Source: Alphaproteobacteria bacterium (GTDB lineage: Bacteria > Pseudomonadota > Alphaproteobacteria > JAJFIK01). Taken from it: a stretch of 64,000 nt of DNA. The position numbers and the translations under genes were made by a program. The stretch covers positions 1,136 through 65,135 of the forward strand of contig JBHJGV010000061.1 of the NCBI GenBank assembly GCA_050331455.1, written 5' to 3'. Of this stretch, positions 1 to 64,000 are shown in pieces (the stretch's first letter is position 1; each line of letters starts with the position of its first letter). Below the pieces are notes generated by a model. It was not told where the DNA came from and did no database searches. It saw nothing but the letters and a program-made list of their open reading frames with translations.

Positions 1-1363
1 CGCGGCGCGACTGGAAGCCCTGGATCTGGCCGAGAGCGACCAACTCACCGGGCTCGCCAACCGACGGATCTTCTCGCGCGTCCTGTGGGAGCGCATGGGC
101 GCAGCGGTGAAGGGCGGGTCTGGTTTCGCCCTGATCCTGATCGACCTTGATCGCTTCAAATCCATCAACGATACCTTCGGGCATGCCACTGGGGATGCGC
201 TGTTGGCGGGCGTTGCCCGACGCCTTACGCGTCTTTGCAAAGATTATCCGGGCTGCATCGCCGCGCGCCTCGGCGGCGATGAGTTCGCCATGATCTGCGA
301 GGACACGGAAAACGGCGCCGCCGCCGAGCGGCTCGCCGCCCGCCTTGTGGAGGCCATGCGCGCCCCCGTCACAACGGACCATGCGGTGGTCTATCCCACC
401 GTGTCCGTCGGCCTCGCCCATTGCCCCCAGGACGCGCGCATGGTCGAAGACCTGCAATGGATGGCCGATGTGGCCCTTTATGCCGCCAAGTCCGAGGGCC
501 GGAACCGGTGGCGAAAATCCGACCCGGACATGATTGCCGCCGTCGAGGAGCGCCAGATCCTCGTGAGCGGGATGCGCGATGCCTCGTTCACGGACCAGCT
601 GGAGATCTGGTATCAACCCCAGACCTGCCTGCGGACCGGGCGCGTGGTGGGCCTCGAAGCTCTGATCCGCTGGAACCATCCCATCTTTGGTCTGTTGATG
701 CCGGCGAGTTTCGTCCGCCATGCCGAGGACCATGACCTGATCGGCACGCTGACAGAACATGTCATCCTGAAAGCACTGGAAGAGACCGCGCCCTGGTTCC
801 ATGGCGGCCTGATCGACCAACTCGCCATCAATATTTCCGGCCACGACCTGAAGGATGGCACGCTGTTGACCGCCCTACGGCGCAGTCTGACGAAATGGGA
901 TCTGCCGCCGACAATGGTCGAACTGGAGGTCACGGAGAGTTTTTTCCTGTGGAATCTGGAGGAGACCTTCACGGCCCTGCAGGCCCTGGGCGGGGACGGC
1001 ATCCGCATCGCGCTCGATGATTTCGGAACGGGCTATTCGAGCCTGACCTATTTGCGGACGCTGCCGATCAACACGATCAAGATCGACAAAAGCTTCGTCT
1101 TCGATTGCGACACCAACCCCAACTCCCTGGCCATCGTTCAGGCGATCATTGGGCTGGCCCGCTCGCTCGATATGGAGACCGTGGCCGAAGGGGTGGAGAC
1201 GGACGGGCAGAAGGACGTATTGGCGCGCCTCGGCACCACACGCATGCAGGGCTTTCAGCACAGCCGGCCGATGCCGCGAACGGCGTGCGATGCCTTTTTA
1301 AGAGACGCGGCCCAATTCTTGGAAGCTGGCCCCGGGCCATGGGCCGTCACCCGGCGCGCGTAA
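1..1363 (+). CDS. GGDEF-EAL diguanylate cyclase/phosphodiesterase (5' partial)
   Basis: Frame is open from the window start (DQLTGLANRR), followed by DLDRFKSIND, GGDEF, EALIRW and DDFGTGYSSL. Confidence 0.95.
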   Translation, partial: AARLEALDLAESDQLTGLANRRIFSRVLWERMGAAVKGGSGFALILIDLDRFKSINDTFGHATGDALLAGVARRLTRLCKDYPGCIAARLGGDEFAMICEDTENGAAAERLAARLVEAMRAPVTTDHAVVYPTVSVGLAHCPQDARMVEDLQWMADVALYAAKSEGRNRWRKSDPDMIAAVEERQILVSGMRDASFTDQLEIWYQPQTCLRTGRVVGLEALIRWNHPIFGLLMPASFVRHAEDHDLIGTLTEHVILKALEETAPWFHGGLIDQLAINISGHDLKDGTLLTALRRSLTKWDLPPTMVELEVTESFFLWNLEETFTALQALGGDGIRIALDDFGTGYSSLTYLRTLPINTIKIDKSFVFDCDTNPNSLAIVQAIIGLARSLDMETVAEGVETDGQKDVLARLGTTRMQGFQHSRPMPRTACDAFLRDAAQFLEAGPGPWAVTRRA

Positions 1364-2336
1364 CGGCCTCGCCCAGCGCCTCACCGGACATCCAGGCATC
1401 CTCGACCGTGGGGCCAAGGCACCAATCGCCGCAGGCGCCAACGCCCCGCCCCGGATCGAACAGGCATGGCGTATCGAGGGCCGCTTCCACCCGGGCATAG
1501 CGCCAGCGGTGGGCCGCCAGATATACCGGATCCGGAACGGCGACCCCCATTCGGCCCATCACGTCCTGAAACGCATCGAGCAGGCGCGGCGCCATGTCGG
1601 TCTTTTCCGCCTCCAGATGATCGCGCGTCCAGGACGCCGCCCCGTGCATCACCCAGGTCGGTGTACCCGACCGCCCCGGTTTGGCCCCGTCATGGACGAT
1701 GAGGTCGAGCGCGGCGTCGGCGACGGTCGCGGCTTCGAAGGACACGCCCGGCAACGGATCGGCGAAAGCGGCCAGGCCGGTCCAGACCGGTCTGTAACGA
1801 GATTGGGCGACTCGTTCGGCGAGGTCGGGCAGGCCGGCGAGCAGAACCGCAGCCTGGTTCGCCGGAATGGCCAGCAGGACCAGGTCATAAGGACCATGGA
1901 GGCCGCCGGTCTTGGTCACCAGCCCCCACCCTCGGTCCGAGCGAGTCAGCGCCGAGACGTCTTCGCCGAATTGAACACGGAGCGCATCCCCGCCCAGCAA
2001 GGCATTCATCTTCGGCGTGCCGACCCACCGGCGCGGGCTGTCCGTCGGATCAAGCGCGAAACCGTCGGCGGTGACGGTGCCGAACCGTCCGGTCCACGGC
2101 GCTGCGCGCCCGTCCGCGCTCCAGGCCTCCAACACGGCCTCGAAGGCCGGCGTTCGGGCGTGCACGAAAGGCAGCCCATGATCGAACTGAAGTCCCCCAT
2201 CCGCCCGGCGGGTGGCCGCCCGACCGCCGGGGCCGCGTCCCTTGTCCAGGATGTCGCAGGACACACCTGCTTGTGCGAGGCGGGCGGCGCAAGCCAGTCC
2301 CGCAAAACCCGCGCCGACGATTGCCACCGGTGTCAT
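1347..2336 (-). CDS. Renalase-like FAD/NAD(P)-dependent oxidoreductase
   Basis: VGAGFAG, DKGRGPGGRAATRR, FDHG, HRWRYA, CGDWC motifs; SD-like GAAAGG before the ATG at 2336. Confidence 0.88.
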   Translation of the reverse strand: MTPVAIVGAGFAGLACAARLAQAGVSCDILDKGRGPGGRAATRRADGGLQFDHGLPFVHARTPAFEAVLEAWSADGRAAPWTGRFGTVTADGFALDPTDSPRRWVGTPKMNALLGGDALRVQFGEDVSALTRSDRGWGLVTKTGGLHGPYDLVLLAIPANQAAVLLAGLPDLAERVAQSRYRPVWTGLAAFADPLPGVSFEAATVADAALDLIVHDGAKPGRSGTPTWVMHGAASWTRDHLEAEKTDMAPRLLDAFQDVMGRMGVAVPDPVYLAAHRWRYARVEAALDTPCLFDPGRGVGACGDWCLGPTVEDAWMSGEALGEAVTRAG

Positions 2337-2399
2337 GGGATCCACCTTTCGTTATGAGTTGGCACCACGTCGAGAGGACGCCCGCGCGGGAGGATCATC

Positions 2400-3986
2400 A
2401 TCAAACCTGAACCGTTTCACATCGTCTGGTTCAAACGGGATTTGCGCGTGGGCGACCATGCGCCGCTCCATGGGGCTGCCCAGGCCGGCCCGGTGCTGCC
2501 TTTGTATATCGTGGAGCCGGAGCTGTGGTGCCAGCCGGAACATTCGGGGCGCCAATGGGCCTTTATCACCGAGTGCCTCACGGAACTGCGCCGCGATCTT
2601 GCAAGCCTGGGTCAGCCCCTCATCATTCGCGTGGGCCAGGCCGTCGAGATCCTGTCGGACCTGGCGGACCGGGGGGCAGCGTCCCTCTGGTCCCATGAGG
2701 AGACGGGCCAGATGTGGACCTTTGAGCGGGATAAGGCGGTTGCCCACTGGGCCCGCGCCCGCGGCCTGCCCTGGCATGAGATCCCCCAGCACGGCATCAT
2801 CCGCCCTCTGAAAACACGCAATGGCTGGGCCGGCAAATGGGACCGGCGCATGGGCAAGCCGGTGACCCCGATCCCGGCGCTGAAACCGGTCGAGGGCATC
2901 GAGCCGGGGCCAATCCCGTCGGCGGACGACCTCGGTCTTGCGCCCGATCCGTGTCCGGAGCGCCAGAGCGGCGGCCGGGAAGCGGGTCTTGATTCCCTCT
3001 ACACCTTCCTGCACGAGCGCGGGCGGGACTACCGCAAGGCCATGTCGAGCCCGAACACGGCTTTCACGGCCTGTTCGCGCCTCAGCCCCCATTTCGCCTG
3101 GGGCACCGTGTCAATCCGCGAAGCCTATCAGGCCGCCCGCGAGCGCCAGGACAGCCTGCGGGCCGACGCCAGTCCGGACACTCTGCCCTGGCGACAGTCG
3201 ATTGACAGTTTCATCGGCCGACTGCATTGGCACTGCCACTTCATGCAGAAACTGGAGGATGAAACCCGCATCGAGTTCGAAAATCTCCACCGCGGCTATG
3301 ACGGCATGCGCGAGGACGGGTTCGACCGCAGCCGTTTCGAGGCCTGGTGCGCGGGCGAAACGGGACTCCCGTTTCTCGACGCCTGTATGCGGACCCTGAA
3401 CCGAACCGGATATCTGAATTTCCGCATGCGGGCCATGGTCATGTCCTGTTCGTCCTATCATCTCTGGCTGCACTGGCGCGAGCCGTCCCTGTTCCTCGCC
3501 CGTCAGTTTACGGATTTCGAGCCCGGCATTCATTATCCCCAATCCCAGATGCAGTCCGGCACCACCGGCATCAACACCGTGCGGATCTATAATCCCGTGA
3601 AACAGGGCAAGGACCACGACCCGGACGGACGGTTCATCCGCCAGGCGATCCCGGCCCTGGAGTCCGTACCCGATAAATATATCCACGAGCCCTGGAAAAT
3701 GCCGGCCGGCGTTGCAAAGGACTGCGGGGTGCGCATGGGGTCGGACTATCCGGACCCCATCATCGATCCTGTCGCAGCGGCGCGCGCGGCGAAAGAAAAG
3801 GTGTATGCCGCCCGGCGCGGTCCGGCTTTCCGCGATGAGGCCGATGCCATCCAGGCCAAGCACGGCAGCCGCAAGAGCGGCATGTCCCAGGTCTCCGACC
3901 GCCGCGGCGCCGCCCGGCGCAAACAGGCCGACAAAGACCAGATGGCCATGGATCTGGGCGATGACGGAGCGGTGGCCGAGGGATGA
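2400..3986 (+). CDS. Cryptochrome/DNA photolyase family flavoprotein
   Basis: N-terminal IVWFKRDLR (mostly upstream of the ORF-track TTG), [34 protein letters not shown]; start inferred at ATC 2400. Confidence 0.9.
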
Positions 3987-4135
3987 AAAAGTCCGACCTG
4001 CCCACGAAAATCTGCCCGATCTGCGGGCGCCCTTTCACCTGGCGTAAAAAATGGGCCCGGGACTGGGAACAGGTGAAATACTGCTCCAAACGCTGCGCCG
4101 GCGAGCGGAAGAAAAGCGCTCAGCACACGGCCTAG
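3983..4135 (+). CDS. DUF2256 small Cys-rich protein (not in ORF track)
   Basis: Translated by hand as [38 protein letters not shown]...; ATGA overlap with the photolyase stop. Confidence 0.9.
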
Positions 4136-4207
4136 GCGCCCGTTTGGCAAGGCCCACCCCGAACCCATGGGTCCGGTGTGCGGCCAAATAAGCGGATGCT
4201 CGGCCTG

Positions 4208-4447
4208 TCAGAGAGTGCTGTGGGAGCCGTCGCACAGGCCCGGATTGCCGGTCCGTTTGCAGGTGCAGAAAAAGACCGTTCGGTTCTGTTCGGCCTTGTA
4301 GGGAACGGGCGTGAAGGACGTGCCCTTGTGCGAGCCGTCGCAGAAGGGTTGGTTTACAGACTTTCCACAAGAACACCAGAAATACGTCTTACCGGCTTCG
4401 ACATCGACGCCAATCGGCGTGGTTCCAGCTACCACGGGTTCGTCCAT
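4208..4447 (-). CDS. CDGSH iron-sulfur domain protein (two CDGSH motifs, MiNT/Miner2-like)
   Basis: WCSCGKSVNQPFCDGSH and FCTCKRTGNPGLCDGSH; AAGGAGAGG SD. Confidence 0.92.
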   Translation of the reverse strand: MDEPVVAGTTPIGVDVEAGKTYFWCSCGKSVNQPFCDGSHKGTSFTPVPYKAEQNRTVFFCTCKRTGNPGLCDGSHSTL

Positions 4448-4509
4448 CGGTCCTCTCCTTGACATAATCCGCCACATTTCGCTTCACGGTAGCATGGGTT
4501 TGCGCCGGG

Positions 4510-5445
4510 TCAATCGCCGCCCGCCCCAGGTGCAAGCCGGGCCGTGGCCGTGTGGTGCAAGATCGCGTGGCGGCGGGCCAGGGCGTCGATATCACTGGAG
4601 TAGCCGCCGCCGATCACACCCACGAGCGGAATGGAGCGCTGCCATGCGGCATCAATGATCAGACGGTCCCGTGCCGCAAGGCCTTCATCGCTCAGGGACA
4701 GCCGGCCCAGCCGGTCCTCCGCATGGGGATCGACACCGGCATTGTAAAAGACGATATCGGGGCGGACATAATCGATCAGCGCCGGGACATGTTCTTCGAG
4801 GACGGCAAGATAGGCGGCATCGTCGGTCCCGTCCGGCAGGCCCAGATCCAGGTCGCTTTTCTGTTTGCGGACGGGAAAATTATTTTCGCCGTGGACGGAA
4901 AAGGTGAACACCCGACTGTCGTCCAGAAAGATCTCAGCCGTCCCGTCGCCCTGGTGCACGTCGAGGTCGATGACCAGAACGCGCCCCACGGCTCCCTCCT
5001 CCAACAGGACCCGCGACGCCACGGCCACATCGTTGAACACACTGAACCCCGCCCCATGGCCGGAGGCCGCGTGGTGGGACCCGCCGGCCGTGTTGCAGGC
5101 GATGCCGCCCGAAAGGGCGAGGCGCGCGGCCAGGATGGTTCCGCCTGTGGCGAGACGGGAGCGGCGGGCCACCCGATCCGTGACCGGCAGGCCGATCCGC
5201 CGAACCGCTTCCCGCGACAGGGTGCCGTCGATCACGCCGGCCACATAGGCCGGCTCATGGGCAAGCTCCAGCCAGGCGATCGGTGCAGGCTCGGGCACCC
5301 AGAACCCGTCGGCAGCGATAAGGCCGTCCGCGACCAGCACATCCCGGAGGCGGCCGAACTTCGCCATGGGAAAGCGGTGGCCGTCCGGAAGGCTCGCCAC
5401 ATAATCCGGATGGTGGGTGATGGGCAGGGAGGCGGTCGTGTTCAT
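4510..5445 (-). CDS. Histone deacetylase family Zn-dependent amidohydrolase
   Basis: HRFPMAKF, GGSHHA, GFSVFND, DLDVHQGDG, AGVDPH..DRLG, GGGY. Confidence 0.92.
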   Translation of the reverse strand: MNTTASLPITHHPDYVASLPDGHRFPMAKFGRLRDVLVADGLIAADGFWVPEPAPIAWLELAHEPAYVAGVIDGTLSREAVRRIGLPVTDRVARRSRLATGGTILAARLALSGGIACNTAGGSHHAASGHGAGFSVFNDVAVASRVLLEEGAVGRVLVIDLDVHQGDGTAEIFLDDSRVFTFSVHGENNFPVRKQKSDLDLGLPDGTDDAAYLAVLEEHVPALIDYVRPDIVFYNAGVDPHAEDRLGRLSLSDEGLAARDRLIIDAAWQRSIPLVGVIGGGYSSDIDALARRHAILHHTATARLAPGAGGD

Positions 5446-5518
5446 GGGGCACAAGCTTGCCCTGCCGCAGACCCGCCGCCAAGCTGCCGCCGACACCCAA
5501 GGGCGAGAGGGCGGCGAG

Positions 5519-6883
5519 ATGGCACGGGACAGCGACGGATCGGCGGTGGCGGCACGCATGACACGGGCCGAGGTCTGGCGCCTCGCCTGGCCCATCATGC
5601 TGGCGAATGTCTCCATTCCGCTGCTCGGCCTCGCCGATACGGCCGTCATCGGCAATGTGGGCACGACGGCCAGCCTGGGCGCGATCGCCATCGGCGCCAT
5701 CCTGTTCAACTTCATCTATTGGGGATTTGGCTTTCTGCGCATGGGCACGACGGGCCTCGTCTCCCAGGCTTACGGCGCGGAGGACGGGCTGGAACTGAAG
5801 GCCACCCTTGCGCGCGCCTTTGTGGTGGCCGGCGCCATCGGCATCCTGCTCATGGCCGGCCAGACCGTGATCGCCTGGGCCGCCCTGCCTCTGTTCGCTG
5901 CCGAGCCGCCCGTGGAGGCTTTGGCGCGGACCTATTACGGCATTCGCATCTGGGGCGCGCCGGCGGTGCTCGGTCAATATGTGGTGCTCGGCTGGTTCAT
6001 CGGATCCCAGGACAGCCGGCCGGTGCTCATTCTCCAGATTTTCCAGAATCTGACCAATATCGCCCTCAATCTGATTTTGGTCCTGGGTTTCGATCTCGGC
6101 GTTGCGGGCGTGGCCTTCGGGACCCTGGCGGCGGAGGCCTTGACGCTCCTTCTCGGTCTTTGGATGATCCGTCTGCGTCTTGACCGCACGCCCCTGCTGA
6201 AGGCTGCCCCGGCCCTGACCCGCGCGCGCGTATTCGACCCACCGGCGCTCATGCGCACATTCACCGTGAACCGGGACATCATGTTGCGCACGCTGTTTCT
6301 GGTGGCCGGGTTTTCCTGGTTCACGGCCATGGGCTCGCGCCTGGGCCCCACGACACTCGCCGGCAACCATGTGTTGATGCAGTTCTTGGCTTTCAGCGCC
6401 TTTTTCCTGGACGGCTGGGCGATCGCCGCCGAGGGATTGGTGGGCCGCGCCGTCGGCGGGCGCTCGCGGGCGGCCTTCGAGCGGGCCGTGCGCCTGTCCA
6501 CGGAGCTGGCGGCAGTCACCTCCCTCGGGCTGACGGTTTTGTTTTTCGCAGGCGGACCCTGGGCCATCCGTGGGCTGACCGACATCGAAGCGGTGCGCGC
6601 GGCCGCGATGACCTTTCTGCCCTATGCCGCACTCCATCCCGTTATCGGCGTCTGGTGTTTCCAGTTCGACGGCATTTTCGTCGGCGCGACCCGGTCCCAG
6701 GCCATGCGCAATGCCATGCTGGAATCCTTCGTGCTCTATCTGGCGGCGTGGTGGCTGCTGCAGCCCTGGGGCAATCACGGCCTGTGGGCGGCATTCCTGA
6801 TCTTTTTCGCAGCGCGGGGGGCCACCCTGGCAGTGCGGTACCGGGCCCTGTCGGCCAGCCTCGGTCCTCAGCCGTCGAATTGA
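5519..6883 (+). CDS. MATE family efflux transporter (DinF-like)
   Basis: LAWPIMLANVSIPLLGLADTAVIG, FGFLRMGTTG; about 12 hydrophobic segments. Confidence 0.92.
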   Translation: MARDSDGSAVAARMTRAEVWRLAWPIMLANVSIPLLGLADTAVIGNVGTTASLGAIAIGAILFNFIYWGFGFLRMGTTGLVSQAYGAEDGLELKATLARAFVVAGAIGILLMAGQTVIAWAALPLFAAEPPVEALARTYYGIRIWGAPAVLGQYVVLGWFIGSQDSRPVLILQIFQNLTNIALNLILVLGFDLGVAGVAFGTLAAEALTLLLGLWMIRLRLDRTPLLKAAPALTRARVFDPPALMRTFTVNRDIMLRTLFLVAGFSWFTAMGSRLGPTTLAGNHVLMQFLAFSAFFLDGWAIAAEGLVGRAVGGRSRAAFERAVRLSTELAAVTSLGLTVLFFAGGPWAIRGLTDIEAVRAAAMTFLPYAALHPVIGVWCFQFDGIFVGATRSQAMRNAMLESFVLYLAAWWLLQPWGNHGLWAAFLIFFAARGATLAVRYRALSASLGPQPSN

Positions 6884-6999
6884 TCTTCGGACGAAATGGG
6901 GCACGCCCGGTCTTGGCCGGCTGTCTCTAAATCGCTGACCCAACAGTCATCGATAAGGCCGGGCCAGTCTTGCGGCGCCGCGCAGGCGGGAACCCCGGC

Positions 7000-8028
7000 T
7001 CAGACATCGGGTGCGCGCTCCCGTGCATCGGTCGCCAGCCAGGCCTCGGCCGCATTGCGCCCCAGCCGGAACAGCGTTTCCACCAATTGCATATTGGGGT
7101 TCAGGGCTTGGGAAAACGTACCCAGTGGCATATGGGCCGCGCCGTCGATCTGGCTCAGCCGGTGGTTCTGGATGCGGGCCAGCAGGGTATCCGGGGCCGG
7201 CTTCACCTCCGTCGAGAGCTTCTTGAGGCGGTGATACTGGTCAAGCTCGCCAATCAGACCACGGTTGAACAACATTTGGGCGCTATCCATGGCCTGGGCG
7301 AAGGGGCGGGCGCTCTCCCCACCGATGCCCGTCGGCAGGATGCGGATCAGCAGGGTCTCATCGGCCGGGCTTTCCTCGATTAAGGAGAGCAGCGGCGGAT
7401 TGAGGCTCAAGCCCCCGTCCACATAAAGCCGCCCGTTGATTTCGACCGGTCGGTGCAGGAGTGGCAAACAGGCGGACGCCATCAGCACCGGAAGGGTGAT
7501 ATCCGCATTCCGGAACAGCTCTGCCTGTTCCGTTTTCAAATCGGTTGCCGCGATGACAAGGGGCACCGAGGCCGAGTCGCAAAGGGCTGTGATGTCCACA
7601 TGCCGGTCGACCAGTTGGCGCAAATTGGTCTCGCTGGAGCCGCCGCTGAGGGCCGGATTGAACAGGGCCGTCATGGCCCGGACCATCCCGCTCTGGCCCA
7701 TGGGTCCCGATCCGGCGCGGGCGGCATCGCGCCAGAATCCTTCGAGGCGGGCGCGCGCGGCCTCCGGGCCGCCTCTCACGAGGCCGCTGGCCAGGAGGGT
7801 CGCATTCATGGCCCCTGCCGAGGCCCCGCTTGCAGCGGTAATGCGCACATGCCGGCTTTCCAGCAGCCGGTCCAGAACCCCCCAAGTGAAGGCCCCGAGC
7901 GCCCCGCCGCCCTGGAGTGCGACATTCACCCGTCTGCGCCGGGTCGTGGGCCCTTGGCCCGGTTTGAACCAGCGAAACCCTGGCACCATTTCCACCATGG
8001 TCTTGAGAAAGCGGGCCAGTTTGCCCAA
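7000..8028 (-). CDS. Patatin-like phospholipase family protein
   Basis: LQGGGALGAF glycine loop, GASAG nucleophile elbow, DGG motif. Confidence 0.9.
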   Translation of the reverse strand: MGKLARFLKTMVEMVPGFRWFKPGQGPTTRRRRVNVALQGGGALGAFTWGVLDRLLESRHVRITAASGASAGAMNATLLASGLVRGGPEAARARLEGFWRDAARAGSGPMGQSGMVRAMTALFNPALSGGSSETNLRQLVDRHVDITALCDSASVPLVIAATDLKTEQAELFRNADITLPVLMASACLPLLHRPVEINGRLYVDGGLSLNPPLLSLIEESPADETLLIRILPTGIGGESARPFAQAMDSAQMLFNRGLIGELDQYHRLKKLSTEVKPAPDTLLARIQNHRLSQIDGAAHMPLGTFSQALNPNMQLVETLFRLGRNAAEAWLATDARERAPDV

Positions 8029-8057
8029 GCCGGCCCCCGGTCATGTCATGGGCGGGA

Positions 8058-8753
8058 TCACTCGACGGACCGCCCCGTTTGCGTTTCCGGGGACACTCCG
8101 TCCCCGGATTGGGCCCGATCGCTTTTGACCGGGGCACTCTCGTGCGGACGCCAGATCTGGGTCTTGCACAATAGGAAGATACAGGCTTGCAACTCGACGG
8201 CTTCGTCATCGCGGAAGGCGAGCCGGGCCTTGTAGTCCTTGCCGTCGTCGGGATTGTAGATGCGACCCCCGACCCATTTATCGGCTTGCTGATCTTTTCG
8301 CTCCAGACCCCACAGCACCATCATGCCCATGAGGCGGCGGGACTGGAGATCCGGATCCGGATTTTTGAGGTCCTTTCGAACGGACCCGTCCGCTTCGGCC
8401 AGCCGGCGCAGCCAGACGATCCGGCCGCACAGCTCATTATCTTCGCAAGGATAGAGCTCGATTCTGGTGTCGGCACCCTCCCGGGCATAAATGCCCATCG
8501 AATCCGGCACCGGCGCCAGGGCCAGCCGCTCCTCACGGCTCGGCGTGCCATCGGGAAACTCGGCCTGGTGTTCGGGGGCCGGTGCCGTCTCGGCCGCGGC
8601 GTCGCTTGTCTCGCTCGACTGGGCCCATGCCAACGGGACCCATGCCACAGGACCGGCCAAAACCATGGCGACGGCGACCCCCATGAAGAAGGCGCCGAGG
8701 CCGAGGCCACGGCCGGGGGCCGCCTGGGCAAAGGATGATCGGGGCAAAGTCAT
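8058..8753 (-). CDS. DUF2147 domain exported protein
   Basis: Signal-like hydrophobic segment, LCGRIVW, D.KNPDP..R.LMG, GRIYNPDDGKDY, CKTQIW. Confidence 0.8.
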   Translation of the reverse strand: MTLPRSSFAQAAPGRGLGLGAFFMGVAVAMVLAGPVAWVPLAWAQSSETSDAAAETAPAPEHQAEFPDGTPSREERLALAPVPDSMGIYAREGADTRIELYPCEDNELCGRIVWLRRLAEADGSVRKDLKNPDPDLQSRRLMGMMVLWGLERKDQQADKWVGGRIYNPDDGKDYKARLAFRDDEAVELQACIFLLCKTQIWRPHESAPVKSDRAQSGDGVSPETQTGRSVE

Positions 8754-9078
8754 GGACTTCCACTCCGGCTGCCGGCCACGCACCTGCGCGGTCGGCCATG
8801 CCTGCACAATGTGATGTGTCATAGCCTCTCTTCCAAAGGGCATCAATGCAGCCATCGGACGACAGCGCGCAACCGGTGGCGCGGAGCTGCGTTGCGCGCG
8901 CATATTGACCTCAAGATTGGGGCACTGCGGCGTCGCTTGCGGGTGTTTTTTCCGGCATGGTGCCCTTCATGTAAGCATGGCCCGGCCCCTGCAGGGACCC
9001 CATCGCTCGAAGGGGCCGCCCCAATCGCGCGGCAGCCGGATTGAGTTGGAGCCGGATCGAGTTGGAGATCGACGCACC

Positions 9079-9765
9079 ATGGTGACACTGCATACGCCGC
9101 CCGCGGACGCGTCCGCGGGTGCGACCGACCCGGCGACGCTGCCCCCTGTCCCCGAAATCGAGACCACGCCAGGGGCCGCCCTTGAGCGGATGCGTCTCGA
9201 GGCCATGGGGGAGCGGACGGCCCTCGAAGCCGCACCGCGGATGCTGGCCTTGCTTGGGCCCAGTCTCGATCTGGAGGCCTATTGGGAAATCCTGGCGCGG
9301 TTTTACGGCTTTTATCGCGGTATGGAGCCATGGCTCGCCCAGGCTGTCGAAGAGTGTGCCGTACCGCTGTCCATGGGCAAGCGCTGGCGCTCTCCGGTCA
9401 TCGAGCAGGACCTGTTGGCCCTGGGCACGGCCCATGACGGGGTGGTCAACCTGCCCGTCTGTCCGGCCCCGCCCATTCCGCCGACCCTGCCGGATGGTCT
9501 CGGCATGCTTTATGTCTTCGAGATCCTCGCGCGGTCCATGCCCGTGGTCGGGCGCCATCTGGCGCGCACGCTCCGGGTCCAGGCCACGGGCGGCGCAGCC
9601 TATTTTGCCGGATACGGACCGGAAAGCGTGCGCCTGTGGCGGATTTATGGGGATGTGGCGCAAAAGGCCCTGACCCAGGATGCAGACCAGAAAAGCGCAG
9701 TCCTCTCGGCACGGAACACCTATCTGGCCCTGGAGCGCTGGCTCTCGTTGCGCAACCCGCGCTAA
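9079..9765 (+). CDS. Heme-oxygenase (BphO-like) fold protein with degenerate catalytic motifs
   Basis: Y..ILARFYGFY..ME, QDLLALG, LGMLYVFE, AYFAGYG...W pattern; GGAG SD. Confidence 0.7.
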   Translation: MVTLHTPPADASAGATDPATLPPVPEIETTPGAALERMRLEAMGERTALEAAPRMLALLGPSLDLEAYWEILARFYGFYRGMEPWLAQAVEECAVPLSMGKRWRSPVIEQDLLALGTAHDGVVNLPVCPAPPIPPTLPDGLGMLYVFEILARSMPVVGRHLARTLRVQATGGAAYFAGYGPESVRLWRIYGDVAQKALTQDADQKSAVLSARNTYLALERWLSLRNPR

Positions 9766-9803
9766 CCCTCCGCCGAAACCCGACGTGCCCGCGCACCGCA
9801 GTG

Positions 9804-10274
9804 TCAGTCCCTGGCCCACCAGTGGGTGCGGGGCCGGCGCCCGGCCAGTTCCTCCAGGCGGTACCGGATACCCTTGGGAATGCCGTCCGGCAGGGCGTCC
9901 AGCGGGAAAAAGGCCGTCTCGGCAATCTCAAAACTCTTTTTGGGCACCCGGTGCCACTGGCGGGCCAGATAGACGGCAATATGATCCGTGTAACGCGGTC
10001 CGATATTGGTATAGACGCCCCAAAGGTCCAGGGGACCGTCGATCACCACGCCGGTTTCTTCCCAGGTTTCGCGGATGGCACCATCGGGCAGGCATTCGCG
10101 CCGGTTCACGCCGCCTCCGGGCAGATGCCAGCCGTTCCGGTAGGTCTGGCGGACCATGAGCACGCGATCCTCAGCGTCCACGACGAGGCATGCCACACCG
10201 ACCCGCGCCGGTTTGATCAGTGTCAGGATCGGATAGGTCAGGGTCTCCCAGACCATCACGACTATGCGGAGCAT
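9804..10274 (-). CDS. NUDIX hydrolase
   Basis: WHLPGGGVNRRECLPDGAIRETWEETG Nudix box. Confidence 0.9.
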   Translation of the reverse strand: MLRIVVMVWETLTYPILTLIKPARVGVACLVVDAEDRVLMVRQTYRNGWHLPGGGVNRRECLPDGAIRETWEETGVVIDGPLDLWGVYTNIGPRYTDHIAVYLARQWHRVPKKSFEIAETAFFPLDALPDGIPKGIRYRLEELAGRRPRTHWWARD

Positions 10275-10386
10275 TGGACCCTCTTCGACTGCGGGCGGTG
10301 GTCCCGCGGGCTCTTAACGAAGTATCAGCATACGACCGCTAGTTTCAGCGGACGGGAAGTCATTTGTTCAGCCGGATTATCACCCC

Positions 10387-10986
10387 ATGGCCAAGACCGC
10401 ATCGAACGCTGCGTCCTCCACAAACCGCATGCCGACTTCGGGAGGGCTCGCAGGTCGCCTTCTCCGGGGGCTTCAGCGGACGGCCGACGGCTCAGGCGGT
10501 CTTGCCGAGGCCAGCGCCCTGGCGAAGGTCGCCGAGACCGCCACGGCCCTCCAACTGCTCCGGGTATCGGTCGAAACCATGGCGGAAATCTGCGCCGATG
10601 CGAATCGGGCCTGCGACCGGGCCATCCATGCGGCCGACGATACCGAACGGGAGACCCCGGTCCGGCGCGTGGCGGAACGGGTGCGCGATCTGACCGCCGC
10701 GGGCGCCAAAGCCGTGATGCCCGGCCATCCTTCCCTCGTCGAAGGGGCCTGGATGCTGCGGATTCCCCTGCCCGGCGATGATGCCATGACGGTGCGCATT
10801 CCAGGTCTGCGGTCCGTTCCGGCCCTCGACGCCGTCCTCAAGGACACTCACGGCTCCGAGCGAAGCCGTCTGGATGCGCTCCAGACCGGTTTGTCGGAAG
10901 TGCGCGTCGAAATCCGCGACACTCGAATTGCCATTCTTGGCATTCTCGATCACCTCAACGACAGCCTCGACCCCGCTGCCATGTGA
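10387..10986 (+). CDS. Hypothetical protein (helical)
   Basis: 199-aa ORF filling the gap between NUDIX and DUF1045; no recognisable motif. Confidence 0.55.
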   Translation: MAKTASNAASSTNRMPTSGGLAGRLLRGLQRTADGSGGLAEASALAKVAETATALQLLRVSVETMAEICADANRACDRAIHAADDTERETPVRRVAERVRDLTAAGAKAVMPGHPSLVEGAWMLRIPLPGDDAMTVRIPGLRSVPALDAVLKDTHGSERSRLDALQTGLSEVRVEIRDTRIAILGILDHLNDSLDPAAM

Positions 10987-10990
10987 CGCG

Positions 10991-11692
10991 TTAGGCCAGC
11001 GGTGCCCGGTGCGCCACCGTAAAGGGCGCGTCCCGGTCGCGCTGGTGGAACAGACATAGGGCGTCTACGGACAGGCCCGTCGTTCCGAACACGGATGCAA
11101 CCGGTTCCAGCATCTCATGGACTGCGGCAATTTCCTCGGGATCGCTCAAGCGCTCGCTCAGCGTCATGTGGAACAGGAAATCCTCGAACACATGGGGATA
11201 GCCCCAGGCATCAAGCTGTGCCCGCTGGCGGTCGGTCAGTCTTTCGGGTTGGCGCCGGGCCCGGTCGGCCTCTGTCATGGGCGCGCGGAAGCGATCGAAA
11301 TCCCGAACGCAGGCCGCCGCAAGGGCATCCATGTCCGCACACGGCGCACTGAGAATGAATGCGGTAAACCCGTGCAGGGATGCAAGCTCCAGCGCCGGCG
11401 CCTCGAAGGCTTTGGTGCGGGCCGCGAACGCGTCCAGGGCTTCGATCAATTCGGCCCGGCTGGAGCCCGGCGCCAGCGCAAAAGGGGCCTTCAGGGTGGC
11501 ATGGAAGCCGTAGTGGCGGGGGCTGCGGGTGATCTCGTCCAGCCGATAGCCCTGGAGGGGCGCCTCGTCGTCGAGATCGTCCCGCGGCACTGCTTCACCG
11601 GAAAAAGCATCCCGGCCGAGCCAGGCTGCACCGAACTGGCCGAGATCGCTGTCCGGCGCCGGTGCGAAATAAAGGGCGTAACGCTCCATCAT
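10991..11692 (-). CDS. DUF1045 phosphonate-associated 2H-phosphoesterase-like protein
   Basis: RYALYFAP, YGFHATLKAPF, WGYPHVF..F.FHMTL (two HxT motifs); follows phnM. Confidence 0.88.
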   Translation of the reverse strand: MMERYALYFAPAPDSDLGQFGAAWLGRDAFSGEAVPRDDLDDEAPLQGYRLDEITRSPRHYGFHATLKAPFALAPGSSRAELIEALDAFAARTKAFEAPALELASLHGFTAFILSAPCADMDALAAACVRDFDRFRAPMTEADRARRQPERLTDRQRAQLDAWGYPHVFEDFLFHMTLSERLSDPEEIAAVHEMLEPVASVFGTTGLSVDALCLFHQRDRDAPFTVAHRAPLA

Positions 11693-11726
11693 CTCTCTTC
11701 CTCTTGCGGTCCCCTGCCGTCTGGGA

Positions 11727-12869
11727 TCAGGCGACCCGCCGACCGGACCGCCATGTCTCGCGCACGACCGGGCCGTCCGCCCCCAGACGAACCCTCACAA
11801 AATCCGCCCTCAAACCCGGCACCAGGGCGCCGCGATCCGTGAGGCCGGCCATGCGGGCCGGGTTTTGCGTGACCAAAGCGACCGCCTTGGGCAGGGACCA
11901 ACCGCAGCTCTCCACAATCCGGAACGGGGCGCTGATCAGGCTCAACGGCACATAGTCGGAGGACAGCGCGTCCAGGAGATCAAGCTCGGCGAGCCGCGCA
12001 GCGGCCACATTGCCCGAGGCCGAGCCGCCTCGGATCACGTTCGGTGCCCCCATGATCGTCGCCATGCCGCCGGTCCGGGCCGCTTGGGCCGCAATTTCCG
12101 TGGTCGGAAACTCCGAAATGCTTAAGCCCAGCTCCAGGGCCTCCTCGATATGGCGCTCGCTGGCGTCGTCATGGCTCGCGACCATGATCCCTCGCTCGGC
12201 GCAGGCCCGGGCGATGCGGCTTCGGTTCGGCACCGCATGGGCGGCCTGGAGCCCCTTTTCATAGCGCAGGCGTTCGTCGAAGGCGTCCCGGGTTTCCCCG
12301 AAATGGGTCAGCGCATACTCCCGCAGGCGTTCAAGATCCGCAAACTGACGATCGCCGGGCGTGTGATCCATCAGAGAGACCAGCTTGACGCCTTGATACC
12401 CCACATAGCGCTCGAACAGGTCGACGACGTCGGGTTTGGGAATTTCGCAGCGCAAATGGATGAAGTGGTCGGCGCGCAGGGAATCCGCCGCCCGCTGGGC
12501 CGAGACCACCGTCATGGCGTCGTCGAGATAATCGAGGCGCTCCTCCCGCCCGTCCCGCTCACCCAGCGCCACAGCGTCGAACACGGTGGTGATGCCGGAG
12601 GTCGCCACCTGGGCGTCATGGGCGCACAGGGCGCTGAAGCTGGGCCAGAACACGCCAGGACGGGGCATGAGATGCTTTTCGAGATTGTCCGTGTGCAGCT
12701 CCACGAGACCCGGAAGCAGCAGGTCCCCCTCCAGATCCACATGACCCGGCCCGCCATCGTCCACCGCCGAGATGGCCGTGCCCTGCACCGCGAGGCGCCC
12801 GCCGTCGACGACCGTGTCGGGCAGGACCAGCCGTGCGTTGAACAGAATGGTCTCGCGCGCTGACGCCAC
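11727..12869 (-). CDS. phnM: Alpha-D-ribose 1-methylphosphonate 5-triphosphate diphosphatase
   Basis: PGLVELHTDNLE, HLRCE, LMDHTPG.RQF, ASHDD, SEFP, GAPN..RGGS, LSSDYVP. Confidence 0.93.
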   Translation of the reverse strand: MASARETILFNARLVLPDTVVDGGRLAVQGTAISAVDDGGPGHVDLEGDLLLPGLVELHTDNLEKHLMPRPGVFWPSFSALCAHDAQVATSGITTVFDAVALGERDGREERLDYLDDAMTVVSAQRAADSLRADHFIHLRCEIPKPDVVDLFERYVGYQGVKLVSLMDHTPGDRQFADLERLREYALTHFGETRDAFDERLRYEKGLQAAHAVPNRSRIARACAERGIMVASHDDASERHIEEALELGLSISEFPTTEIAAQAARTGGMATIMGAPNVIRGGSASGNVAAARLAELDLLDALSSDYVPLSLISAPFRIVESCGWSLPKAVALVTQNPARMAGLTDRGALVPGLRADFVRVRLGADGPVVRETWRSGRRVA

Positions 12870-13068
12870 GGCGCCTCTCCTTCATGTCTGACGGATGGAC
12901 GGGCTTGGCCGGTTGAGGCACGCCGAGGATGGGCGCCCGAACCCGGCGGGGTGAGCGACTGAGGTCATCCGCACTCTATCGGGATCGTTCCGCCTGTCGA
13001 CTCCAAGCGCGGGCCGGGCGTGACACAAGACATTGGTCCGGCTTCGAAAAGGAAAACATCCTCAACCA

Positions 13069-13096
13069 TTGACGGATTGGTACGATGATGTAGACT
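13069..13096 (+). promoter_or_regulatory. Putative sigma70 promoter for phnF
   Basis: TTGACG-N16-TAGACT in the phnM/phnF intergenic region. Confidence 0.45.
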
Positions 13097-13246
13097 AGTG
13101 ATCAAATGTAAGGAGACAGCTTGCGCCGGTCTGGCCCGATCCCACGGGTTTTACCCAGCCACAAGGGTTCGACGGCGTCTAAGCCCTAAAGATGCGCCGC
13201 GGACGACATCGCTTCAGATGTGTGCCGCGGCAGGAGGTGAAAGACA

Positions 13247-13990
13247 ATGGAACGGACAACCGGCATCGCCCTCTGGCGTCAGATTGCCCAGGCGATCGAA
13301 AGTGAAATCTCCAGCGGCGTCTTTGCGCCGGGATCCCGCCTGCCCACGGAAGCCCAGCTTGCCGAACGATTTTCGGTGAACCGGCACACCCTGCGCCGGG
13401 CCATGTCTTCGCTCCAGGATCGGGGCTTGATCCGGGTGGAGCAAGGGCGCGGCACCTTCGTCCAGGACGATGTGATCGATTATCTCGTGGGACGCAGAAC
13501 CCGCTTCAGCGACAATGTCCGCCGTCTGGGCCGGGTGCCGGGCGGGCGCATGGTTCGCGGCGAGCATATGCCGGCCGATGGCCGGGTCGCCCAGGGTCTG
13601 GGCCTGCGGCCGGGTCAGCTCGTCATTCTGGTGGAGCTGATCCACGCGGTGGATAATCGGCCGCTGACAATCACGGCCCATTTTTTCCCGGCCAGCCGGT
13701 TTGAGGGCATCGTGGATGCCTATCGCGAGGCCAATTCGATCACGCTGGCGTTGCGGAAATTCGGCATCGACGACTATTTCCGGAAGCAAACCCGGGTGTC
13801 CGCCCGCCTGCCGACGGTGAACGATGCGCGCCATCTCAACATGCCTCGCACCCAGCCTATTGTCGTAGCCGAGAGCATCAATGTGGATACGGATGGGCGG
13901 CCCATCGAATTCGCCATCGCCCGCTGCGCCGGCCAGCGCATGCAATTCGTCTTCGAGCCGGGTGAGAAAGCTTCCGCCGCCCCCTTGTGA
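13247..13990 (+). CDS. phnF: GntR/UTRA phosphonate metabolism regulator
   Basis: LWRQIA..LPTEAQLAERFSVNRHTLRRA..EQGRGTFV, RTRFS, UTRA-type C-terminus; GGAGG SD. Confidence 0.9.
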   Translation: MERTTGIALWRQIAQAIESEISSGVFAPGSRLPTEAQLAERFSVNRHTLRRAMSSLQDRGLIRVEQGRGTFVQDDVIDYLVGRRTRFSDNVRRLGRVPGGRMVRGEHMPADGRVAQGLGLRPGQLVILVELIHAVDNRPLTITAHFFPASRFEGIVDAYREANSITLALRKFGIDDYFRKQTRVSARLPTVNDARHLNMPRTQPIVVAESINVDTDGRPIEFAIARCAGQRMQFVFEPGEKASAAPL

Positions 13991-14034
13991 TGGCGGAGCG
14001 AAGGCTGAAGGGCAGAAAAAGCGAAACCGCGCGT

Positions 14035-14069
14035 GAGAGGCTGGGAATGGATCGTTCCCGGCCTCTTTC
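14035..14069 (+). terminator. Probable terminator after phnF
   Basis: GAGAGGCTGGGAA-loop-TTCCCGGCCTCT followed by a short T run. Confidence 0.45.
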
Positions 14070-14233
14070 GTTGAAAACCAGGACATGGGGTGTTTTCCGC
14101 CAGCATCCTTGATGTGATCACGGATGCGCTGGAACCCGTTCCGGCACACCGCTAACCTGCCAGCGGGGGGACGGGGCGCGACACGTCACCGGGCACGGGA
14201 AACCTCCCCGCCTGGAGCAATAGGAGACGGAAC

Positions 14234-14971
14234 ATGCGGACCATGGCGCAGTTTGGGGACACGACCCTTCGGCACCTGACAATGGGCCTTGCGGTGGCCG
14301 GCGGGCTTGCGATCGCGGGCCACGCGGCGCGGGCGGAAGAGGCCGTTGCAGCGAAAGAAACGGCCGGCGAAGCGGAAGCCGAAGCGGCCCAGATTTCCCG
14401 TCCCTTGCCCAAGGGCTTCACCCATGTTTCCGAGGAGATGCGGGAGGGCCTTGAGCCTGTTGAAAAGGCGGATTTCGACATCCTGCAGGTGCGTCCGGGC
14501 ACGGATTTCAGCACCTATAGGCGGGTTTATCTGGAGCCCCTCGCCTATGACCTTTTCGATCCGCGTATCCAGGAAGGCGTGACCGAGCAGGACCGCTCTT
14601 TCCTGGAGCGGACCCTGGTGCGCCAATATGAGCGCCGCATGGGCGGCGTGGTCGATGTGGTCGACACGATCGAAGAAGGCACGCTCGTGCTCAATCTGAC
14701 CGTGACGGATGTGCGCCCGAACCGCGACATCCTGGGCAGCTTTCCGTTGCAGCGCGGCGGCCGCGCGATCAACCAGCAATCCGTCGGGATCGGCGGCATC
14801 GCGATCGAGGGCGTCTTCTCCGATGGCGAGACCGGCGCCATCGTGGCGGCGACCAAGGACCGCTATGAGGGATTCCCCCTTCAGGCCAACCCGAACCTCT
14901 TCACCCGGTACGGCGACGCCCGGGACGGCATGCGCATCTATTTCCGCAAAGTGGCGGACCTGTTGAAGTGA
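14234..14971 (+). CDS. DUF3313-like exported protein
   Basis: Signal peptide ending ARA-EE, DFSTY.RV.LEP, D..TG.IVAA..D pattern; GGAG SD. Confidence 0.65.
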   Translation: MRTMAQFGDTTLRHLTMGLAVAGGLAIAGHAARAEEAVAAKETAGEAEAEAAQISRPLPKGFTHVSEEMREGLEPVEKADFDILQVRPGTDFSTYRRVYLEPLAYDLFDPRIQEGVTEQDRSFLERTLVRQYERRMGGVVDVVDTIEEGTLVLNLTVTDVRPNRDILGSFPLQRGGRAINQQSVGIGGIAIEGVFSDGETGAIVAATKDRYEGFPLQANPNLFTRYGDARDGMRIYFRKVADLLK

Positions 14972-14979
14972 GCAGGAGG

Positions 14980-15007
14980 GGGCGGGTCCCGGTCCCGCCC
15001 TTTTTTT
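14980..15007 (+). terminator. Rho-independent terminator
   Basis: GGGCGGG-loop-CCCGCCC followed by T7. Confidence 0.8.
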
Positions 15008-15082
15008 GCAGCGGCAAAGGGCCATGTCCTTCCCATCCGAGCGGACTGGCCATCCCGGTCAAAGCGCGCCATATACGGTGTC

Positions 15083-17287
15083 ATGAGCCCGTACAATAAC
15101 GGGGCCGGCTTCGGCGAAGCGCCCAATCCAGTCATCTGGATTCCCCACCGGCCCGAGCGTCCTGAAAAATCCGAAGGCGGCATCTCCCTTGAACTCAAAT
15201 CCGAGTTCACGCCCAAGGGCGATCAGCCGACCGCCATCCACGAACTCGTCACCGGTGTCCAGATGGGCGACCGGGACCAGGTCCTGCTGGGCGTCACGGG
15301 ATCCGGCAAGACCTTCACCATGGCGCATATCATCAAGAGCACCCAGCGGCCGGCGCTCATTCTGGCGCCGAACAAGACGCTGGCGGCCCAGCTCTATGGG
15401 GAATTCAAGACTTTCTTCCCGGATAACGCGGTCGAATATTTCGTCAGTTATTATGATTACTACCAGCCGGAAGCCTATGTGCCGCGGACGGACACCTATA
15501 TTGAAAAAGAAAGCTCGATCAACGAACAGATCGACCGGATGCGCCACTCCGCGACCCGGGCCCTTCTGGAGCGGGACGATGTAATCATCGTTGCGTCCGT
15601 GTCTTGCATTTACGGTATTGGTTCGGTTGAAACCTATTCGGAAATGACCTTCTCCATGAAGGTGGGAGACCGGATCGACCGCCAGGAGATCCAACGCAAA
15701 CTCGTGGCCCTGCAATATAAGCGGAATGACCAGGCTTTTGCCCGCGGCACCTTCCGCATCCGCGGAGACGTGGTGGAACTGTTTCCGGCCCACTACGAGG
15801 ACCGGGCCTGGCGGATTGATCTGTTCGGGGACGAAATCGAGAGCATTGTCGAATTCGATCCGCTCACGGGACACAAGGCCAAGGACCTGAAATTCGTCAA
15901 GGTTTACGCCAATTCCCACTATGTGACGCCCCGCCCGACGCTCGAACAGGCCATCGAGCGCATCAAGGTCGAGCTGAAGCAGCAGCTCGACGTGTTCACC
16001 AAACAGGGCAAGCTCCTGGAGGCCCAGCGCCTGGAACAGCGCACCCAGTTCGACATTGAGATGATGATGGCCACGGGATCCTGCCCGGGCATCGAGAACT
16101 ATTCGCGCTACCTGACCGGGCGCCAACCCGGGGAGCCGCCGCCGACCCTGTTCGAATATCTGCCCGACAACGCCCTGGTGTTCACGGACGAAAGCCATGT
16201 GACCGTGCCCCAGATCGGTGCCATGTACAAAGGCGACTACCGGCGCAAATCCACCCTGGCCGAGTACGGCTTCCGCCTGCCCTCCTGCATGGACAACCGG
16301 CCCCTCAAATTCGAGGAATGGGAGGCGATGCGGCCACAGACCGTCCACGTCTCCGCGACGCCCGGGTCCTGGGAGATGGACCGCACCGGCGGTGTGTTCG
16401 TGGAGCAGGTTATCCGGCCCACAGGGCTTGTCGATCCGGTGTGTATCATCCGGCCGGCCAAGACCCAGGTCGATGATCTGATTGCGGAATGTCACGAGGT
16501 CGTGGCCAAGGGCCAGCGGGTTCTGGTCACCACCCTGACGAAACGCATGGCCGAGGACCTGACCGAATATATGCACGAACAGGGCCTGAAGGTCCGCTAC
16601 ATGCACTCGGATATCGATACGATCGAGCGTATCGAGATCATCCGCGACCTGCGCCTGGGCGCCTTCGACATATTGATCGGGATCAACCTGTTGCGCGAGG
16701 GGCTCGACATTCCCGAGGTCGCACTCGTTGCCATTCTGGATGCCGACAAGGAAGGCTTCCTGCGTTCGGAGACCTCGCTGGTGCAGACAATTGGCCGGGC
16801 CGCCCGCAATGTGGACGGACGGGTTCTTCTGTATGCAGATGCCATGACGGGCTCCCTGGAGCGTGCCATAGCCGAAACCGAGCGGCGCCGGAAGAAACAA
16901 CTCGCCTATAACGAGGAGCACGGCATTACGCCGGAGACGGTCCGCAAATCCATCGGGGACATCCTGCAGAGCCTTTACGAGCAGGACCGGGTCACCGTCG
17001 ATACGGGCCTGTCCGAGGACGAAACCCCGTTTATCGGGCACAATATGAAGGCGCATCTTGACGACATGGATAAGCGCATGCGCGAGGCCGCCGCCAATCT
17101 GGAATTCGAAGAGGCCGCGCGCCTGCGCGACGAGATCAAGCGCCTCCAGGAAACCGAACTTGCGGTCATGGACGATCCTTTCGCCCGCCAGCCGGCCATC
17201 GAACAACGCGTCGAGGAACACGCCAAGCCCCGTTCGACCGCCGGCAAACCCGGCACGCGAGCAAAGCGGCCGCGCAAAAAGCGTTAA
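15083..17287 (+). CDS. uvrB: Excinuclease ABC subunit B
   Basis: [48 protein letters not shown]-terminal UVR domain. Confidence 0.99.
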
Positions 17288-17491
17288 ACGAGCCTCCCCT
17301 CCCGCGGGTGTTTCAATTTACAGGTTCAATCGGGTTTTCCTTGATCCAGCGCAAGGGGCAATGAAGAATGAGCCTTATTCTGTGAGATGAGATTGGATTT
17401 TCCAATCGGATCGGCCGGCGACTGCACGCAAAAAACAGGTGTCGACGGCCGGCTCAGCGCAAGGTCCGGGAGATTTCAGGAGGGAACGGGT

Positions 17492-18874
17492 ATGACGCAT
17501 TCGAGGGGGCGGGCATTCATGCTGACCGCGGCGTTGATGGGCGGCGCCATGGCAACGCCGGCATGGGCCGACGGAGAACGGATCGAAGACCGGCTGGAGG
17601 AGCTGGAACTTCTGCTCAAAGAACAACAGGATCAGCTCCGCGTGCTTCGTGAAGAGCAGCAGCGCCTTCAAGCGACCCAGGTGGCCGCCGAAACGGCCGG
17701 AAAGGAAGCGCCCAAAGACGAAGGCGCCTCGGAAAACGCCATCGAATTCGGCAAGACAACGGTGAAATTCGGCGGCTACATCAAGCTTGACGTGATCGCG
17801 TCGAGTTTCAGCGACGGTGAATTGCCGTCAAGCAGTCTGGGTCGTGACTTTTATATTCCCAGTCTCATCCCGGTCATTCCTGACGCTGCGGGTTTTGAAG
17901 AGGGCGACGACATCGACCTCGACTTCAACCCGCGGGAAACGCGGTTCCTGATCGATGCCAACACGCCCTTCGAGAATGGCGTCAATCTGCGTGGATATTT
18001 CGAGATCGACTTTCAGGTCACAAATGATGGTGACGAACGGGTCTCGAACACGTTTCCTCCCCGGATCCGTCGCGGGTTCATCGAAGTCGATGGTCTGACA
18101 CCAGGCACATGGCTGGTTGGGCAGGAATGGTCGACCTTTCACGATGTGTCGGTTCTGCCGGACGGTGTCGACTTTATCGGTCCCACGGAGGGCACGGTGT
18201 TCAACCGTCAGCCGATGATCCGCTACAGCATCGGCAACTGGCAGCTCGCCCTTGAGCAGCCGGAGACGGCGGTCACGCCGTTCGGCGGCGGCGCCCGTTT
18301 GTTGCCGGGCGATGACCGGGTCCCCGATTTTGCTGCCCGCTACACCTTTGACGGTGATTGGGGCTATGTAAGACTGCAGGGCATTTTGCGCGAGCTGCGT
18401 GCCGAGAATATCGGGAGCCTCGGCGACGGCACGGCGAGCACGGTCGGCTATGGCGCTTCCCTTTCCGGAAAGATGCCCGTGTTCGACACGGGCAATGTGA
18501 TCCGCTTCATGGTGACAGCAGGTGACGGGATCGGACGCTATGTGGGCGTGAACATCATCAACGACGTCGTCGACGACGGGATGGGAGATCTGGAAGCCCG
18601 CGGACTCTTTTCCGGCTTCTTCTCCTATCAGCATTTCTGGAGCGACCAGTGGCGCTCCAATGTCACCTTGAGCGGCTTCAAGGCGTTCGACGACACGGAC
18701 CTCACCGGGCTCACCGAAACGCGCGACGTGCGCAGCATTCGCAGCAGTCTGATCTATTCGCCGGTGCCGAAACTGGATCTTGGTTTTGAAGCCACATGGG
18801 CCTCCCGGACCATCGAGAACGGCAATAGCGGGGAGCTGTTCCGGACCCAATTTGCCATGAAATACAAGCTCTGA
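17492..18874 (+). CDS. DcaP family trimeric outer-membrane porin
   Basis: Signal peptide, coiled coil, FGGYIKLD, ETRF, GQEWSTF, RQPMIRY, GDGIGRY, C-terminal QFAMKYKL. Confidence 0.85.
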   Translation: MTHSRGRAFMLTAALMGGAMATPAWADGERIEDRLEELELLLKEQQDQLRVLREEQQRLQATQVAAETAGKEAPKDEGASENAIEFGKTTVKFGGYIKLDVIASSFSDGELPSSSLGRDFYIPSLIPVIPDAAGFEEGDDIDLDFNPRETRFLIDANTPFENGVNLRGYFEIDFQVTNDGDERVSNTFPPRIRRGFIEVDGLTPGTWLVGQEWSTFHDVSVLPDGVDFIGPTEGTVFNRQPMIRYSIGNWQLALEQPETAVTPFGGGARLLPGDDRVPDFAARYTFDGDWGYVRLQGILRELRAENIGSLGDGTASTVGYGASLSGKMPVFDTGNVIRFMVTAGDGIGRYVGVNIINDVVDDGMGDLEARGLFSGFFSYQHFWSDQWRSNVTLSGFKAFDDTDLTGLTETRDVRSIRSSLIYSPVPKLDLGFEATWASRTIENGNSGELFRTQFAMKYKL

Positions 18875-18900
18875 CCGGTCCGAAACAGCGATGGACCTTG

Positions 18901-18938
18901 AAAAAAAGGAGGGCAGCCCGCGTGAGGCTGCCCTTTTT
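18901..18938 (+). terminator. Rho-independent terminator
   Basis: AGGGCAGCC-loop-GGCTGCCCT followed by a T tract, with an A tract upstream. Confidence 0.85.
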
Positions 18939-19088
18939 GTGTGTCCCCCACCGTCATGACCAACGGGCCCCTTCTGCACGGGCGACCGGCCGCTGTGCGA
19001 AAAACCCGTGCCTGTCCATGGTCAGCCGGGGCCCCCTCCGTTTAAGATGTGCCTCGCGAGGTCAACATCCGAGGGGGGAAATGACGGC

Positions 19089-20120
19089 ATGCGCGTGCTC
19101 GTGCTCACGGATCATCACGCCTTCAGCCACTATGATTCCCAGTTTGCGCTGACCCGAGCCCTGCGCCGCCGTTGGGGGCTGAGCGTTCATGTGGCCTCGC
19201 GCCGCGATCCCAACAATGCGGACTTTTTCGCCGATCCCACAGGGGCCGAGATCTGGACGCGCTGGGCCGACCGGCATTTCTTGTTCGAGACTGGCGCGGA
19301 CTGGTTCGAAGGACGCACAACGCCCCGCCCGCTGACCGCCTTCGGCGCCGTCATCCACAAGATCGAGCCGCCCCTCGACGAAGCCTTCCTCGCAAAGCTT
19401 GCAAGCTTTGAAGACCGGATCGTGTTCATCAACAGCCCCTCCGGCATGATCCGGACATCGACCAAGCTGTTTCTCCGCCATGTTGCCGATCTCGTGCCCG
19501 GTTTTGCGGTCTGCGAGACCGTGACCGATGTGGTCGCCCATCTGGCCCTTGAGCCGTCGATCGTGATCAAACCCGCCTCGGGCTCCAGCGGTCGGGGCCT
19601 CATTCGCATCGGTCCCGACGGCGTCTGGGACGGCAGCACGCGGCTCGATGGCGGTATCACGTCTCCCTCCGTCCGTCGGCTGATCGCCGAGACCCTGCCG
19701 GGCATCGCCATGCGCTTTCTCCCCGACGTGGTGGAGGGCGACAAGCGGATCCTGGTGTTCAACGGGTCGATCCTGGGTGGGCTCTTGCGCCTGCCCAAGG
19801 CGGGCTCGTGGATCGCCAATGTGGCCCAGGGCGGGCGGGTCCGGGCCACGGGAATCGACGAGGAAGAACGGGCGATCGTTGCGCGAATCGATCCGCTGAT
19901 GCGCGAGCACGGCGTCCCCATCTATGGGATCGACACTTTGCGGGCGCCGGACGGATTTCGCGTTCTGTCGGAGATCAATACGGCCAATCCGAATGGCATG
20001 ATTCAGATCGAAACCCTGGGCGGACAGCCGGTTCTGGCACCCCTGGCCGCCGGCATGCACCGCTTCATCGCCGACCGGCTGATGGAGCTGCGCCTGGCGT
20101 CCCGAAGGGGCGGCGGGTGA
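19089..20120 (+). CDS. Glutathione synthetase-like ATP-grasp ligase
   Basis: FINSPSG, VIKP..GSSGRG, GDKRILV.NG, R.P..GSW.ANVAQGG, LSEINT.N. Confidence 0.8.
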   Translation: MRVLVLTDHHAFSHYDSQFALTRALRRRWGLSVHVASRRDPNNADFFADPTGAEIWTRWADRHFLFETGADWFEGRTTPRPLTAFGAVIHKIEPPLDEAFLAKLASFEDRIVFINSPSGMIRTSTKLFLRHVADLVPGFAVCETVTDVVAHLALEPSIVIKPASGSSGRGLIRIGPDGVWDGSTRLDGGITSPSVRRLIAETLPGIAMRFLPDVVEGDKRILVFNGSILGGLLRLPKAGSWIANVAQGGRVRATGIDEEERAIVARIDPLMREHGVPIYGIDTLRAPDGFRVLSEINTANPNGMIQIETLGGQPVLAPLAAGMHRFIADRLMELRLASRRGGG

Positions 20121-20250
20121 GCTGGCCCTTGACAGGGGCCGCCCCGGGCGGTTGCCTTGCATCCGGCGCCCCGCCCTCGCCCCTTGCGCCGGCTTTCCCC
20201 GCCTCTGGGGCGCCCCACCCGAAGACGTGCGACCCCAAGGACCGTGATTC

Positions 20251-21930
20251 ATGGCACAGGATGACCATCCGACCCCGGATCTTTTGAAGGCCCTCGCCCA
20301 GGACGCCAAGGCCTGGCCGTTCGAGGAAGCCCGGAAGCTCCAGACGCGCCGGAAAAAGACGTCCGCCGACAAGCCGGTCCTGTTTGAGACAGGCTACGGC
20401 CCCTCTGGCCTGCCCCATATCGGCACGTTCGGCGAAGTGGTGCGCACAAGCATGGTCCGTCACGCCTTCGAGACGCTGGCGCCGGGCGTGCCGACCCGTC
20501 TTATTGCGTTTTCCGATGATATGGACGGTCTGCGCAAAGTGCCGACCAATCTGCCGAACCAGGCCATGCTGGCGGAGCACCTGGACAAGCCCCTGACATC
20601 CGTCCCCGACCCTTTCGAGGACCATGAGAGCTTCGCCCACCACAACAATGCGCGTCTGCGCGCCTTCCTCGACCAGTTCGGTTTCAGTTACGAGTTCATC
20701 AGTTCGACCGAGATGTACAAGGGCGGTGCTTTCGATGATGCGCTCATGCGCGTGCTCTATTGCTATGATGAGATCATGGCCATCATCCTGCCCACCCTGG
20801 GCGAGGAGCGGCAGCAAACCTATTCCCCGTTCCTGCCCGTCTGCCCACGGACGGGTAAGGTGCTGCAGGTGAAGGTGGTCGAGCGGTCCCACAATGCCGG
20901 CACGATCGTTTATGAGGAAGAGGACGGGACGCGTACGGAAGTTCCAGTGACCGGCGGCCATTGCAAATTGCAGTGGAAGGCCGACTGGGCCATGCGCTGG
21001 TATGCGCTGGGCGTCGACTACGAGATGGCCGGCAAGGACCTAATCGACTCCGTCACCCTGTCCTCGAAAATCGTCACCGCGCTGGGTGGCCTGCCCCCGG
21101 ACGGCTTCAATTATGAGCTGTTTCTGGACGAAAACGGCCAGAAGATCTCGAAGTCCAAGGGCAACGGCATCGCCATCGAGGACTGGCTGCGCTATGCGAC
21201 GCCGGAAAGCCTGTCGCTGTTCATGTTCCAGGCGCCGCGCAAGGCCAAGAAGCTCTATTTCGACGTGATCCCGAAGGCGGTCGACGACTATCTGACCTTT
21301 GTCGGAAAATTCCAGGATCAGGAGCCGGCTGACCAGATCGCGAATCCGTCCTGGCACATCCATGGCGGCCCGCCCCCGGCCATAGATCTGCCCATCAGCT
21401 TCGCCCTGCTGCTCAATCTGGTCAGCGCCAGCAATGCTAGCGAACGGGACGTGTTGTGGGGCTTCATCCGGGCCTACAGCGCCGATCTCACGCCGGAAAA
21501 GGCGCCCCTTCTGGACACCCTGGTCGGGTATGCCATCACATATTACCACGACTTCGTTAAGCCGACCAAAGAGTTCCGTGCACCGAGCGATCAGGAGCGT
21601 GCGGCGCTGCAGGATCTGCGCGCACGTCTTGCTGCCCTCGGGTCAGAGAAGCAGGGATCGGAAAAGCGAGACGGAGAAGAGATCCAGTCGGTCGTTTATG
21701 CCGTCGGCAAGGACCATGCCTTCGAAAATCTTCGCGACTGGTTCAAAGCCATCTACGAAGTGCTGCTGGGGCAGAGCCAGGGACCCCGGTTCGGGAACTT
21801 CATTGCGCTCTACGGCATCGACGAAACCGTTCACCTGTTGGACCAGGCTCTTGCGGGCGCTCTGCTCGCCTCGAGTGGAACCGCCGATGCCGCCCGCCCC
21901 GAAACCGCCGCACCGGGCGCATCCCTATAG
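20251..21930 (+). CDS. lysS: Lysine--tRNA ligase, class I
   Basis: [42 protein letters not shown]. Confidence 0.98.
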
Positions 21931-21995
21931 GGTTGCCGGCGCCAGCCGATCCCGGCTGCCGTGTCCGACCACGCCCACCCACGATGGAGGCAGCC

Positions 21996-22958
21996 ATGGG
22001 GGATGATCCGTTTTCTGCTGGCCCCGCACGGGGATCGCGTTTTTCAAAGGCCGCAGCGGCTCTCGCCCTGATCGCCCTGTGCATTGCCGGATCGCCCACA
22101 GCTCGTTCCTCCGAAGGCGGCGGCGCCACGGCGCTGCCCGTTCCGCCCCCGCCCTGTACCACGGCAGCCTCCGCGGAGAGCGCGGCGGTATCAAGCACGA
22201 GTGCCTTGACGGTGGCCTGGTCCCTGTTTCGCGACGGCTGTTTCGATCGGGCGCGCGAGCGTGCAGTGGGTCTTGGCGAAGACACATCCCGCGCGGCCCG
22301 GGAGCGGGCGGAGGCTTTTGCCCTTGGTGCGCGGGCGACCCTATCCGCGGTCATGGTGGATCCCCTCGCGCCGGACGCCGCCTCCCTCATCGATCAGGCC
22401 GAACACCTCGCGGCCCGGGCGGTCCGTCTGGATGACACCGTCGTCGAAGGCCACTTGCAACGGGCCATTGCGCTCGGGCTCCAGGCCCGGGCGGCCGGAG
22501 CGATCGAAGCCGCCAGCGGGGGCTATGCCGAGGAGGCCCGCGCCCATATCGATGCCGCCATGGCCCTGGCGCCCGAGGAGCCCTATGCCCTTGCCGTCGA
22601 CGGGGCCTGGCATTTCGAGGTGGTGACCGGCGCCGGCAGTCTCGCCGCGTCCATGATCTATGGAGCGGCTGCGGATGAGGGCGAATCCCGCTTCGAGGCG
22701 GCCCGCACGCGCCCCGGCGCATCGCTCATGATCGATGTCCAGTATGCCGTGGCGGCCCTGGTGCTTGATCACAAGCGCCACCGGGAGCGCGCCCGCACCG
22801 CGCTGGAGGCTGCCCGCACGAAAACACCGGAGACGGCGGTGGAACAGTTCCACTTTGACCTCGCCGGCGTGCTTCTGGAGCGTCTGGCCTCCCCCGAAGG
22901 CAGCCGGGCCGGGGCGCGCCTTGCGGCTGCGGTCCAGGGGCGACAAGGCGATCAGTAG
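21996..22958 (+). CDS. Hypothetical exported helical (TPR-like) protein
   Basis: GGAGG SD, signal-like segment and Ala-rich helical repeats; in the lysS-pyrD run. Confidence 0.6.
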   Translation: MGDDPFSAGPARGSRFSKAAAALALIALCIAGSPTARSSEGGGATALPVPPPPCTTAASAESAAVSSTSALTVAWSLFRDGCFDRARERAVGLGEDTSRAARERAEAFALGARATLSAVMVDPLAPDAASLIDQAEHLAARAVRLDDTVVEGHLQRAIALGLQARAAGAIEAASGGYAEEARAHIDAAMALAPEEPYALAVDGAWHFEVVTGAGSLAASMIYGAAADEGESRFEAARTRPGASLMIDVQYAVAALVLDHKRHRERARTALEAARTKTPETAVEQFHFDLAGVLLERLASPEGSRAGARLAAAVQGRQGDQ

Positions 22959-23008
22959 TTGGATGATGAGTGACGGGACAGGCATGACGGATGGAGGAGG
23001 CTCGGGGG

Positions 23009-23386
23009 ATGAGCGGTCCACTGATTTTCAAGATCATGACACCGGCCGAATGGACGGCCTTTGAACGGGCGGGCCGGTTTGACGGGGCGCCCATCGACAA
23101 GACCGACGGCTTCATCCACTTCTCAAGCCCGGACCAGGTGGAAGAAACGGCGGCCAAGCATTTTCAGGATGCCGGCGATCTGGTGCTCGTGGCCGTGGAT
23201 GCCGCACCCTTAGGCGATGCCCTCAAATGGGAGCCGTCCCGCGGCGGCGCCCTCTTTCCGCACCTCTACGGCGCGCTGACCCTGTCGGCGGTCCGTTGGC
23301 ACACGCCCCTGCGATCCCTTGCCGGAGGCGGGCACGATTTCCCCGATGGCTGGCGCACGCAAACCGGGCCGGAGGGTGATCGGTGA
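23009..23386 (+). CDS. DUF952 domain protein
   Basis: IFKI...EW, D..DGFIHFS, ETAAKHF, WEPSRGGALFPHLY; overlaps pyrD start. Confidence 0.92.
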   Translation: MSGPLIFKIMTPAEWTAFERAGRFDGAPIDKTDGFIHFSSPDQVEETAAKHFQDAGDLVLVAVDAAPLGDALKWEPSRGGALFPHLYGALTLSAVRWHTPLRSLAGGGHDFPDGWRTQTGPEGDR

Positions 23387-24453
23387 CGTCCCTGTTCGCG
23401 CTGGCCCGCCCCCGGCTCCACCCCCTGCCCCCGGAACACGCCCATGACCTGACCCTGATGGCCCTGCGATGGGGCCTTGGCGGTCGCTACCGCGGCCCTT
23501 CCGATCCGATTCTCCGCCAGCGGATCTTCGATCTCGATTTTGCCAATCCCCTGGGTCTTGCCGCCGGCTTCGACAAGAATGCCGAGGCCCCCGACGCCAT
23601 GCTCGCCCTCGGCTTCGGCTTTGTCGAATGCGGAACCGTGACGCCCCTGCCCCAGGACGGCAATCCCCAGCCCCGGGTCTTCCGCCTGGAGAAGGACCGG
23701 GCCGTGATCAATCGTCTGGGCTTCAACAATGAGGGTCTGAGCGCCGTGACCGAACGGCTCAAGGCCCGCGCCGGAAGGGGCGGCATCCTGGGGGCCAATC
23801 TCGGAGCGAACAAGGACAGCCAGGACCGGGAGGCCGACTATGTCCAGGGTCTCCAGACCCTTTATCCCTATGCCGATTACTTCACCATCAATGTTTCTTC
23901 GCCCAACACGCCGGGGCTGCGCGGTCTCCAGGATCGCGGTGCGCTCGAAAGCCTGTTGGCAGCCCTGACCGAATGCCGGGCGCGCATGGCGAGCGATGGC
24001 GGGCGGCGTCCTCTGCTGCTGAAGGTCGCACCGGATCTGGGGCCGGGCCAGGCGGAGGACATCGCCGATGTGGCACTCGCATCGGGCATCGATGGGCTCA
24101 TCGTGTCGAACACCACGGTGGCCCGTCCGGACGGCCTGTGCAGCCCGGCGCGCAGCCAACGGGGCGGCCTGTCCGGTGCGCCCCTCTTCGCCCCATCGAC
24201 CCGGGTGCTCGCACGCTTTCACCAGGTGACCAACGGCGCCTTGCCCCTGATCGGGGTCGGCGGCGTTTCCAGCGGTGCCGAGGCCTATGCCAAGATCCGG
24301 GCCGGGGCCCGTCTCGTGCAGCTCTATACGGGGTTGATCTATGAGGGCCCCGGACTTGTGGCCCGGATTCTCACCGATCTCGCCGCGCAGTTGAAACGGG
24401 ACGGCTTTTCCTCGATCGAGGACGCCGTCGGCACGGCCGATCCACGGATCTGA
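23383..24453 (+). CDS. pyrD: Quinone-dependent dihydroorotate dehydrogenase
   Basis: PE.AH, GLAAGFDKN, INRLGFNN, NVSSPNTPGLR, LKVAPDL, SNTT, GGLSG. Confidence 0.97.
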   Translation: MTSLFALARPRLHPLPPEHAHDLTLMALRWGLGGRYRGPSDPILRQRIFDLDFANPLGLAAGFDKNAEAPDAMLALGFGFVECGTVTPLPQDGNPQPRVFRLEKDRAVINRLGFNNEGLSAVTERLKARAGRGGILGANLGANKDSQDREADYVQGLQTLYPYADYFTINVSSPNTPGLRGLQDRGALESLLAALTECRARMASDGGRRPLLLKVAPDLGPGQAEDIADVALASGIDGLIVSNTTVARPDGLCSPARSQRGGLSGAPLFAPSTRVLARFHQVTNGALPLIGVGGVSSGAEAYAKIRAGARLVQLYTGLIYEGPGLVARILTDLAAQLKRDGFSSIEDAVGTADPRI

Positions 24454-24582
24454 GGGCATCGCGCGCCGCCTTTGGCGACTGCCCTTCCCGGCCCGCATCG
24501 GGTAAACTTGCGACGATGACAGTCAGGCTCGCTTCGGCGGCGGTCCCATGGACGCGCTGCGCACGGCCTTCCGGAGGGTTCC

Positions 24583-25080
24583 ATGACCACACGCTTTCTG
24601 GTGTATGCCGCAATGCTGACGGGGGTATGGGCCGCACTGACGGCCAGTGCCAACCTGTCCAACCTCATCATCGGCTTCGGATTGAGCGTCGGGGCGCTGG
24701 CGATCATCCGAACGGCCCTCGGCGCGGCAAGTTCCGAGCCCTATCGGTTTTTCAGACGACCCTTCAAGGCCATGTGGATCCTGGTGGTCCTCGTGCGCGA
24801 GTTGATCCTGGCCGGCCTATCCGTCGGCCTGATGGCAGTTCGCCCCAGGATCGATCTCAATCCGGGAATCGTGGCGGTCCCGCTGGACACCCGGGACGAT
24901 TTCGAGATCGCCCTGTTCGCCAACCTGATCACCATGGTCCCCGGGACCATGACGGTGGATGTGTCCACGGACAAGTCCACGCTTTACATGCATGTGCTCG
25001 ATGCGACCGATCCGGACTATCAGCGCAATGACGTGAAGAGCCTGTTCGAGCGCAATATCATCGCCGCCTTCGGATCTTGA
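24583..25080 (+). CDS. mrpE: Mrp/Mnh Na+/H+ antiporter subunit E
   Basis: PGIVAVPL, ANLITMVPGTMTVDV, LYMHVLD, FERNI. Confidence 0.88.
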   Translation: MTTRFLVYAAMLTGVWAALTASANLSNLIIGFGLSVGALAIIRTALGAASSEPYRFFRRPFKAMWILVVLVRELILAGLSVGLMAVRPRIDLNPGIVAVPLDTRDDFEIALFANLITMVPGTMTVDVSTDKSTLYMHVLDATDPDYQRNDVKSLFERNIIAAFGS

Positions 25081-25090
25081 GGAAACATCC

Positions 25091-25483
25091 ATGGTTATCG
25101 AGATTATCTGCTCCGCTTTGGTCCTGACAGGCGCGCTGTTCACATTGCTGGCCGCCCTTGGCATTTTGCGCTTCCCGGATGTCTATTCGCGCATGCACGC
25201 ATCCACCAAGGCCGGATCTCTCGGGGCGGGCCTCATCTTCATTTCCATCGGCGTGCAGTCGGGCGAGTTGAGCGTGATCCTGAGGGCCGTGGCGGGATTT
25301 TTCTTCATTGTGCTGACGGGTCCCCTGGCGGCCCATCTGCTCAGCCGGGCGGCCTACCGGGCCGGTGTTCCCATGGGCCAGGGGACGACCGTGGATCATC
25401 TGGAAGGGGCCTATGAGGGCCCGGGGGACACTCTGGGTCCTTATGATTTCTCCAAGGAAACACGGTCTTCTTCCGCACCTTAG
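25091..25483 (+). CDS. mrpG: Mrp/Mnh Na+/H+ antiporter subunit G
   Basis: GILRFPDVYSRMHASTKAGSLG, LTGPLAAH..SRAAY. Confidence 0.9.
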   Translation: MVIEIICSALVLTGALFTLLAALGILRFPDVYSRMHASTKAGSLGAGLIFISIGVQSGELSVILRAVAGFFFIVLTGPLAAHLLSRAAYRAGVPMGQGTTVDHLEGAYEGPGDTLGPYDFSKETRSSSAP

Positions 25484-25527
25484 ATCACGCGCCGTTATCG
25501 CCGTGGGGCGGGCCCGGCCTCGCCCCA

Positions 25528-26745
25528 TCAGCGCAGGCGCAGAATTTTGCAGGGTGCGCCAACCGGGGTTTCGGGCGCGTGTGGCGGGCGCACAAGAAGC
25601 ACATTGGCCTGCGCCAGCGGCCTCAACATGGAACTGTCCTGGACCGGCGCTGGGACCACGACGGTCCCGTGGGCGTGATGCGGCATGAACGAGGCCCGCA
25701 TATAGTCCTGCCGCGGGCCGTTGGCCGAAATGGCCGCTCCGGCAATCGCGTCCTCGAGGGGTGGAAGGTGCCCCTCCATCCCCCCCAACCGATCCACGGC
25801 GGCCCGGACGAACAGCGTGGCGCAGACCATCGCCGACACCGGATTGCCGGGCAGCCCGATAAAGGGCGCGGCGCCCACGGTGCCGACCATCAGCGGCTTG
25901 CCGGGCCGCATGGCGATGCGCCAGAAATCGAGCTGGCCGCCGGCCGCGCTGACGGCGTCGCGCACGAGATCGTGGTCGCCGACGGATGCACCGCCCAACG
26001 TGATCACCAGATCCGCCGTCGCCGACGCCTGGAGCGCCGCCCTGGTGGCATCGGGATCGTCAGGGATGATGCCGGCGTCCCGGGGGGCGGCGCCCCACAC
26101 GGTCAGGGCACTGAGGAGGCCGTACAGGCTGGAGGCGACCGTTCGGTGGGGCCCATAGGTCCCGCCGGCCACATCTTCGGGCCGCAGCAATTCCGAACCC
26201 GTGGCCAGCACCGCCACGGCGGGGCGCTTCGTCACGGACAGAGCGGGCACACCGGCAGCGGCGGCAAGCGCGATGGCGGCCGGATCCAGCACCCGTCCGG
26301 CGGGGATCAGCGTGTCTCCAGCGGAAAAATCGAGCCCGGCCCGGCGCATATGGCGCCCCGGCTCGGCGGTCACGGACACGTCAACCCGGCGCCCGCCGTC
26401 GAGCGTCCGGCAGTCCTCTTGCACGACGATGGCATCGGCGCCGTCGGGGAGTGCGGCGCCGGTGAAGATACGGGCCGCCTGCCCCGCCCGGATGGGTTGC
26501 GGCGGCGGCGCGGTCCCCGCCGGAATGGCTGCAATGACGTCGAGCACCATCGGCGGATCAGCGAGGTCAGCAGCGCGCACCGCATAGCCGTCCATGGCGC
26601 TGACGGCAACCGCCGGCTGGGTCCGGCGCGCGACCACATCCGCCCGAAGCACGCGGCCTGTCGCCTCGATCAACGGCACCGTCTCGGGAGCCAGAGGGTT
26701 GAGACCGGCAATCAAGCGGGCATGGGCCTCCTCGACAGACAGCAT
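25528..26745 (-). CDS. moeA: Molybdopterin molybdotransferase
   Basis: SAMDGYA, RIFTGA.LP, GGASVGDHD, MRPGKP, GLPGNPVS, QDSS. Confidence 0.95.
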   Translation of the reverse strand: MLSVEEAHARLIAGLNPLAPETVPLIEATGRVLRADVVARRTQPAVAVSAMDGYAVRAADLADPPMVLDVIAAIPAGTAPPPQPIRAGQAARIFTGAALPDGADAIVVQEDCRTLDGGRRVDVSVTAEPGRHMRRAGLDFSAGDTLIPAGRVLDPAAIALAAAAGVPALSVTKRPAVAVLATGSELLRPEDVAGGTYGPHRTVASSLYGLLSALTVWGAAPRDAGIIPDDPDATRAALQASATADLVITLGGASVGDHDLVRDAVSAAGGQLDFWRIAMRPGKPLMVGTVGAAPFIGLPGNPVSAMVCATLFVRAAVDRLGGMEGHLPPLEDAIAGAAISANGPRQDYMRASFMPHHAHGTVVVPAPVQDSSMLRPLAQANVLLVRPPHAPETPVGAPCKILRLR

Positions 26746-27041
26746 GGCATCCTCCTGATGGGCGGTGTGAACCGCCCCGGGTTTACCGGAGGCAGGTTTA
26801 TGTAAGTCACGCCACCATGGCGTAGGCGTCGTGGTTTTGGAAGCATCGCTGTTCGGCCTCGGCGGGCGGGTGCGGGCAATCGCGAGCCGCTGGTGTTGGG
26901 CGCAAGCCTCAGCGCCTCAAGCGATCAGTCCGCCGACACACCGGCGCTGGACGAAACGGAGCCTCTTGCCTTTGACGAGGACGATGCGGACGGCATCGAC
27001 AGCAATGGTCTGCTCGCTGAAGAAGCCGCCCTATTCTGAGA

Positions 27042-28637
27042 TCAGACGGCTCGTCCGGCTTCATCGGCGAGGACCAGTTGCGGCGCTGCGGCGATCAGCG
27101 ATGCGGTATAGGGATGGGCGGGATCGGAGAACACACGGGCCGTCGGCCCTTCCTCCACAATCCGACCGGCGCGCATCACCAGAACGCGATCGGTGATGCT
27201 GCGCACCACGGACAGATCGTGGGAAATGAAAAGATAGGACACACCCAGGCGATCCGTGAGCTGGGCCAGAAGGTCAAGGATGCGGGCCCGCACGGACACA
27301 TCAAGGGCGGACACCGCCTCGTCCAGCACGATTACGTCCGGCTCCGTCACGATGGCCCGGGCCAGGGCGATACGCTGGCGCTGGCCGCCGGAAAATTCGT
27401 GGGGAAAGCGCTCGGCATCCTTGGGGGACAGACCCACCTCGGTCAGAATGGCGGCCACCCGGTCCCTGATCTCGGCTCGGTCGGGACGGGGGCGGACCAG
27501 GTGAAAGGGCTCGGCCACCACGCGCCCGACCCGGTGGCGGGGATTGAAAGATCCGTAAGGGTCCTGAAAGACGACCTGGATGCGCCGGCGCAACAGGCGC
27601 AGAGCCGCGCCCCGAGCCGCCGTCATGCAAACCCCGTCGATGCACACCTCGCCGGACTGGACATCTTCAAGGCCCAGCAGAGAGCGGGCAAGGGTCGATT
27701 TTCCGCATCCGGATTCGCCCACAAGTCCGAGGTTTTCCCCCTTATGCAACGTGAAGCTCACCCCGTCCACTGCGCGGCGCGGGGTCGTCTCCCGCGCGCC
27801 GCCATAGGCCCGCACGACATTCTTGACCTCAAGCAGGGGCGATGCGCCGGGCGTGTGGGGCGCCCGGCTTGGCACATGGGTGGAATCCGCAAACAGGCGC
27901 CTTGTATAGGGGTGGACCATGGTCCGAAAAACCGTCCCGGTCTCCCCGCTTTCGACAATGGTGCCATCCTTCATGATGACGACGCGTGATGCCATGCCGG
28001 CCACGACGGCAAGGTCATGGCTGATCAGCACAAGGCTCATCCCGTCCTCGGCCACGAGGCGCCGGAGCAGATGAAGAATCTGTGCCTGGGTCGTCACGTC
28101 AAGGGCCGTCGTCGGCTCGTCGGCGATCATCAATTTTGGTTTGAGCGCAATGGCCATGGCGATGATCACGCGCTGGCGCTGTCCGCCGGACAGCTCATGG
28201 GGATAGCGATCCGCCGACACCCGGTCCATGGGCAGACCGACCCGGGCGAGCGTCGCGATCGCCCGCTCCCGTGCAGCAACGCGGCTCACATCCGTATGAA
28301 TACGGATTGTCTCGGCGACCTGATCGCCGATCCGGTGCAGTGGATTGAGCGCGGTCATGGGCTCCTGGAACACCATGGCAAGGTCCCGCCCGCGCAGGGC
28401 ACACAGCTCCCGATCATGGAGGTCATGCAGGGCGCGCCCGTCAAAGTGAATGCGTCCGGAAACCTTTGCCCCTTCCGGCAACAGGCCCATCACGGCCATG
28501 GCGGTCATGGATTTGCCGGACCCGGACTCCCCGACCACACCCAACACATCGCCCGGATCGAGCGAGACTGTCAGATTATGGAGGATTTCCCGTCCCCCGA
28601 GGGAGACGGTCAGGGACTCGACCTCAAGCAGGCTCAT
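27042..28637 (-). CDS. Dipeptide/oligopeptide ABC transporter ATP-binding protein (two NBDs)
   Basis: Two Walker A motifs ([16 protein letters not shown]), two SGGQRQR signatures, HPYT motifs. Confidence 0.95.
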
Positions 28638-29506
28638 GGGGTCTCCCGTGCAGACAATCTGGGATCCAGCACGTCCCGCAATCCGTCCCCAAGCAGATTG
28701 AACCCCAGAACGGCGACAAAAATCGCAAAGCCCGGAAAGATCACGAGCCAGGGCGCTACATCCGCCAGGGTCTGACTGTCCGACAGCATGCGGCCCCAAC
28801 TCGGCGCCGGCGGCTGGGTTCCAAGGCCCACATAGGACAGTCCCGCTTCGGCGAGGATGCCAAGGGAAAACTGGATCGTGCCTTGAACGATCAGCAGACT
28901 GGCAATATTGGGCAGAATATGTTCAGCGGAAATCCGTGCCCGTCCCTTTCCGGCCACCTGAGCCGCCAGAACGTACTCCCGGGACCAAAGTGACAAGGCT
29001 CCGCCCCGGGCCAGGCGGGCGAAGACCGGAATGTTGAAAATGCCAATGGCGATGATGGCATTCACGGCCCCAGGCCCGAACACCGCCGTCATCAAAATCG
29101 CCAGCACCAGGGCCGGAAAGGCGAAGATGACGTCGTTGCTGCGCATCAGCAGGCTGTCCGCAGGACCGCGGCTGGCGGCCGCGGCGAGGCCGATGGGCAC
29201 GCCAACCCCAATTCCGAAGCCCACGGCCAGAAATGCCACGGCCAGGGAATTGCCGGCCCCCACCATGACCATGGACAGACCATCCCGGCCGAGAGCATCC
29301 GTCCCCATGGGGTGGCTCCAGGAGGGCCCTTGCAGCCGGTCCGCCACGGCAAGGGCCGCCGGATCATAGGGCGTCCAGAGGAGAGAGATAAGGGCGACGC
29401 CGGCCACCAGAGCCGTCAGGCCGAAGCCGGACAGCAGGCTCCAGCTCCACCGCATCCAGGTCGGGGACCGGCGTTTCGATCGCATGCGATCGGCCGCGGG
29501 CCTCAT
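28634..29506 (-). CDS. Peptide ABC transporter permease (DppC/OppC-like)
   Basis: HPMGTDALGRD, EYV.AA..AG EAA loop, HILPN, EAGLSY.GLG, GDGLRD.LDPR. Confidence 0.93.
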   Translation of the reverse strand: MRPAADRMRSKRRSPTWMRWSWSLLSGFGLTALVAGVALISLLWTPYDPAALAVADRLQGPSWSHPMGTDALGRDGLSMVMVGAGNSLAVAFLAVGFGIGVGVPIGLAAAASRGPADSLLMRSNDVIFAFPALVLAILMTAVFGPGAVNAIIAIGIFNIPVFARLARGGALSLWSREYVLAAQVAGKGRARISAEHILPNIASLLIVQGTIQFSLGILAEAGLSYVGLGTQPPAPSWGRMLSDSQTLADVAPWLVIFPGFAIFVAVLGFNLLGDGLRDVLDPRLSARETP

Positions 29507-32097
29507 GGGCGTTCACCCTGGCGGATCCGGGGATCGATGGCCGCATAGGCGAGATCCACCACAACCATGATCACCACCACCGCAAGCACCAGAAGCATGA
29601 CGACCCCCTTCACAACGATCAGATCGCGCTGGGTGACGGCCTGGAACACAAGGCGGCCGAGGCCGGGCAGGTAGAAGACGTTCTCGATAATGACGGCCCC
29701 GGCCAGCAGGAAGGCCGCCTGCAACCCCAGAATCGTGAGTACCGGGATCATGGCGTTGCGCACGGCGTGGGCCCGCAGGGCCTGGGCCGCGCTGAGACCC
29801 TTGGCCCGCGCCGTGCGCATATAATCCTGCCCCAGCGTATCAATCAGGGCGGTCCGCATGACGCGGGCCAGAATCGCGGCCTGGGGCACCGCCAGCGCCA
29901 CCGCGGGCAGCACAAGCGACTTCAGGGCCGGCAGGGCGCCCGCGTCCCAACCCGGAAATCCGCCGGCGGAGAACCAGCGCAGCGACACGGAAAACAGCAG
30001 CACGAGCAGGAGCGCGAACCAGAAATTCGGAATGGCAAGACCGGCCTGGGCCACGCCCATGACCGCGGCGTCTTCTGCCCGGCCCTGCCGCGAGGCCGCC
30101 CACACGCCGGCCGGCAAGGCCAGGACGGTTGACAGCAAAAGCGCCATGAGCGCCAGCGGCGCTGAAACCCCGATCCGCTCGACAATCAGGTCCGAGACCG
30201 GCACACGATAGGTATAGCTGATCCCGAAATCGCCCTGGAGCAGGCCGGCAATCCAGGTGAGGTAACGCACCGGCGCTGGACGATCGAGCCCGAGTTCCGC
30301 CCGGACCGCAGCTACGGAATTGGCATCGGCCTGCAGGCCCATCATGAAGCGGGCGGGATCGCCGGGAACGATTTCCACAAGGACGAACACGACAAGGCTC
30401 GCAGCGGCCAGTGTGATGGCAAGGCCGGCGAGGCGCGACAGGAGAACCCGCGTCCCCGCCCGGAGCAGGAATCGTCCAAGACCCACCGCGCCTGCCGCCA
30501 GGACCAGGACAAGCAGTGCACCGATGACGGGCGGCCCAGTGGCGGCCGAAGGTCCCAGTGCTCCGCCCGGGGGCAGAGACACCCCGGTGACATCGTTGGC
30601 CTGGAGGGGCGCGTTGCGCCACACGCCTTCGATCCCCCTCCGCCATACCCCAATCTTGGGCAACTGGGCCAAAAATACATTGACCGCATCCTCGCTCAGC
30701 AGCCGTTGGGCCATCTTGAACAGATGGTCCCGCTCTGCCGGATCCGCCGTCGCCGAAAGCCGGGCGATGACGGCGTTGAAGCGCTCGTCCTTGTACTGAA
30801 AGTAATAGTCGTTGCGGGCATAGATGTCGATGTCGAGGGGCTCCGTGTGGGCCACCATGGTGAGCTGAAAATCCTTGTTCCGAAAGACCTGCTCCAGCCA
30901 CTGGGCCCATTCCATGGTCTCAATCCGCACCGAAAGACCGGCGGCGGTGAGATATCCGGCAACCGCCTCTCCGCCCCGCCGGGCATAGCTGGGCGGGGGC
31001 AAGGTCAGCGTGACCGCAAAACCGTCCGGATAGCCGGCTTCGGCCAGCAGGGCCCGGGCCCGGGCGGGATCAAAGGGATAGGCGCCGGTCAGATCCACAT
31101 GGGAGGGATGATGGGGCGGAAAATGGGATCCGATGGGCGCGCCGAACCCGAAAAAGGCCCCGTCGATCACACCCTTGCGATCAATGGCATGGGCCAGCGC
31201 CCGGCGCACGCGGATATCGTCGAAGGGCGCCGCGCCATTGTTGATCGCGAGGATCACTTCGCCCTCGCTCGATCCCTGCTCCACGCGAAAACGGGGGTCT
31301 CGCTCGAACCGGGCAATATTTTCCGGTGCCGGATAACTGGGAAACCCGTCCACGTCTCCGGCCATCAACGCGGCAAAGGCGGCGGCCGGGTCCGGGATGA
31401 AGGTGAAGAGGATGGCGTCAGGGCCCCCGACCGGTCCGCTCCCCCAATAGGCCTCGAACCGCGTCAGGCGGAGCGTCGCCCCTTTGCGCCAGTCGGCGAA
31501 GCGGAACGGACCGGTGCCGATGGGCCGGACGGCATTCCCGTCGGCACTCTCCGGCGCCACGATGACGGCATCGCCCCAGGCCAGATAGGTCAGGAATGCG
31601 CCGACGGGTCGGGCCAGGTGGACGGCAACGGTCAGGGGGTCGATGGCCTCCACCCGGACAATCGGGGCGAACAGTGCCTTCTGGGCGTTACTGGTGTCCG
31701 GGGCTCGCGCACGGTCCAGGGTGAAAACCACATCCTGGGCGTCAAACGCCGTTCCGTCATGGAACCGGACATCCGCCCGCAGATGAAACACATAAGTCAA
31801 CCCGTCCGCCGCCACGCTCCAGTGTTCGGCAAGGCCGGGACGGACGGTTCCGTCCGGGCCGATCCGTGTCAGGCCCTCGAACACATTGGCATAGACAATC
31901 TCGTCGATGGCGGCGGCGGCGCCGGACGTGGGATCGAGATTGGGCGGTTCGAGTTGCACACCGAGCCGTAAGGTCCCCCCTGCCACGGCCGCACCGGTTT
32001 GGAGCACCATCGCCAAGGCGCACAAGAGCCAGAGTCCGAGGGCCGGCGCGCAGTAGCGCAGACTACACCGCCGTTCCGCCGGATCGGAATGTGTCAT
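29503..32097 (-). CDS. Fusion of family-5 substrate-binding protein and DppB/OppB permease
   Basis: Signal peptide, SBP_bac_5 motifs (LDPT, FHDG, PIGTGPF, VRRAL.HAID), linker with a TM helix, then PGDPA, GDFGISY, TARAKG, IDPRI. Confidence 0.9.
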   Translation of the reverse strand: MTHSDPAERRCSLRYCAPALGLWLLCALAMVLQTGAAVAGGTLRLGVQLEPPNLDPTSGAAAAIDEIVYANVFEGLTRIGPDGTVRPGLAEHWSVAADGLTYVFHLRADVRFHDGTAFDAQDVVFTLDRARAPDTSNAQKALFAPIVRVEAIDPLTVAVHLARPVGAFLTYLAWGDAVIVAPESADGNAVRPIGTGPFRFADWRKGATLRLTRFEAYWGSGPVGGPDAILFTFIPDPAAAFAALMAGDVDGFPSYPAPENIARFERDPRFRVEQGSSEGEVILAINNGAAPFDDIRVRRALAHAIDRKGVIDGAFFGFGAPIGSHFPPHHPSHVDLTGAYPFDPARARALLAEAGYPDGFAVTLTLPPPSYARRGGEAVAGYLTAAGLSVRIETMEWAQWLEQVFRNKDFQLTMVAHTEPLDIDIYARNDYYFQYKDERFNAVIARLSATADPAERDHLFKMAQRLLSEDAVNVFLAQLPKIGVWRRGIEGVWRNAPLQANDVTGVSLPPGGALGPSAATGPPVIGALLVLVLAAGAVGLGRFLLRAGTRVLLSRLAGLAITLAAASLVVFVLVEIVPGDPARFMMGLQADANSVAAVRAELGLDRPAPVRYLTWIAGLLQGDFGISYTYRVPVSDLIVERIGVSAPLALMALLLSTVLALPAGVWAASRQGRAEDAAVMGVAQAGLAIPNFWFALLLVLLFSVSLRWFSAGGFPGWDAGALPALKSLVLPAVALAVPQAAILARVMRTALIDTLGQDYMRTARAKGLSAAQALRAHAVRNAMIPVLTILGLQAAFLLAGAVIIENVFYLPGLGRLVFQAVTQRDLIVVKGVVMLLVLAVVVIMVVVDLAYAAIDPRIRQGERP

Positions 32098-32185
32098 GGC
32101 GTGATCGGTCCTCTTGGCGCTGCACGGGACTCCGCACACGACACGGAGCCAAGCCGCAATCTAGCACCCTAATCAAGGGGGCAGG

Positions 32186-32632
32186 TCAACTCGGATCGGG
32201 CCCGTCGGGGTGTGACGCGGTGCGTGCTCCCTCATCCGGTCTGTCATCGTGGGGCCGGCCGGACGCCCCTGCCAGCGCCAGAACCCGTGCCGACAGGGTG
32301 AGAGGGTCGAAGGGCTTCCGGATGATCCCGTCGGCCCCTTTGCGGCGATAGCGCTCCAGATCGTGTCTTTGGGCCTTCGCGGTCAGCAAGATCACCGGCA
32401 CGCTGGCCAGGTCGGCATGGCTCTTGAGCCTGGCGAGCATGCACTCGCCGTCGAGGCCGGGCATCATCACATCGAGCAGGATGACGTCCGGCGCGCCGGC
32501 GGCGAGACCCAGCCAGGCCTGCCGACAGGACCGGAAGGAGATGACCTCAAGCCCGGCCAAATCGGCGAGGGCCATGCGCGTGATGGTGCGAATGTCGGGA
32601 TCATCGTCGATGTGCACGATGCGACGGATCAT
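32186..32632 (-). CDS. Single-domain response regulator
   Basis: IDDD, LLDVMMP, LTAK, KPFDP; no output domain. Confidence 0.9.
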   Translation of the reverse strand: MIRRIVHIDDDPDIRTITRMALADLAGLEVISFRSCRQAWLGLAAGAPDVILLDVMMPGLDGECMLARLKSHADLASVPVILLTAKAQRHDLERYRRKGADGIIRKPFDPLTLSARVLALAGASGRPHDDRPDEGARTASHPDGPDPS

Positions 32633-32659
32633 CGGCCCTCACCCTCCCCGTCCTTCCGA

Positions 32660-35600
32660 TCAAACCGTCTTCTGGCGAGACGCTGGGTCGGGCGCGCCGG
32701 GCTTTGCCTCACCGTCCTCCTGCCGGTTCAGCAACGCACACAGCGCATTGCGGACATCCTGGTTGGATGCCCGGGCCTTGGTCAGCAGCCGGGCCCCTTT
32801 GGGCAGCCGGGACGGCGCGATAGCCTGGGAGGAATAAATCAGCAGGCGTGGGGTCGGGCCATCCTCGCCGCCGACCAGTGCACCAGGGTCCTCCAGTCCG
32901 TCCCCATCGGGCAACTGGGGGTCCATGACGATGACATTGGGCCGCTCGGAGGCGATGACCGCCCGGGCAGCCATCCGTGTCCCCACGGCACGAACCTCTC
33001 CCACATCTGCGATGAGTTGCTCAAGGACCCGGACGATCCCCATATCGCTCTCAACGATCAGAATACGGTTCAAGCCGGACTTGTCGCGGAACAGGGGCTC
33101 CGCGGCCACCGGCGGCGCCTCGTGCACCGCGTGCTCGGGGGCGCGCTCGGGGGCGCGTTTGGGAAGATCGATGTGGAATGTCGTGCCCTGACCGGTCTGG
33201 GTCTCGAATCCGATGGTGCCCTCGAATTTTTCCACAATTGCCTTGGCGATGCTCAGGCCAAGGCCGGTGCCACCGGTCTGCCGGGCATTGGATCCATCCG
33301 CCTGGGTGAACTTGTCGAAGACGAACGGATGATAGTCCGGCGGGATGCCCGGTCCCTGGTCGCGCACCAGAATGCGGGCCCGCCCGGCCTGATCGCGCGA
33401 GGCAATGGTCACAGCGTCTCCGGCGCTGGAGAATTTGATGGCATTGGAGAGCAGATTGGCCATGACCTGGGCGAAACGGTCCGCATCCACCGTGACCCAT
33501 ATGTCGTCGGGACCCGGATCGAGCAAGACCGTTACGGACCGCTCCAGGGCCAGCCCCTCGGCCTCCCGTTTCGCCTTTGCCAGAAGGCCGTGGAGGGCGT
33601 GGGGCGCAAGGTCGAAATCGAGCTGTCCAGCCTCGATTTTGTCCATGTCCAGAATATCGTTGAGGATCTGGACAAGTCGATCCCCATTGGCCTGGGCGAT
33701 GTCGAGCAGTTCCTGCACCTTTGGCGACAGGGCGCCCAGTCGGCCGGAACGGATGAGCCCGACGGCGCCCATCACGGATGTCATGGGCGAGCGCAGTTCG
33801 TGGCTCACCGTGGACACGAACTCGCTTTTCATTAGTTCCCCCGTCTTGCGGTCGTGAATGTCCATGATGGATCCGATCATCCGCACCGGCTTGCCGGCCT
33901 CATCCCAGATGGCCTGACCGGACCCGAGGAACCAGCGATAGCCCTGGTGCTTGTGCTTCAGACGATACTCCACACGGAAAGGCACCTTGCGGTGCAGATG
34001 CGCGTCCACCGCCTCGAAGGTTGTCTCCACATCGTCCGGGTGGATCAGGGAACGGAAAAGGGAGACCGTGGTCTCCACCTCCCCCGGCTCGAAACCCAAC
34101 AACTCGAAAAACAACGGCGACCACCAGGTGTTTTCCTGACTGACATCGGCCCAGTCCCAGACGCCCACGCTCATGCCCTGGACGGCGGTGGCGAAGCGTT
34201 CGTCGCTGCGCCGCAGCGCCGCCTCGGTTCGGCGAATCGGCGTTAGATCCGTATGCGTTGCAACGAGGCGAAGGGGCTGTCCGTCCGCGCCCCATTCGAT
34301 CACCTGCCCCCGGGTCAGGACCGTGGCAAGGGAGCCGTCCTTGCGCCGGTAGCGCATTTCCTGGGACAGCCGATCCTCACCCCCGATCGCCACATGCCGG
34401 CGCAGCGCCTCCTGGAAGGCCTTCTGGTCTTCCGGGAGGGCAAGGGCCTGCCACTCCGCCGGCTCATGGGCTTTTTCAGAAGGCTCATAGCCCAGGATCT
34501 GCCAGAACCGGGGTGACATGTATTGAACATTCTTGGCGAAATCCCAGTCCCAAAAACCGTCATAGCTGATTTTCATCAGGGCGGTCCGCTCCGCCTCCCG
34601 CTGTTTGCGGTCGCTGATGTCATGCAGGGAACCGAGCATGCGCACCGGCGTGCCGTCCCGGTCCCAGATCGCCTGGCCCCGGGAATGGAGCCAGATATAA
34701 GACCCGTCCGGACGGTGGAGGCGGAATTCGATGTCATAGGGCGCGCGCTCCTCCAGATGCCGGGTGCGGGCCTCCAGGAGCGCGTCCCGATCGTCCGGGT
34801 GCACCAAACTGGCCAGCCGTTCGATGCTCGGCTTGAATGTCTTTGGGTCCTGGCCCGTGATCTCGAACAGGCGCGGCGACCAATACATGGTGCCCTTGCG
34901 GATATCGAAATCCCAGAAGGCGGCACCGGAGCCGCGCAAGACGAGGTCGTAGCGCTCCTGGCTTCGGCGAAGGGCCTGTTCGGCCCGCCGGTCCTCCGTA
35001 ACATCGACGGAGGTGACCAAAATCAACCGCTGACCGGTCTCGGGATCGGTGTAGGGAACACGGTCGGTCCGCAGCCACCGGTCCGGGCCGTTGCGGCTGA
35101 CATCGGGTTCGATGACCCCGAAGGAAGGCTCTTCGGTATCGAAGACCCGAAGATCCGCCTCGTGCCAGACTTCGGACTGGTCCGGAAACAACGCTTTGAC
35201 GGAGGTGCCTTCGGCAATTTCCGGGCGCACGCCGAGACGGTCGGCTGCATGGCGGTTGAGTCCGAGGATCCGATTGGTGTCGTCCTTCACCATGATCCGG
35301 ACGGGAACGAGATCAACGACATCCGGCAGGGACGGCACGCCGGGCGCGGCACCGCGTGCGGGGTGCCGTGCCCCGTCCGCACCCAGATCGTCCAGCGATC
35401 CGCCCATGCGCAGGGGCCGTCCGTCCGCGTCCCGGATTGCCTGGCCGCAGATTTGAACGGTGATGTAGGGTCGCTCGCCACAACGCATGCGGCAGGTGAT
35501 GTTGAAGGGCCCGGTCCCGGACAGATGGGCCTGGAGCGCTTCGGCCACGCGCACCCGGTCGTCCGGATGCAGCGCCCGTTCGAAATCCTCTGATTTCGGG

Positions 35601-36658
35601 GCCATCAGCGGCTCCTCGATGCCGAGCATGGCATCGATGTGCGCCGTCCAGTACAGGCGGTTCGCCCGGATGTTCCAGTCCCACAACCCCACCCGCGCAC
35701 CCTCGGCGACGAGGCCATAGCGTTCCTCGGCCTCCTTCAGGCGTTGACTGAGATCGGCAACCGCCTGGGTGGACCGGGCGCTCAAGGCGCTCTGGCGCCA
35801 GGCGAACAGGACCGCGTAGACCGCCCCGGCAACGGCCAGGGTCGCAAGGCATCCGAGCACCAGCACCAGGAGGGGCATCAAATAGACGTCCCCGAACAGG
35901 ATCGTCCGTCGGGGACGCAGCACCAGGGTCCATGTGTTGCCGAAGAAGGACAGCGTGGAGGCGAAGGTGTTCGCAGCAAAGCCCTGTTCGGCCCCTTGGA
36001 CCAGATCGAGCACCGCGGCGTCGCCGAGGATGGGCAGCCAGTCCTCGAACACGGCGAAGGTGACCCCGTCATCCGCGTTTGGCAGCCGCGCCGCGTCGAA
36101 CAGATCCGGCAGGGCCAGGACACCGGCGACGAGACCCGAGAGGCCCGACGGAGGCAGCACGGGCACATAAATCCGCAACCCCTTGCCCCCCGACGCAAGA
36201 TCGATGGTCTTGGTGACCAGGGTCGGTGTGTCGGTCAAATCGAAGGGACCGGCAGCCGCCAGGCGCTCGGCCTGCGGAAAGGACAGGGCGGCCGCGCCGG
36301 CCGGATCAAGCGGGCTCTCCACCCATTGGAGTTCCAGGTCCGGATCGAGGGCGGCAATGGCCAGCAAACCCGGCAGATCCGCCACCAGGGCGGCCGCCTC
36401 GCCGCGTTGCGCTGCGTCCGGGATCCCGGACGGGCCGGCCCAACTCTGGGCGAGCCGTTCCAGTGCCCGCACGGTGCCGATCAGTGAACCGCGCAAGCGG
36501 GCGGCATGGTCGGCAACCGCGCGCTCGCCGGCCTCGCGGTATGCCGTCCGCTCCATGCGATTGAGTTCGAGACCGGAAAAAACGCTGGCCGCAAGGCCCG
36601 CCGCGAGGATCGTGACAGGGATAAGAACCAGGACATCGATGACGCGCTTTGTCCTCAT
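32660..36658 (-). CDS. Hybrid sensor histidine kinase (CHASE-like periplasmic domain, about 5 PAS, HisKA, HATPase, REC)
   Basis: Two TM segments, repeated G.WDW...HP.D PAS units, SHELRSP, NLLSNAIKFS, GTGLGL, C-terminal receiver; GGAGGAGG SD. Confidence 0.93.
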   Translation of the reverse strand: MRTKRVIDVLVLIPVTILAAGLAASVFSGLELNRMERTAYREAGERAVADHAARLRGSLIGTVRALERLAQSWAGPSGIPDAAQRGEAAALVADLPGLLAIAALDPDLELQWVESPLDPAGAAALSFPQAERLAAAGPFDLTDTPTLVTKTIDLASGGKGLRIYVPVLPPSGLSGLVAGVLALPDLFDAARLPNADDGVTFAVFEDWLPILGDAAVLDLVQGAEQGFAANTFASTLSFFGNTWTLVLRPRRTILFGDVYLMPLLVLVLGCLATLAVAGAVYAVLFAWRQSALSARSTQAVADLSQRLKEAEERYGLVAEGARVGLWDWNIRANRLYWTAHIDAMLGIEEPLMAPKSEDFERALHPDDRVRVAEALQAHLSGTGPFNITCRMRCGERPYITVQICGQAIRDADGRPLRMGGSLDDLGADGARHPARGAAPGVPSLPDVVDLVPVRIMVKDDTNRILGLNRHAADRLGVRPEIAEGTSVKALFPDQSEVWHEADLRVFDTEEPSFGVIEPDVSRNGPDRWLRTDRVPYTDPETGQRLILVTSVDVTEDRRAEQALRRSQERYDLVLRGSGAAFWDFDIRKGTMYWSPRLFEITGQDPKTFKPSIERLASLVHPDDRDALLEARTRHLEERAPYDIEFRLHRPDGSYIWLHSRGQAIWDRDGTPVRMLGSLHDISDRKQREAERTALMKISYDGFWDWDFAKNVQYMSPRFWQILGYEPSEKAHEPAEWQALALPEDQKAFQEALRRHVAIGGEDRLSQEMRYRRKDGSLATVLTRGQVIEWGADGQPLRLVATHTDLTPIRRTEAALRRSDERFATAVQGMSVGVWDWADVSQENTWWSPLFFELLGFEPGEVETTVSLFRSLIHPDDVETTFEAVDAHLHRKVPFRVEYRLKHKHQGYRWFLGSGQAIWDEAGKPVRMIGSIMDIHDRKTGELMKSEFVSTVSHELRSPMTSVMGAVGLIRSGRLGALSPKVQELLDIAQANGDRLVQILNDILDMDKIEAGQLDFDLAPHALHGLLAKAKREAEGLALERSVTVLLDPGPDDIWVTVDADRFAQVMANLLSNAIKFSSAGDAVTIASRDQAGRARILVRDQGPGIPPDYHPFVFDKFTQADGSNARQTGGTGLGLSIAKAIVEKFEGTIGFETQTGQGTTFHIDLPKRAPERAPEHAVHEAPPVAAEPLFRDKSGLNRILIVESDMGIVRVLEQLIADVGEVRAVGTRMAARAVIASERPNVIVMDPQLPDGDGLEDPGALVGGEDGPTPRLLIYSSQAIAPSRLPKGARLLTKARASNQDVRNALCALLNRQEDGEAKPGAPDPASRQKTV

Positions 36659-37122
36659 TCTTCCTCCTCCTGTCAGGAACGGTGCGGACAACCCGTGGCA
36701 CGGGGCCAGTCTTCGAGCGAAGACGCTTGGTCGGCGGTTTTTTGACCGGTGGCTCTTGGGCCGGCAGCCTTGGGGTCTGCGACTCCAGGGTGCCGTCCGT
36801 ATCGCCGCGATTTGGCTCGCACTGCAAACGGTTTTCCGCGATGCCCGCCGTGTTCGCCACTCAACCGGGGTAGCACGTCCCGGCGCTTGTCGCCCGGATC
36901 GCGGGATGGATGGCATGGATCCTGCGGACCGAATGCCGAGCATAGATTGATTTTAAGCAAACAATACCAGAAGCTAGGGAGGGGTTAAGGATTGTGGGTG
37001 GGCGTGCACTGTCTCAGGTCCGGCGCATGGGGGATCACCAGTGGCGGCCGTGAGTTTCCCCCGCCCGGCAGGCCCTTAGCAAGAACAGGGTCACGAGCAT
37101 GGGGCCGACCAGGGCTCCACAA

Positions 37123-37159
37123 GGGGATGGGGGATGGGGGATGGGATAATGGGTTTGGG
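37123..37159 (+). repeat. G-tract heptamer repeat (GGGGGAT about x3), potential G-quadruplex
   Basis: GGGGATGGGGGATGGGGGATGGGATAATGGGTTTGGG read directly. Confidence 0.6.
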
Positions 37160-37215
37160 CTGGCACCATTCGATGCGCCCGACACCAAGCATGGGACAAC
37201 GCCCCGGCTCGCGGA

Positions 37216-40200
37216 TCAGAGCCGCTTGAGATTGTCGCCGGAATTGCGGTCGATCAGCTTCGCATAGGGATCGATGCCGACCACCGCGGGCCGCTCGTCC
37301 ACCGTCACGGTGATGGTCTGCTTGCCCGTGGTCACCCGGTGCTTCTTCACCTCGATCACGTGGTCGTCGCCCTCGTTGACATCGTCCGGATGGATCGTGA
37401 AAAGACCGATATCGATGGGCAGATCGAGGGGCATTGCCTCCTCCTGGCCCTCCCCGTCGGCTTCCACCTTGTCGGCCTCCACCGTGATGGCCACGTCGAA
37501 GCGCCCATCGTCGCGCTCGGTCACTTCGGCCTGGGTCACCTTCAGATCCCACAGAACGATCCGCTCAAAAAGATCCGTAATCAGCTCATCATGCTCGGGC
37601 CCGGCCTCTTCGCGCAGAATGCGCAGGAAATCGAGGGTCGTCGCGTAGGGCTCGCTGTTGAAAGCACGCAGATCGATGAGCCGCTGGAGCGCGCGGTTCA
37701 CCACCGCCTCGCCCACATAGTCCTTAAGGGCGTACATGGCCACAGCCCCTTTCCGGTAGTGGATATAGGCTTGGTTTTCCACGCGATTGAGGGGCAGTTC
37801 TTCAATCTGTTCGCCGCCCCGCGCCCGCAGATAGGTGTCGAGTTCGTATTTCAGGAACCGGCGCATAATGGCGGGCCCTTGCAGCTTCTCCATCACCATC
37901 AGCGCCGAGTACTGGGCGAAGGTCTCCACGATCATGGTGGATCCCTGGACATTCGCGGGCAGCACCTGGTGCGCCCACCACTGGTGCGCCACCTCATGGG
38001 CCGTCACATAGGTGATGATGTCGATGCTGGCGGGGTCGCGCACATCGGCGATGAAGCCGATGCCTTCCGAATAGGGCACCGTATTCGGAAAGGATTGGGC
38101 GAAACTCGCATAATCGGGGAATTCCAGGATCCGCATCTGGCGGAATTGGAAGGGGCTGAAATGCTCCGTGAAGTAATCAAAGCTCAGCTTCATGGCCTCA
38201 ATCATGCGCTCGACATTATAGGCGTGGGGCTCGTGGTAGTAGACCTCCAGAGTGACATCCGGCTGGCCGTCCCGCTCCGCCTTCCAGACGTCACGCGCAA
38301 CCGCATAGTCGGCCGAGAGATAGGAGAAGAAGGCAAGAATGGGCGTGTCCATTTCATATTCGAAATAGTGCCGGCCGTTTTCTTGCCAGTCCCGCGTCAG
38401 ATAGCCCGGCGCGATCGCCGTCTGGCCAATCTTGGTACTGACCGTCGTGCGGAAGGGGACCCAGGCGGAATGCCGGGTGTAGGCGTTCTTGTTGTAATAC
38501 TCCGTCTGTTCCAGCTTGGGCATCCGGTCCACGGGCTCCTTGCCGAGCCGGCGGCGGGTGTTCCGGTCCAGGATCATTTTTTGGCGCCGAAACCCGGGCA
38601 CGGGTAGGATCTGGCCGCTGTCGACGAAGGTCCCATTATAGACGATGCGGGTGCCGTTGTTCGAATTGCGGAACCCGTCATAGTCCCAGACGATCTTGAA
38701 GGTCAGGGTGCGCTGCTCGCCGGGCGCCATGGGCTTATCGAGCGCGAAGATGAAATAGTTGTGGGTGCGGTCCTCGGTTCGAAGGGTGGCACCAGCGAGT
38801 TTCAGCGTGGCGACTTCGGGCGCAAAGGCCACGTCGTAGTGGACTTCGTCGATCGGGACGTCGTCCTTGTTTTCGAGCAGATAGGTGCCCCGCGCCTCGA
38901 CCCGCAGAGCGTCCGGAAAAATATCCACGTCCGTCTGGATGTCGACGATCGCGGGCTCCAACCGATCCTCATAGCGCCGGTAAGCCTCCTCATAGGCGAT
39001 GGCCCGCGCCTCGGTGTCGTCCCGCGTGACGTAGCTGTTGAGGATATTGGTGTTGTAATAGATGAAGGCGCCGCTGCCGACGAAGCCGAGCACGCCCACG
39101 GACAGGGCGACCGCCGTGATGGGGCCGAGATTGCCGCCCATGCGGCTGATCCGCATCAGGAGGGATGTGTTTCCGCCCCGCATCCACAGGAGATAGCTGA
39201 GCATCATCAGCACACCGGAAAAGCAGGTCCAGTACAGGTAGAACCAGAACACGCCGGTCAGGTAGTGGCCGTTGCCGTTCATGTCCGACAGGGGCGCAAA
39301 GGGTGCGCCGCCGAACTGGTAGAGATTGTGCTCATAGCCCACATTGACGAGGGAAACCTGGGCCACCAGGACCAGGACCATGATCAGGATACCGACATAG
39401 CGGTTGAGCGAGATCACCTGCACGAACAGGCTCAACATGGCGGTGAGCAGGAGCGGCCAGCCGAACACGAGGATCAATCGGAAAGCGTAAAGGCCGTAAT
39501 CGATCTGTGTAAAGCCTTTACTGAGTTGGGCGGCGATGCCCGTGAGCATGGCCACGGCCATCAGGGATAAGAGCACCAGGGCCATGGCCAGGAATTTCGA
39601 AAACACGAAGACCCAATTGGGCGCCGGCGTTGAATCAATGATCTCGTGGATCTGATAGGTGCGCTCGCGCCACACGACCTCCGAGGCGTAGTAGACCGCC
39701 ACCACGGCAGGCACGATGGAGAAGGTGCCGAACAGCAATTCGATCATGACCCGGGTGACCGGATAGGCCGGTACGTCATAGAGCAGATCGAAATTCAGGA
39801 GGGCGCCCAGGCTGTTGAAGATGCCAAGGGCAAGCAGCACCCAGAACGCCACGCTGCGCACGACGGCCGACACCTCAAAGCGGGTGCGCAAGGCAAACTG
39901 ACTCCAGGCCGTTCCGCCGGTGAACACCGGTGTGACCTTCGGCAGAGCGATGCGCGTGGGGACGAACCGTGCGTCGGTGGCCGCATCGGATTTGCGGCGC
40001 CGGCCGCCCCGGGTTGAGCGGGCACGGAAGGAAAAGGTCAGAATATTGACCACCAGGAACGCGATACCGACCCCAAGCCACAGAACACGGTTGACCAGGA
40101 AGGATCCTTCGAGGGGGACAAGCTGGGTGTTGCGCTCAAAGGCGGTCCAATAGCGCGTCTCGAGCCCGTAGGTGAGGAAGCCCAGCGGATCGTAGGGTGC

Positions 40201-40812
40201 GGCCGCCTGCAGCATCTCCGGATCACTGGTGAGACTCACGCCGACGAAATAGGCCACCAGGAACACCACGAGCGCCGTGTAGACCGCAATGGTGCTGCGG
40301 GTCAGATTGGCCACCGTGAAAAAGATCATGCCGGTGACGAGCAGGTTGACCGCCCCGATCACGAAAAAACTGTACACGTAGTGACCGGGAACCAGAGGAC
40401 CGAGGCGGTCCGGGTTCAGCCAGGGCATGGCGCTGCCGATCAGGATGGCCAAGGGCACGCTGGAAAACACGACCAGCACCGCGGCGAAGGCTCCCAGGAA
40501 CCGGCCGAGCAGGAAGGTCCGCGGAGAAATCGGCAGGGTATAGAACATCTCCTGGGTGCGCAGCTCCCCATCCCGCATCACCACATTGGAGAGCAACGCG
40601 GCGGGGATGAACAAGCCGATGAGCCCCATGACCAGGATGATCTGGGCAATCGCGAAGGGGGAATTGATGTTAACGTTCCCCGTCGAGCCGATGGTGACCT
40701 GATCGACCGTGACGGCGGCAAAGGTCAGCAGGAAGAAGATCGAAAAAATGATCGGCGACACAAGCTGGCGCCACTGGTAACCGAATTCGAAACGCGCAAG
40801 GCTCCACAACAT
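37216..40812 (-). CDS. ABC-2 type permease fused to M1 family Zn aminopeptidase
   Basis: Two multi-TM ABC-2 membrane halves, then HEVAHQWW..E (HEXXH-X18-E) and HYRKGA catalytic Tyr, C-terminal GIDPY.KLIDR. Confidence 0.9.
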   Translation of the reverse strand: MLWSLARFEFGYQWRQLVSPIIFSIFFLLTFAAVTVDQVTIGSTGNVNINSPFAIAQIILVMGLIGLFIPAALLSNVVMRDGELRTQEMFYTLPISPRTFLLGRFLGAFAAVLVVFSSVPLAILIGSAMPWLNPDRLGPLVPGHYVYSFFVIGAVNLLVTGMIFFTVANLTRSTIAVYTALVVFLVAYFVGVSLTSDPEMLQAAAPYDPLGFLTYGLETRYWTAFERNTQLVPLEGSFLVNRVLWLGVGIAFLVVNILTFSFRARSTRGGRRRKSDAATDARFVPTRIALPKVTPVFTGGTAWSQFALRTRFEVSAVVRSVAFWVLLALGIFNSLGALLNFDLLYDVPAYPVTRVMIELLFGTFSIVPAVVAVYYASEVVWRERTYQIHEIIDSTPAPNWVFVFSKFLAMALVLLSLMAVAMLTGIAAQLSKGFTQIDYGLYAFRLILVFGWPLLLTAMLSLFVQVISLNRYVGILIMVLVLVAQVSLVNVGYEHNLYQFGGAPFAPLSDMNGNGHYLTGVFWFYLYWTCFSGVLMMLSYLLWMRGGNTSLLMRISRMGGNLGPITAVALSVGVLGFVGSGAFIYYNTNILNSYVTRDDTEARAIAYEEAYRRYEDRLEPAIVDIQTDVDIFPDALRVEARGTYLLENKDDVPIDEVHYDVAFAPEVATLKLAGATLRTEDRTHNYFIFALDKPMAPGEQRTLTFKIVWDYDGFRNSNNGTRIVYNGTFVDSGQILPVPGFRRQKMILDRNTRRRLGKEPVDRMPKLEQTEYYNKNAYTRHSAWVPFRTTVSTKIGQTAIAPGYLTRDWQENGRHYFEYEMDTPILAFFSYLSADYAVARDVWKAERDGQPDVTLEVYYHEPHAYNVERMIEAMKLSFDYFTEHFSPFQFRQMRILEFPDYASFAQSFPNTVPYSEGIGFIADVRDPASIDIITYVTAHEVAHQWWAHQVLPANVQGSTMIVETFAQYSALMVMEKLQGPAIMRRFLKYELDTYLRARGGEQIEELPLNRVENQAYIHYRKGAVAMYALKDYVGEAVVNRALQRLIDLRAFNSEPYATTLDFLRILREEAGPEHDELITDLFERIVLWDLKVTQAEVTERDDGRFDVAITVEADKVEADGEGQEEAMPLDLPIDIGLFTIHPDDVNEGDDHVIEVKKHRVTTGKQTITVTVDERPAVVGIDPYAKLIDRNSGDNLKRL

Positions 40813-40849
40813 GGCCCGGGTCCCTCCTTGATCTGGCAATGGGTTGGGA

Positions 40850-41752
40850 TCAGGCCGCCGTCCGGGCGCCCTCGCCCGACCGGGTGGCGCGCTCGGCGAG
40901 CGTGTTGAAATAGAGATCCTCAAGGGTCGGATCCACCGGGTCGAACCCGGCCGGGGCGCTGTCCGCAGCCACATGAATCACCATGCGCCCCCCTTGCAGC
41001 CGCGTGGCAATCACCCTGTGGCGCGCCCGCGCCGCCTCCAGATCGTCCTTGTCCACCACGGTCCGCCAGATGCGGCCCCGGAGCCCTTCCACGAGGGCCA
41101 TGGGCTCGCCTTCGACGACGATCTGACCGCCGGCGAGAATCGCCATGCGGGGACACAACTGGGCCACATCTTCAACGATGTGGGTCGACAGGATCACAAC
41201 GACGTTTTCGCCGATTTCGCTCAAAAGGTTGTGGAAGCGATTGCGCTCTTCCGGGTCGAGGCCCGCGGTGGGCTCGTCGACGATGATCAGGCGCGGGTCG
41301 CCGAGCAGGGCCTGGGCGATCCCGAAACGCTGGCGCATGCCGCCAGAATAGGTGGCGAGGCCTTTACGGCGGACATCGTAGAGATTGGTTTGGCGCAACA
41401 ATTCGTGGACCACGTCCTTGCGTTCGCCGGACGGAATGCCCTTGAGGGTCGCCATGTGGAGCAGCATGCTTTCGGCGGATATGCGGGGATAGACGCCAAA
41501 ATCCTGGGGCAGATAGCCGAGGATCCGGCGGATGCCGGTCGGGTTCTCAAGGACGTCGATACCGTCAAAGGCAATCGTGCCCTCGTCCGGCTGTTGCAGC
41601 GTGGCGATCGTCCGCATCAGGCTCGACTTGCCGGCGCCATTCGGGCCCAGCAGACCGAACATGCCCTTGGGAATGTCCAGGGAGACGGCATCGAGGGCGC
41701 GCACACCATTCCCGTATGTCTTCGTCAAACCCTTGATGCTCAGCATGCCCAT
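40850..41752 (-). CDS. ABC transporter ATP-binding protein
   Basis: GPNGAGKS, YLPQDFG, YSGGMRQR, DEPTAGLDP, LSTH. Confidence 0.95.
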   Translation of the reverse strand: MGMLSIKGLTKTYGNGVRALDAVSLDIPKGMFGLLGPNGAGKSSLMRTIATLQQPDEGTIAFDGIDVLENPTGIRRILGYLPQDFGVYPRISAESMLLHMATLKGIPSGERKDVVHELLRQTNLYDVRRKGLATYSGGMRQRFGIAQALLGDPRLIIVDEPTAGLDPEERNRFHNLLSEIGENVVVILSTHIVEDVAQLCPRMAILAGGQIVVEGEPMALVEGLRGRIWRTVVDKDDLEAARARHRVIATRLQGGRMVIHVAADSAPAGFDPVDPTLEDLYFNTLAERATRSGEGARTAA

Positions 41753-42025
41753 CTCCCCATGAAAATCCGTCGTTCAGGACCCTTGGGATCATTACCCACG
41801 TCCCGGTCATCGCTTTAATTCTATCGGTCCCATGCTACGCGGCTATCAAAAATGCTGCGGACTTTGAGCAAGAACAGGGGCAGAGGGGACGCTTCAGCCG
41901 CATTTGCGGGCGAAGGGCCGCTGCCCGCGCCCTGTTGGAGTTGAATTCAGGTTCGAAATGTCGTCCTTTGGCTGGACAAAGGGTTTAGGGCCGAGAGGGC
42001 CGCAAATGAAGCCGGGAGGATTGGA

Positions 42026-44170
42026 ATGGGACGGTATTTGAACCGATGGACGGGCCGGGTTGCGCTCGGGCTCGCGCTGGGGTTGGGCGGCGGCTTGGCT
42101 GGCGCTCAGGCGGCTGGCACCCAGGCAGCCGAGGCTCCGCCGGCCAAGGGCGACCACGGCGCCATGGACGATGGTAAGAGGGACCACGGTAAGATGGGGC
42201 ACGGCTCCGGCCAGTTGTCCGTGTCGCGCGCTGCGCGTTCAGCGCGGATCGTGGTTCCGGAGTTCGCGGAAAATTTCCGCCTGAACGACCACGAGGGCAA
42301 GTCCCACGAGTTGCATTATCGCCGGGACGCCAAGGCCATCGTGCTAATGACCCAGGGCAACAGCTGCCCCATCGTGCGCAACACCGTGCCCGACCTGAGG
42401 GCCATCCGGGACGACTATGCCGACAAGGGCGTCGTCTTCTACATGCTGAATTCCAATCTGCAGGACACCCGCGAGACCGTCGCCAAGGAAGCCGAAGACT
42501 ACGGGTTCGACATTCCGGTGTTGATCGACGAACACCAGATCATCGGCGAGGGCCTTGGCGTGACGCGCACGGCAGAGGTCTTCGTGATCGATCCGGCCCA
42601 GGGCTTTCGTATCGTCTACCACGGTCCCCTGAACGATCGTCAGTCCTATGAGCGCCAGCGCGCTAAAGCCAGTGAGCCCTATGTGCGCCAGGTCCTCGAC
42701 CAGGTGCTCACCGGACAGGACGTGACCGTGCAGGGCCCGCCGATCATTCCGGGCTGCCTGATCAATTTTCCGTCCCGCAATGCCAATTCCCAGACGGCCA
42801 GCCTCACCTACACCAAGGATGTGGCCCCGATCCTGGTCAAAAAATGCGCCATCTGTCACCAGGAAGGCGGCATCGGCCCCTGGGCCATGACGGAATACAA
42901 GGTCGTCCAGGGCTGGACGCCCATGATGCGGGAAGTCATCCGGACCCGTCGCATGCCGCCATGGCATGCCGATCCCCATATCGGCACGTTTCAGGGCGAC
43001 CGCTCTCTGACATCCGATGAAATCAAGACGATCGTTCACTGGATCGAAGCCGGCGCCCCGCGCGGCGAAGGGGAAGACCCCCTGAAGAGCGCCGATCTCG
43101 CGGCTCCGGACTGGCCGCTGGGCAAGCCCGATCTGATCCTGAAAGCGCCGGCCTTCACGGTACCTGCGACCGGCGTGATCGATTACGAGCACCCCGTCCT
43201 AGAGAATCCGCTAAAGGAAACGAAGTGGCTGAAGGCGACCACCTTCAAGGTCGGCGCGCGGCCGGTGGTGCACCACATCCTGTCCGGCTACATGTCCCAA
43301 GTGCCCGAAGACGGCAAAGCCTGGACCAGCCGTTGGGAGTTCTCGACGGGCGGCTATGCCGTTGGGGCGGAAAGCATGGAATATGGTGACGATGCCGGCG
43401 TGCCCCTGCCGGCTGGCGGCGCCATCGGCCTGCAGATGCACTACACCCCGACCGGCAAGGAAATGACCGACGTGACAGAGGTCGGCTTCTACTTCCATGA
43501 CGAGAAGCCGAAATACATCAATCGCTCCACGGTGATCCTCGATGCGTCCATCGTCATCCCGCCGGGCGAGTCGCGTCATACGGAGACGGCCTATATCAAG
43601 TTTCCGAAAGACGCGATCCTCATCCAGGCTTTCCCCCATGCCCACTATCGTGGCCACGCCTCCAAGTTGACCCTACGGCGGCCGGACGGCTCGGAAGAGG
43701 TCCTGGTTTCGCTGCCGAAATACGACTTCAACTGGCAGCGGTCCTATGTGTTCGAAGAGCCCATCGACATCCCGGCAGGATCCCTGCTCATCGCCGATAC
43801 GGTCTATGACAATTCGGAACTGAACTTCGCCAATCCGGGTGCGGACAAGACGGTTCTGTGGGGCGAGCAAACCCATGAGGAAATGCTCTACACGGCCATG
43901 ATCTTCCGCTGGAAGGACGAAACCACGGACAATCTGAAAGAGGAGTACAACACACTCCTCGACCGCGGTCGTTTGTTCTGGTCGATGGACGACAATATCG
44001 ACGGTGTGCTCCAGCCCGCAGAGTTGCGCGGTCGGGTCGGTGAACCGCTCAAGCCGCATATCGCCAAGTTCGATGCGGACAAGAACGGCGTCTACAGCCT
44101 CAAGGAGTTCAACACCGCCCGTCAGACCCTGCGCCGCATGCGCCAGCAGCGCCAGCAAAGCGAAGACTAA
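42026..44170 (+). CDS. Exported redoxin / cytochrome c / copper type II (PHM-like) monooxygenase / EF-hand protein
   Basis: Signal peptide; redoxin (SCPIV, TRTAEVFV, GCLI); CAICH and MPPW; HH, QMHY, PHAH, EEM; DxNxDG and DxDxNG loops. Confidence 0.82.
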   Translation: MGRYLNRWTGRVALGLALGLGGGLAGAQAAGTQAAEAPPAKGDHGAMDDGKRDHGKMGHGSGQLSVSRAARSARIVVPEFAENFRLNDHEGKSHELHYRRDAKAIVLMTQGNSCPIVRNTVPDLRAIRDDYADKGVVFYMLNSNLQDTRETVAKEAEDYGFDIPVLIDEHQIIGEGLGVTRTAEVFVIDPAQGFRIVYHGPLNDRQSYERQRAKASEPYVRQVLDQVLTGQDVTVQGPPIIPGCLINFPSRNANSQTASLTYTKDVAPILVKKCAICHQEGGIGPWAMTEYKVVQGWTPMMREVIRTRRMPPWHADPHIGTFQGDRSLTSDEIKTIVHWIEAGAPRGEGEDPLKSADLAAPDWPLGKPDLILKAPAFTVPATGVIDYEHPVLENPLKETKWLKATTFKVGARPVVHHILSGYMSQVPEDGKAWTSRWEFSTGGYAVGAESMEYGDDAGVPLPAGGAIGLQMHYTPTGKEMTDVTEVGFYFHDEKPKYINRSTVILDASIVIPPGESRHTETAYIKFPKDAILIQAFPHAHYRGHASKLTLRRPDGSEEVLVSLPKYDFNWQRSYVFEEPIDIPAGSLLIADTVYDNSELNFANPGADKTVLWGEQTHEEMLYTAMIFRWKDETTDNLKEEYNTLLDRGRLFWSMDDNIDGVLQPAELRGRVGEPLKPHIAKFDADKNGVYSLKEFNTARQTLRRMRQQRQQSED

Positions 44171-44206
44171 TCGGTGCCTTGGACCGGTTCGACTTGAGCG
44201 ATCAAC

Positions 44207-44240
44207 AAAGAGGGTGCCGCGCGGCACCCTCTTTTTTTTT
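44207..44240 (+). terminator. Rho-independent terminator
   Basis: AAAGAGGGTGCC-GCGC-GGCACCCTC followed by T9. Confidence 0.88.
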
Positions 44241-44265
44241 GGCGCGCTTGCGCTTGGGCGCACCC

Positions 44266-44297
44266 AAAAAAATCGCCCGGCTAAGGAGCCGGGCGAT
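44266..44297 (-). terminator. Rho-independent terminator of htpX
   Basis: ATCGCCCGGCT-loop-AGCCGGGCGAT with an A tract on + (U tract on -). Confidence 0.8.
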
Positions 44298-44329
44298 AGG
44301 AATAAATGTCGCAGTCAGGACCGTATGCT

Positions 44330-45262
44330 TCAGCCCCAGGGGCCGGCCGCGCGGCGGGCTTTCACGGATCCCGTCGGTGATGCGCCCCCGCCCGCTTCGG
44401 CGAGCGCCTTGATGCGCACCTCCAGCGGCGGGTGGCTGGCGAAGAGGGCATGCAGCCGTCCTCCGCTAATGGCCATGGCCTGCATTTCGTCGGGCAGGGA
44501 CGGTCCGCCATAGGTTCGCTGCAGCGCCTGAAGGGCGCGGATCATCGAATCGCGCCCCGCAAGGTCGGCGCCGCCGATATCCGCTCGGAACTCCCGCTGC
44601 CGCGAGAACCACATGACGATCATCATGGCGAGAACGCCGAAAAGCATTTCGGCAATCAGGGAGACGATCCAGAAGGCGGGGCCGTGCCCCTCTTCCACCC
44701 GAAAGACCACCCGGTCCACGAAATGGCCGACAATGCGGGACAGAACGATCACAAAGGTGTTCACCACCCCCTGGATCAGGGCCAGGGTGACCATGTCCCC
44801 ATTGGCCACATGGGCGACCTCATGGCCAAGCACGGCGGCGACTTCATCCGCTTCCATATGGTCGAGCAGCCCGGTGCTCACGGCCACCAGGGCGGCGTTC
44901 TTGTTCCACCCGGTGGCGAAGGCATTTGGCGAGGGATGATCGAAGATGCCCACCTCGGGCATGCCGATGCCTGCCCGCTGGGCCTGGGCCCGTACCGTCT
45001 CCACAATGAAACGTTCGGCATCGTTGCGCGGGCGCTTGATGACCTCCACCCCCATGGACGCCTTGGCCATGGGTTTGGAAATCAGGAGCGAAATGATCGA
45101 TCCCGAAAAGCCGATGACGGCCGCGTAAACCAGCAAAGCCGAAAGATTGAGGTCCACGCCGTTCTCGGCGAGCAGACCGCTGAAACCGAACAGACTGAAA
45201 ACAATGCTGATCATCGCCAGAATGGCGATGTTGGTTCCGACGAAAAGCAGGATCCGAAGCAC
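44330..45262 (-). CDS. htpX: Zinc metalloprotease HtpX
   Basis: RILLFVGTN, PNAFATG, VAVSTGLL, HEVAH.ANGDMVT, FSRQREFRAD, SHPPL; GTG start. Confidence 0.96.
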   Translation of the reverse strand: MLRILLFVGTNIAILAMISIVFSLFGFSGLLAENGVDLNLSALLVYAAVIGFSGSIISLLISKPMAKASMGVEVIKRPRNDAERFIVETVRAQAQRAGIGMPEVGIFDHPSPNAFATGWNKNAALVAVSTGLLDHMEADEVAAVLGHEVAHVANGDMVTLALIQGVVNTFVIVLSRIVGHFVDRVVFRVEEGHGPAFWIVSLIAEMLFGVLAMMIVMWFSRQREFRADIGGADLAGRDSMIRALQALQRTYGGPSLPDEMQAMAISGGRLHALFASHPPLEVRIKALAEAGGGASPTGSVKARRAAGPWG

Positions 45263-45332
45263 CGGATGACCCTCCCCTAAGGTTGACGGCATGCCGCGCC
45301 GGGGCGCCCGACGCGTCATCGTGCCGAGCCTT

Positions 45333-45362
45333 AGATGGGACGAGCGCGGCCATGGGTTCAAG
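45333..45362 (-). promoter_or_regulatory. RpoH (sigma32) heat-shock promoter for htpX
   Basis: Minus strand reads CTTGAA-N17-CCCATCT, about 70 nt upstream of htpX. Confidence 0.75.
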
Positions 45363-45554
45363 GGCCCGACCCGGCGTTTTCGCTCTTCTTCCGGTATGGC
45401 ATTATGGAGTCAATGCTTCGAGCCGGACGGCAGGGGTGCACGCGCCCGCCGCATCTTGAGGTGAAGCCTGCCTCGCCCCCGCCCCGGGCTGCCTGCCGCG
45501 GCCCCGATCCGGTGCCAAACCCAGTACCAAAACAAGGGGGCATGGACCTGACCC

Positions 45555-46463
45555 ATGGCCGACGATCCCTACACCATTCTCGGCGTCCCGAAGGACGCCT
45601 CCCAGGACGACATTCGCAAGGCCTATCGCAAGCTTGCCAAGGACCTGCACCCGGACCTGCATCCCGGCGACCAGCGCGCAGAGGACCGGTTCAAGGCGGT
45701 CTCGGCGGCCTACACCCTGCTCAGCGACCCGGACAAGCGGGCCCAGTACGATCGGGGTGAAATCGACGCCTCGGGCGCAGAGCGGGCCCAGGGCTTTTAC
45801 CGTCACTATGCGGATGATAATGTCGCCGGACGGTACAGCTCCTCCTCCGGCTTCGAGGACCTGTCCGATCTGTTTACGGATCTGTTCGGCCAGCGCATGC
45901 GGGCCGGGCGTACAGGCCCCGTGGCGGGGGCCGACCGGCATGTCGCGATCCAGGTGGATTTCATCACCGCGACCACGGGCGGCAAGCAGCGCCTCACCCT
46001 GCCCGACGGCCAGACCCTGGACGTCACCATTCCGGCCGGCATCGAGGACGGCAAGACCCTGCGGCTCAAGGGCCGCGGGGGACCGGCGCCGGGCGAAGGT
46101 CCGCCGGGGGATGCCCTGGTGCGCATCGCGGTGCGGCCCCATGCGTTTTTTCGGCGCGAGGGCAAGGACATCCACCTCACCCTGCCCATCAGCTTCGACG
46201 AAGCGGTGCTCGGCGGGAAGGTCGAAGTTCCCACCCTGACGGGTCGGGTGACCATGACCCTGCCCAAAGGCGCCAATTCCGGCGATGTCCTGCGCCTCAA
46301 GGGCAAGGGCATCGCGCCCGCCGGCGCAAGTCTGGGGGACATGCATGTCACGCTGACCGTCATGATGCCGGAGCGGCTGGATACCGGCCTGACGGCCTTT
46401 GCCGAGGAGTGGCGCCGGACCAACTCCTATGACCCCCGCGCCAAACTGTGGAGGGACCAATGA
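45555..46463 (+). CDS. cbpA: DnaJ-class co-chaperone (CbpA-like, no zinc finger)
   Basis: J domain with HPD, DnaJ C-terminal domain, translationally coupled to cbpM. Confidence 0.85.
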   Translation: MADDPYTILGVPKDASQDDIRKAYRKLAKDLHPDLHPGDQRAEDRFKAVSAAYTLLSDPDKRAQYDRGEIDASGAERAQGFYRHYADDNVAGRYSSSSGFEDLSDLFTDLFGQRMRAGRTGPVAGADRHVAIQVDFITATTGGKQRLTLPDGQTLDVTIPAGIEDGKTLRLKGRGGPAPGEGPPGDALVRIAVRPHAFFRREGKDIHLTLPISFDEAVLGGKVEVPTLTGRVTMTLPKGANSGDVLRLKGKGIAPAGASLGDMHVTLTVMMPERLDTGLTAFAEEWRRTNSYDPRAKLWRDQ

Positions 46464-46807
46464 CGCCGAGCCCCGTCATCTTAACCGAGGAACAGGTGGT
46501 GGCCCGGGTCTCCCGGCTGACGGCCACCCAATTGCGCGTGTGGATCCGGGAGGGTTGGATCGTGCCGGCCGAGACGGACAGGGGCCCGTGCTTCGACGAA
46601 GCGGATGTGGCCCGGATCAATCTGGTCTGTCAGCTCCGGGACGATCTGGGGCTCGACGACTCCGGCCTGCCCGTCGTCCTGTCCCTCATCGACCAGATCC
46701 ACGGCCTGCGCCAGGAGCTCAAGGCCCTGGCCCAGGCCATCGAGGACGAACCCGCAGACGTGCAGCAGCGGATCGCCGAGGGCCTGCGCCGCCGCACACG
46801 CCCCTGA
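46460..46807 (+). CDS. cbpM: Chaperone modulator CbpM (MerR-like)
   Basis: W..EGW..P, FDEADVARI.L...LRDDL, VLSLIDQIHGLR; ATGA overlap with cbpA. Confidence 0.85.
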   Translation: MTPSPVILTEEQVVARVSRLTATQLRVWIREGWIVPAETDRGPCFDEADVARINLVCQLRDDLGLDDSGLPVVLSLIDQIHGLRQELKALAQAIEDEPADVQQRIAEGLRRRTRP

Positions 46808-46811
46808 TCCG

Positions 46812-47735
46812 TCAGCCGCGCTTGGCCCGGTCCTGGTCGTTTGCGGATTTGATCATGCTGCGGATCTCCTCCCAGTCCTCGTCATCCAGCTTGGCCAGGG
46901 ACGAAAAATTGCCGCCGCTGGCCAGATGGGCGCCGCCGTCGATTGCAATGGTCTGCCCGGTCAGGTAGTCGCAGCCGGGCGACAAAAGAAACGTGGCCAG
47001 ATTGGTCAGTTCATGCATCTGCCCGACCCGGCCCATGGGGTTGCCGGAGACGGAAGACTCCGAGCCATCCGTCGCCTGACCGGGACTGAGCCGTTCCCAG
47101 GCGCCTTTCGTCGGAAACGGACCCGGCGCGATGGCGTTGAGGCGGATGCCATGGGGGCCCCATTCCACGGCCAGCGATTTGGTCATGATGTTGACGGCCG
47201 CCTTGGACATGGCCGACGGCACCGTGAACGGCCCGCCATTCCAGATCCAGGTGGTCAGGATGGAGATCACACTGCCCCGATGCCCCCCGTCTATCCAACG
47301 GCGTCCTACGCCATGGGTGACGTAGAACGTCCCGTGGAAGACGATATTGGCGATGGCATCGAAGCCCCTGTGACTCAAATCCTTGGTGCGGGAAATGAAA
47401 TTGCCTGCCGCATTGTTCACGAGACCCGTGAGTGGGCCGCCGACGAAGCACGCCTCGACCATCTCCTCCACGGAGTCGGGAACGCGAATGTCGCAGGTGA
47501 CAGGAATGACCCGGCCGCCCTTCGGATGGCCCGCCATGATCTCGCCGGCGGTCTCTTCGAGCACGCTGCTGCGCCGGCCGGAAATGATCACATCGGCACC
47601 CAGCCTTTGGAAATGGCCGGCCATTTCCTTCCCCAGGCCCGTGCCGCCCCCGGTCACCAGAATTTTCTGTCCTGTCATCAGGCCCGGATGAAAGACCTCG
47701 GCCTCGGATGCCGGGACGCCTGTCACGTCAGTCAT
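46812..47735 (-). CDS. SDR oxidoreductase, 2,4-dienoyl-CoA reductase-like
   Basis: TGGGTGLG, NNAAGNF, SAMSKA, SLAVEWG, IAPGPFPT. Confidence 0.88.
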   Translation of the reverse strand: MTDVTGVPASEAEVFHPGLMTGQKILVTGGGTGLGKEMAGHFQRLGADVIISGRRSSVLEETAGEIMAGHPKGGRVIPVTCDIRVPDSVEEMVEACFVGGPLTGLVNNAAGNFISRTKDLSHRGFDAIANIVFHGTFYVTHGVGRRWIDGGHRGSVISILTTWIWNGGPFTVPSAMSKAAVNIMTKSLAVEWGPHGIRLNAIAPGPFPTKGAWERLSPGQATDGSESSVSGNPMGRVGQMHELTNLATFLLSPGCDYLTGQTIAIDGGAHLASGGNFSSLAKLDDEDWEEIRSMIKSANDQDRAKRG

Positions 47736-48097
47736 TCTTGTCTCCTCCTTTTGATCGGCCCGGTGGGATCCGTGGCCTCGCATTTATGCATGGCAGGCTA
47801 CCATACGGCGCCGGGAGGGGCCGACGAGCCCCCCTCGCAAGGAGCAGTCCGTCCGCGACGGGAGGACACAGATGCTTCGAATTGCTAACCAGAACTTGCC
47901 CCTCCGAAGGGATTCAACACTTGCTCCTGTTGCGCTCTTGCCGCCATCATTAAGGGCCATACCCGAGGCGTCGTCTATCGGCGGCGCCCCTCAGGGCATC
48001 CACGGCCCAGGATCCCCGTTCCCTGCGGAACCGGGGTCGGGCATGCAGGGTTGCCCGTGTGCGGGTGGAGGGGTTCCAAGTTTAAGGGAGTTGACCG

Positions 48098-49801
48098 GTG
48101 GCGCTGTTTCCGTGGACCAACAACAACCTAAGGCAGCCAGACGAGCAGATCCCCTATAGCCGGCCGAAATTCAAGACCAAGCCGGTCCAGCCCAATACGC
48201 CCATGCCGGCCACGGAACTGTTCGGCCCGCCGCCCGATCGGGTCAGCCCACGGGTCGGTCGCGGGACCCCTGCTGACAAAGCCCCCGATCCCTTTCTGGG
48301 CACGGAACGCATTCCGGCATCGCGCTATACCAGCCGGGATTTCATGACCCTTGAATGGGAGCGGATGTGGAGCCAGGTGTGGCTGATGGCCTGCCGGGAG
48401 AGCGATATCGCCAAGCCCGGCACGGTCGTACCGTTCCAGATTGGGCGCGATACGATCCTGATCCTGCGTCAATGGGACGACAGCATCCGGGCCTTCTATA
48501 ATGTCTGTCAGCACCGGGGCAGCCGCCTTCTGCCTACGGACGGTAGCCAGAACCCGACCCAAGTCAGCAGCCTGAAATGCGGGTTCCACCATTGGGAGTG
48601 GGACCTGGACGGCAGCCTGCGGTCGGTGCCCGATCCGGAAACCTTTCCCCAGGGCATTCCGTGCAATGATCTTGCCTTGAATGAAGTCCGGTGCGCCAAA
48701 TGGGGCGGGTGGGTCTTCATCTGCCTCGATCCGGAGGTCGAAAGCCTCGAAGAGTATCTTGAGAACCTGCCCGAGCATCTCAACTGCTACCGCTTCGAAA
48801 ATCTGGTGCACCAGATCGACCGGACCGTCACCTGGCCGTGCAACTGGAAAACGGCCATGGACATCTTCTCCGAGACCTATCATGTCCAGGCTGTCCATCC
48901 GCAGCTGATGGGGTGGACGGAAGATTACCATGTCCAGATCGACACCTATGGGCGGCACAGCCGGATGCTGGTCCCGTTCTACCAGCCCTCGACCCGCAAT
49001 CCGGATCAGACCTCGCTCAGCCCCGATATCGCCAATCAACTGGCCAATATGGGCATCCTTGCGCGGGATTTCGAAGGCCGACCCGCCGCGGCACGCCGGG
49101 CTCTGCAAAAGGCAAAGCGGGCGATAGAAGACCGGGCCATCCACCTGCCCTACCGCAACCTCAATGACGAGCAGTTGACGGACAATTATCACTACACGGT
49201 GTTTCCGAATGTCGCGATGAACATCTTCGCCGACTACACGCTCATGATGCGGATGCGGCCCCACGAGGCCGACCCGAACCAGTGTTATTGCGATGTCCAG
49301 ATTCTGGTCTATCAGGATCCCGGCAACACCAAAAAGCGACCGGTCCACACCGTTCATCACGAAGCGGATGTTTCGCTCGGCGATGTCATCGACCAGGATG
49401 CGGCACGCCTGCGCGAGGTTCAGGCAGGTTTGCGCAGCGGCGGATTCCCGGGACTGTTCCTGGGCGAGCAGGAACGGCGCATCCGTCACTTCCACCAGGT
49501 CCTGATGGCCTATGTGGATTTCGATCCCGCCTGGGATGGTGAAGCCGCGCTGGAGCAGACAGACCAACCGTCCACGGGACCCATGGGTCCCGCGGCGGAT
49601 CCGGCCTATCGGCCTGCACCGACACCGCCGCAACAGCCACCGGTGGGTGGTCCGCCCCCAAGCGGCGGTCCCTATGCCGCTGCGGTACCCGGAACACCGC
49701 CGGGCGGTCAGGCCGCACAGCAACCGCCCGAAGGCACGGACCCGGCCCATCCGGGCTTCACCGGCACGATCCCGGGCGGGTTCCTTCCTTCGGATTCCTG
49801 A
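48098..49801 (+). CDS. Rieske non-heme iron ring-hydroxylating oxygenase alpha subunit
   Basis: NVCQHRG...CGFHHW Rieske site; NWK, ETYH...VH, QD mononuclear Fe ligands; Pro-rich termini. Confidence 0.9.
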   Translation: MALFPWTNNNLRQPDEQIPYSRPKFKTKPVQPNTPMPATELFGPPPDRVSPRVGRGTPADKAPDPFLGTERIPASRYTSRDFMTLEWERMWSQVWLMACRESDIAKPGTVVPFQIGRDTILILRQWDDSIRAFYNVCQHRGSRLLPTDGSQNPTQVSSLKCGFHHWEWDLDGSLRSVPDPETFPQGIPCNDLALNEVRCAKWGGWVFICLDPEVESLEEYLENLPEHLNCYRFENLVHQIDRTVTWPCNWKTAMDIFSETYHVQAVHPQLMGWTEDYHVQIDTYGRHSRMLVPFYQPSTRNPDQTSLSPDIANQLANMGILARDFEGRPAAARRALQKAKRAIEDRAIHLPYRNLNDEQLTDNYHYTVFPNVAMNIFADYTLMMRMRPHEADPNQCYCDVQILVYQDPGNTKKRPVHTVHHEADVSLGDVIDQDAARLREVQAGLRSGGFPGLFLGEQERRIRHFHQVLMAYVDFDPAWDGEAALEQTDQPSTGPMGPAADPAYRPAPTPPQQPPVGGPPPSGGPYAAAVPGTPPGGQAAQQPPEGTDPAHPGFTGTIPGGFLPSDS

Positions 49802-49861
49802 CAGGGTTTACGAAAAACGACGTGGATTTGTTTTAAGGCGCCGGTTTTCGGCAGTGGGGGT

Positions 49862-50551
49862 TTACTGAATCGCCCCCAGCATGCTGTCGATCACGACGGG
49901 ATCGCTCTCGTCAACCACGGTCACATCGCCCGGCACGCTATAATGGGCTTCCGGCCCGCCGCTTCCAATCGTAACCGCGACCGCCTGTTTCAAAAGCGGT
50001 GGCATACGGAAAGACAGCAGCAAGCCATCCTCCGACATACACCAGCGCGCTTTCGACTCGCCGCGGTTGGCCGCCCAGACGTCGCAGGTTTCGCCTGCAA
50101 TCTGCCGGCGTTCGCCGGTCGGCTCGCCGCCCAAGGCCCGGCCAAAATCCTCCGCGATTTCGGTACCGTCGCGCCCGGAGACATAGGTGAGCAACGCCCC
50201 GCCATCTTCCTGGAAGACCCGCACGGCCTCCCGCTTCGCCAGGTCGATGGCGACCACGGTGTCGGCGCGCTGGATGACCCGGTGGTGCAACGAGGGCAGA
50301 CTGTTATCGTCAACGGGCGTGAGTTTCTGGATCTGCACGCTTTCCCGGCCGTATTTGCGGGCACATTCCGTCACGGTGCCTTTCTGGAGGCCTGAAATCC
50401 GATATTCAATGCAGTAGGCCTCCAGGGGGTGGAAGCGTTCTTGGGCTGTGGCCGCCGTGCCAACGAGGCCGGCGGTAAACGCCAGGACCGGCATGAGGCG
50501 CCCTAAAGTGAAGACCCCGCTGTCAAACGTCGACGCGCACATCCGTGCCAT
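49862..50551 (-). CDS. Hypothetical exported protein (DUF4412-like)
   Basis: Signal-like segment, TGERRQIAGETCDVW, terminal SVP; GAGGAGGG SD. Confidence 0.55.
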   Translation of the reverse strand: MARMCASTFDSGVFTLGRLMPVLAFTAGLVGTAATAQERFHPLEAYCIEYRISGLQKGTVTECARKYGRESVQIQKLTPVDDNSLPSLHHRVIQRADTVVAIDLAKREAVRVFQEDGGALLTYVSGRDGTEIAEDFGRALGGEPTGERRQIAGETCDVWAANRGESKARWCMSEDGLLLSFRMPPLLKQAVAVTIGSGGPEAHYSVPGDVTVVDESDPVVIDSMLGAIQ

Positions 50552-50761
50552 GTCACTCACCCTCCTCGTCCGACATTTCAACCCGTGCGATGATTGGGCC
50601 CGCCTCCCTTGCATCGCCCTGGCCTTCCAGATTGCTCCTTCGCCCCTGATGCCCACTTACCCACTAGCCGGGAGAGTCGCCGCAGGGACAAGGCAAACCA
50701 GAAGCCTTAAGTGAATGTAACAAGCAGTTGCCTGGTATTGGGCAGTGGGAAAGACCGTCCG

Positions 50762-52729
50762 ATGGCAGAAAGAAGGCCCAACGGGCCGGCTCATTGGGTC
50801 ACGGCGCCGGCGCCGCTGATATGGCGGGATGGGACCCCGACGTCCCGGCACTTCGATGACATTTATTTTTCGCCGGAAGACGGGTTTGCGGAGACCCGGC
50901 ATGTCTTTCTTGCCGGCACGGGTTTGCCAGAGGCCTGGGGCGGGCACAAGAGCTTCGTGATCGGCGAAACGGGCTTTGGCACGGGGCTCAACTTTGTCGC
51001 CGCATGGGATCTCTGGCGGCGCACCCGACCGTCCCATGGCCGCCTCCATTTCGTGAGCGCGGAAGCCTATCCATTGGCCGGCGACGATATCCGCCGGGCG
51101 CTTGATGCCTTTCCGAAGCTCCGGCCCCTTGCCGGGCGGCTGGCGGCGCGCCTCGGCACACCGCTGCCCGGCATCCACCGGTTTCATTTCGACGACGACG
51201 GCGTGCATCTCACCCTGCTGCATGGGGATGCCGCCGCCATGTTCGCGTCCCTCGACGCGCGGGTGGATGCCTGGTTTCTCGACGGCTTTTCCCCCGCGCG
51301 GAATGCCGCCATGTGGAACGAGGCAGTCTTTGAGCAGATGGCCCGCCTGTCGGCGCCGGATGCGCGTGTGGCCACCTTCACCGTGGCGGGCGCCGTGCGC
51401 CGGGGCCTTGCCGCCGCCGGTTTCACCGTGGAGCGGCGCCCCGGCTTCGGCCGAAAGAAGGAGATGCTGGTCGGGCGATATGCGGGCCCCCGCTGTGAAT
51501 CGGCCAAGACGGACACGCCCCGCAGTGCCCTGATCCTCGGAGCCGGTATTGCCGGGGCCTCCCTCGCTGCCGCTTTGACGCGGCGGGGCGTGCACACGGT
51601 CGTGGCCGATCCGGCGGGCACCCCGGCCGCAGGGGCATCGGGCAATCCCGCAGGCATTCTCATGCCCAGGCTGACGGTCGATCCGACACCCGCCGGCCGG
51701 CTCCATGTGGCCGCCTGCGCCTATGCCCTGCAATCCATTCAGCCCGAAGCCTGGATCGGCGAAGGGCCTCATGGCGTTCTGCAACTGGCAACCGATAGTC
51801 CCGAGTGGTTGCGTTTCCAGACCCTGATCCGGCAGGGCGCCATGCCCCGCAGTCTGCTTCGCCTTGTAGGACGGCGCGAAGCGAACAATCTGGCCGGCAC
51901 CCGGGTTGATCGGCCCGGCCTCCTGCACAGCCTTGGCGGTGCCGTCCATCCGCCGACCATGGTTCGGGCCCTCCTTGGCGAGACGCCGCTCGTCCGTGCC
52001 GCCGTATCCATTGGCCCGGACGGTGGGCCGATGGACCGGCTCGACGGGGTGGAAGGAATGCCGGATTTGGTGTTCGGCGCGAGCGGACCGGCCAGCGCGC
52101 AGCTCCCCCAGGCCCGGGCCTTGGGCCTGAAAGCGTCCCTCGGACAGATCCTGGCCCTCGATACGGGAACCGCGCCCATCGACCGGGTGATCACATTCGG
52201 CTCTTATGCGGCGCCAGGCCCCGGCGGCGGCCTTGTGGCCGGGTCCTCTTATACGCCGGTCGATATCGCCGCGCTTGCCTCCTCGCTGACGCCCGATCCG
52301 GCGGCACGCGGCGCCATCCTTTCGGCGCTCAAACGCTTCCTTCCGGATCTGGCGCTAACAGAAAAGAATGATACCTGGGCGGAGCGTCTGGCGGTCCGGG
52401 CCACCACGCCGGACCACCTGCCGGTCCTGGGTGCCCTGCCCCGCTTTGACGCTCTGGCTGCGTTGAGCCATGATTTACACCGCGGGCGGACAAAACCGAT
52501 TGATCCGTCGCCAAATGGTTGGCTGGCTCCCTACGCCTTTCCAAACTTATATGTCTGTTCAGGTCTAGGCTCAAGGGGCCTTGTCACTGCGCCCCTCTTG
52601 GCCGAGGTGCTGGTGTCGCAGATCTTTGGCGAGCCCGTGCCCCTGGAACGGGACCTTCGGGCCGCCATTCACCCGGCCCGGTTTCACCTTCGGGCCATGC
52701 GTAAGGGCCTGATCGCACCCCCGGATTAG
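50762..52729 (+). CDS. mnmC: Bifunctional tRNA mnm5s2U34 methyltransferase / FAD oxidoreductase
   Basis: FDDIYFS, ETGFGTGLNF, DAWFLDGFSPARN..MW, GFGRKKEM, GAGIAG, ASGN, RATTPDHLP, GLGSRG. Confidence 0.92.
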   Translation: MAERRPNGPAHWVTAPAPLIWRDGTPTSRHFDDIYFSPEDGFAETRHVFLAGTGLPEAWGGHKSFVIGETGFGTGLNFVAAWDLWRRTRPSHGRLHFVSAEAYPLAGDDIRRALDAFPKLRPLAGRLAARLGTPLPGIHRFHFDDDGVHLTLLHGDAAAMFASLDARVDAWFLDGFSPARNAAMWNEAVFEQMARLSAPDARVATFTVAGAVRRGLAAAGFTVERRPGFGRKKEMLVGRYAGPRCESAKTDTPRSALILGAGIAGASLAAALTRRGVHTVVADPAGTPAAGASGNPAGILMPRLTVDPTPAGRLHVAACAYALQSIQPEAWIGEGPHGVLQLATDSPEWLRFQTLIRQGAMPRSLLRLVGRREANNLAGTRVDRPGLLHSLGGAVHPPTMVRALLGETPLVRAAVSIGPDGGPMDRLDGVEGMPDLVFGASGPASAQLPQARALGLKASLGQILALDTGTAPIDRVITFGSYAAPGPGGGLVAGSSYTPVDIAALASSLTPDPAARGAILSALKRFLPDLALTEKNDTWAERLAVRATTPDHLPVLGALPRFDALAALSHDLHRGRTKPIDPSPNGWLAPYAFPNLYVCSGLGSRGLVTAPLLAEVLVSQIFGEPVPLERDLRAAIHPARFHLRAMRKGLIAPPD

Positions 52730-53195
52730 CGCATGGCTATACACGCAATTCAGGGGGCGCAGAAAACGCACAGAAAAAAAGTAACCCCCGCATCCAAATT
52801 TATGGACGCCCCCGAGAGGTGGTGATAGCGTGCCTCTCCATCTTGCGGAAACACAGCAACCAACAAGGACTTTCTCGACCGCGTTCCCAGCCATTTGCTT
52901 GAAAAACGATGCTGCGCACGTGAAGAAAGCATTCGGTTTTCAATATATTTCCGCCTACTGACTGATCTCCCTTGCGGAGGGTCGGTCGACCGTCGGACTA
53001 TGGGATTTGTGTCCGTGATCGTCCGTGTTTGGATCATCGTCTCGTGTGCACCAGACCCTCTGGGCAGACGAGATCATCACTCATACGGCACACGGGCCAC
53101 GCTGCCGTCTCCCGATATATCGGTTACGGCGCGCCCCGGTTCCGTAGTCTTCAAGAACCGGGACATGCCGACGGCATGCCACTGACACCGGGCAT

Positions 53196-53975
53196 ATGAC
53201 CTGTGGGGGGTCGCGAATGACGTTAAAAACGGGTGACTGGGAGGGACAAGGGGATGTCCTCCCATCAATGAAAACCCATCCGGCATCTGATGGGTTGCCT
53301 GATGCGTTGGATGCGCCTTCGCCGAGCCAGTCTGCAGCGGGCCCGATAAATGGCCCGGCCAAGAAAGAGCGATCGCGCGCGGCAACGCCCTGCGATGCCT
53401 ATGGTGCCGACGCCCCGATGCAACGGGATCCCTTGATGCCGCGGGACGGAAAGTCTCCCCTTACGGCCTACAGCCTCGATGCGTTGATCAGTATGCGTGA
53501 CCGGTTCCTGTCCGAGTGCTTCGATATCGAGAGCGGGCGCCGCTATGTTATCGATGCCGACGATGCCGAGAGCAGACTGAGCGTCCTGCGTCAGCGTATT
53601 GACGAAATCCATGAGGAAATGGCCCAGCGGGACATGGGACAGGCGCCGGGCCCCAAACCCCTTGAGCCCCTGCGCCCCAGCGCGCCGCTGTTGTTCGTCG
53701 AGACGCAAGCGCATCGACCGGTCGACCGGGAGGTCCGGCCGAGCACCTGGAGCTCGGCCCCTTCCCAGGCGGTATCATCGGCCGATTTTTCGTCCGACAA
53801 ACCCGGCGGGATCGAACCAGGGACGGCGGATCTCGCCGCGCGCATGGAGGCTCGCATCCGCCTGCTCGACCGAATGGCGGAGCAGGCCGAACTCCAGGGC
53901 GCGTTTTCGGACGCCGTGGCCTGCATCCGCGCGGCGCAGGATCTCGATCGGGAGCGCGAAGCGTTTCGGGATTGA
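53196..53975 (+). CDS. Hypothetical protein
   Basis: 259-aa ORF with two helical blocks and Pro/Ser linkers; start uncertain (53217 or 53268 also possible). Confidence 0.55.
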   Translation: MTCGGSRMTLKTGDWEGQGDVLPSMKTHPASDGLPDALDAPSPSQSAAGPINGPAKKERSRAATPCDAYGADAPMQRDPLMPRDGKSPLTAYSLDALISMRDRFLSECFDIESGRRYVIDADDAESRLSVLRQRIDEIHEEMAQRDMGQAPGPKPLEPLRPSAPLLFVETQAHRPVDREVRPSTWSSAPSQAVSSADFSSDKPGGIEPGTADLAARMEARIRLLDRMAEQAELQGAFSDAVACIRAAQDLDREREAFRD

Positions 53976-54069
53976 ATGACATGCTGGGCGCGCGGTCCGG
54001 GGCCAGACTCCCCTCGTATTCCTTTTTTGAACACGTCTCCTGTTGCAAGGACCAATGAGGGGCGAACGG

Positions 54070-54100
54070 AAAAAAGGGGCGGATCCGAAGATCCGCCCCC
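54070..54100 (-). terminator. Rho-independent terminator
   Basis: Minus strand GGGGCGGATC-TTCG-GATCCGCCCC-TTTTTT (UUCG tetraloop). Confidence 0.88.
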
Positions 54101-54136
54101 CATTTGATTTTGGTACGATCCGCGGTATGCCGATAA

Positions 54137-54769
54137 TCAGTATTTCACGGAACAACCATAGGGTGTTGTCACCGCTTCGGTCACGGCCTCGCCCGCTTCC
54201 AGTTCACCGAGGGCGATCCGGACATAGTTGCGTGCGCCTTCGACCGTGCTCTTGCGGCTCGTTGGCTTATCATCAATTGCGCCCATATAGCGGAGCACAC
54301 CGTCCTCATCCACAATATACATATGCGGCGTCGTCTTGGCGTCGTACAGTCGGCCGATGTCCCCGGACTCGTCCAGGATCACATAGTCCGGGCTGGCATT
54401 GCGCTTTTCCGTGAGGGCATTGGCTTCCTGGGCCGACACATGACCCTGCTTTCCGGGGGCGGACGAGATGACCGTCACCCAGACCACATCGCGCTCGGCC
54501 GCGTCTTCCTGAAGGCTCTGCATGTTGTCCGTGTCGTAGTGTTTACGGACATAGGGGCAGTCATGGTTGGTCCATTCCAGGATGACCTTGCGGCCCTCTT
54601 TGGCCATGGAGGACAGGGTGAACGTCCCACCGTCGGACGTGGTGCCGGTGAAGTCCGGCGCCGCCTTATTGACGTCCGGTGCCGCCATGGACACGCCCAT
54701 CGCGGCGATGGTCACACTGGCCGCCGTTGCCGTGGCCACGGCCACGCGTTTGATCGCAAGACTCAGCAT
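54137..54769 (-). CDS. Exported AhpC/TSA-type redoxin
   Basis: Signal peptide, APDF, EWTNHDCPYVRKHY, AKTTPHM, Y.GAIDD, PYGCSVKY. Confidence 0.9.
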   Translation of the reverse strand: MLSLAIKRVAVATATAASVTIAAMGVSMAAPDVNKAAPDFTGTTSDGGTFTLSSMAKEGRKVILEWTNHDCPYVRKHYDTDNMQSLQEDAAERDVVWVTVISSAPGKQGHVSAQEANALTEKRNASPDYVILDESGDIGRLYDAKTTPHMYIVDEDGVLRYMGAIDDKPTSRKSTVEGARNYVRIALGELEAGEAVTEAVTTPYGCSVKY

Positions 54770-54795
54770 CGCTCCCTCCACTTGGTTCTGTCCGT

Positions 54796-57135
54796 CTACA
54801 GAGACTTGACGGTCTCCAGGATCACGGATTCACGCAACAATTGCGGCAGAATGATGGGGTCGGGCGCCGTTCCATCCGCACCGCGCGGCGGATAGAAGAC
54901 ATAGAGCGGCACGCCGCTGCGCCCGAACCGGTCCAGCATCTCGGTGATCTGGGCGTCCCGGTTGGTCCAGTCACCCTTCATGTAGACGATCCCCGCCTCC
55001 TCGAACCGGCGGGCCACGGCCGGCTGACTAAAGGCGACCCGCTCATTGACCAGGCAGGTGATGCACCAGGCCGCCGTGACGTTCAGGAACACGGGCGTGC
55101 CTCCGGCCCGCAGGGCCTCAAGGCGGTCGGGATCGAAGGCCACGGCCTCCAGACCGCCATCGGCCATGGCCACGCTTTGAGAGGCCTGCGCCGTAGAGGC
55201 CCCATCAACGCCGTCACGGCTGGCAAAGACCAGCAGGGTGCCCGCGCCGAGAAGCGCAACGGCTGCCGCCAGCCGGACCGTGACCTGGCCGGCCCCGCCG
55301 GTCGACAGGCTGCCGCGCTGGGTCAGTCCGAACAGCCAGGCGCCGAAGCCGAGTACGACCCCCGCCGCCAGCACCAGGGCAAGCCCAGGCGCGCCCACCT
55401 GCTGGGTGAGAACCCACAGCAGCCAGGCCGCGGTGCCAAACATGGGAAAGGCCAGGACCTGGCGGACGATCTCCATCCAGGCGCCGGGTTTCGGCAGATG
55501 GCGGAGCAGACCGGGCACGAAACTGAGCACCAGCCAGGGCAGCGCCATGCCTAAACCAAGGGCGGCGAACACCGTCAGAGAAAACAGGACAGGCTGGGTC
55601 AACGCCGCAGCGATGGCCGCACCCATGAACGGCGCCGTGCAGGGCGTCGCCACGACCGTGGCCAGGGTACCGGTCAAGAACGCCCCGACCGCTCCGCCCC
55701 GGTCTCCCAGGTCGCCGCCGGCTCCCATGATCGAGGTACCAATCTCGAACACGCCGGACAGGTTAAGCCCGATCGCCAGCATCAGAAGGAACAGGGATCC
55801 CATCACCAAGGGATCCTGGAGCTGGAAGCCCCAGCCGATCTGGGCCCCGCCGGCCCGCAAGGCGATGAACAGGCCTGCCAGTGCCACGAAGGACACCACG
55901 ACGCCCGCGGTAAAGGCGAGCCCATGCAGGCGGGCCACCATGGGGCCCTCCTGGGCCGCCGCGACAAGACCGAAGGCCTTCATGAACAGGATGGGGAACA
56001 CGCACGGCATCAGATTGAGGATCAGGCCGCCGAGCAGGGCAAAGAGCAGCGCCTGCCCAAGACCGATCTGAAGGGCCGCTGGGCCGCCGGGGGCAGACGT
56101 GCCCAGGGCCGTGGCCGCCAGCCCCTCGCTGAGCGATCCGGCCTGCGCCGTGATGCGGATGCCCCGGTGCAGCGTCTCGCCCGTACTGCGATCCGTCAGC
56201 ACCAACAGCCCGGACACGGTCGACGGCGCCTTGGACCCATCACCGCGGAACAAAAATCCGGCGCCGGTCGACAGGCTGAACCCATCGGGCCCATAGCGCA
56301 CGATTTGCGGTGCCGGATTGTCGATGACCCCGCTTTCGTCCGGGAAAAATACCATCGCCTCGACCCGGCCAGGGCCGAATGTGCCCTCCAGTTCCGGGGC
56401 CGAAACACCCAGGGCGAAGGTGCCATCCGAGACCGAAAACCGGGAGGGCCAGGGCACGGTCTGGGGCAGTGCCTCCCGCGCCGCCGCGATAAGGGGGGCT
56501 GCCTCGGGATCGGCGACCGGCGTGCCGGCCTCGACGGGCAATTCAAGGCGCAGCACGGCGTCCTGGGGAATGCAGATTTCCTCGCAGACCAGCCAATAGG
56601 CATGGGCCTCAAGGGGGAGCCGGGCGCCCGGTGTTAGGCCTGCGGGCACGGTGACGGGCACCAGCAGCACCGCCTCGTCCTCGAACCCGAAATTGACCAG
56701 CGGACCGTAGGGCAGCCGCTCCGGCAGGGGCCAGCCCATCTCACCGGCCTCGAAGCCTTCGGGGAGCGACCATTCCAGAACCGTCGGCTCGCCCGAGTCC
56801 CCCGGGTTTTTGTAATAGGTATGCCAGCCCGGGATCATGGTCTGGCGCAGGGCCATCCACATCACCCCGCCCTCGGCGGGCAATGTGCGCCATTCGGCCA
56901 GGAGGGCGACCTTCACTTCATCCGTGCTCGCGGTGGATTGACCGTCCTGGTCACCAGATCCGGGCGGCGGCGTGTCGAGCCCCGGCATGGCCTCCCCCGG
57001 CGCGCGCGACATCAGCGCCCGGCCGGCGTCCGCCGATGCCGCATGGGCGGTCTGGACCGTGATCGGCGCAAGCCAGGTCCCGAAGATCATGCTCGCCAAG
57101 ATCAGGGCATTCACCATCGGGGCAATGGACTTCAT
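54796..57135 (-). CDS. DsbD/ScsB-family thiol:disulfide interchange protein
   Basis: WHTYYKNPGDSG, CEEIC, MPCVFP and TPCTAP membrane Cys, WCITC thioredoxin domain. Confidence 0.92.
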   Translation of the reverse strand: MKSIAPMVNALILASMIFGTWLAPITVQTAHAASADAGRALMSRAPGEAMPGLDTPPPGSGDQDGQSTASTDEVKVALLAEWRTLPAEGGVMWMALRQTMIPGWHTYYKNPGDSGEPTVLEWSLPEGFEAGEMGWPLPERLPYGPLVNFGFEDEAVLLVPVTVPAGLTPGARLPLEAHAYWLVCEEICIPQDAVLRLELPVEAGTPVADPEAAPLIAAAREALPQTVPWPSRFSVSDGTFALGVSAPELEGTFGPGRVEAMVFFPDESGVIDNPAPQIVRYGPDGFSLSTGAGFLFRGDGSKAPSTVSGLLVLTDRSTGETLHRGIRITAQAGSLSEGLAATALGTSAPGGPAALQIGLGQALLFALLGGLILNLMPCVFPILFMKAFGLVAAAQEGPMVARLHGLAFTAGVVVSFVALAGLFIALRAGGAQIGWGFQLQDPLVMGSLFLLMLAIGLNLSGVFEIGTSIMGAGGDLGDRGGAVGAFLTGTLATVVATPCTAPFMGAAIAAALTQPVLFSLTVFAALGLGMALPWLVLSFVPGLLRHLPKPGAWMEIVRQVLAFPMFGTAAWLLWVLTQQVGAPGLALVLAAGVVLGFGAWLFGLTQRGSLSTGGAGQVTVRLAAAVALLGAGTLLVFASRDGVDGASTAQASQSVAMADGGLEAVAFDPDRLEALRAGGTPVFLNVTAAWCITCLVNERVAFSQPAVARRFEEAGIVYMKGDWTNRDAQITEMLDRFGRSGVPLYVFYPPRGADGTAPDPIILPQLLRESVILETVKSL

Positions 57136-57259
57136 TCGCAAAGCGTTCTCTCCTGTTGAGGACGAGGCTGGTCTCTCCTGTTCCGCCGTCCATGCGACGG
57201 ACGCGCTCCAGGGTCAAGGCACCGGCCGATAAGTCCAACCAATTTTTAGGGAGAAGAGC

Positions 57260-58279
57260 ATGAGCCGCACAAACCGCCAGTGGATTCTGGCGCGCCGTCC
57301 GGTGGGCGACATCCAGGACGGCGATTTGCGTTTCGTCGAGACGCCCGTTGCCGATCCCGCCGACGGCACCATTCTGGTCCGCAACATCTATCTGTCCCTC
57401 GACCCGACAAACCGGATTTGGATGTCCGACCGGCCGCAATATATGCCGCCCGTGGAGGTCGGCGACGTGATGCGCGGCGGCACCATGGGCGTCGTGGAAG
57501 CCTCCCGCCATCCTCGTTTCAAAGAGGGCGACATCGTCATGCCCGGGCTCGGCAACTGGCAGGACTATGTCACCGTTTCGGGCGATATGGCCTCGCCGGT
57601 GCCCCAGGGCCTGGGCTTTCCCCTGGACGCCTGGATGAGCGTGCTCGGCATGACCGGCGCTACGGCCTATTTCGGCATGAAGGAGATCGGCGAGCCCCAG
57701 CCCGGCGAGACCCTGATCGTCTCGGCCGCCGCGGGCGCCGTGGGGTCCGTGGCGGGCCAGATCGGCCGTATCCGGGGCTGCCGGGTCATCGGCCTGGCCG
57801 GATCGGATGACAAATGCCGGTGGGTGACGGAAGATCTGGGCTTTGAGGCTTGCATCAACTACAAGACCGAGGATGTGGCTGCGCGCCTTGACGCCCTGTG
57901 CCCGGACGGCATCGATATCGATTTCGAGAATGTCGGCGGTCAGATCATGGATGCGATCCTGGCGCGGATCAACAACTATGCCCGCATCGTGCTCTGTGGG
58001 CTGATTTCGGACTACAATGCCCTGGATCCGGTGCCCGGCCCGGTCAATTTTCCCATGCTGCTGATGCGCAGGGCACGGTGCCAGGGTTTCATCGTGAGTG
58101 ATTATTTCCCGCGCATGCAGGAATTCATCGGAGAGGCAGGGCCATGGCTGGCGCAAGGCATGCTGAAATACAGGACGGATATCGTGGAGGGCCTGGAGAA
58201 CGCGCCGGAGGCGGTGAAGCGCCTGTTTACGGGCGGGAATATGGGCAAGCTGCTGGTTCGGGTCAGTCCGGAGCCGTGA
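57260..58279 (+). CDS. NADP-dependent oxidoreductase (CurA/prostaglandin reductase family)
   Basis: LSLDP, LGMTGATAYFG, SAAAGAVGS, FENVGG, CGLISDYN, GKLLV. Confidence 0.92.
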   Translation: MSRTNRQWILARRPVGDIQDGDLRFVETPVADPADGTILVRNIYLSLDPTNRIWMSDRPQYMPPVEVGDVMRGGTMGVVEASRHPRFKEGDIVMPGLGNWQDYVTVSGDMASPVPQGLGFPLDAWMSVLGMTGATAYFGMKEIGEPQPGETLIVSAAAGAVGSVAGQIGRIRGCRVIGLAGSDDKCRWVTEDLGFEACINYKTEDVAARLDALCPDGIDIDFENVGGQIMDAILARINNYARIVLCGLISDYNALDPVPGPVNFPMLLMRRARCQGFIVSDYFPRMQEFIGEAGPWLAQGMLKYRTDIVEGLENAPEAVKRLFTGGNMGKLLVRVSPEP

Positions 58280-58749
58280 ACCACGCCACCCACCGCACGC
58301 CGGACCTGCCGGAGGGCACTCGCTTCGACGTGATCGACGACCCCACGCCGGGGGAGCGGGCCGTGATCGACAAGGGCCTGCAGGCCCATGCGGCCCGCCT
58401 GTCCGTGCCGCTCCAGCGCGAGCCCCTCGCCATCATGCTGCGGGACGAGGACGGCGACATTCTCGCCGGGCTCCTCGCCCACTGGTACGCCGCTCACGGC
58501 GCCTGCATCATCCAGGATTTGTGGGTGCACGAAGAGTTGCGTGGCCGGGGCATCGGCCATGGCCTGATGATGCGCCTGGAGAACGAATTGCTGATGCGGG
58601 GCTGCCGGCTGATCCATCTCGACCTGATGGATTTCCAGGCCCGGGATTTTTTCCAGGATCTTGGTTTCGAGATCGTTGGATCGGTCGCCTATCCCACCTC
58701 GGGACGGGCCCGCTTGTTCCTGGCAAAGGAATTGACCGCCACCGGATGA
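58276..58749 (+). CDS. GNAT family N-acetyltransferase
   Basis: LWVHEELRGRGIG, FQARDFF..LGF; GTGA overlap with the upstream gene. Confidence 0.85.
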   Translation: MNHATHRTPDLPEGTRFDVIDDPTPGERAVIDKGLQAHAARLSVPLQREPLAIMLRDEDGDILAGLLAHWYAAHGACIIQDLWVHEELRGRGIGHGLMMRLENELLMRGCRLIHLDLMDFQARDFFQDLGFEIVGSVAYPTSGRARLFLAKELTATG

Positions 58750-58759
58750 TTCTGCGCCG

Positions 58760-59138
58760 TCAGGCCTTGTCCCCGTCGGCCTTCGGAGCAGCCTTCGGGG
58801 GCTTGGGTCCCATGCCGAGTTCCACCTCCCGAGGCACGGCGTAGAGTTCGAAAACATCGTGGTGCCGGCGCAGACCGCACAATTCGCGCTGGATGATGAA
58901 GAACCACAGCCGCTCCCGGGCCTCGGCCAGCAGATCGGCCCGGCGCTCCGCATCCTCTTGCGCCAAGGGCGCATCCACCTGTGCCGCGTCGAACGCGCTC
59001 AGATCGGCCAGGGCCTGAACGAGCAGCTTGGCCGCGCCCCAGCGAGGCGGCCATCTCCTCCATCATTTCGTACTGGAGCGGATTGGGGCCCAGCGGGTTC
59101 TTGGAGGGCGATAGATCCTGCGGCGGCCTGACAGCCAT
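58760..59138 (-). pseudogene. DUF6665-like gene split by a frameshift near 59035
   Basis: MAVRPP..LQYEMMEEMAASLGR in one frame continues as AAKLLVQALADLSAFD..LWFFIIQRELCGLR in another frame. Confidence 0.7.
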
Positions 59139-59158
59139 GGCACCGTTCCTCCTGCGCC

Positions 59159-59602
59159 CTAACCGGCCGTCGGTCTACCGGCCGCCACGCGCCATAGCCC
59201 TGTGGCAGTCATCAGGGGCCGCGCTGGATCCGGACCGGCCTCGACAATGTCGCCGGCAAGGAAAATGATCGACCGGGTGCGCCGTGTGATGCGCGCCGCG
59301 CCCTCCAGAACCGCCCCGGCCGGCGCCTCGGCCAGGAATTCGCAGGTCACCGACAGGCTCCCCGGCGCGGGTGCCGCAGGATCGGGGTAAAGGCAGGTGC
59401 CAAGCAGCACATGGGCAAATGTCATCAGCACACCGCCATGGACCATGCCCCGCCCGTCGTCATGGGTTGCCCCTGTTTCAAAGCGCAGCAGGTCAGCGCC
59501 CTCCGGCCCTGCTCCGGCCAGACGGGTCATCATGCCGAGGGCCGAGGCGAAACCGGCGGCGGGGGCCATGGCTGGGGCGGTGGTCACGGGGCCGTCCTCC
59601 AA
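59159..59602 (-). CDS. PaaI family hotdog-fold thioesterase
   Basis: G.VHGG motif, CEFL, GAARITRRTRSIIF; start uncertain. Confidence 0.75.
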   Translation of the reverse strand: MEDGPVTTAPAMAPAAGFASALGMMTRLAGAGPEGADLLRFETGATHDDGRGMVHGGVLMTFAHVLLGTCLYPDPAAPAPGSLSVTCEFLAEAPAGAVLEGAARITRRTRSIIFLAGDIVEAGPDPARPLMTATGLWRVAAGRPTAG

Positions 59603-59621
59603 ATACAGACCGCACTGATGA

Positions 59622-60518
59622 TCACAAACCGAAATGGTCGAGTGCGGCTTTGGCGATCGGACCGCCCGATTCCTGAACGAAATGGCCTTCGTCGACTTTC
59701 ATGGGGTCCGGGCAGTTGCGAATGAAGCCGCGGGTCTCCGTCATGACATCCGTGCCCAGAACGATATCCTTAACGCCGACGGCCATGAAGCTCTCGCCGG
59801 TCCAGTCCCGGGACAGGAACGCGCGCGCGCCCTTCGAGGTCCCCACGCCTTCCATATCCGGGCTCACCATCACAAGCTCCGGGAAACGGCGCACACCGGC
59901 CTTGTAACGCTGGTCTGGATAGGGCGCGTCATAGGCTGCGGCCTCCTCCGGCGTCAGGCCCTCGACGGCCCGGCCCATCAGCGCACCGATCTTCATGTCC
60001 GGGTTGCGCGCCGAGAACGCCTTCCAATTGTCGAAGCCCTCGCCAGGGCTTTTGCCGATGGCCAGCGTTGTATTCATGACAATCAGGCGGGTGATGCGAT
60101 CCGGCAGGGCCATGGGCAGGGTGAGACCCAGCAGCCCGCCCCAATCCTGGACCACAAGGCATACATTGCGCAGATCCATGACCGCCAGGAAGCGCAGCAG
60201 CGACTGGCGGTGGAAATCAAAGGTATAGACGGCATCCTCGACCGGTTTGTCGGAGCGGCCGAAGCCAAAAAAGTCCGGCGCCACCACCCGGTGCCCCCGC
60301 GCCGTGAAGACGGGGATCATCTTCCTGTAAAGATAGCTCCAGGTGGGCTGTCCGTGGAGGCATAGGAACGTGACGGCCGCATCCGGTGGACCCTCATCGA
60401 GATAATGGAGGCGCAAGCCCTCATAGCCCTGGAGACCCTCAACATAACGCGGCGCGAAGGTGAAGCCCGGCAGAGCGGCGAAACGCTCATCGGGCGTGCG
60501 CAGGACAGTCTCGGACAT
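59622..60518 (-). CDS. Haloalkane dehalogenase
   Basis: LRTPDERF, HYLDEGP, HGQPTWSYLYRKM, GFGRSDKP, QDWGG, GHFVQE. Confidence 0.92.
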   Translation of the reverse strand: MSETVLRTPDERFAALPGFTFAPRYVEGLQGYEGLRLHYLDEGPPDAAVTFLCLHGQPTWSYLYRKMIPVFTARGHRVVAPDFFGFGRSDKPVEDAVYTFDFHRQSLLRFLAVMDLRNVCLVVQDWGGLLGLTLPMALPDRITRLIVMNTTLAIGKSPGEGFDNWKAFSARNPDMKIGALMGRAVEGLTPEEAAAYDAPYPDQRYKAGVRRFPELVMVSPDMEGVGTSKGARAFLSRDWTGESFMAVGVKDIVLGTDVMTETRGFIRNCPDPMKVDEGHFVQESGGPIAKAALDHFGL

Positions 60519-60623
60519 GGGAACGGCCTCCCCGGCGGCTTCATGATTGATCCGTTTCCGGGACCATACCAGCCTGCGGCCGCGCGCCAAAACCCTGCCC
60601 CAACACCCTTTCGGTTTGGCGAA

Positions 60624-60929
60624 TCAGGCCATGCCGAGGGCGGCGAGATAGACATCGAGCAGGCTTTCCTGCTCGTCGCGCTCGTGCTTGTCCATTTTAC
60701 GGATCTTGATGACTTGGCGCAGGATCTTGGCATCGAACCCGTTGGCCTTTGCCTCCGCGTAGATGTCCTTGATGTCCGACGCGATCGCGGCTTTTTCCTC
60801 TTCCAGGCGCTCGATCCGTTCAATGATGGATTTGAGCTGGCCGGAGGAAACGCCGCCCACATGCTGCGGACTTGCAGCTTCGGTGACGTGTTCGCTGGCG
60901 CCGTTCGGGGCGGCAGAATCCATGGTCAT
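60624..60929 (-). CDS. gapR: DUF2312/UPF0335 GapR-like nucleoid-associated protein
   Basis: [46 protein letters not shown]. Confidence 0.9.
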
Positions 60930-61053
60930 GGGGGTGCTCCTGTCGAGGAAACCTGTTGGTGCGTCCTTGTCATCCGCCGGAGCGGCGCGCGCCGCGTGGC
61001 GACCGGTCAGGATGGCCGCAGACCCTCCCGTGCGCGGCAACCCTTTTGATAGC

Positions 61054-61092
61054 CTGATTCGGTCTCGCTGATTCGGTCTCGCTGATTCGGTC
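61054..61092. repeat. 14-bp tandem repeat CTGATTCGGTCTCG x2.8, each unit containing GANTC
   Basis: Units start at 61054, 61068 and 61082, read directly. Confidence 0.9.
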
Positions 61093-61172
61093 CCGGGAAG
61101 CACGATACGTGGCAGAAAGGGGCTGAGTCGGGCCTATGCTGGGAAAATTCGATGCTTCAAGGGAGAGTTGCA

Positions 61173-62039
61173 ATGGCCTACCGACCCCTGTTTCGCGCTG
61201 TCGCGGCAGCATTTGCAGTCTTCACGTTGCTCGGCGTTGCAGCTCAGCCAACACAGGCCCACGGGCCCGGACCCGACGGACACGCCGCAGAGGCGCGCTA
61301 TCTCGGCAACGAAGGCGTGCTCGTCATTCACGGGGAGACCAAGGTTCTGTTCGACGCGTTTTATCGCCAGGGCTTCGGGCAATATGCTCTGGTGCCGGAC
61401 AATCTGGAGCGCGCTTTGCTCGAAGGGAGCGCCCCGTTTAACGGGGTGGACGCGCTGTTCGTCTCCCATTTCCACGGTGACCATTTCACGCCGCGGCCGG
61501 TGCTCGCCTTCCTGCGCTCCCAGCCGGAGGTCCCGCTCTTCGCCCCGCTTCAGGCGGTGGACCTCCTGCGCGAGGCGGTCGCGGCGGACGATCCGGTCCT
61601 TGACCGGGTGAACGCCGTGGCTTTGACGCCAGGGGATCCACCCTTTCAGACCACGCTGGGAGCCCTTTTGATCGAGGCGGTGGCCATTCCCCACAGCGGG
61701 GGCGCGCGCCGGGCCTCGGTCCAGAACCTCGCCTGGCGGGTCACCCTGGACGGCGACGCCACCGCCGCCCATTTCGGCGATGCGGACCCGGCCGATATCC
61801 ATTTCGCGCCGTATCAGGCGTATTGGGACGCCCGGGTCACCCATGTGGCTTTCCCGCCCTACTGGTTCTTCGGAACGGAAAACGGACGGGCGATCCTCTC
61901 AGACCGGATCAAAGCCAGACAGGCCATCGGCGTCCATGTGCCCCACCGCGCCGCCCGCGATCCGGATGCCTGGAGTCATCGCCTCGACGCCGACCTCTTC
62001 ACATCTCCCGGCGACATCCGCGTGATTGCGCTCGAATGA
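61173..62039 (+). CDS. Exported MBL-fold metallo-hydrolase
   Basis: Signal peptide, YLGNEGV, SHFHGDH, HFGDAD, GVH; GGAGAG SD. Confidence 0.85.
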   Translation: MAYRPLFRAVAAAFAVFTLLGVAAQPTQAHGPGPDGHAAEARYLGNEGVLVIHGETKVLFDAFYRQGFGQYALVPDNLERALLEGSAPFNGVDALFVSHFHGDHFTPRPVLAFLRSQPEVPLFAPLQAVDLLREAVAADDPVLDRVNAVALTPGDPPFQTTLGALLIEAVAIPHSGGARRASVQNLAWRVTLDGDATAAHFGDADPADIHFAPYQAYWDARVTHVAFPPYWFFGTENGRAILSDRIKARQAIGVHVPHRAARDPDAWSHRLDADLFTSPGDIRVIALE

Positions 62040-62094
62040 CCGCCGACATTTTCCAGCCGGCGAAAGATCATGGGCGCGTTGGAGCGTGGCCCCC

Positions 62095-63582
62095 TTATGT
62101 GCCGCAGAAGGTGGCGACGACGCGTTCATCCGGGCGCGGAGGGGTCGCATAGTCGGCATGGTCGGGCTGGGGAACAAAGGGATGGGCCAGGATCTCCACC
62201 AGCCGATGGAAGGGGCCGAAATCCCCGGCCGTGACGGCGGCCGTAATCGCTTCCTCAATGCGGTGATTGCGCGGGATGAACAGCGGGTTGGCGCTGTCCA
62301 TCAGGGCCTTGCGGGCGGCCGCATCCATCGGCTCGGCGGCGAGACGGGTGCGCCAGCGGGGCAACCACTCATCGAGATCCTCGGCTCGGTCGAACTGGGC
62401 GCGCAGGGCCGTCTCGTCGGCCCCGTCTTCCACCGCGTCGCTCAGATGGCGGAAAGCCAGGGTGAAATCCGCATGGCCCCGGGCCATGGCCGCCAGGAAA
62501 TCAGCCGCGAGTTCCGCATCCGCATCCTTCGCGGTCTCGGCAAGGCCGATCTTGCGGCGCATGCCGTCGGTCCAATAGGCCTCGAACCGGCCCGTGAAAT
62601 TCATCACCGCTTCCGTGGCGATGTCGATGGCCCGTTGCCGGTCCGAATCGATCAGGGGCAGGAGCGTCTCGGCGAGGCGCGCCAGGTTCCATTGTGCGAT
62701 TCCCGCCTGGTTGGAGAACGCGTAGCGCCCGCCATGGTCAATGGAGGAAAACACCTTGCCCGGGTGGTAGACATCAAGAAAGGCACAGGGCCCGTAATCG
62801 ATGGTCTCGCCGGAGATCGTCATATTGTCCGTGTTCATCACCCCGTGGATGAAGCCCACCTGCATCCAACGGGCCACAAGGGCCGCCTGCCGGTCGATCA
62901 CGCCGTTCAGAAAGGCGAGATACGCGTTGTCCGCGTCCCGGGCGCGCGGGTCGTGGCGGTCGATGGCGTAGTCGGCGAGGGTCTTGACACCCTCTTCATC
63001 ACCCTGGGGGGCGAAAAACTGGAACGTCCCCACACGGATATGGCTGGCGGCGACCCGGGTCAGCACACCGCCGGGCAGAATGTCTTCGCGAAAGACCCGC
63101 TCCCCCGTGGTCACAGCCGCCAGCGACCGGGTCGTGGGGATGCCAAGGGCATTCATCGCCTCACTGACGATATATTCGCGCAGGACCGGTCCGAGGGCCG
63201 CGCGCCCGTCCCCGCGGCGGGAAAAGGGCGTGGGTCCGGAGCCCTTGAGTTGGATATCCCGGCGGCGGCCCTGCCCGTCCACCACCTCGCCCAGCAGGAG
63301 GGCCCGCCCATCGCCCAGCTGGGGCACGAAATTGCCGAACTGGTGACCGGCATAGGCCATCGCCAACGGCTCGGCGCCCTCGGGCCGCCGATTGCCCGAG
63401 AATAAAGCGGCCAGATCGGCGTCACCCGCAGTGCCCCGGTCGATCCCAAGGTCTGTGGCGAGGGCTTCGTTCCAGCGGATCAGCGCCGGCTGGGACACCG
63501 GCGTCGGGTCGAGCCGCGCATGGAACCGGTCCGGCAACCGCGCATAACTGTTTTCAAACCGCACCGCCAAACCCTGCGCCAT
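62095..63582 (-). CDS. selO: Protein adenylyltransferase SelO (YdiU family)
   Basis: [42 protein letters not shown]-terminal TFCGT. Confidence 0.95.
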
Positions 63583-63660
63583 GCCTCGATCCTTTCCCGG
63601 TGTGCTCGCCGCCGTTAGGGACATAACCATAAAGCGGTCGCCAACAAGCGGGAACAGGCC

Positions 63661-64000
63661 ATGAAACAGAGTTTATCCGCCGTCACCCTCCTCGTGCCGG
63701 ACTATGACGACGCCATCGCTTTCTATGTGGGCATGCTCGGGTTCATCCTGGTCGAGGACAGCCCCCTGACGCCGGACAAGCGCTGGGTGCGTGTCGCGCC
63801 GACGAACGAGAGCGCCGCGCAGGGGTGCTGTCTTTTGTTGGCCAAGGCCGCCACACGAGACCAGGCCCGTGCCATCGGCAACCAGACGGGGGGCCGCGTG
63901 TTTCTTTTTCTGCAAACGGATGATTTTGATCGGGACTATGCCCGCTACCGCGCTGCGGGCGTCGCATTTGCGGAACGGCCCCGCGACGAGCCCTATGGCC
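63661..64000 (+). CDS. VOC (glyoxalase) family protein (3' partial, not in ORF track)
   Basis: [51 protein letters not shown]. Confidence 0.9.

Follow-up and report, generated by a model that had tools for sequence, protein, structure and literature searches.

A probable haem-fused copper monooxygenase of the PHM/DBH type in the periplasm of an alphaproteobacterium

Genes such as the one located at positions 42026..44170 (+ strand) of the window, the whole stretch of 64,000 nucleotides of alphaproteobacterial DNA that was analysed, are currently named ‘redoxin family protein’ or ‘peroxiredoxin’ only. These names hide the probable main function of the genes in annotation, and the question raised by this locus is what the encoded enzyme does and how it receives its electrons. 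A preliminary description based on the sequence had read it as a self-contained periplasmic copper monooxygenase, in which a redoxin, a cytochrome c domain, a core of the PHM/DBH type and EF-hands are joined. The animal enzymes PHM and DBH, both dependent on ascorbate, are textbook cases. Their two mononuclear coppers lie on either side of a solvent cleft, about 11 Å from each other, and the route of electrons between these distant coppers is still debated. The analysis below favours, as the probable reading, a periplasmic haem-fused copper monooxygenase of the PHM/DBH type that would be supplied with electrons via its own haem, the remaining modules being clade-specific accessories.

The gene and its outer modules

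The gene is an open frame of 714 codons plus stop and is present as a single copy in its own genome. A look-up of RNA runs for the gene returned none, a result that is neutral as to its expression. A Shine-Dalgarno-like GGGAGGA (42014..42020, +) lies 5 nt upstream of the ATG, and 37 nt past the stop is a hairpin with a T run behind it, which resembles a terminator (44207..44234, +). Since the gene has its own Shine-Dalgarno sequence and terminator, and since no neighbour cluster occurs in more than 9 of 80 diverse loci of short forms (relatives reduced to signal peptide, haem domain and core), it stands alone. Reading of the translation recovered every motif that the preliminary description had listed, each at the position it had given: the signal peptide-like start, the His/Met-rich leader, both cysteine motifs of the redoxin, CAICH, MPPW, the copper-ligand motifs and the EF-hand-like loops. 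A Pfam scan was less generous, as only the redoxin exceeded its cut-off, whereas the copper core and the haem domain scored below theirs and the EF-hands gave no match.

The first 29 residues (42026..42112, +) resemble a signal peptide, with a basic start, a hydrophobic core and an AQA|AG end; four of 16 close relatives have a lipobox in its place. In the AlphaFold2 model of the protein (pLDDT 91.1, pTM 0.86), residues 2–23 form a lone helix, and residues 24–64 have a pLDDT below 50. The His/Met-rich stretch DHGAMDDGKRDHGKMGH (residues 43–59; 42152..42202, +) is part of this disordered linker; such linkers recur in the closest clade only and not across the family. Judged from its sequence, the product is probably an exported, periplasmic multi-domain metalloenzyme.

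At the other end is a helical module (43937..44167, +) with two EF-hand-like loops, D655-x-N657-x-D659...E666 and D683-x-D685-x-N687...E694, in which positions 1, 3, 5 and 12 are acidic or amide. The model places helices 639–654, 669–682 and 692–713 around them, giving helix-loop-helix twice with a pLDDT of 94–97. The Pfam EF-hand models did not match the 714-residue protein at E ≤ 1, and 13 of 16 close relatives matched EF-hand_5 and 12 of 16 matched EF-hand_1. Weak matches to lanmodulin were also obtained for this module.

The copper core and its haem

The central part of the protein (residues 363–637; 43112..43936, +) is a two-β-sandwich core like that of PHM and DBH. A Foldseek search with the model returned DBH (E 1.7e-14) and PHM (E 1.9e-14) among matches between 1.7e-14 and 4e-13, with a TM score by target of 0.65–0.70 for PHM. 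Superposition on rat PHM with VIA placed model residues 366–661 onto PHM 54–345 (Z 16.5–16.7, rmsd 3.3–3.4, 268–270 of about 305 residues). Profile searches led to the same two enzymes: the family profile reached PHM (E 5e-7) and DBH (E 1.4e-6), and a profile of the core alone reached DBH at 2.8e-6 and PHM at 1.4e-5.

The preliminary description had assigned six copper ligands in the order expected of PHM and DBH, and profile, fold and conservation all support this assignment. H416 and H417 (codons from 43271) and H472 (in QMHY) are the candidate ligands of the CuH type, and H538 and H540 (H538-A-H540) with M620 (in EEM) those of the CuM type. Five of the six align residue for residue with the PHM/DBH ligands in HMMER. 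H416, H417 and H472 fall on the HH and H of both enzymes, the family HH on TVHHM and the HY on QVHYG of PHM, and H538-A-H540 falls on the HTH of PHM and of DBH. The sixth, M620, closes the Pfam Cu2_monoox_C match (residues 510–620); the HMMER alignments stop short of the PHM/DBH Met. In a set of 104 relatives, which are full-length homologues chosen independently of the ligand residues, H416 is kept in 104, H417 and H472 in 101 each, H538 in 102, H540 in 104 and M620 in 101, so that a single ligand is lost in 3/104 at each of H417, H472 and M620. M620 is also found in 52/52 rows of the core-only profile alignment, a count that is partly so by construction. Further invariant pocket residues in the 104 relatives are R542, W570, N596 and Q571, the last of which aligns with a DBH Gln in HMMER and is kept in 103/104.

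These residues bear on the possibility that the protein is a non-catalytic periplasmic carrier of copper or electrons, serving as a copper store or chaperone, or being a cytochrome whose β-sandwich is mere decoration. The His/Met-rich linker would suit such a carrier, as would the lack of any substrate clue or conserved partner gene. However, two separate conserved sets of ligands arranged as in PHM, accompanied by R542, W570, Q571 and N596, typify an active site, and this conservation spans thousands of divergent sequences. A purely carrying role is therefore considered very improbable.

The core falls just below the Pfam cut-off for Cu2_monoox_C (PF03712; 21.7 bits vs. 23), and the N-domain model Cu2_monooxygen (PF01082) has no match to the protein at E ≤ 1. 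Some relatives exceed the PF03712 cut-off with 25–31.6 bits (for example P0226 with 31.6 and P0211 with 28.2), and together these scores assign the protein to a remote branch beyond the reach of the curated models. No NCBIfam model was found to cover the core.

In PHM, the C-terminal carboxylate of the peptide is anchored by an Arg at position −2 from the first CuM His. Here this position is F536 (PHM YRVHTH vs. family llPHmH), and it varies among the 104 relatives (F in 28, S in 14, L in 12 and A in 12). For this reason, peptide amidation in the manner of PHM seems unlikely, and the chemistry may depart further from PHM than had been assumed. As far as this position can tell, the substrate is not a Gly-extended peptide bound PHM-style.

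The core is preceded by a mono-haem c-type cytochrome domain (residues 255–362; 42788..43111, +), called in the preliminary description from its CxxCH motif and supported here by conservation and by an apparently PccH-like fold. The motif C274-A-I-C277-H278 begins with the C274 codon at 42845, and M310 within RMPPW is the candidate distal Met. CxxCH is carried by 141 of the best 150 cluster representatives and M310 by 104/104 relatives. Profiles detect the domain weakly: Pfam Cytochrome_CBB3 scored 18.3 bits vs. a cut-off of 27, the C-terminal haem domain of hydrazine synthase alpha (5c2v_A) was matched at E 1e-3 to 1e-2, and PccH (4rlr) at E 0.1–0.4. Modelled alone, the domain had a pLDDT of 86.3 and found nothing at E ≤ 0.001 in Foldseek. 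In VIA, the top three rows were all cytochromes (PccH, Z 7.0; YhjA, 5.6; FoxE, 5.2), and the next row had a Z of 3.5. CcmE (PF03100), a component of haem c maturation, is encoded in the same genome (contig C77; 117 bits). That haem motif and copper core form the constant pair of the family strongly suggests that the two are coupled.

The redoxin and the source of electrons

The N-terminal domain (residues 71–254; 42236..42787, +) has a thioredoxin fold with C114 in GNSCPIV and C244 in PGCLIN. That it is a redoxin, as had been proposed, is clear from Pfam (AhpC-TSA, 44.9 bits vs. a cut-off of 26; Redoxin, 43.4 vs. 26.6), from PDB homologues with both Cys aligned (3u5r, 2ywi and 2cvb; E 2e-13 to 4e-11) and from VIA (2ywo, 2cvb, 2ywi and 3u5r; Z 22.3–22.6, rmsd 2.2–2.6, 172–175 residues). 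The two cysteines co-vary: among the 104 relatives, 75 have both, 25 have neither, four have C114 alone and none has C244 alone. The 25 relatives without the pair retain the domain. Redoxin-less forms are also common, since none of nine short forms scanned had a redoxin match, and Atlas clusters of 366–441 residues belong to this type. Because both Cys are lost in 25/104 relatives, the redoxin looks accessory to the haem-copper core.

The preliminary description had joined redoxin, haem and copper in a built-in electron relay and had named a DsbD-like protein as a possible source of electrons. Such a linear relay would run from the cytoplasm over DsbD, possibly with a stand-alone redoxin, to the C114/C244 dithiol, the haem and the copper, and would make the enzyme a thiol-driven oxygenase. 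The redoxin is indeed fused in most family members, its strictly co-varying Cys pair aligns with that of 3u5r, 2ywi and 2cvb, and the homologue 2ywo was deposited, by its title, as a separate ‘reduced’ form. The window contains a gene for a DsbD-like thiol:disulfide electron transporter (54796..57141, −; Pfam DsbD_TM, DsbD_N and Thioredoxin_7), and 15 nt after it starts a stand-alone redoxin (54137..54781, −; CPYV ... YGCSVKY) of the same 2ywi-like subtype as the fused domain, a possible thiol partner. Among the 80 close-relative loci, there are 12 in which a homologue of this redoxin follows the fusion gene immediately and in the same orientation; it is the sole gene found consistently adjacent in this set. 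However, these 12 loci all belong to Caulobacterales-type MAGs and may stem from a single event, and tblastn found no DsbD within any of 160 related loci. The relatives that lack both Cys and the abundance of redoxin-less forms imply that the core would work without a dithiol. To our knowledge, there is also no close precedent for a dithiol, which gives off two electrons, as the donor of a His/Met haem, which takes up one. Of the proposed relay, the coupling of haem and copper is thus strongly suggested, the redoxin as an obligatory part finds no support, and DsbD is left as a possible donor; the relay as a whole appears unlikely. The term ‘self-sufficient’ was an overstatement in any case, as an electron donor from outside would still be required.

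A different weight would be given to the same domain if the protein were an oxidase or a peroxide-handling stress enzyme (a thiol oxidase, a cuprous oxidase or a peroxidase) with the peroxiredoxin-like domain as its working end. The AhpC/TSA type of this domain points in that direction, and so does the linker, since His/Met-rich linkers resemble those of copper-handling proteins. The haem domain is similar to the N-terminal haem domain of the peroxidase YhjA, the second of its VIA matches, and HtpX, a DnaJ-like protein and MerR are stress-type neighbours. Yet when DsbD, HtpX, the ABC-M1 protein, the DnaJ-like protein and MerR were searched against the 160 loci with tblastn, only the closest relative (L001) was syntenic. 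Moreover, a quarter of relatives do without the redoxin cysteines, and the near-invariant CuH and CuM ligands together with Q571 favour O2 activation of the PHM type for attack on a substrate. A stress enzyme is thus regarded as improbable.

The haem-copper family and its likely chemistry

Searches for the haem-copper core gave 14,016 cluster representatives at E ≤ 1e-3 and 2,063 at E ≤ 1e-30. Some relatives bear a CBM48 module, and Ponticaulis koreensis DSM 19734 (L012) and Henriciella pelagia (L004) are examples of culturable bacteria among the related loci. No conserved gene neighbours were found around 80 close-relative and 80 diverse short-form loci, nor did the neighbourhoods of these 160 loci hold a hint of the substrate. 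In the close-relative loci, the widely common clusters track Phenylobacterium synteny, the target and its opposite-strand shadow ORFs aside. One cluster annotated ‘ABC ATPase’ occurs in 21 loci, but it is generic and adjoins the gene in L001 only. The preliminary description knew of no characterised member. A literature search on bacterial PHM/DBH-like proteins, which included the accessible part of PMC10244343, used several generic queries and lay mostly outside subscription journals, likewise returned no study. The family thus seems to be very large, bacterial and apparently unstudied.

In the favoured reading of a haem-fused monooxygenase, the constant unit would be the mono-haem c-type cytochrome ahead of the PHM/DBH-type catalytic core. 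H416, H417 and H472 would form a His3 electron-transfer copper site, and H538, H540 and M620 a His2Met oxygen-activating copper site. Most likely, some periplasmic or extracellular substrate would be oxidised with O2 at a C-H bond, by hydroxylation or in another way. Two electrons would reach the CuH-type site singly, passed on by the fused haem (His278/Met310) in place of those from ascorbate, and ordinary periplasmic carriers would return the haem to its reduced state. The other modules would be clade-specific accessories: the redoxin (C114/C244) is probably a redox-active dithiol module that the DsbD pathway keeps reduced, the EF-hand-like pair probably a Ca2+-dependent stabiliser, and the His/Met-rich linker probably a copper-catching tether.

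A more speculative proposal concerns this protein and the clade with intact C114/C244. They would be thiol-powered periplasmic oxygenases, in which DsbD exports reducing power from the cytoplasm to a 2ywi-type redoxin, whose dithiol passes it to the haem and on to a PHM-type copper pair, and the family might be the bacterial root of animal PHM/DBH. We regard this as rather unlikely; if true, it would be an undescribed route for driving O2 activation outside the cytoplasm. A very large bacterial branch in which the haem donor is part of the enzyme would in itself offer a simple, ascorbate-free system for the study of electron transfer between the coppers. The thousands of unstudied secreted oxygenases that it may comprise are candidate biocatalysts, and a lead on the periplasmic oxidative chemistry of many marine, freshwater and soil bacteria.

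Several known systems can be compared with this protein. The solved redoxins from Thermus thermophilus (2cvb and 2ywo), Geobacillus kaustophilus (2ywi) and Sinorhizobium meliloti (SMc02350, 3u5r) match the N-terminal domain over the whole chain and share its single Cys in C-P-x-V and the far C-terminal G-C. They are stand-alone, uncharacterised proteins, whereas the domain here is joined to a haem-copper enzyme. PccH of Geobacter sulfurreducens is the best structural match of the haem domain (rmsd 1.9 over 75 residues), and like the haem domain of hydrazine synthase alpha it is a small helical domain with CxxCH near the N-terminus. The likeness to PccH is modest in score, and the haem domain here is a module within a larger enzyme.

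The closest relation is with PHM (1phm, 1opm, 3mll and 6ala) and DBH (4zel), which have the two-β-sandwich core in common with the bacterial protein, the HH...H and HxH...M in identical order and a similar spacing. The animal enzymes differ in what surrounds the core. DBH carries a DOMON domain ahead of it and PHM nothing, whereas the bacterial protein has a c-type haem domain at this place, would be exported to the periplasm and possesses the extra redoxin and EF-hand modules. PHM and DBH use ascorbate, and the haem fusion is expected to operate without it. In function, the nearest analogy is offered by bacterial lytic polysaccharide monooxygenases driven by c-type cytochromes, in which, according to PMC8981238, a c-type cytochrome replaces the small-molecule reductant of a secreted copper enzyme. 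The analogy is functional only, as these monooxygenases have a histidine-brace copper site in a fold unrelated to the PHM-like core, and their cytochrome domain is a different one.

The fusion gene and its copper core

The fusion protein P0001 (714 aa) is encoded by a single long ORF (42026..44170, +) that is preceded by GGGAGGA, 5 nt 5' of the ATG, and followed by a terminator-like hairpin (44207-44234, +). Since the flanking genes are divergent (an ABC ATPase, 40850-41752, −) and convergent (an HtpX-type M48 peptidase, 44330-45361, −), the gene looks monocistronic, and it is present as one copy in its own genome. Every motif named in the preliminary description was found in place by inspection of the sequence: a signal-like N-terminus ending AQA/AG, the His/Met stretch DHGAMDDGKRDHGKMGH (residues 43-59), the redoxin cysteines C114 (in CPIV) and C244 (in GCLI), the haem-binding motif C274-AI-C277-H278 (codon at 42845), M310 within RMPPW, H416-H417 (codon at 43271), H472 within QMHY, H538-A-H540, M620 within EEM, and two 12-residue loops (D655-E666 and D683-E694).

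The ABC ATPase gene lies immediately upstream of, and in the same direction as, an ORF of 1252 aa (37216-41752, −, for the pair) that combines a long multi-pass hydrophobic N-terminal part with an M1 peptidase domain (residues 926-1125); this arrangement is common only to L001, the locus of the closest relative. An ORF of 878 aa (29503-32139, −) joins a family-5 solute-binding domain (residues 98-431) to an ABC permease domain (residues 564-874) and may be an unusual fusion; alternatively, two genes are read through here. The histidine kinase at 32660-36943 (−; 1427 aa) carries at least four PAS_3 stretches, HisKA and HATPase_c.

The copper core scored 21.7 bits against the Pfam model Cu2_monoox_C (residues 510-620; cut-off 23), and no NCBIfam model matched it. 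The fold was revealed by an AlphaFold2 model of the whole protein built on 104 relatives (pLDDT 91.1, pTM 0.86), in which only residues 1-3 and 24-64, including the His/Met stretch, are disordered. Its top Foldseek matches are DBH at E 1.7e-14 and PHM at E 1.9e-14, the latter with a TM by target reaching 0.70, and VIA-align placed residues 366-661 on PHM 54-345, which spans both β-sandwich domains (Z 16.5-16.7, rmsd 3.3-3.4, 268-270 residues). The full-length family profile matches PHM (E 5e-7) and DBH (E 1.4e-6), and a core-only profile made from short forms, which carry a signal peptide, haem domain and copper core, matches DBH (E 2.8e-6) and PHM (E 1.4e-5). The PHM/DBH-type core proposed earlier is thus borne out by Foldseek, superposition and profiles alike.

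The 104 full-length relatives comprise 88 of the 150 best representatives of a haem-plus-copper search (Met start, 550-730 aa, exactly one CxxCH at position 180-260) and 16 from a whole-protein search; their CxxCH conservation is therefore by construction, whereas the copper residues played no part in selection. H416 and H540 are kept in all 104, H538 in 102, and H417, H472 and M620 in 101 each. All these ligands and M310 are invariant in 52 short-form core sequences, although this is partly circular, as the loci were found by motif-containing peptide patterns. In HMMER alignments the family VHH, HY and PHxH correspond to TVHHM, QVHYG and VHTH of PHM and to VHHM, VHYHN and LHTH of DBH. Five of the six ligands claimed earlier therefore match residue for residue; the printed alignments stop short of the Met. 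In P0001 the ligands are spaced 55, 66 and 80 residues apart, similar to PHM. From these residues we infer that P0001 binds copper; that it would be a non-catalytic carrier is very improbable indeed.

PHM carries an Arg two residues ahead of the first CuM His, where it binds the peptide carboxylate. The alignment puts F536, which is variable across the family, at this position of P0001, and a glycine-extended peptide substrate of the PHM style is therefore unlikely.

Haem and redoxin domains

The Cytochrome_CBB3 model reached 18.3 bits on residues 269-315 (cut-off 27). Among the 150 best representatives of the haem-plus-copper search, taken unfiltered, 141 carry CxxCH, and most of the other nine start downstream of the motif. 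Folded alone (pLDDT 86.3), the haem domain gave no significant Foldseek match, but a structure search against representatives was headed by three c-type cytochromes, PccH (Z 7.0), YhjA (Z 5.6) and FoxE (Z 5.2), the next row falling to Z 3.5. The CxxCH of P0001 and M310, kept in 104/104 relatives, support the c-type haem site proposed earlier, and the structural matches suggest a cytochrome-like fold; the haem maturation gene CcmE is present in the genome. Our favoured reading, which is probably correct, is that P0001 is a periplasmic copper monooxygenase of the PHM/DBH type, in which the fused His/Met haem c would pass electrons one at a time to the CuH-type site, with the substrate being oxidised at the CuM-type site.

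The redoxin was recognised on residues 81-204 by two Pfam models, AhpC-TSA (44.9 bits against a cut-off of 26) and Redoxin (43.4 bits), and by superposition on the uncharacterised redoxins 2ywo, 2cvb, 2ywi and 3u5r (Z 22.3-22.6), in agreement with the preliminary description. The proteins 3u5r, 2ywi and 2cvb have just two conserved cysteines, and C114 and C244 are in register with them. Both are present in 75 of the 104 relatives, neither in 25, C114 alone in four and C244 alone in none, a co-variation that fits a functional cysteine pair. It also follows that a quarter of the family retains the redoxin domain without thiol chemistry. An obligatory form of the relay from dithiol to haem to copper that was put forward earlier is thus considered unlikely. 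D168 of the redoxin domain (window ~42527) is found in 104/104 relatives, including the 25 that lost both cysteines, indicating that the domain has some conserved role beyond thiol chemistry.

The DsbD-like gene mentioned in the preliminary description as a possible electron source is present (54796-57141, −); no DsbD was found inside any of 160 related loci examined. A stand-alone redoxin of 214 aa (54137-54781, −; CPYV...YGCSVKY) lies 15 nt past it. It belongs to the same subtype as the N-terminal domain of P0001, with which it lines up with both cysteines in register, and its best PDB match is 2ywi (E 1.6e-12). In 12 of 80 related loci, all from Caulobacterales-type MAGs, a homologue of this stand-alone redoxin directly follows the fusion gene on the same strand. 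A link from DsbD to redoxin is plausible for the clade of P0001, though the evidence for it is slender, and the pairing of dsbD and redoxin at 54137-57141 (−) suggests that the little-studied 2ywi/2cvb/3u5r subtype is a DsbD client.

Architectures, linker and distribution

At least 3,927 whole-protein relatives were found among 8,000 scored candidates, with source names such as 'redoxin family protein' or 'peroxiredoxin' only. That P0001 is an oxidase or a peroxide-handling stress enzyme is decidedly improbable next to the favoured monooxygenase. Gene context (80 + 80 related loci, and the window's neighbours against these 160) gave no substrate clue, and a search for RNA data had no hits. With the haem-plus-copper part as query, 14,016 cluster representatives (50% identity) were retrieved at E<=1e-3; the count fell to 8,107 at E<=1e-10 and to 2,063 at E<=1e-30. 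The haem-copper core is constant and its surroundings vary: most relatives have an N-terminal redoxin, while in the short forms (~400-440 aa) the haem domain directly follows the signal peptide, and none of nine scanned matched a redoxin. Further modules, seen in relatives picked for odd length so that their frequencies carry no meaning, are EF-hands, CBM48/AMPK1_CBM, Ig-like, ankyrin, α/β-hydrolase, a TPR region and a BlaR1-type membrane N-terminus. The relatives P0241, P0247, P0229, P0226, P0187 and P0233 have extra C-terminal CBM48/AMPK1_CBM, Ig-like, α/β-hydrolase or ankyrin modules, P0241 with a BlaR1-type M56 N-terminus in addition; in some branches, such modules may be a sign of substrates that are polymeric or bound to surfaces. 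P0125 (1251 aa) and P0144 (1064 aa), with two CxxCH far apart and query matches in two stretches, look like tandem or doubled haem-copper units.

The ESM Atlas showed the same variable architectures around the constant core in Pseudomonadota and Acidobacteriota; Planctomycetota, Blastocatellia and Armatimonas have short forms as well. The fusion gene is patchy, being found in 3/301 sampled genomes of the same class (the window's own counted) and 0/2 of the same family. Two copies were seen in single MAGs of Hyphomonas sp. (L009 and L011) and Phenylobacterium sp. (L031 and L077).

The His/Met stretch presumably resembles copper-binding Met/His motifs. Such linkers recur in the closest clade (e.g., P0025, P0029 and P0015), but not family-wide, where the median His+Met fraction of linkers is equal to that found elsewhere in the protein. 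As a lipobox is present in 4/16 close relatives, the linker may serve as a tether. The EF-hand-like loops noted earlier have correct ligand positions between confidently modelled helices; no Pfam EF-hand model matches P0001 itself, but EF-hand_5 matches 13/16 close relatives.

Comparison with known systems

We know of no characterised member of this family. The literature search, of partial coverage (few subscription journals, partly generic wording), agrees with the preliminary description on this point: no paper on bacterial proteins of this kind was found in it, PMC10244343 included. The nearest functional analogy found in the search is LPMO reduction driven by cytochrome c (PMC8981238). 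It seems reasonably probable that P0001 works like PHM and DBH. However, PHM has a substrate-anchoring Arg where P0001 has F536, and because P0001 lacks this Arg and scores below the Pfam cut-offs for both family models, we regard it as a distant bacterial branch that has an architecture of its own, and not as a curated PHM/DBH member.
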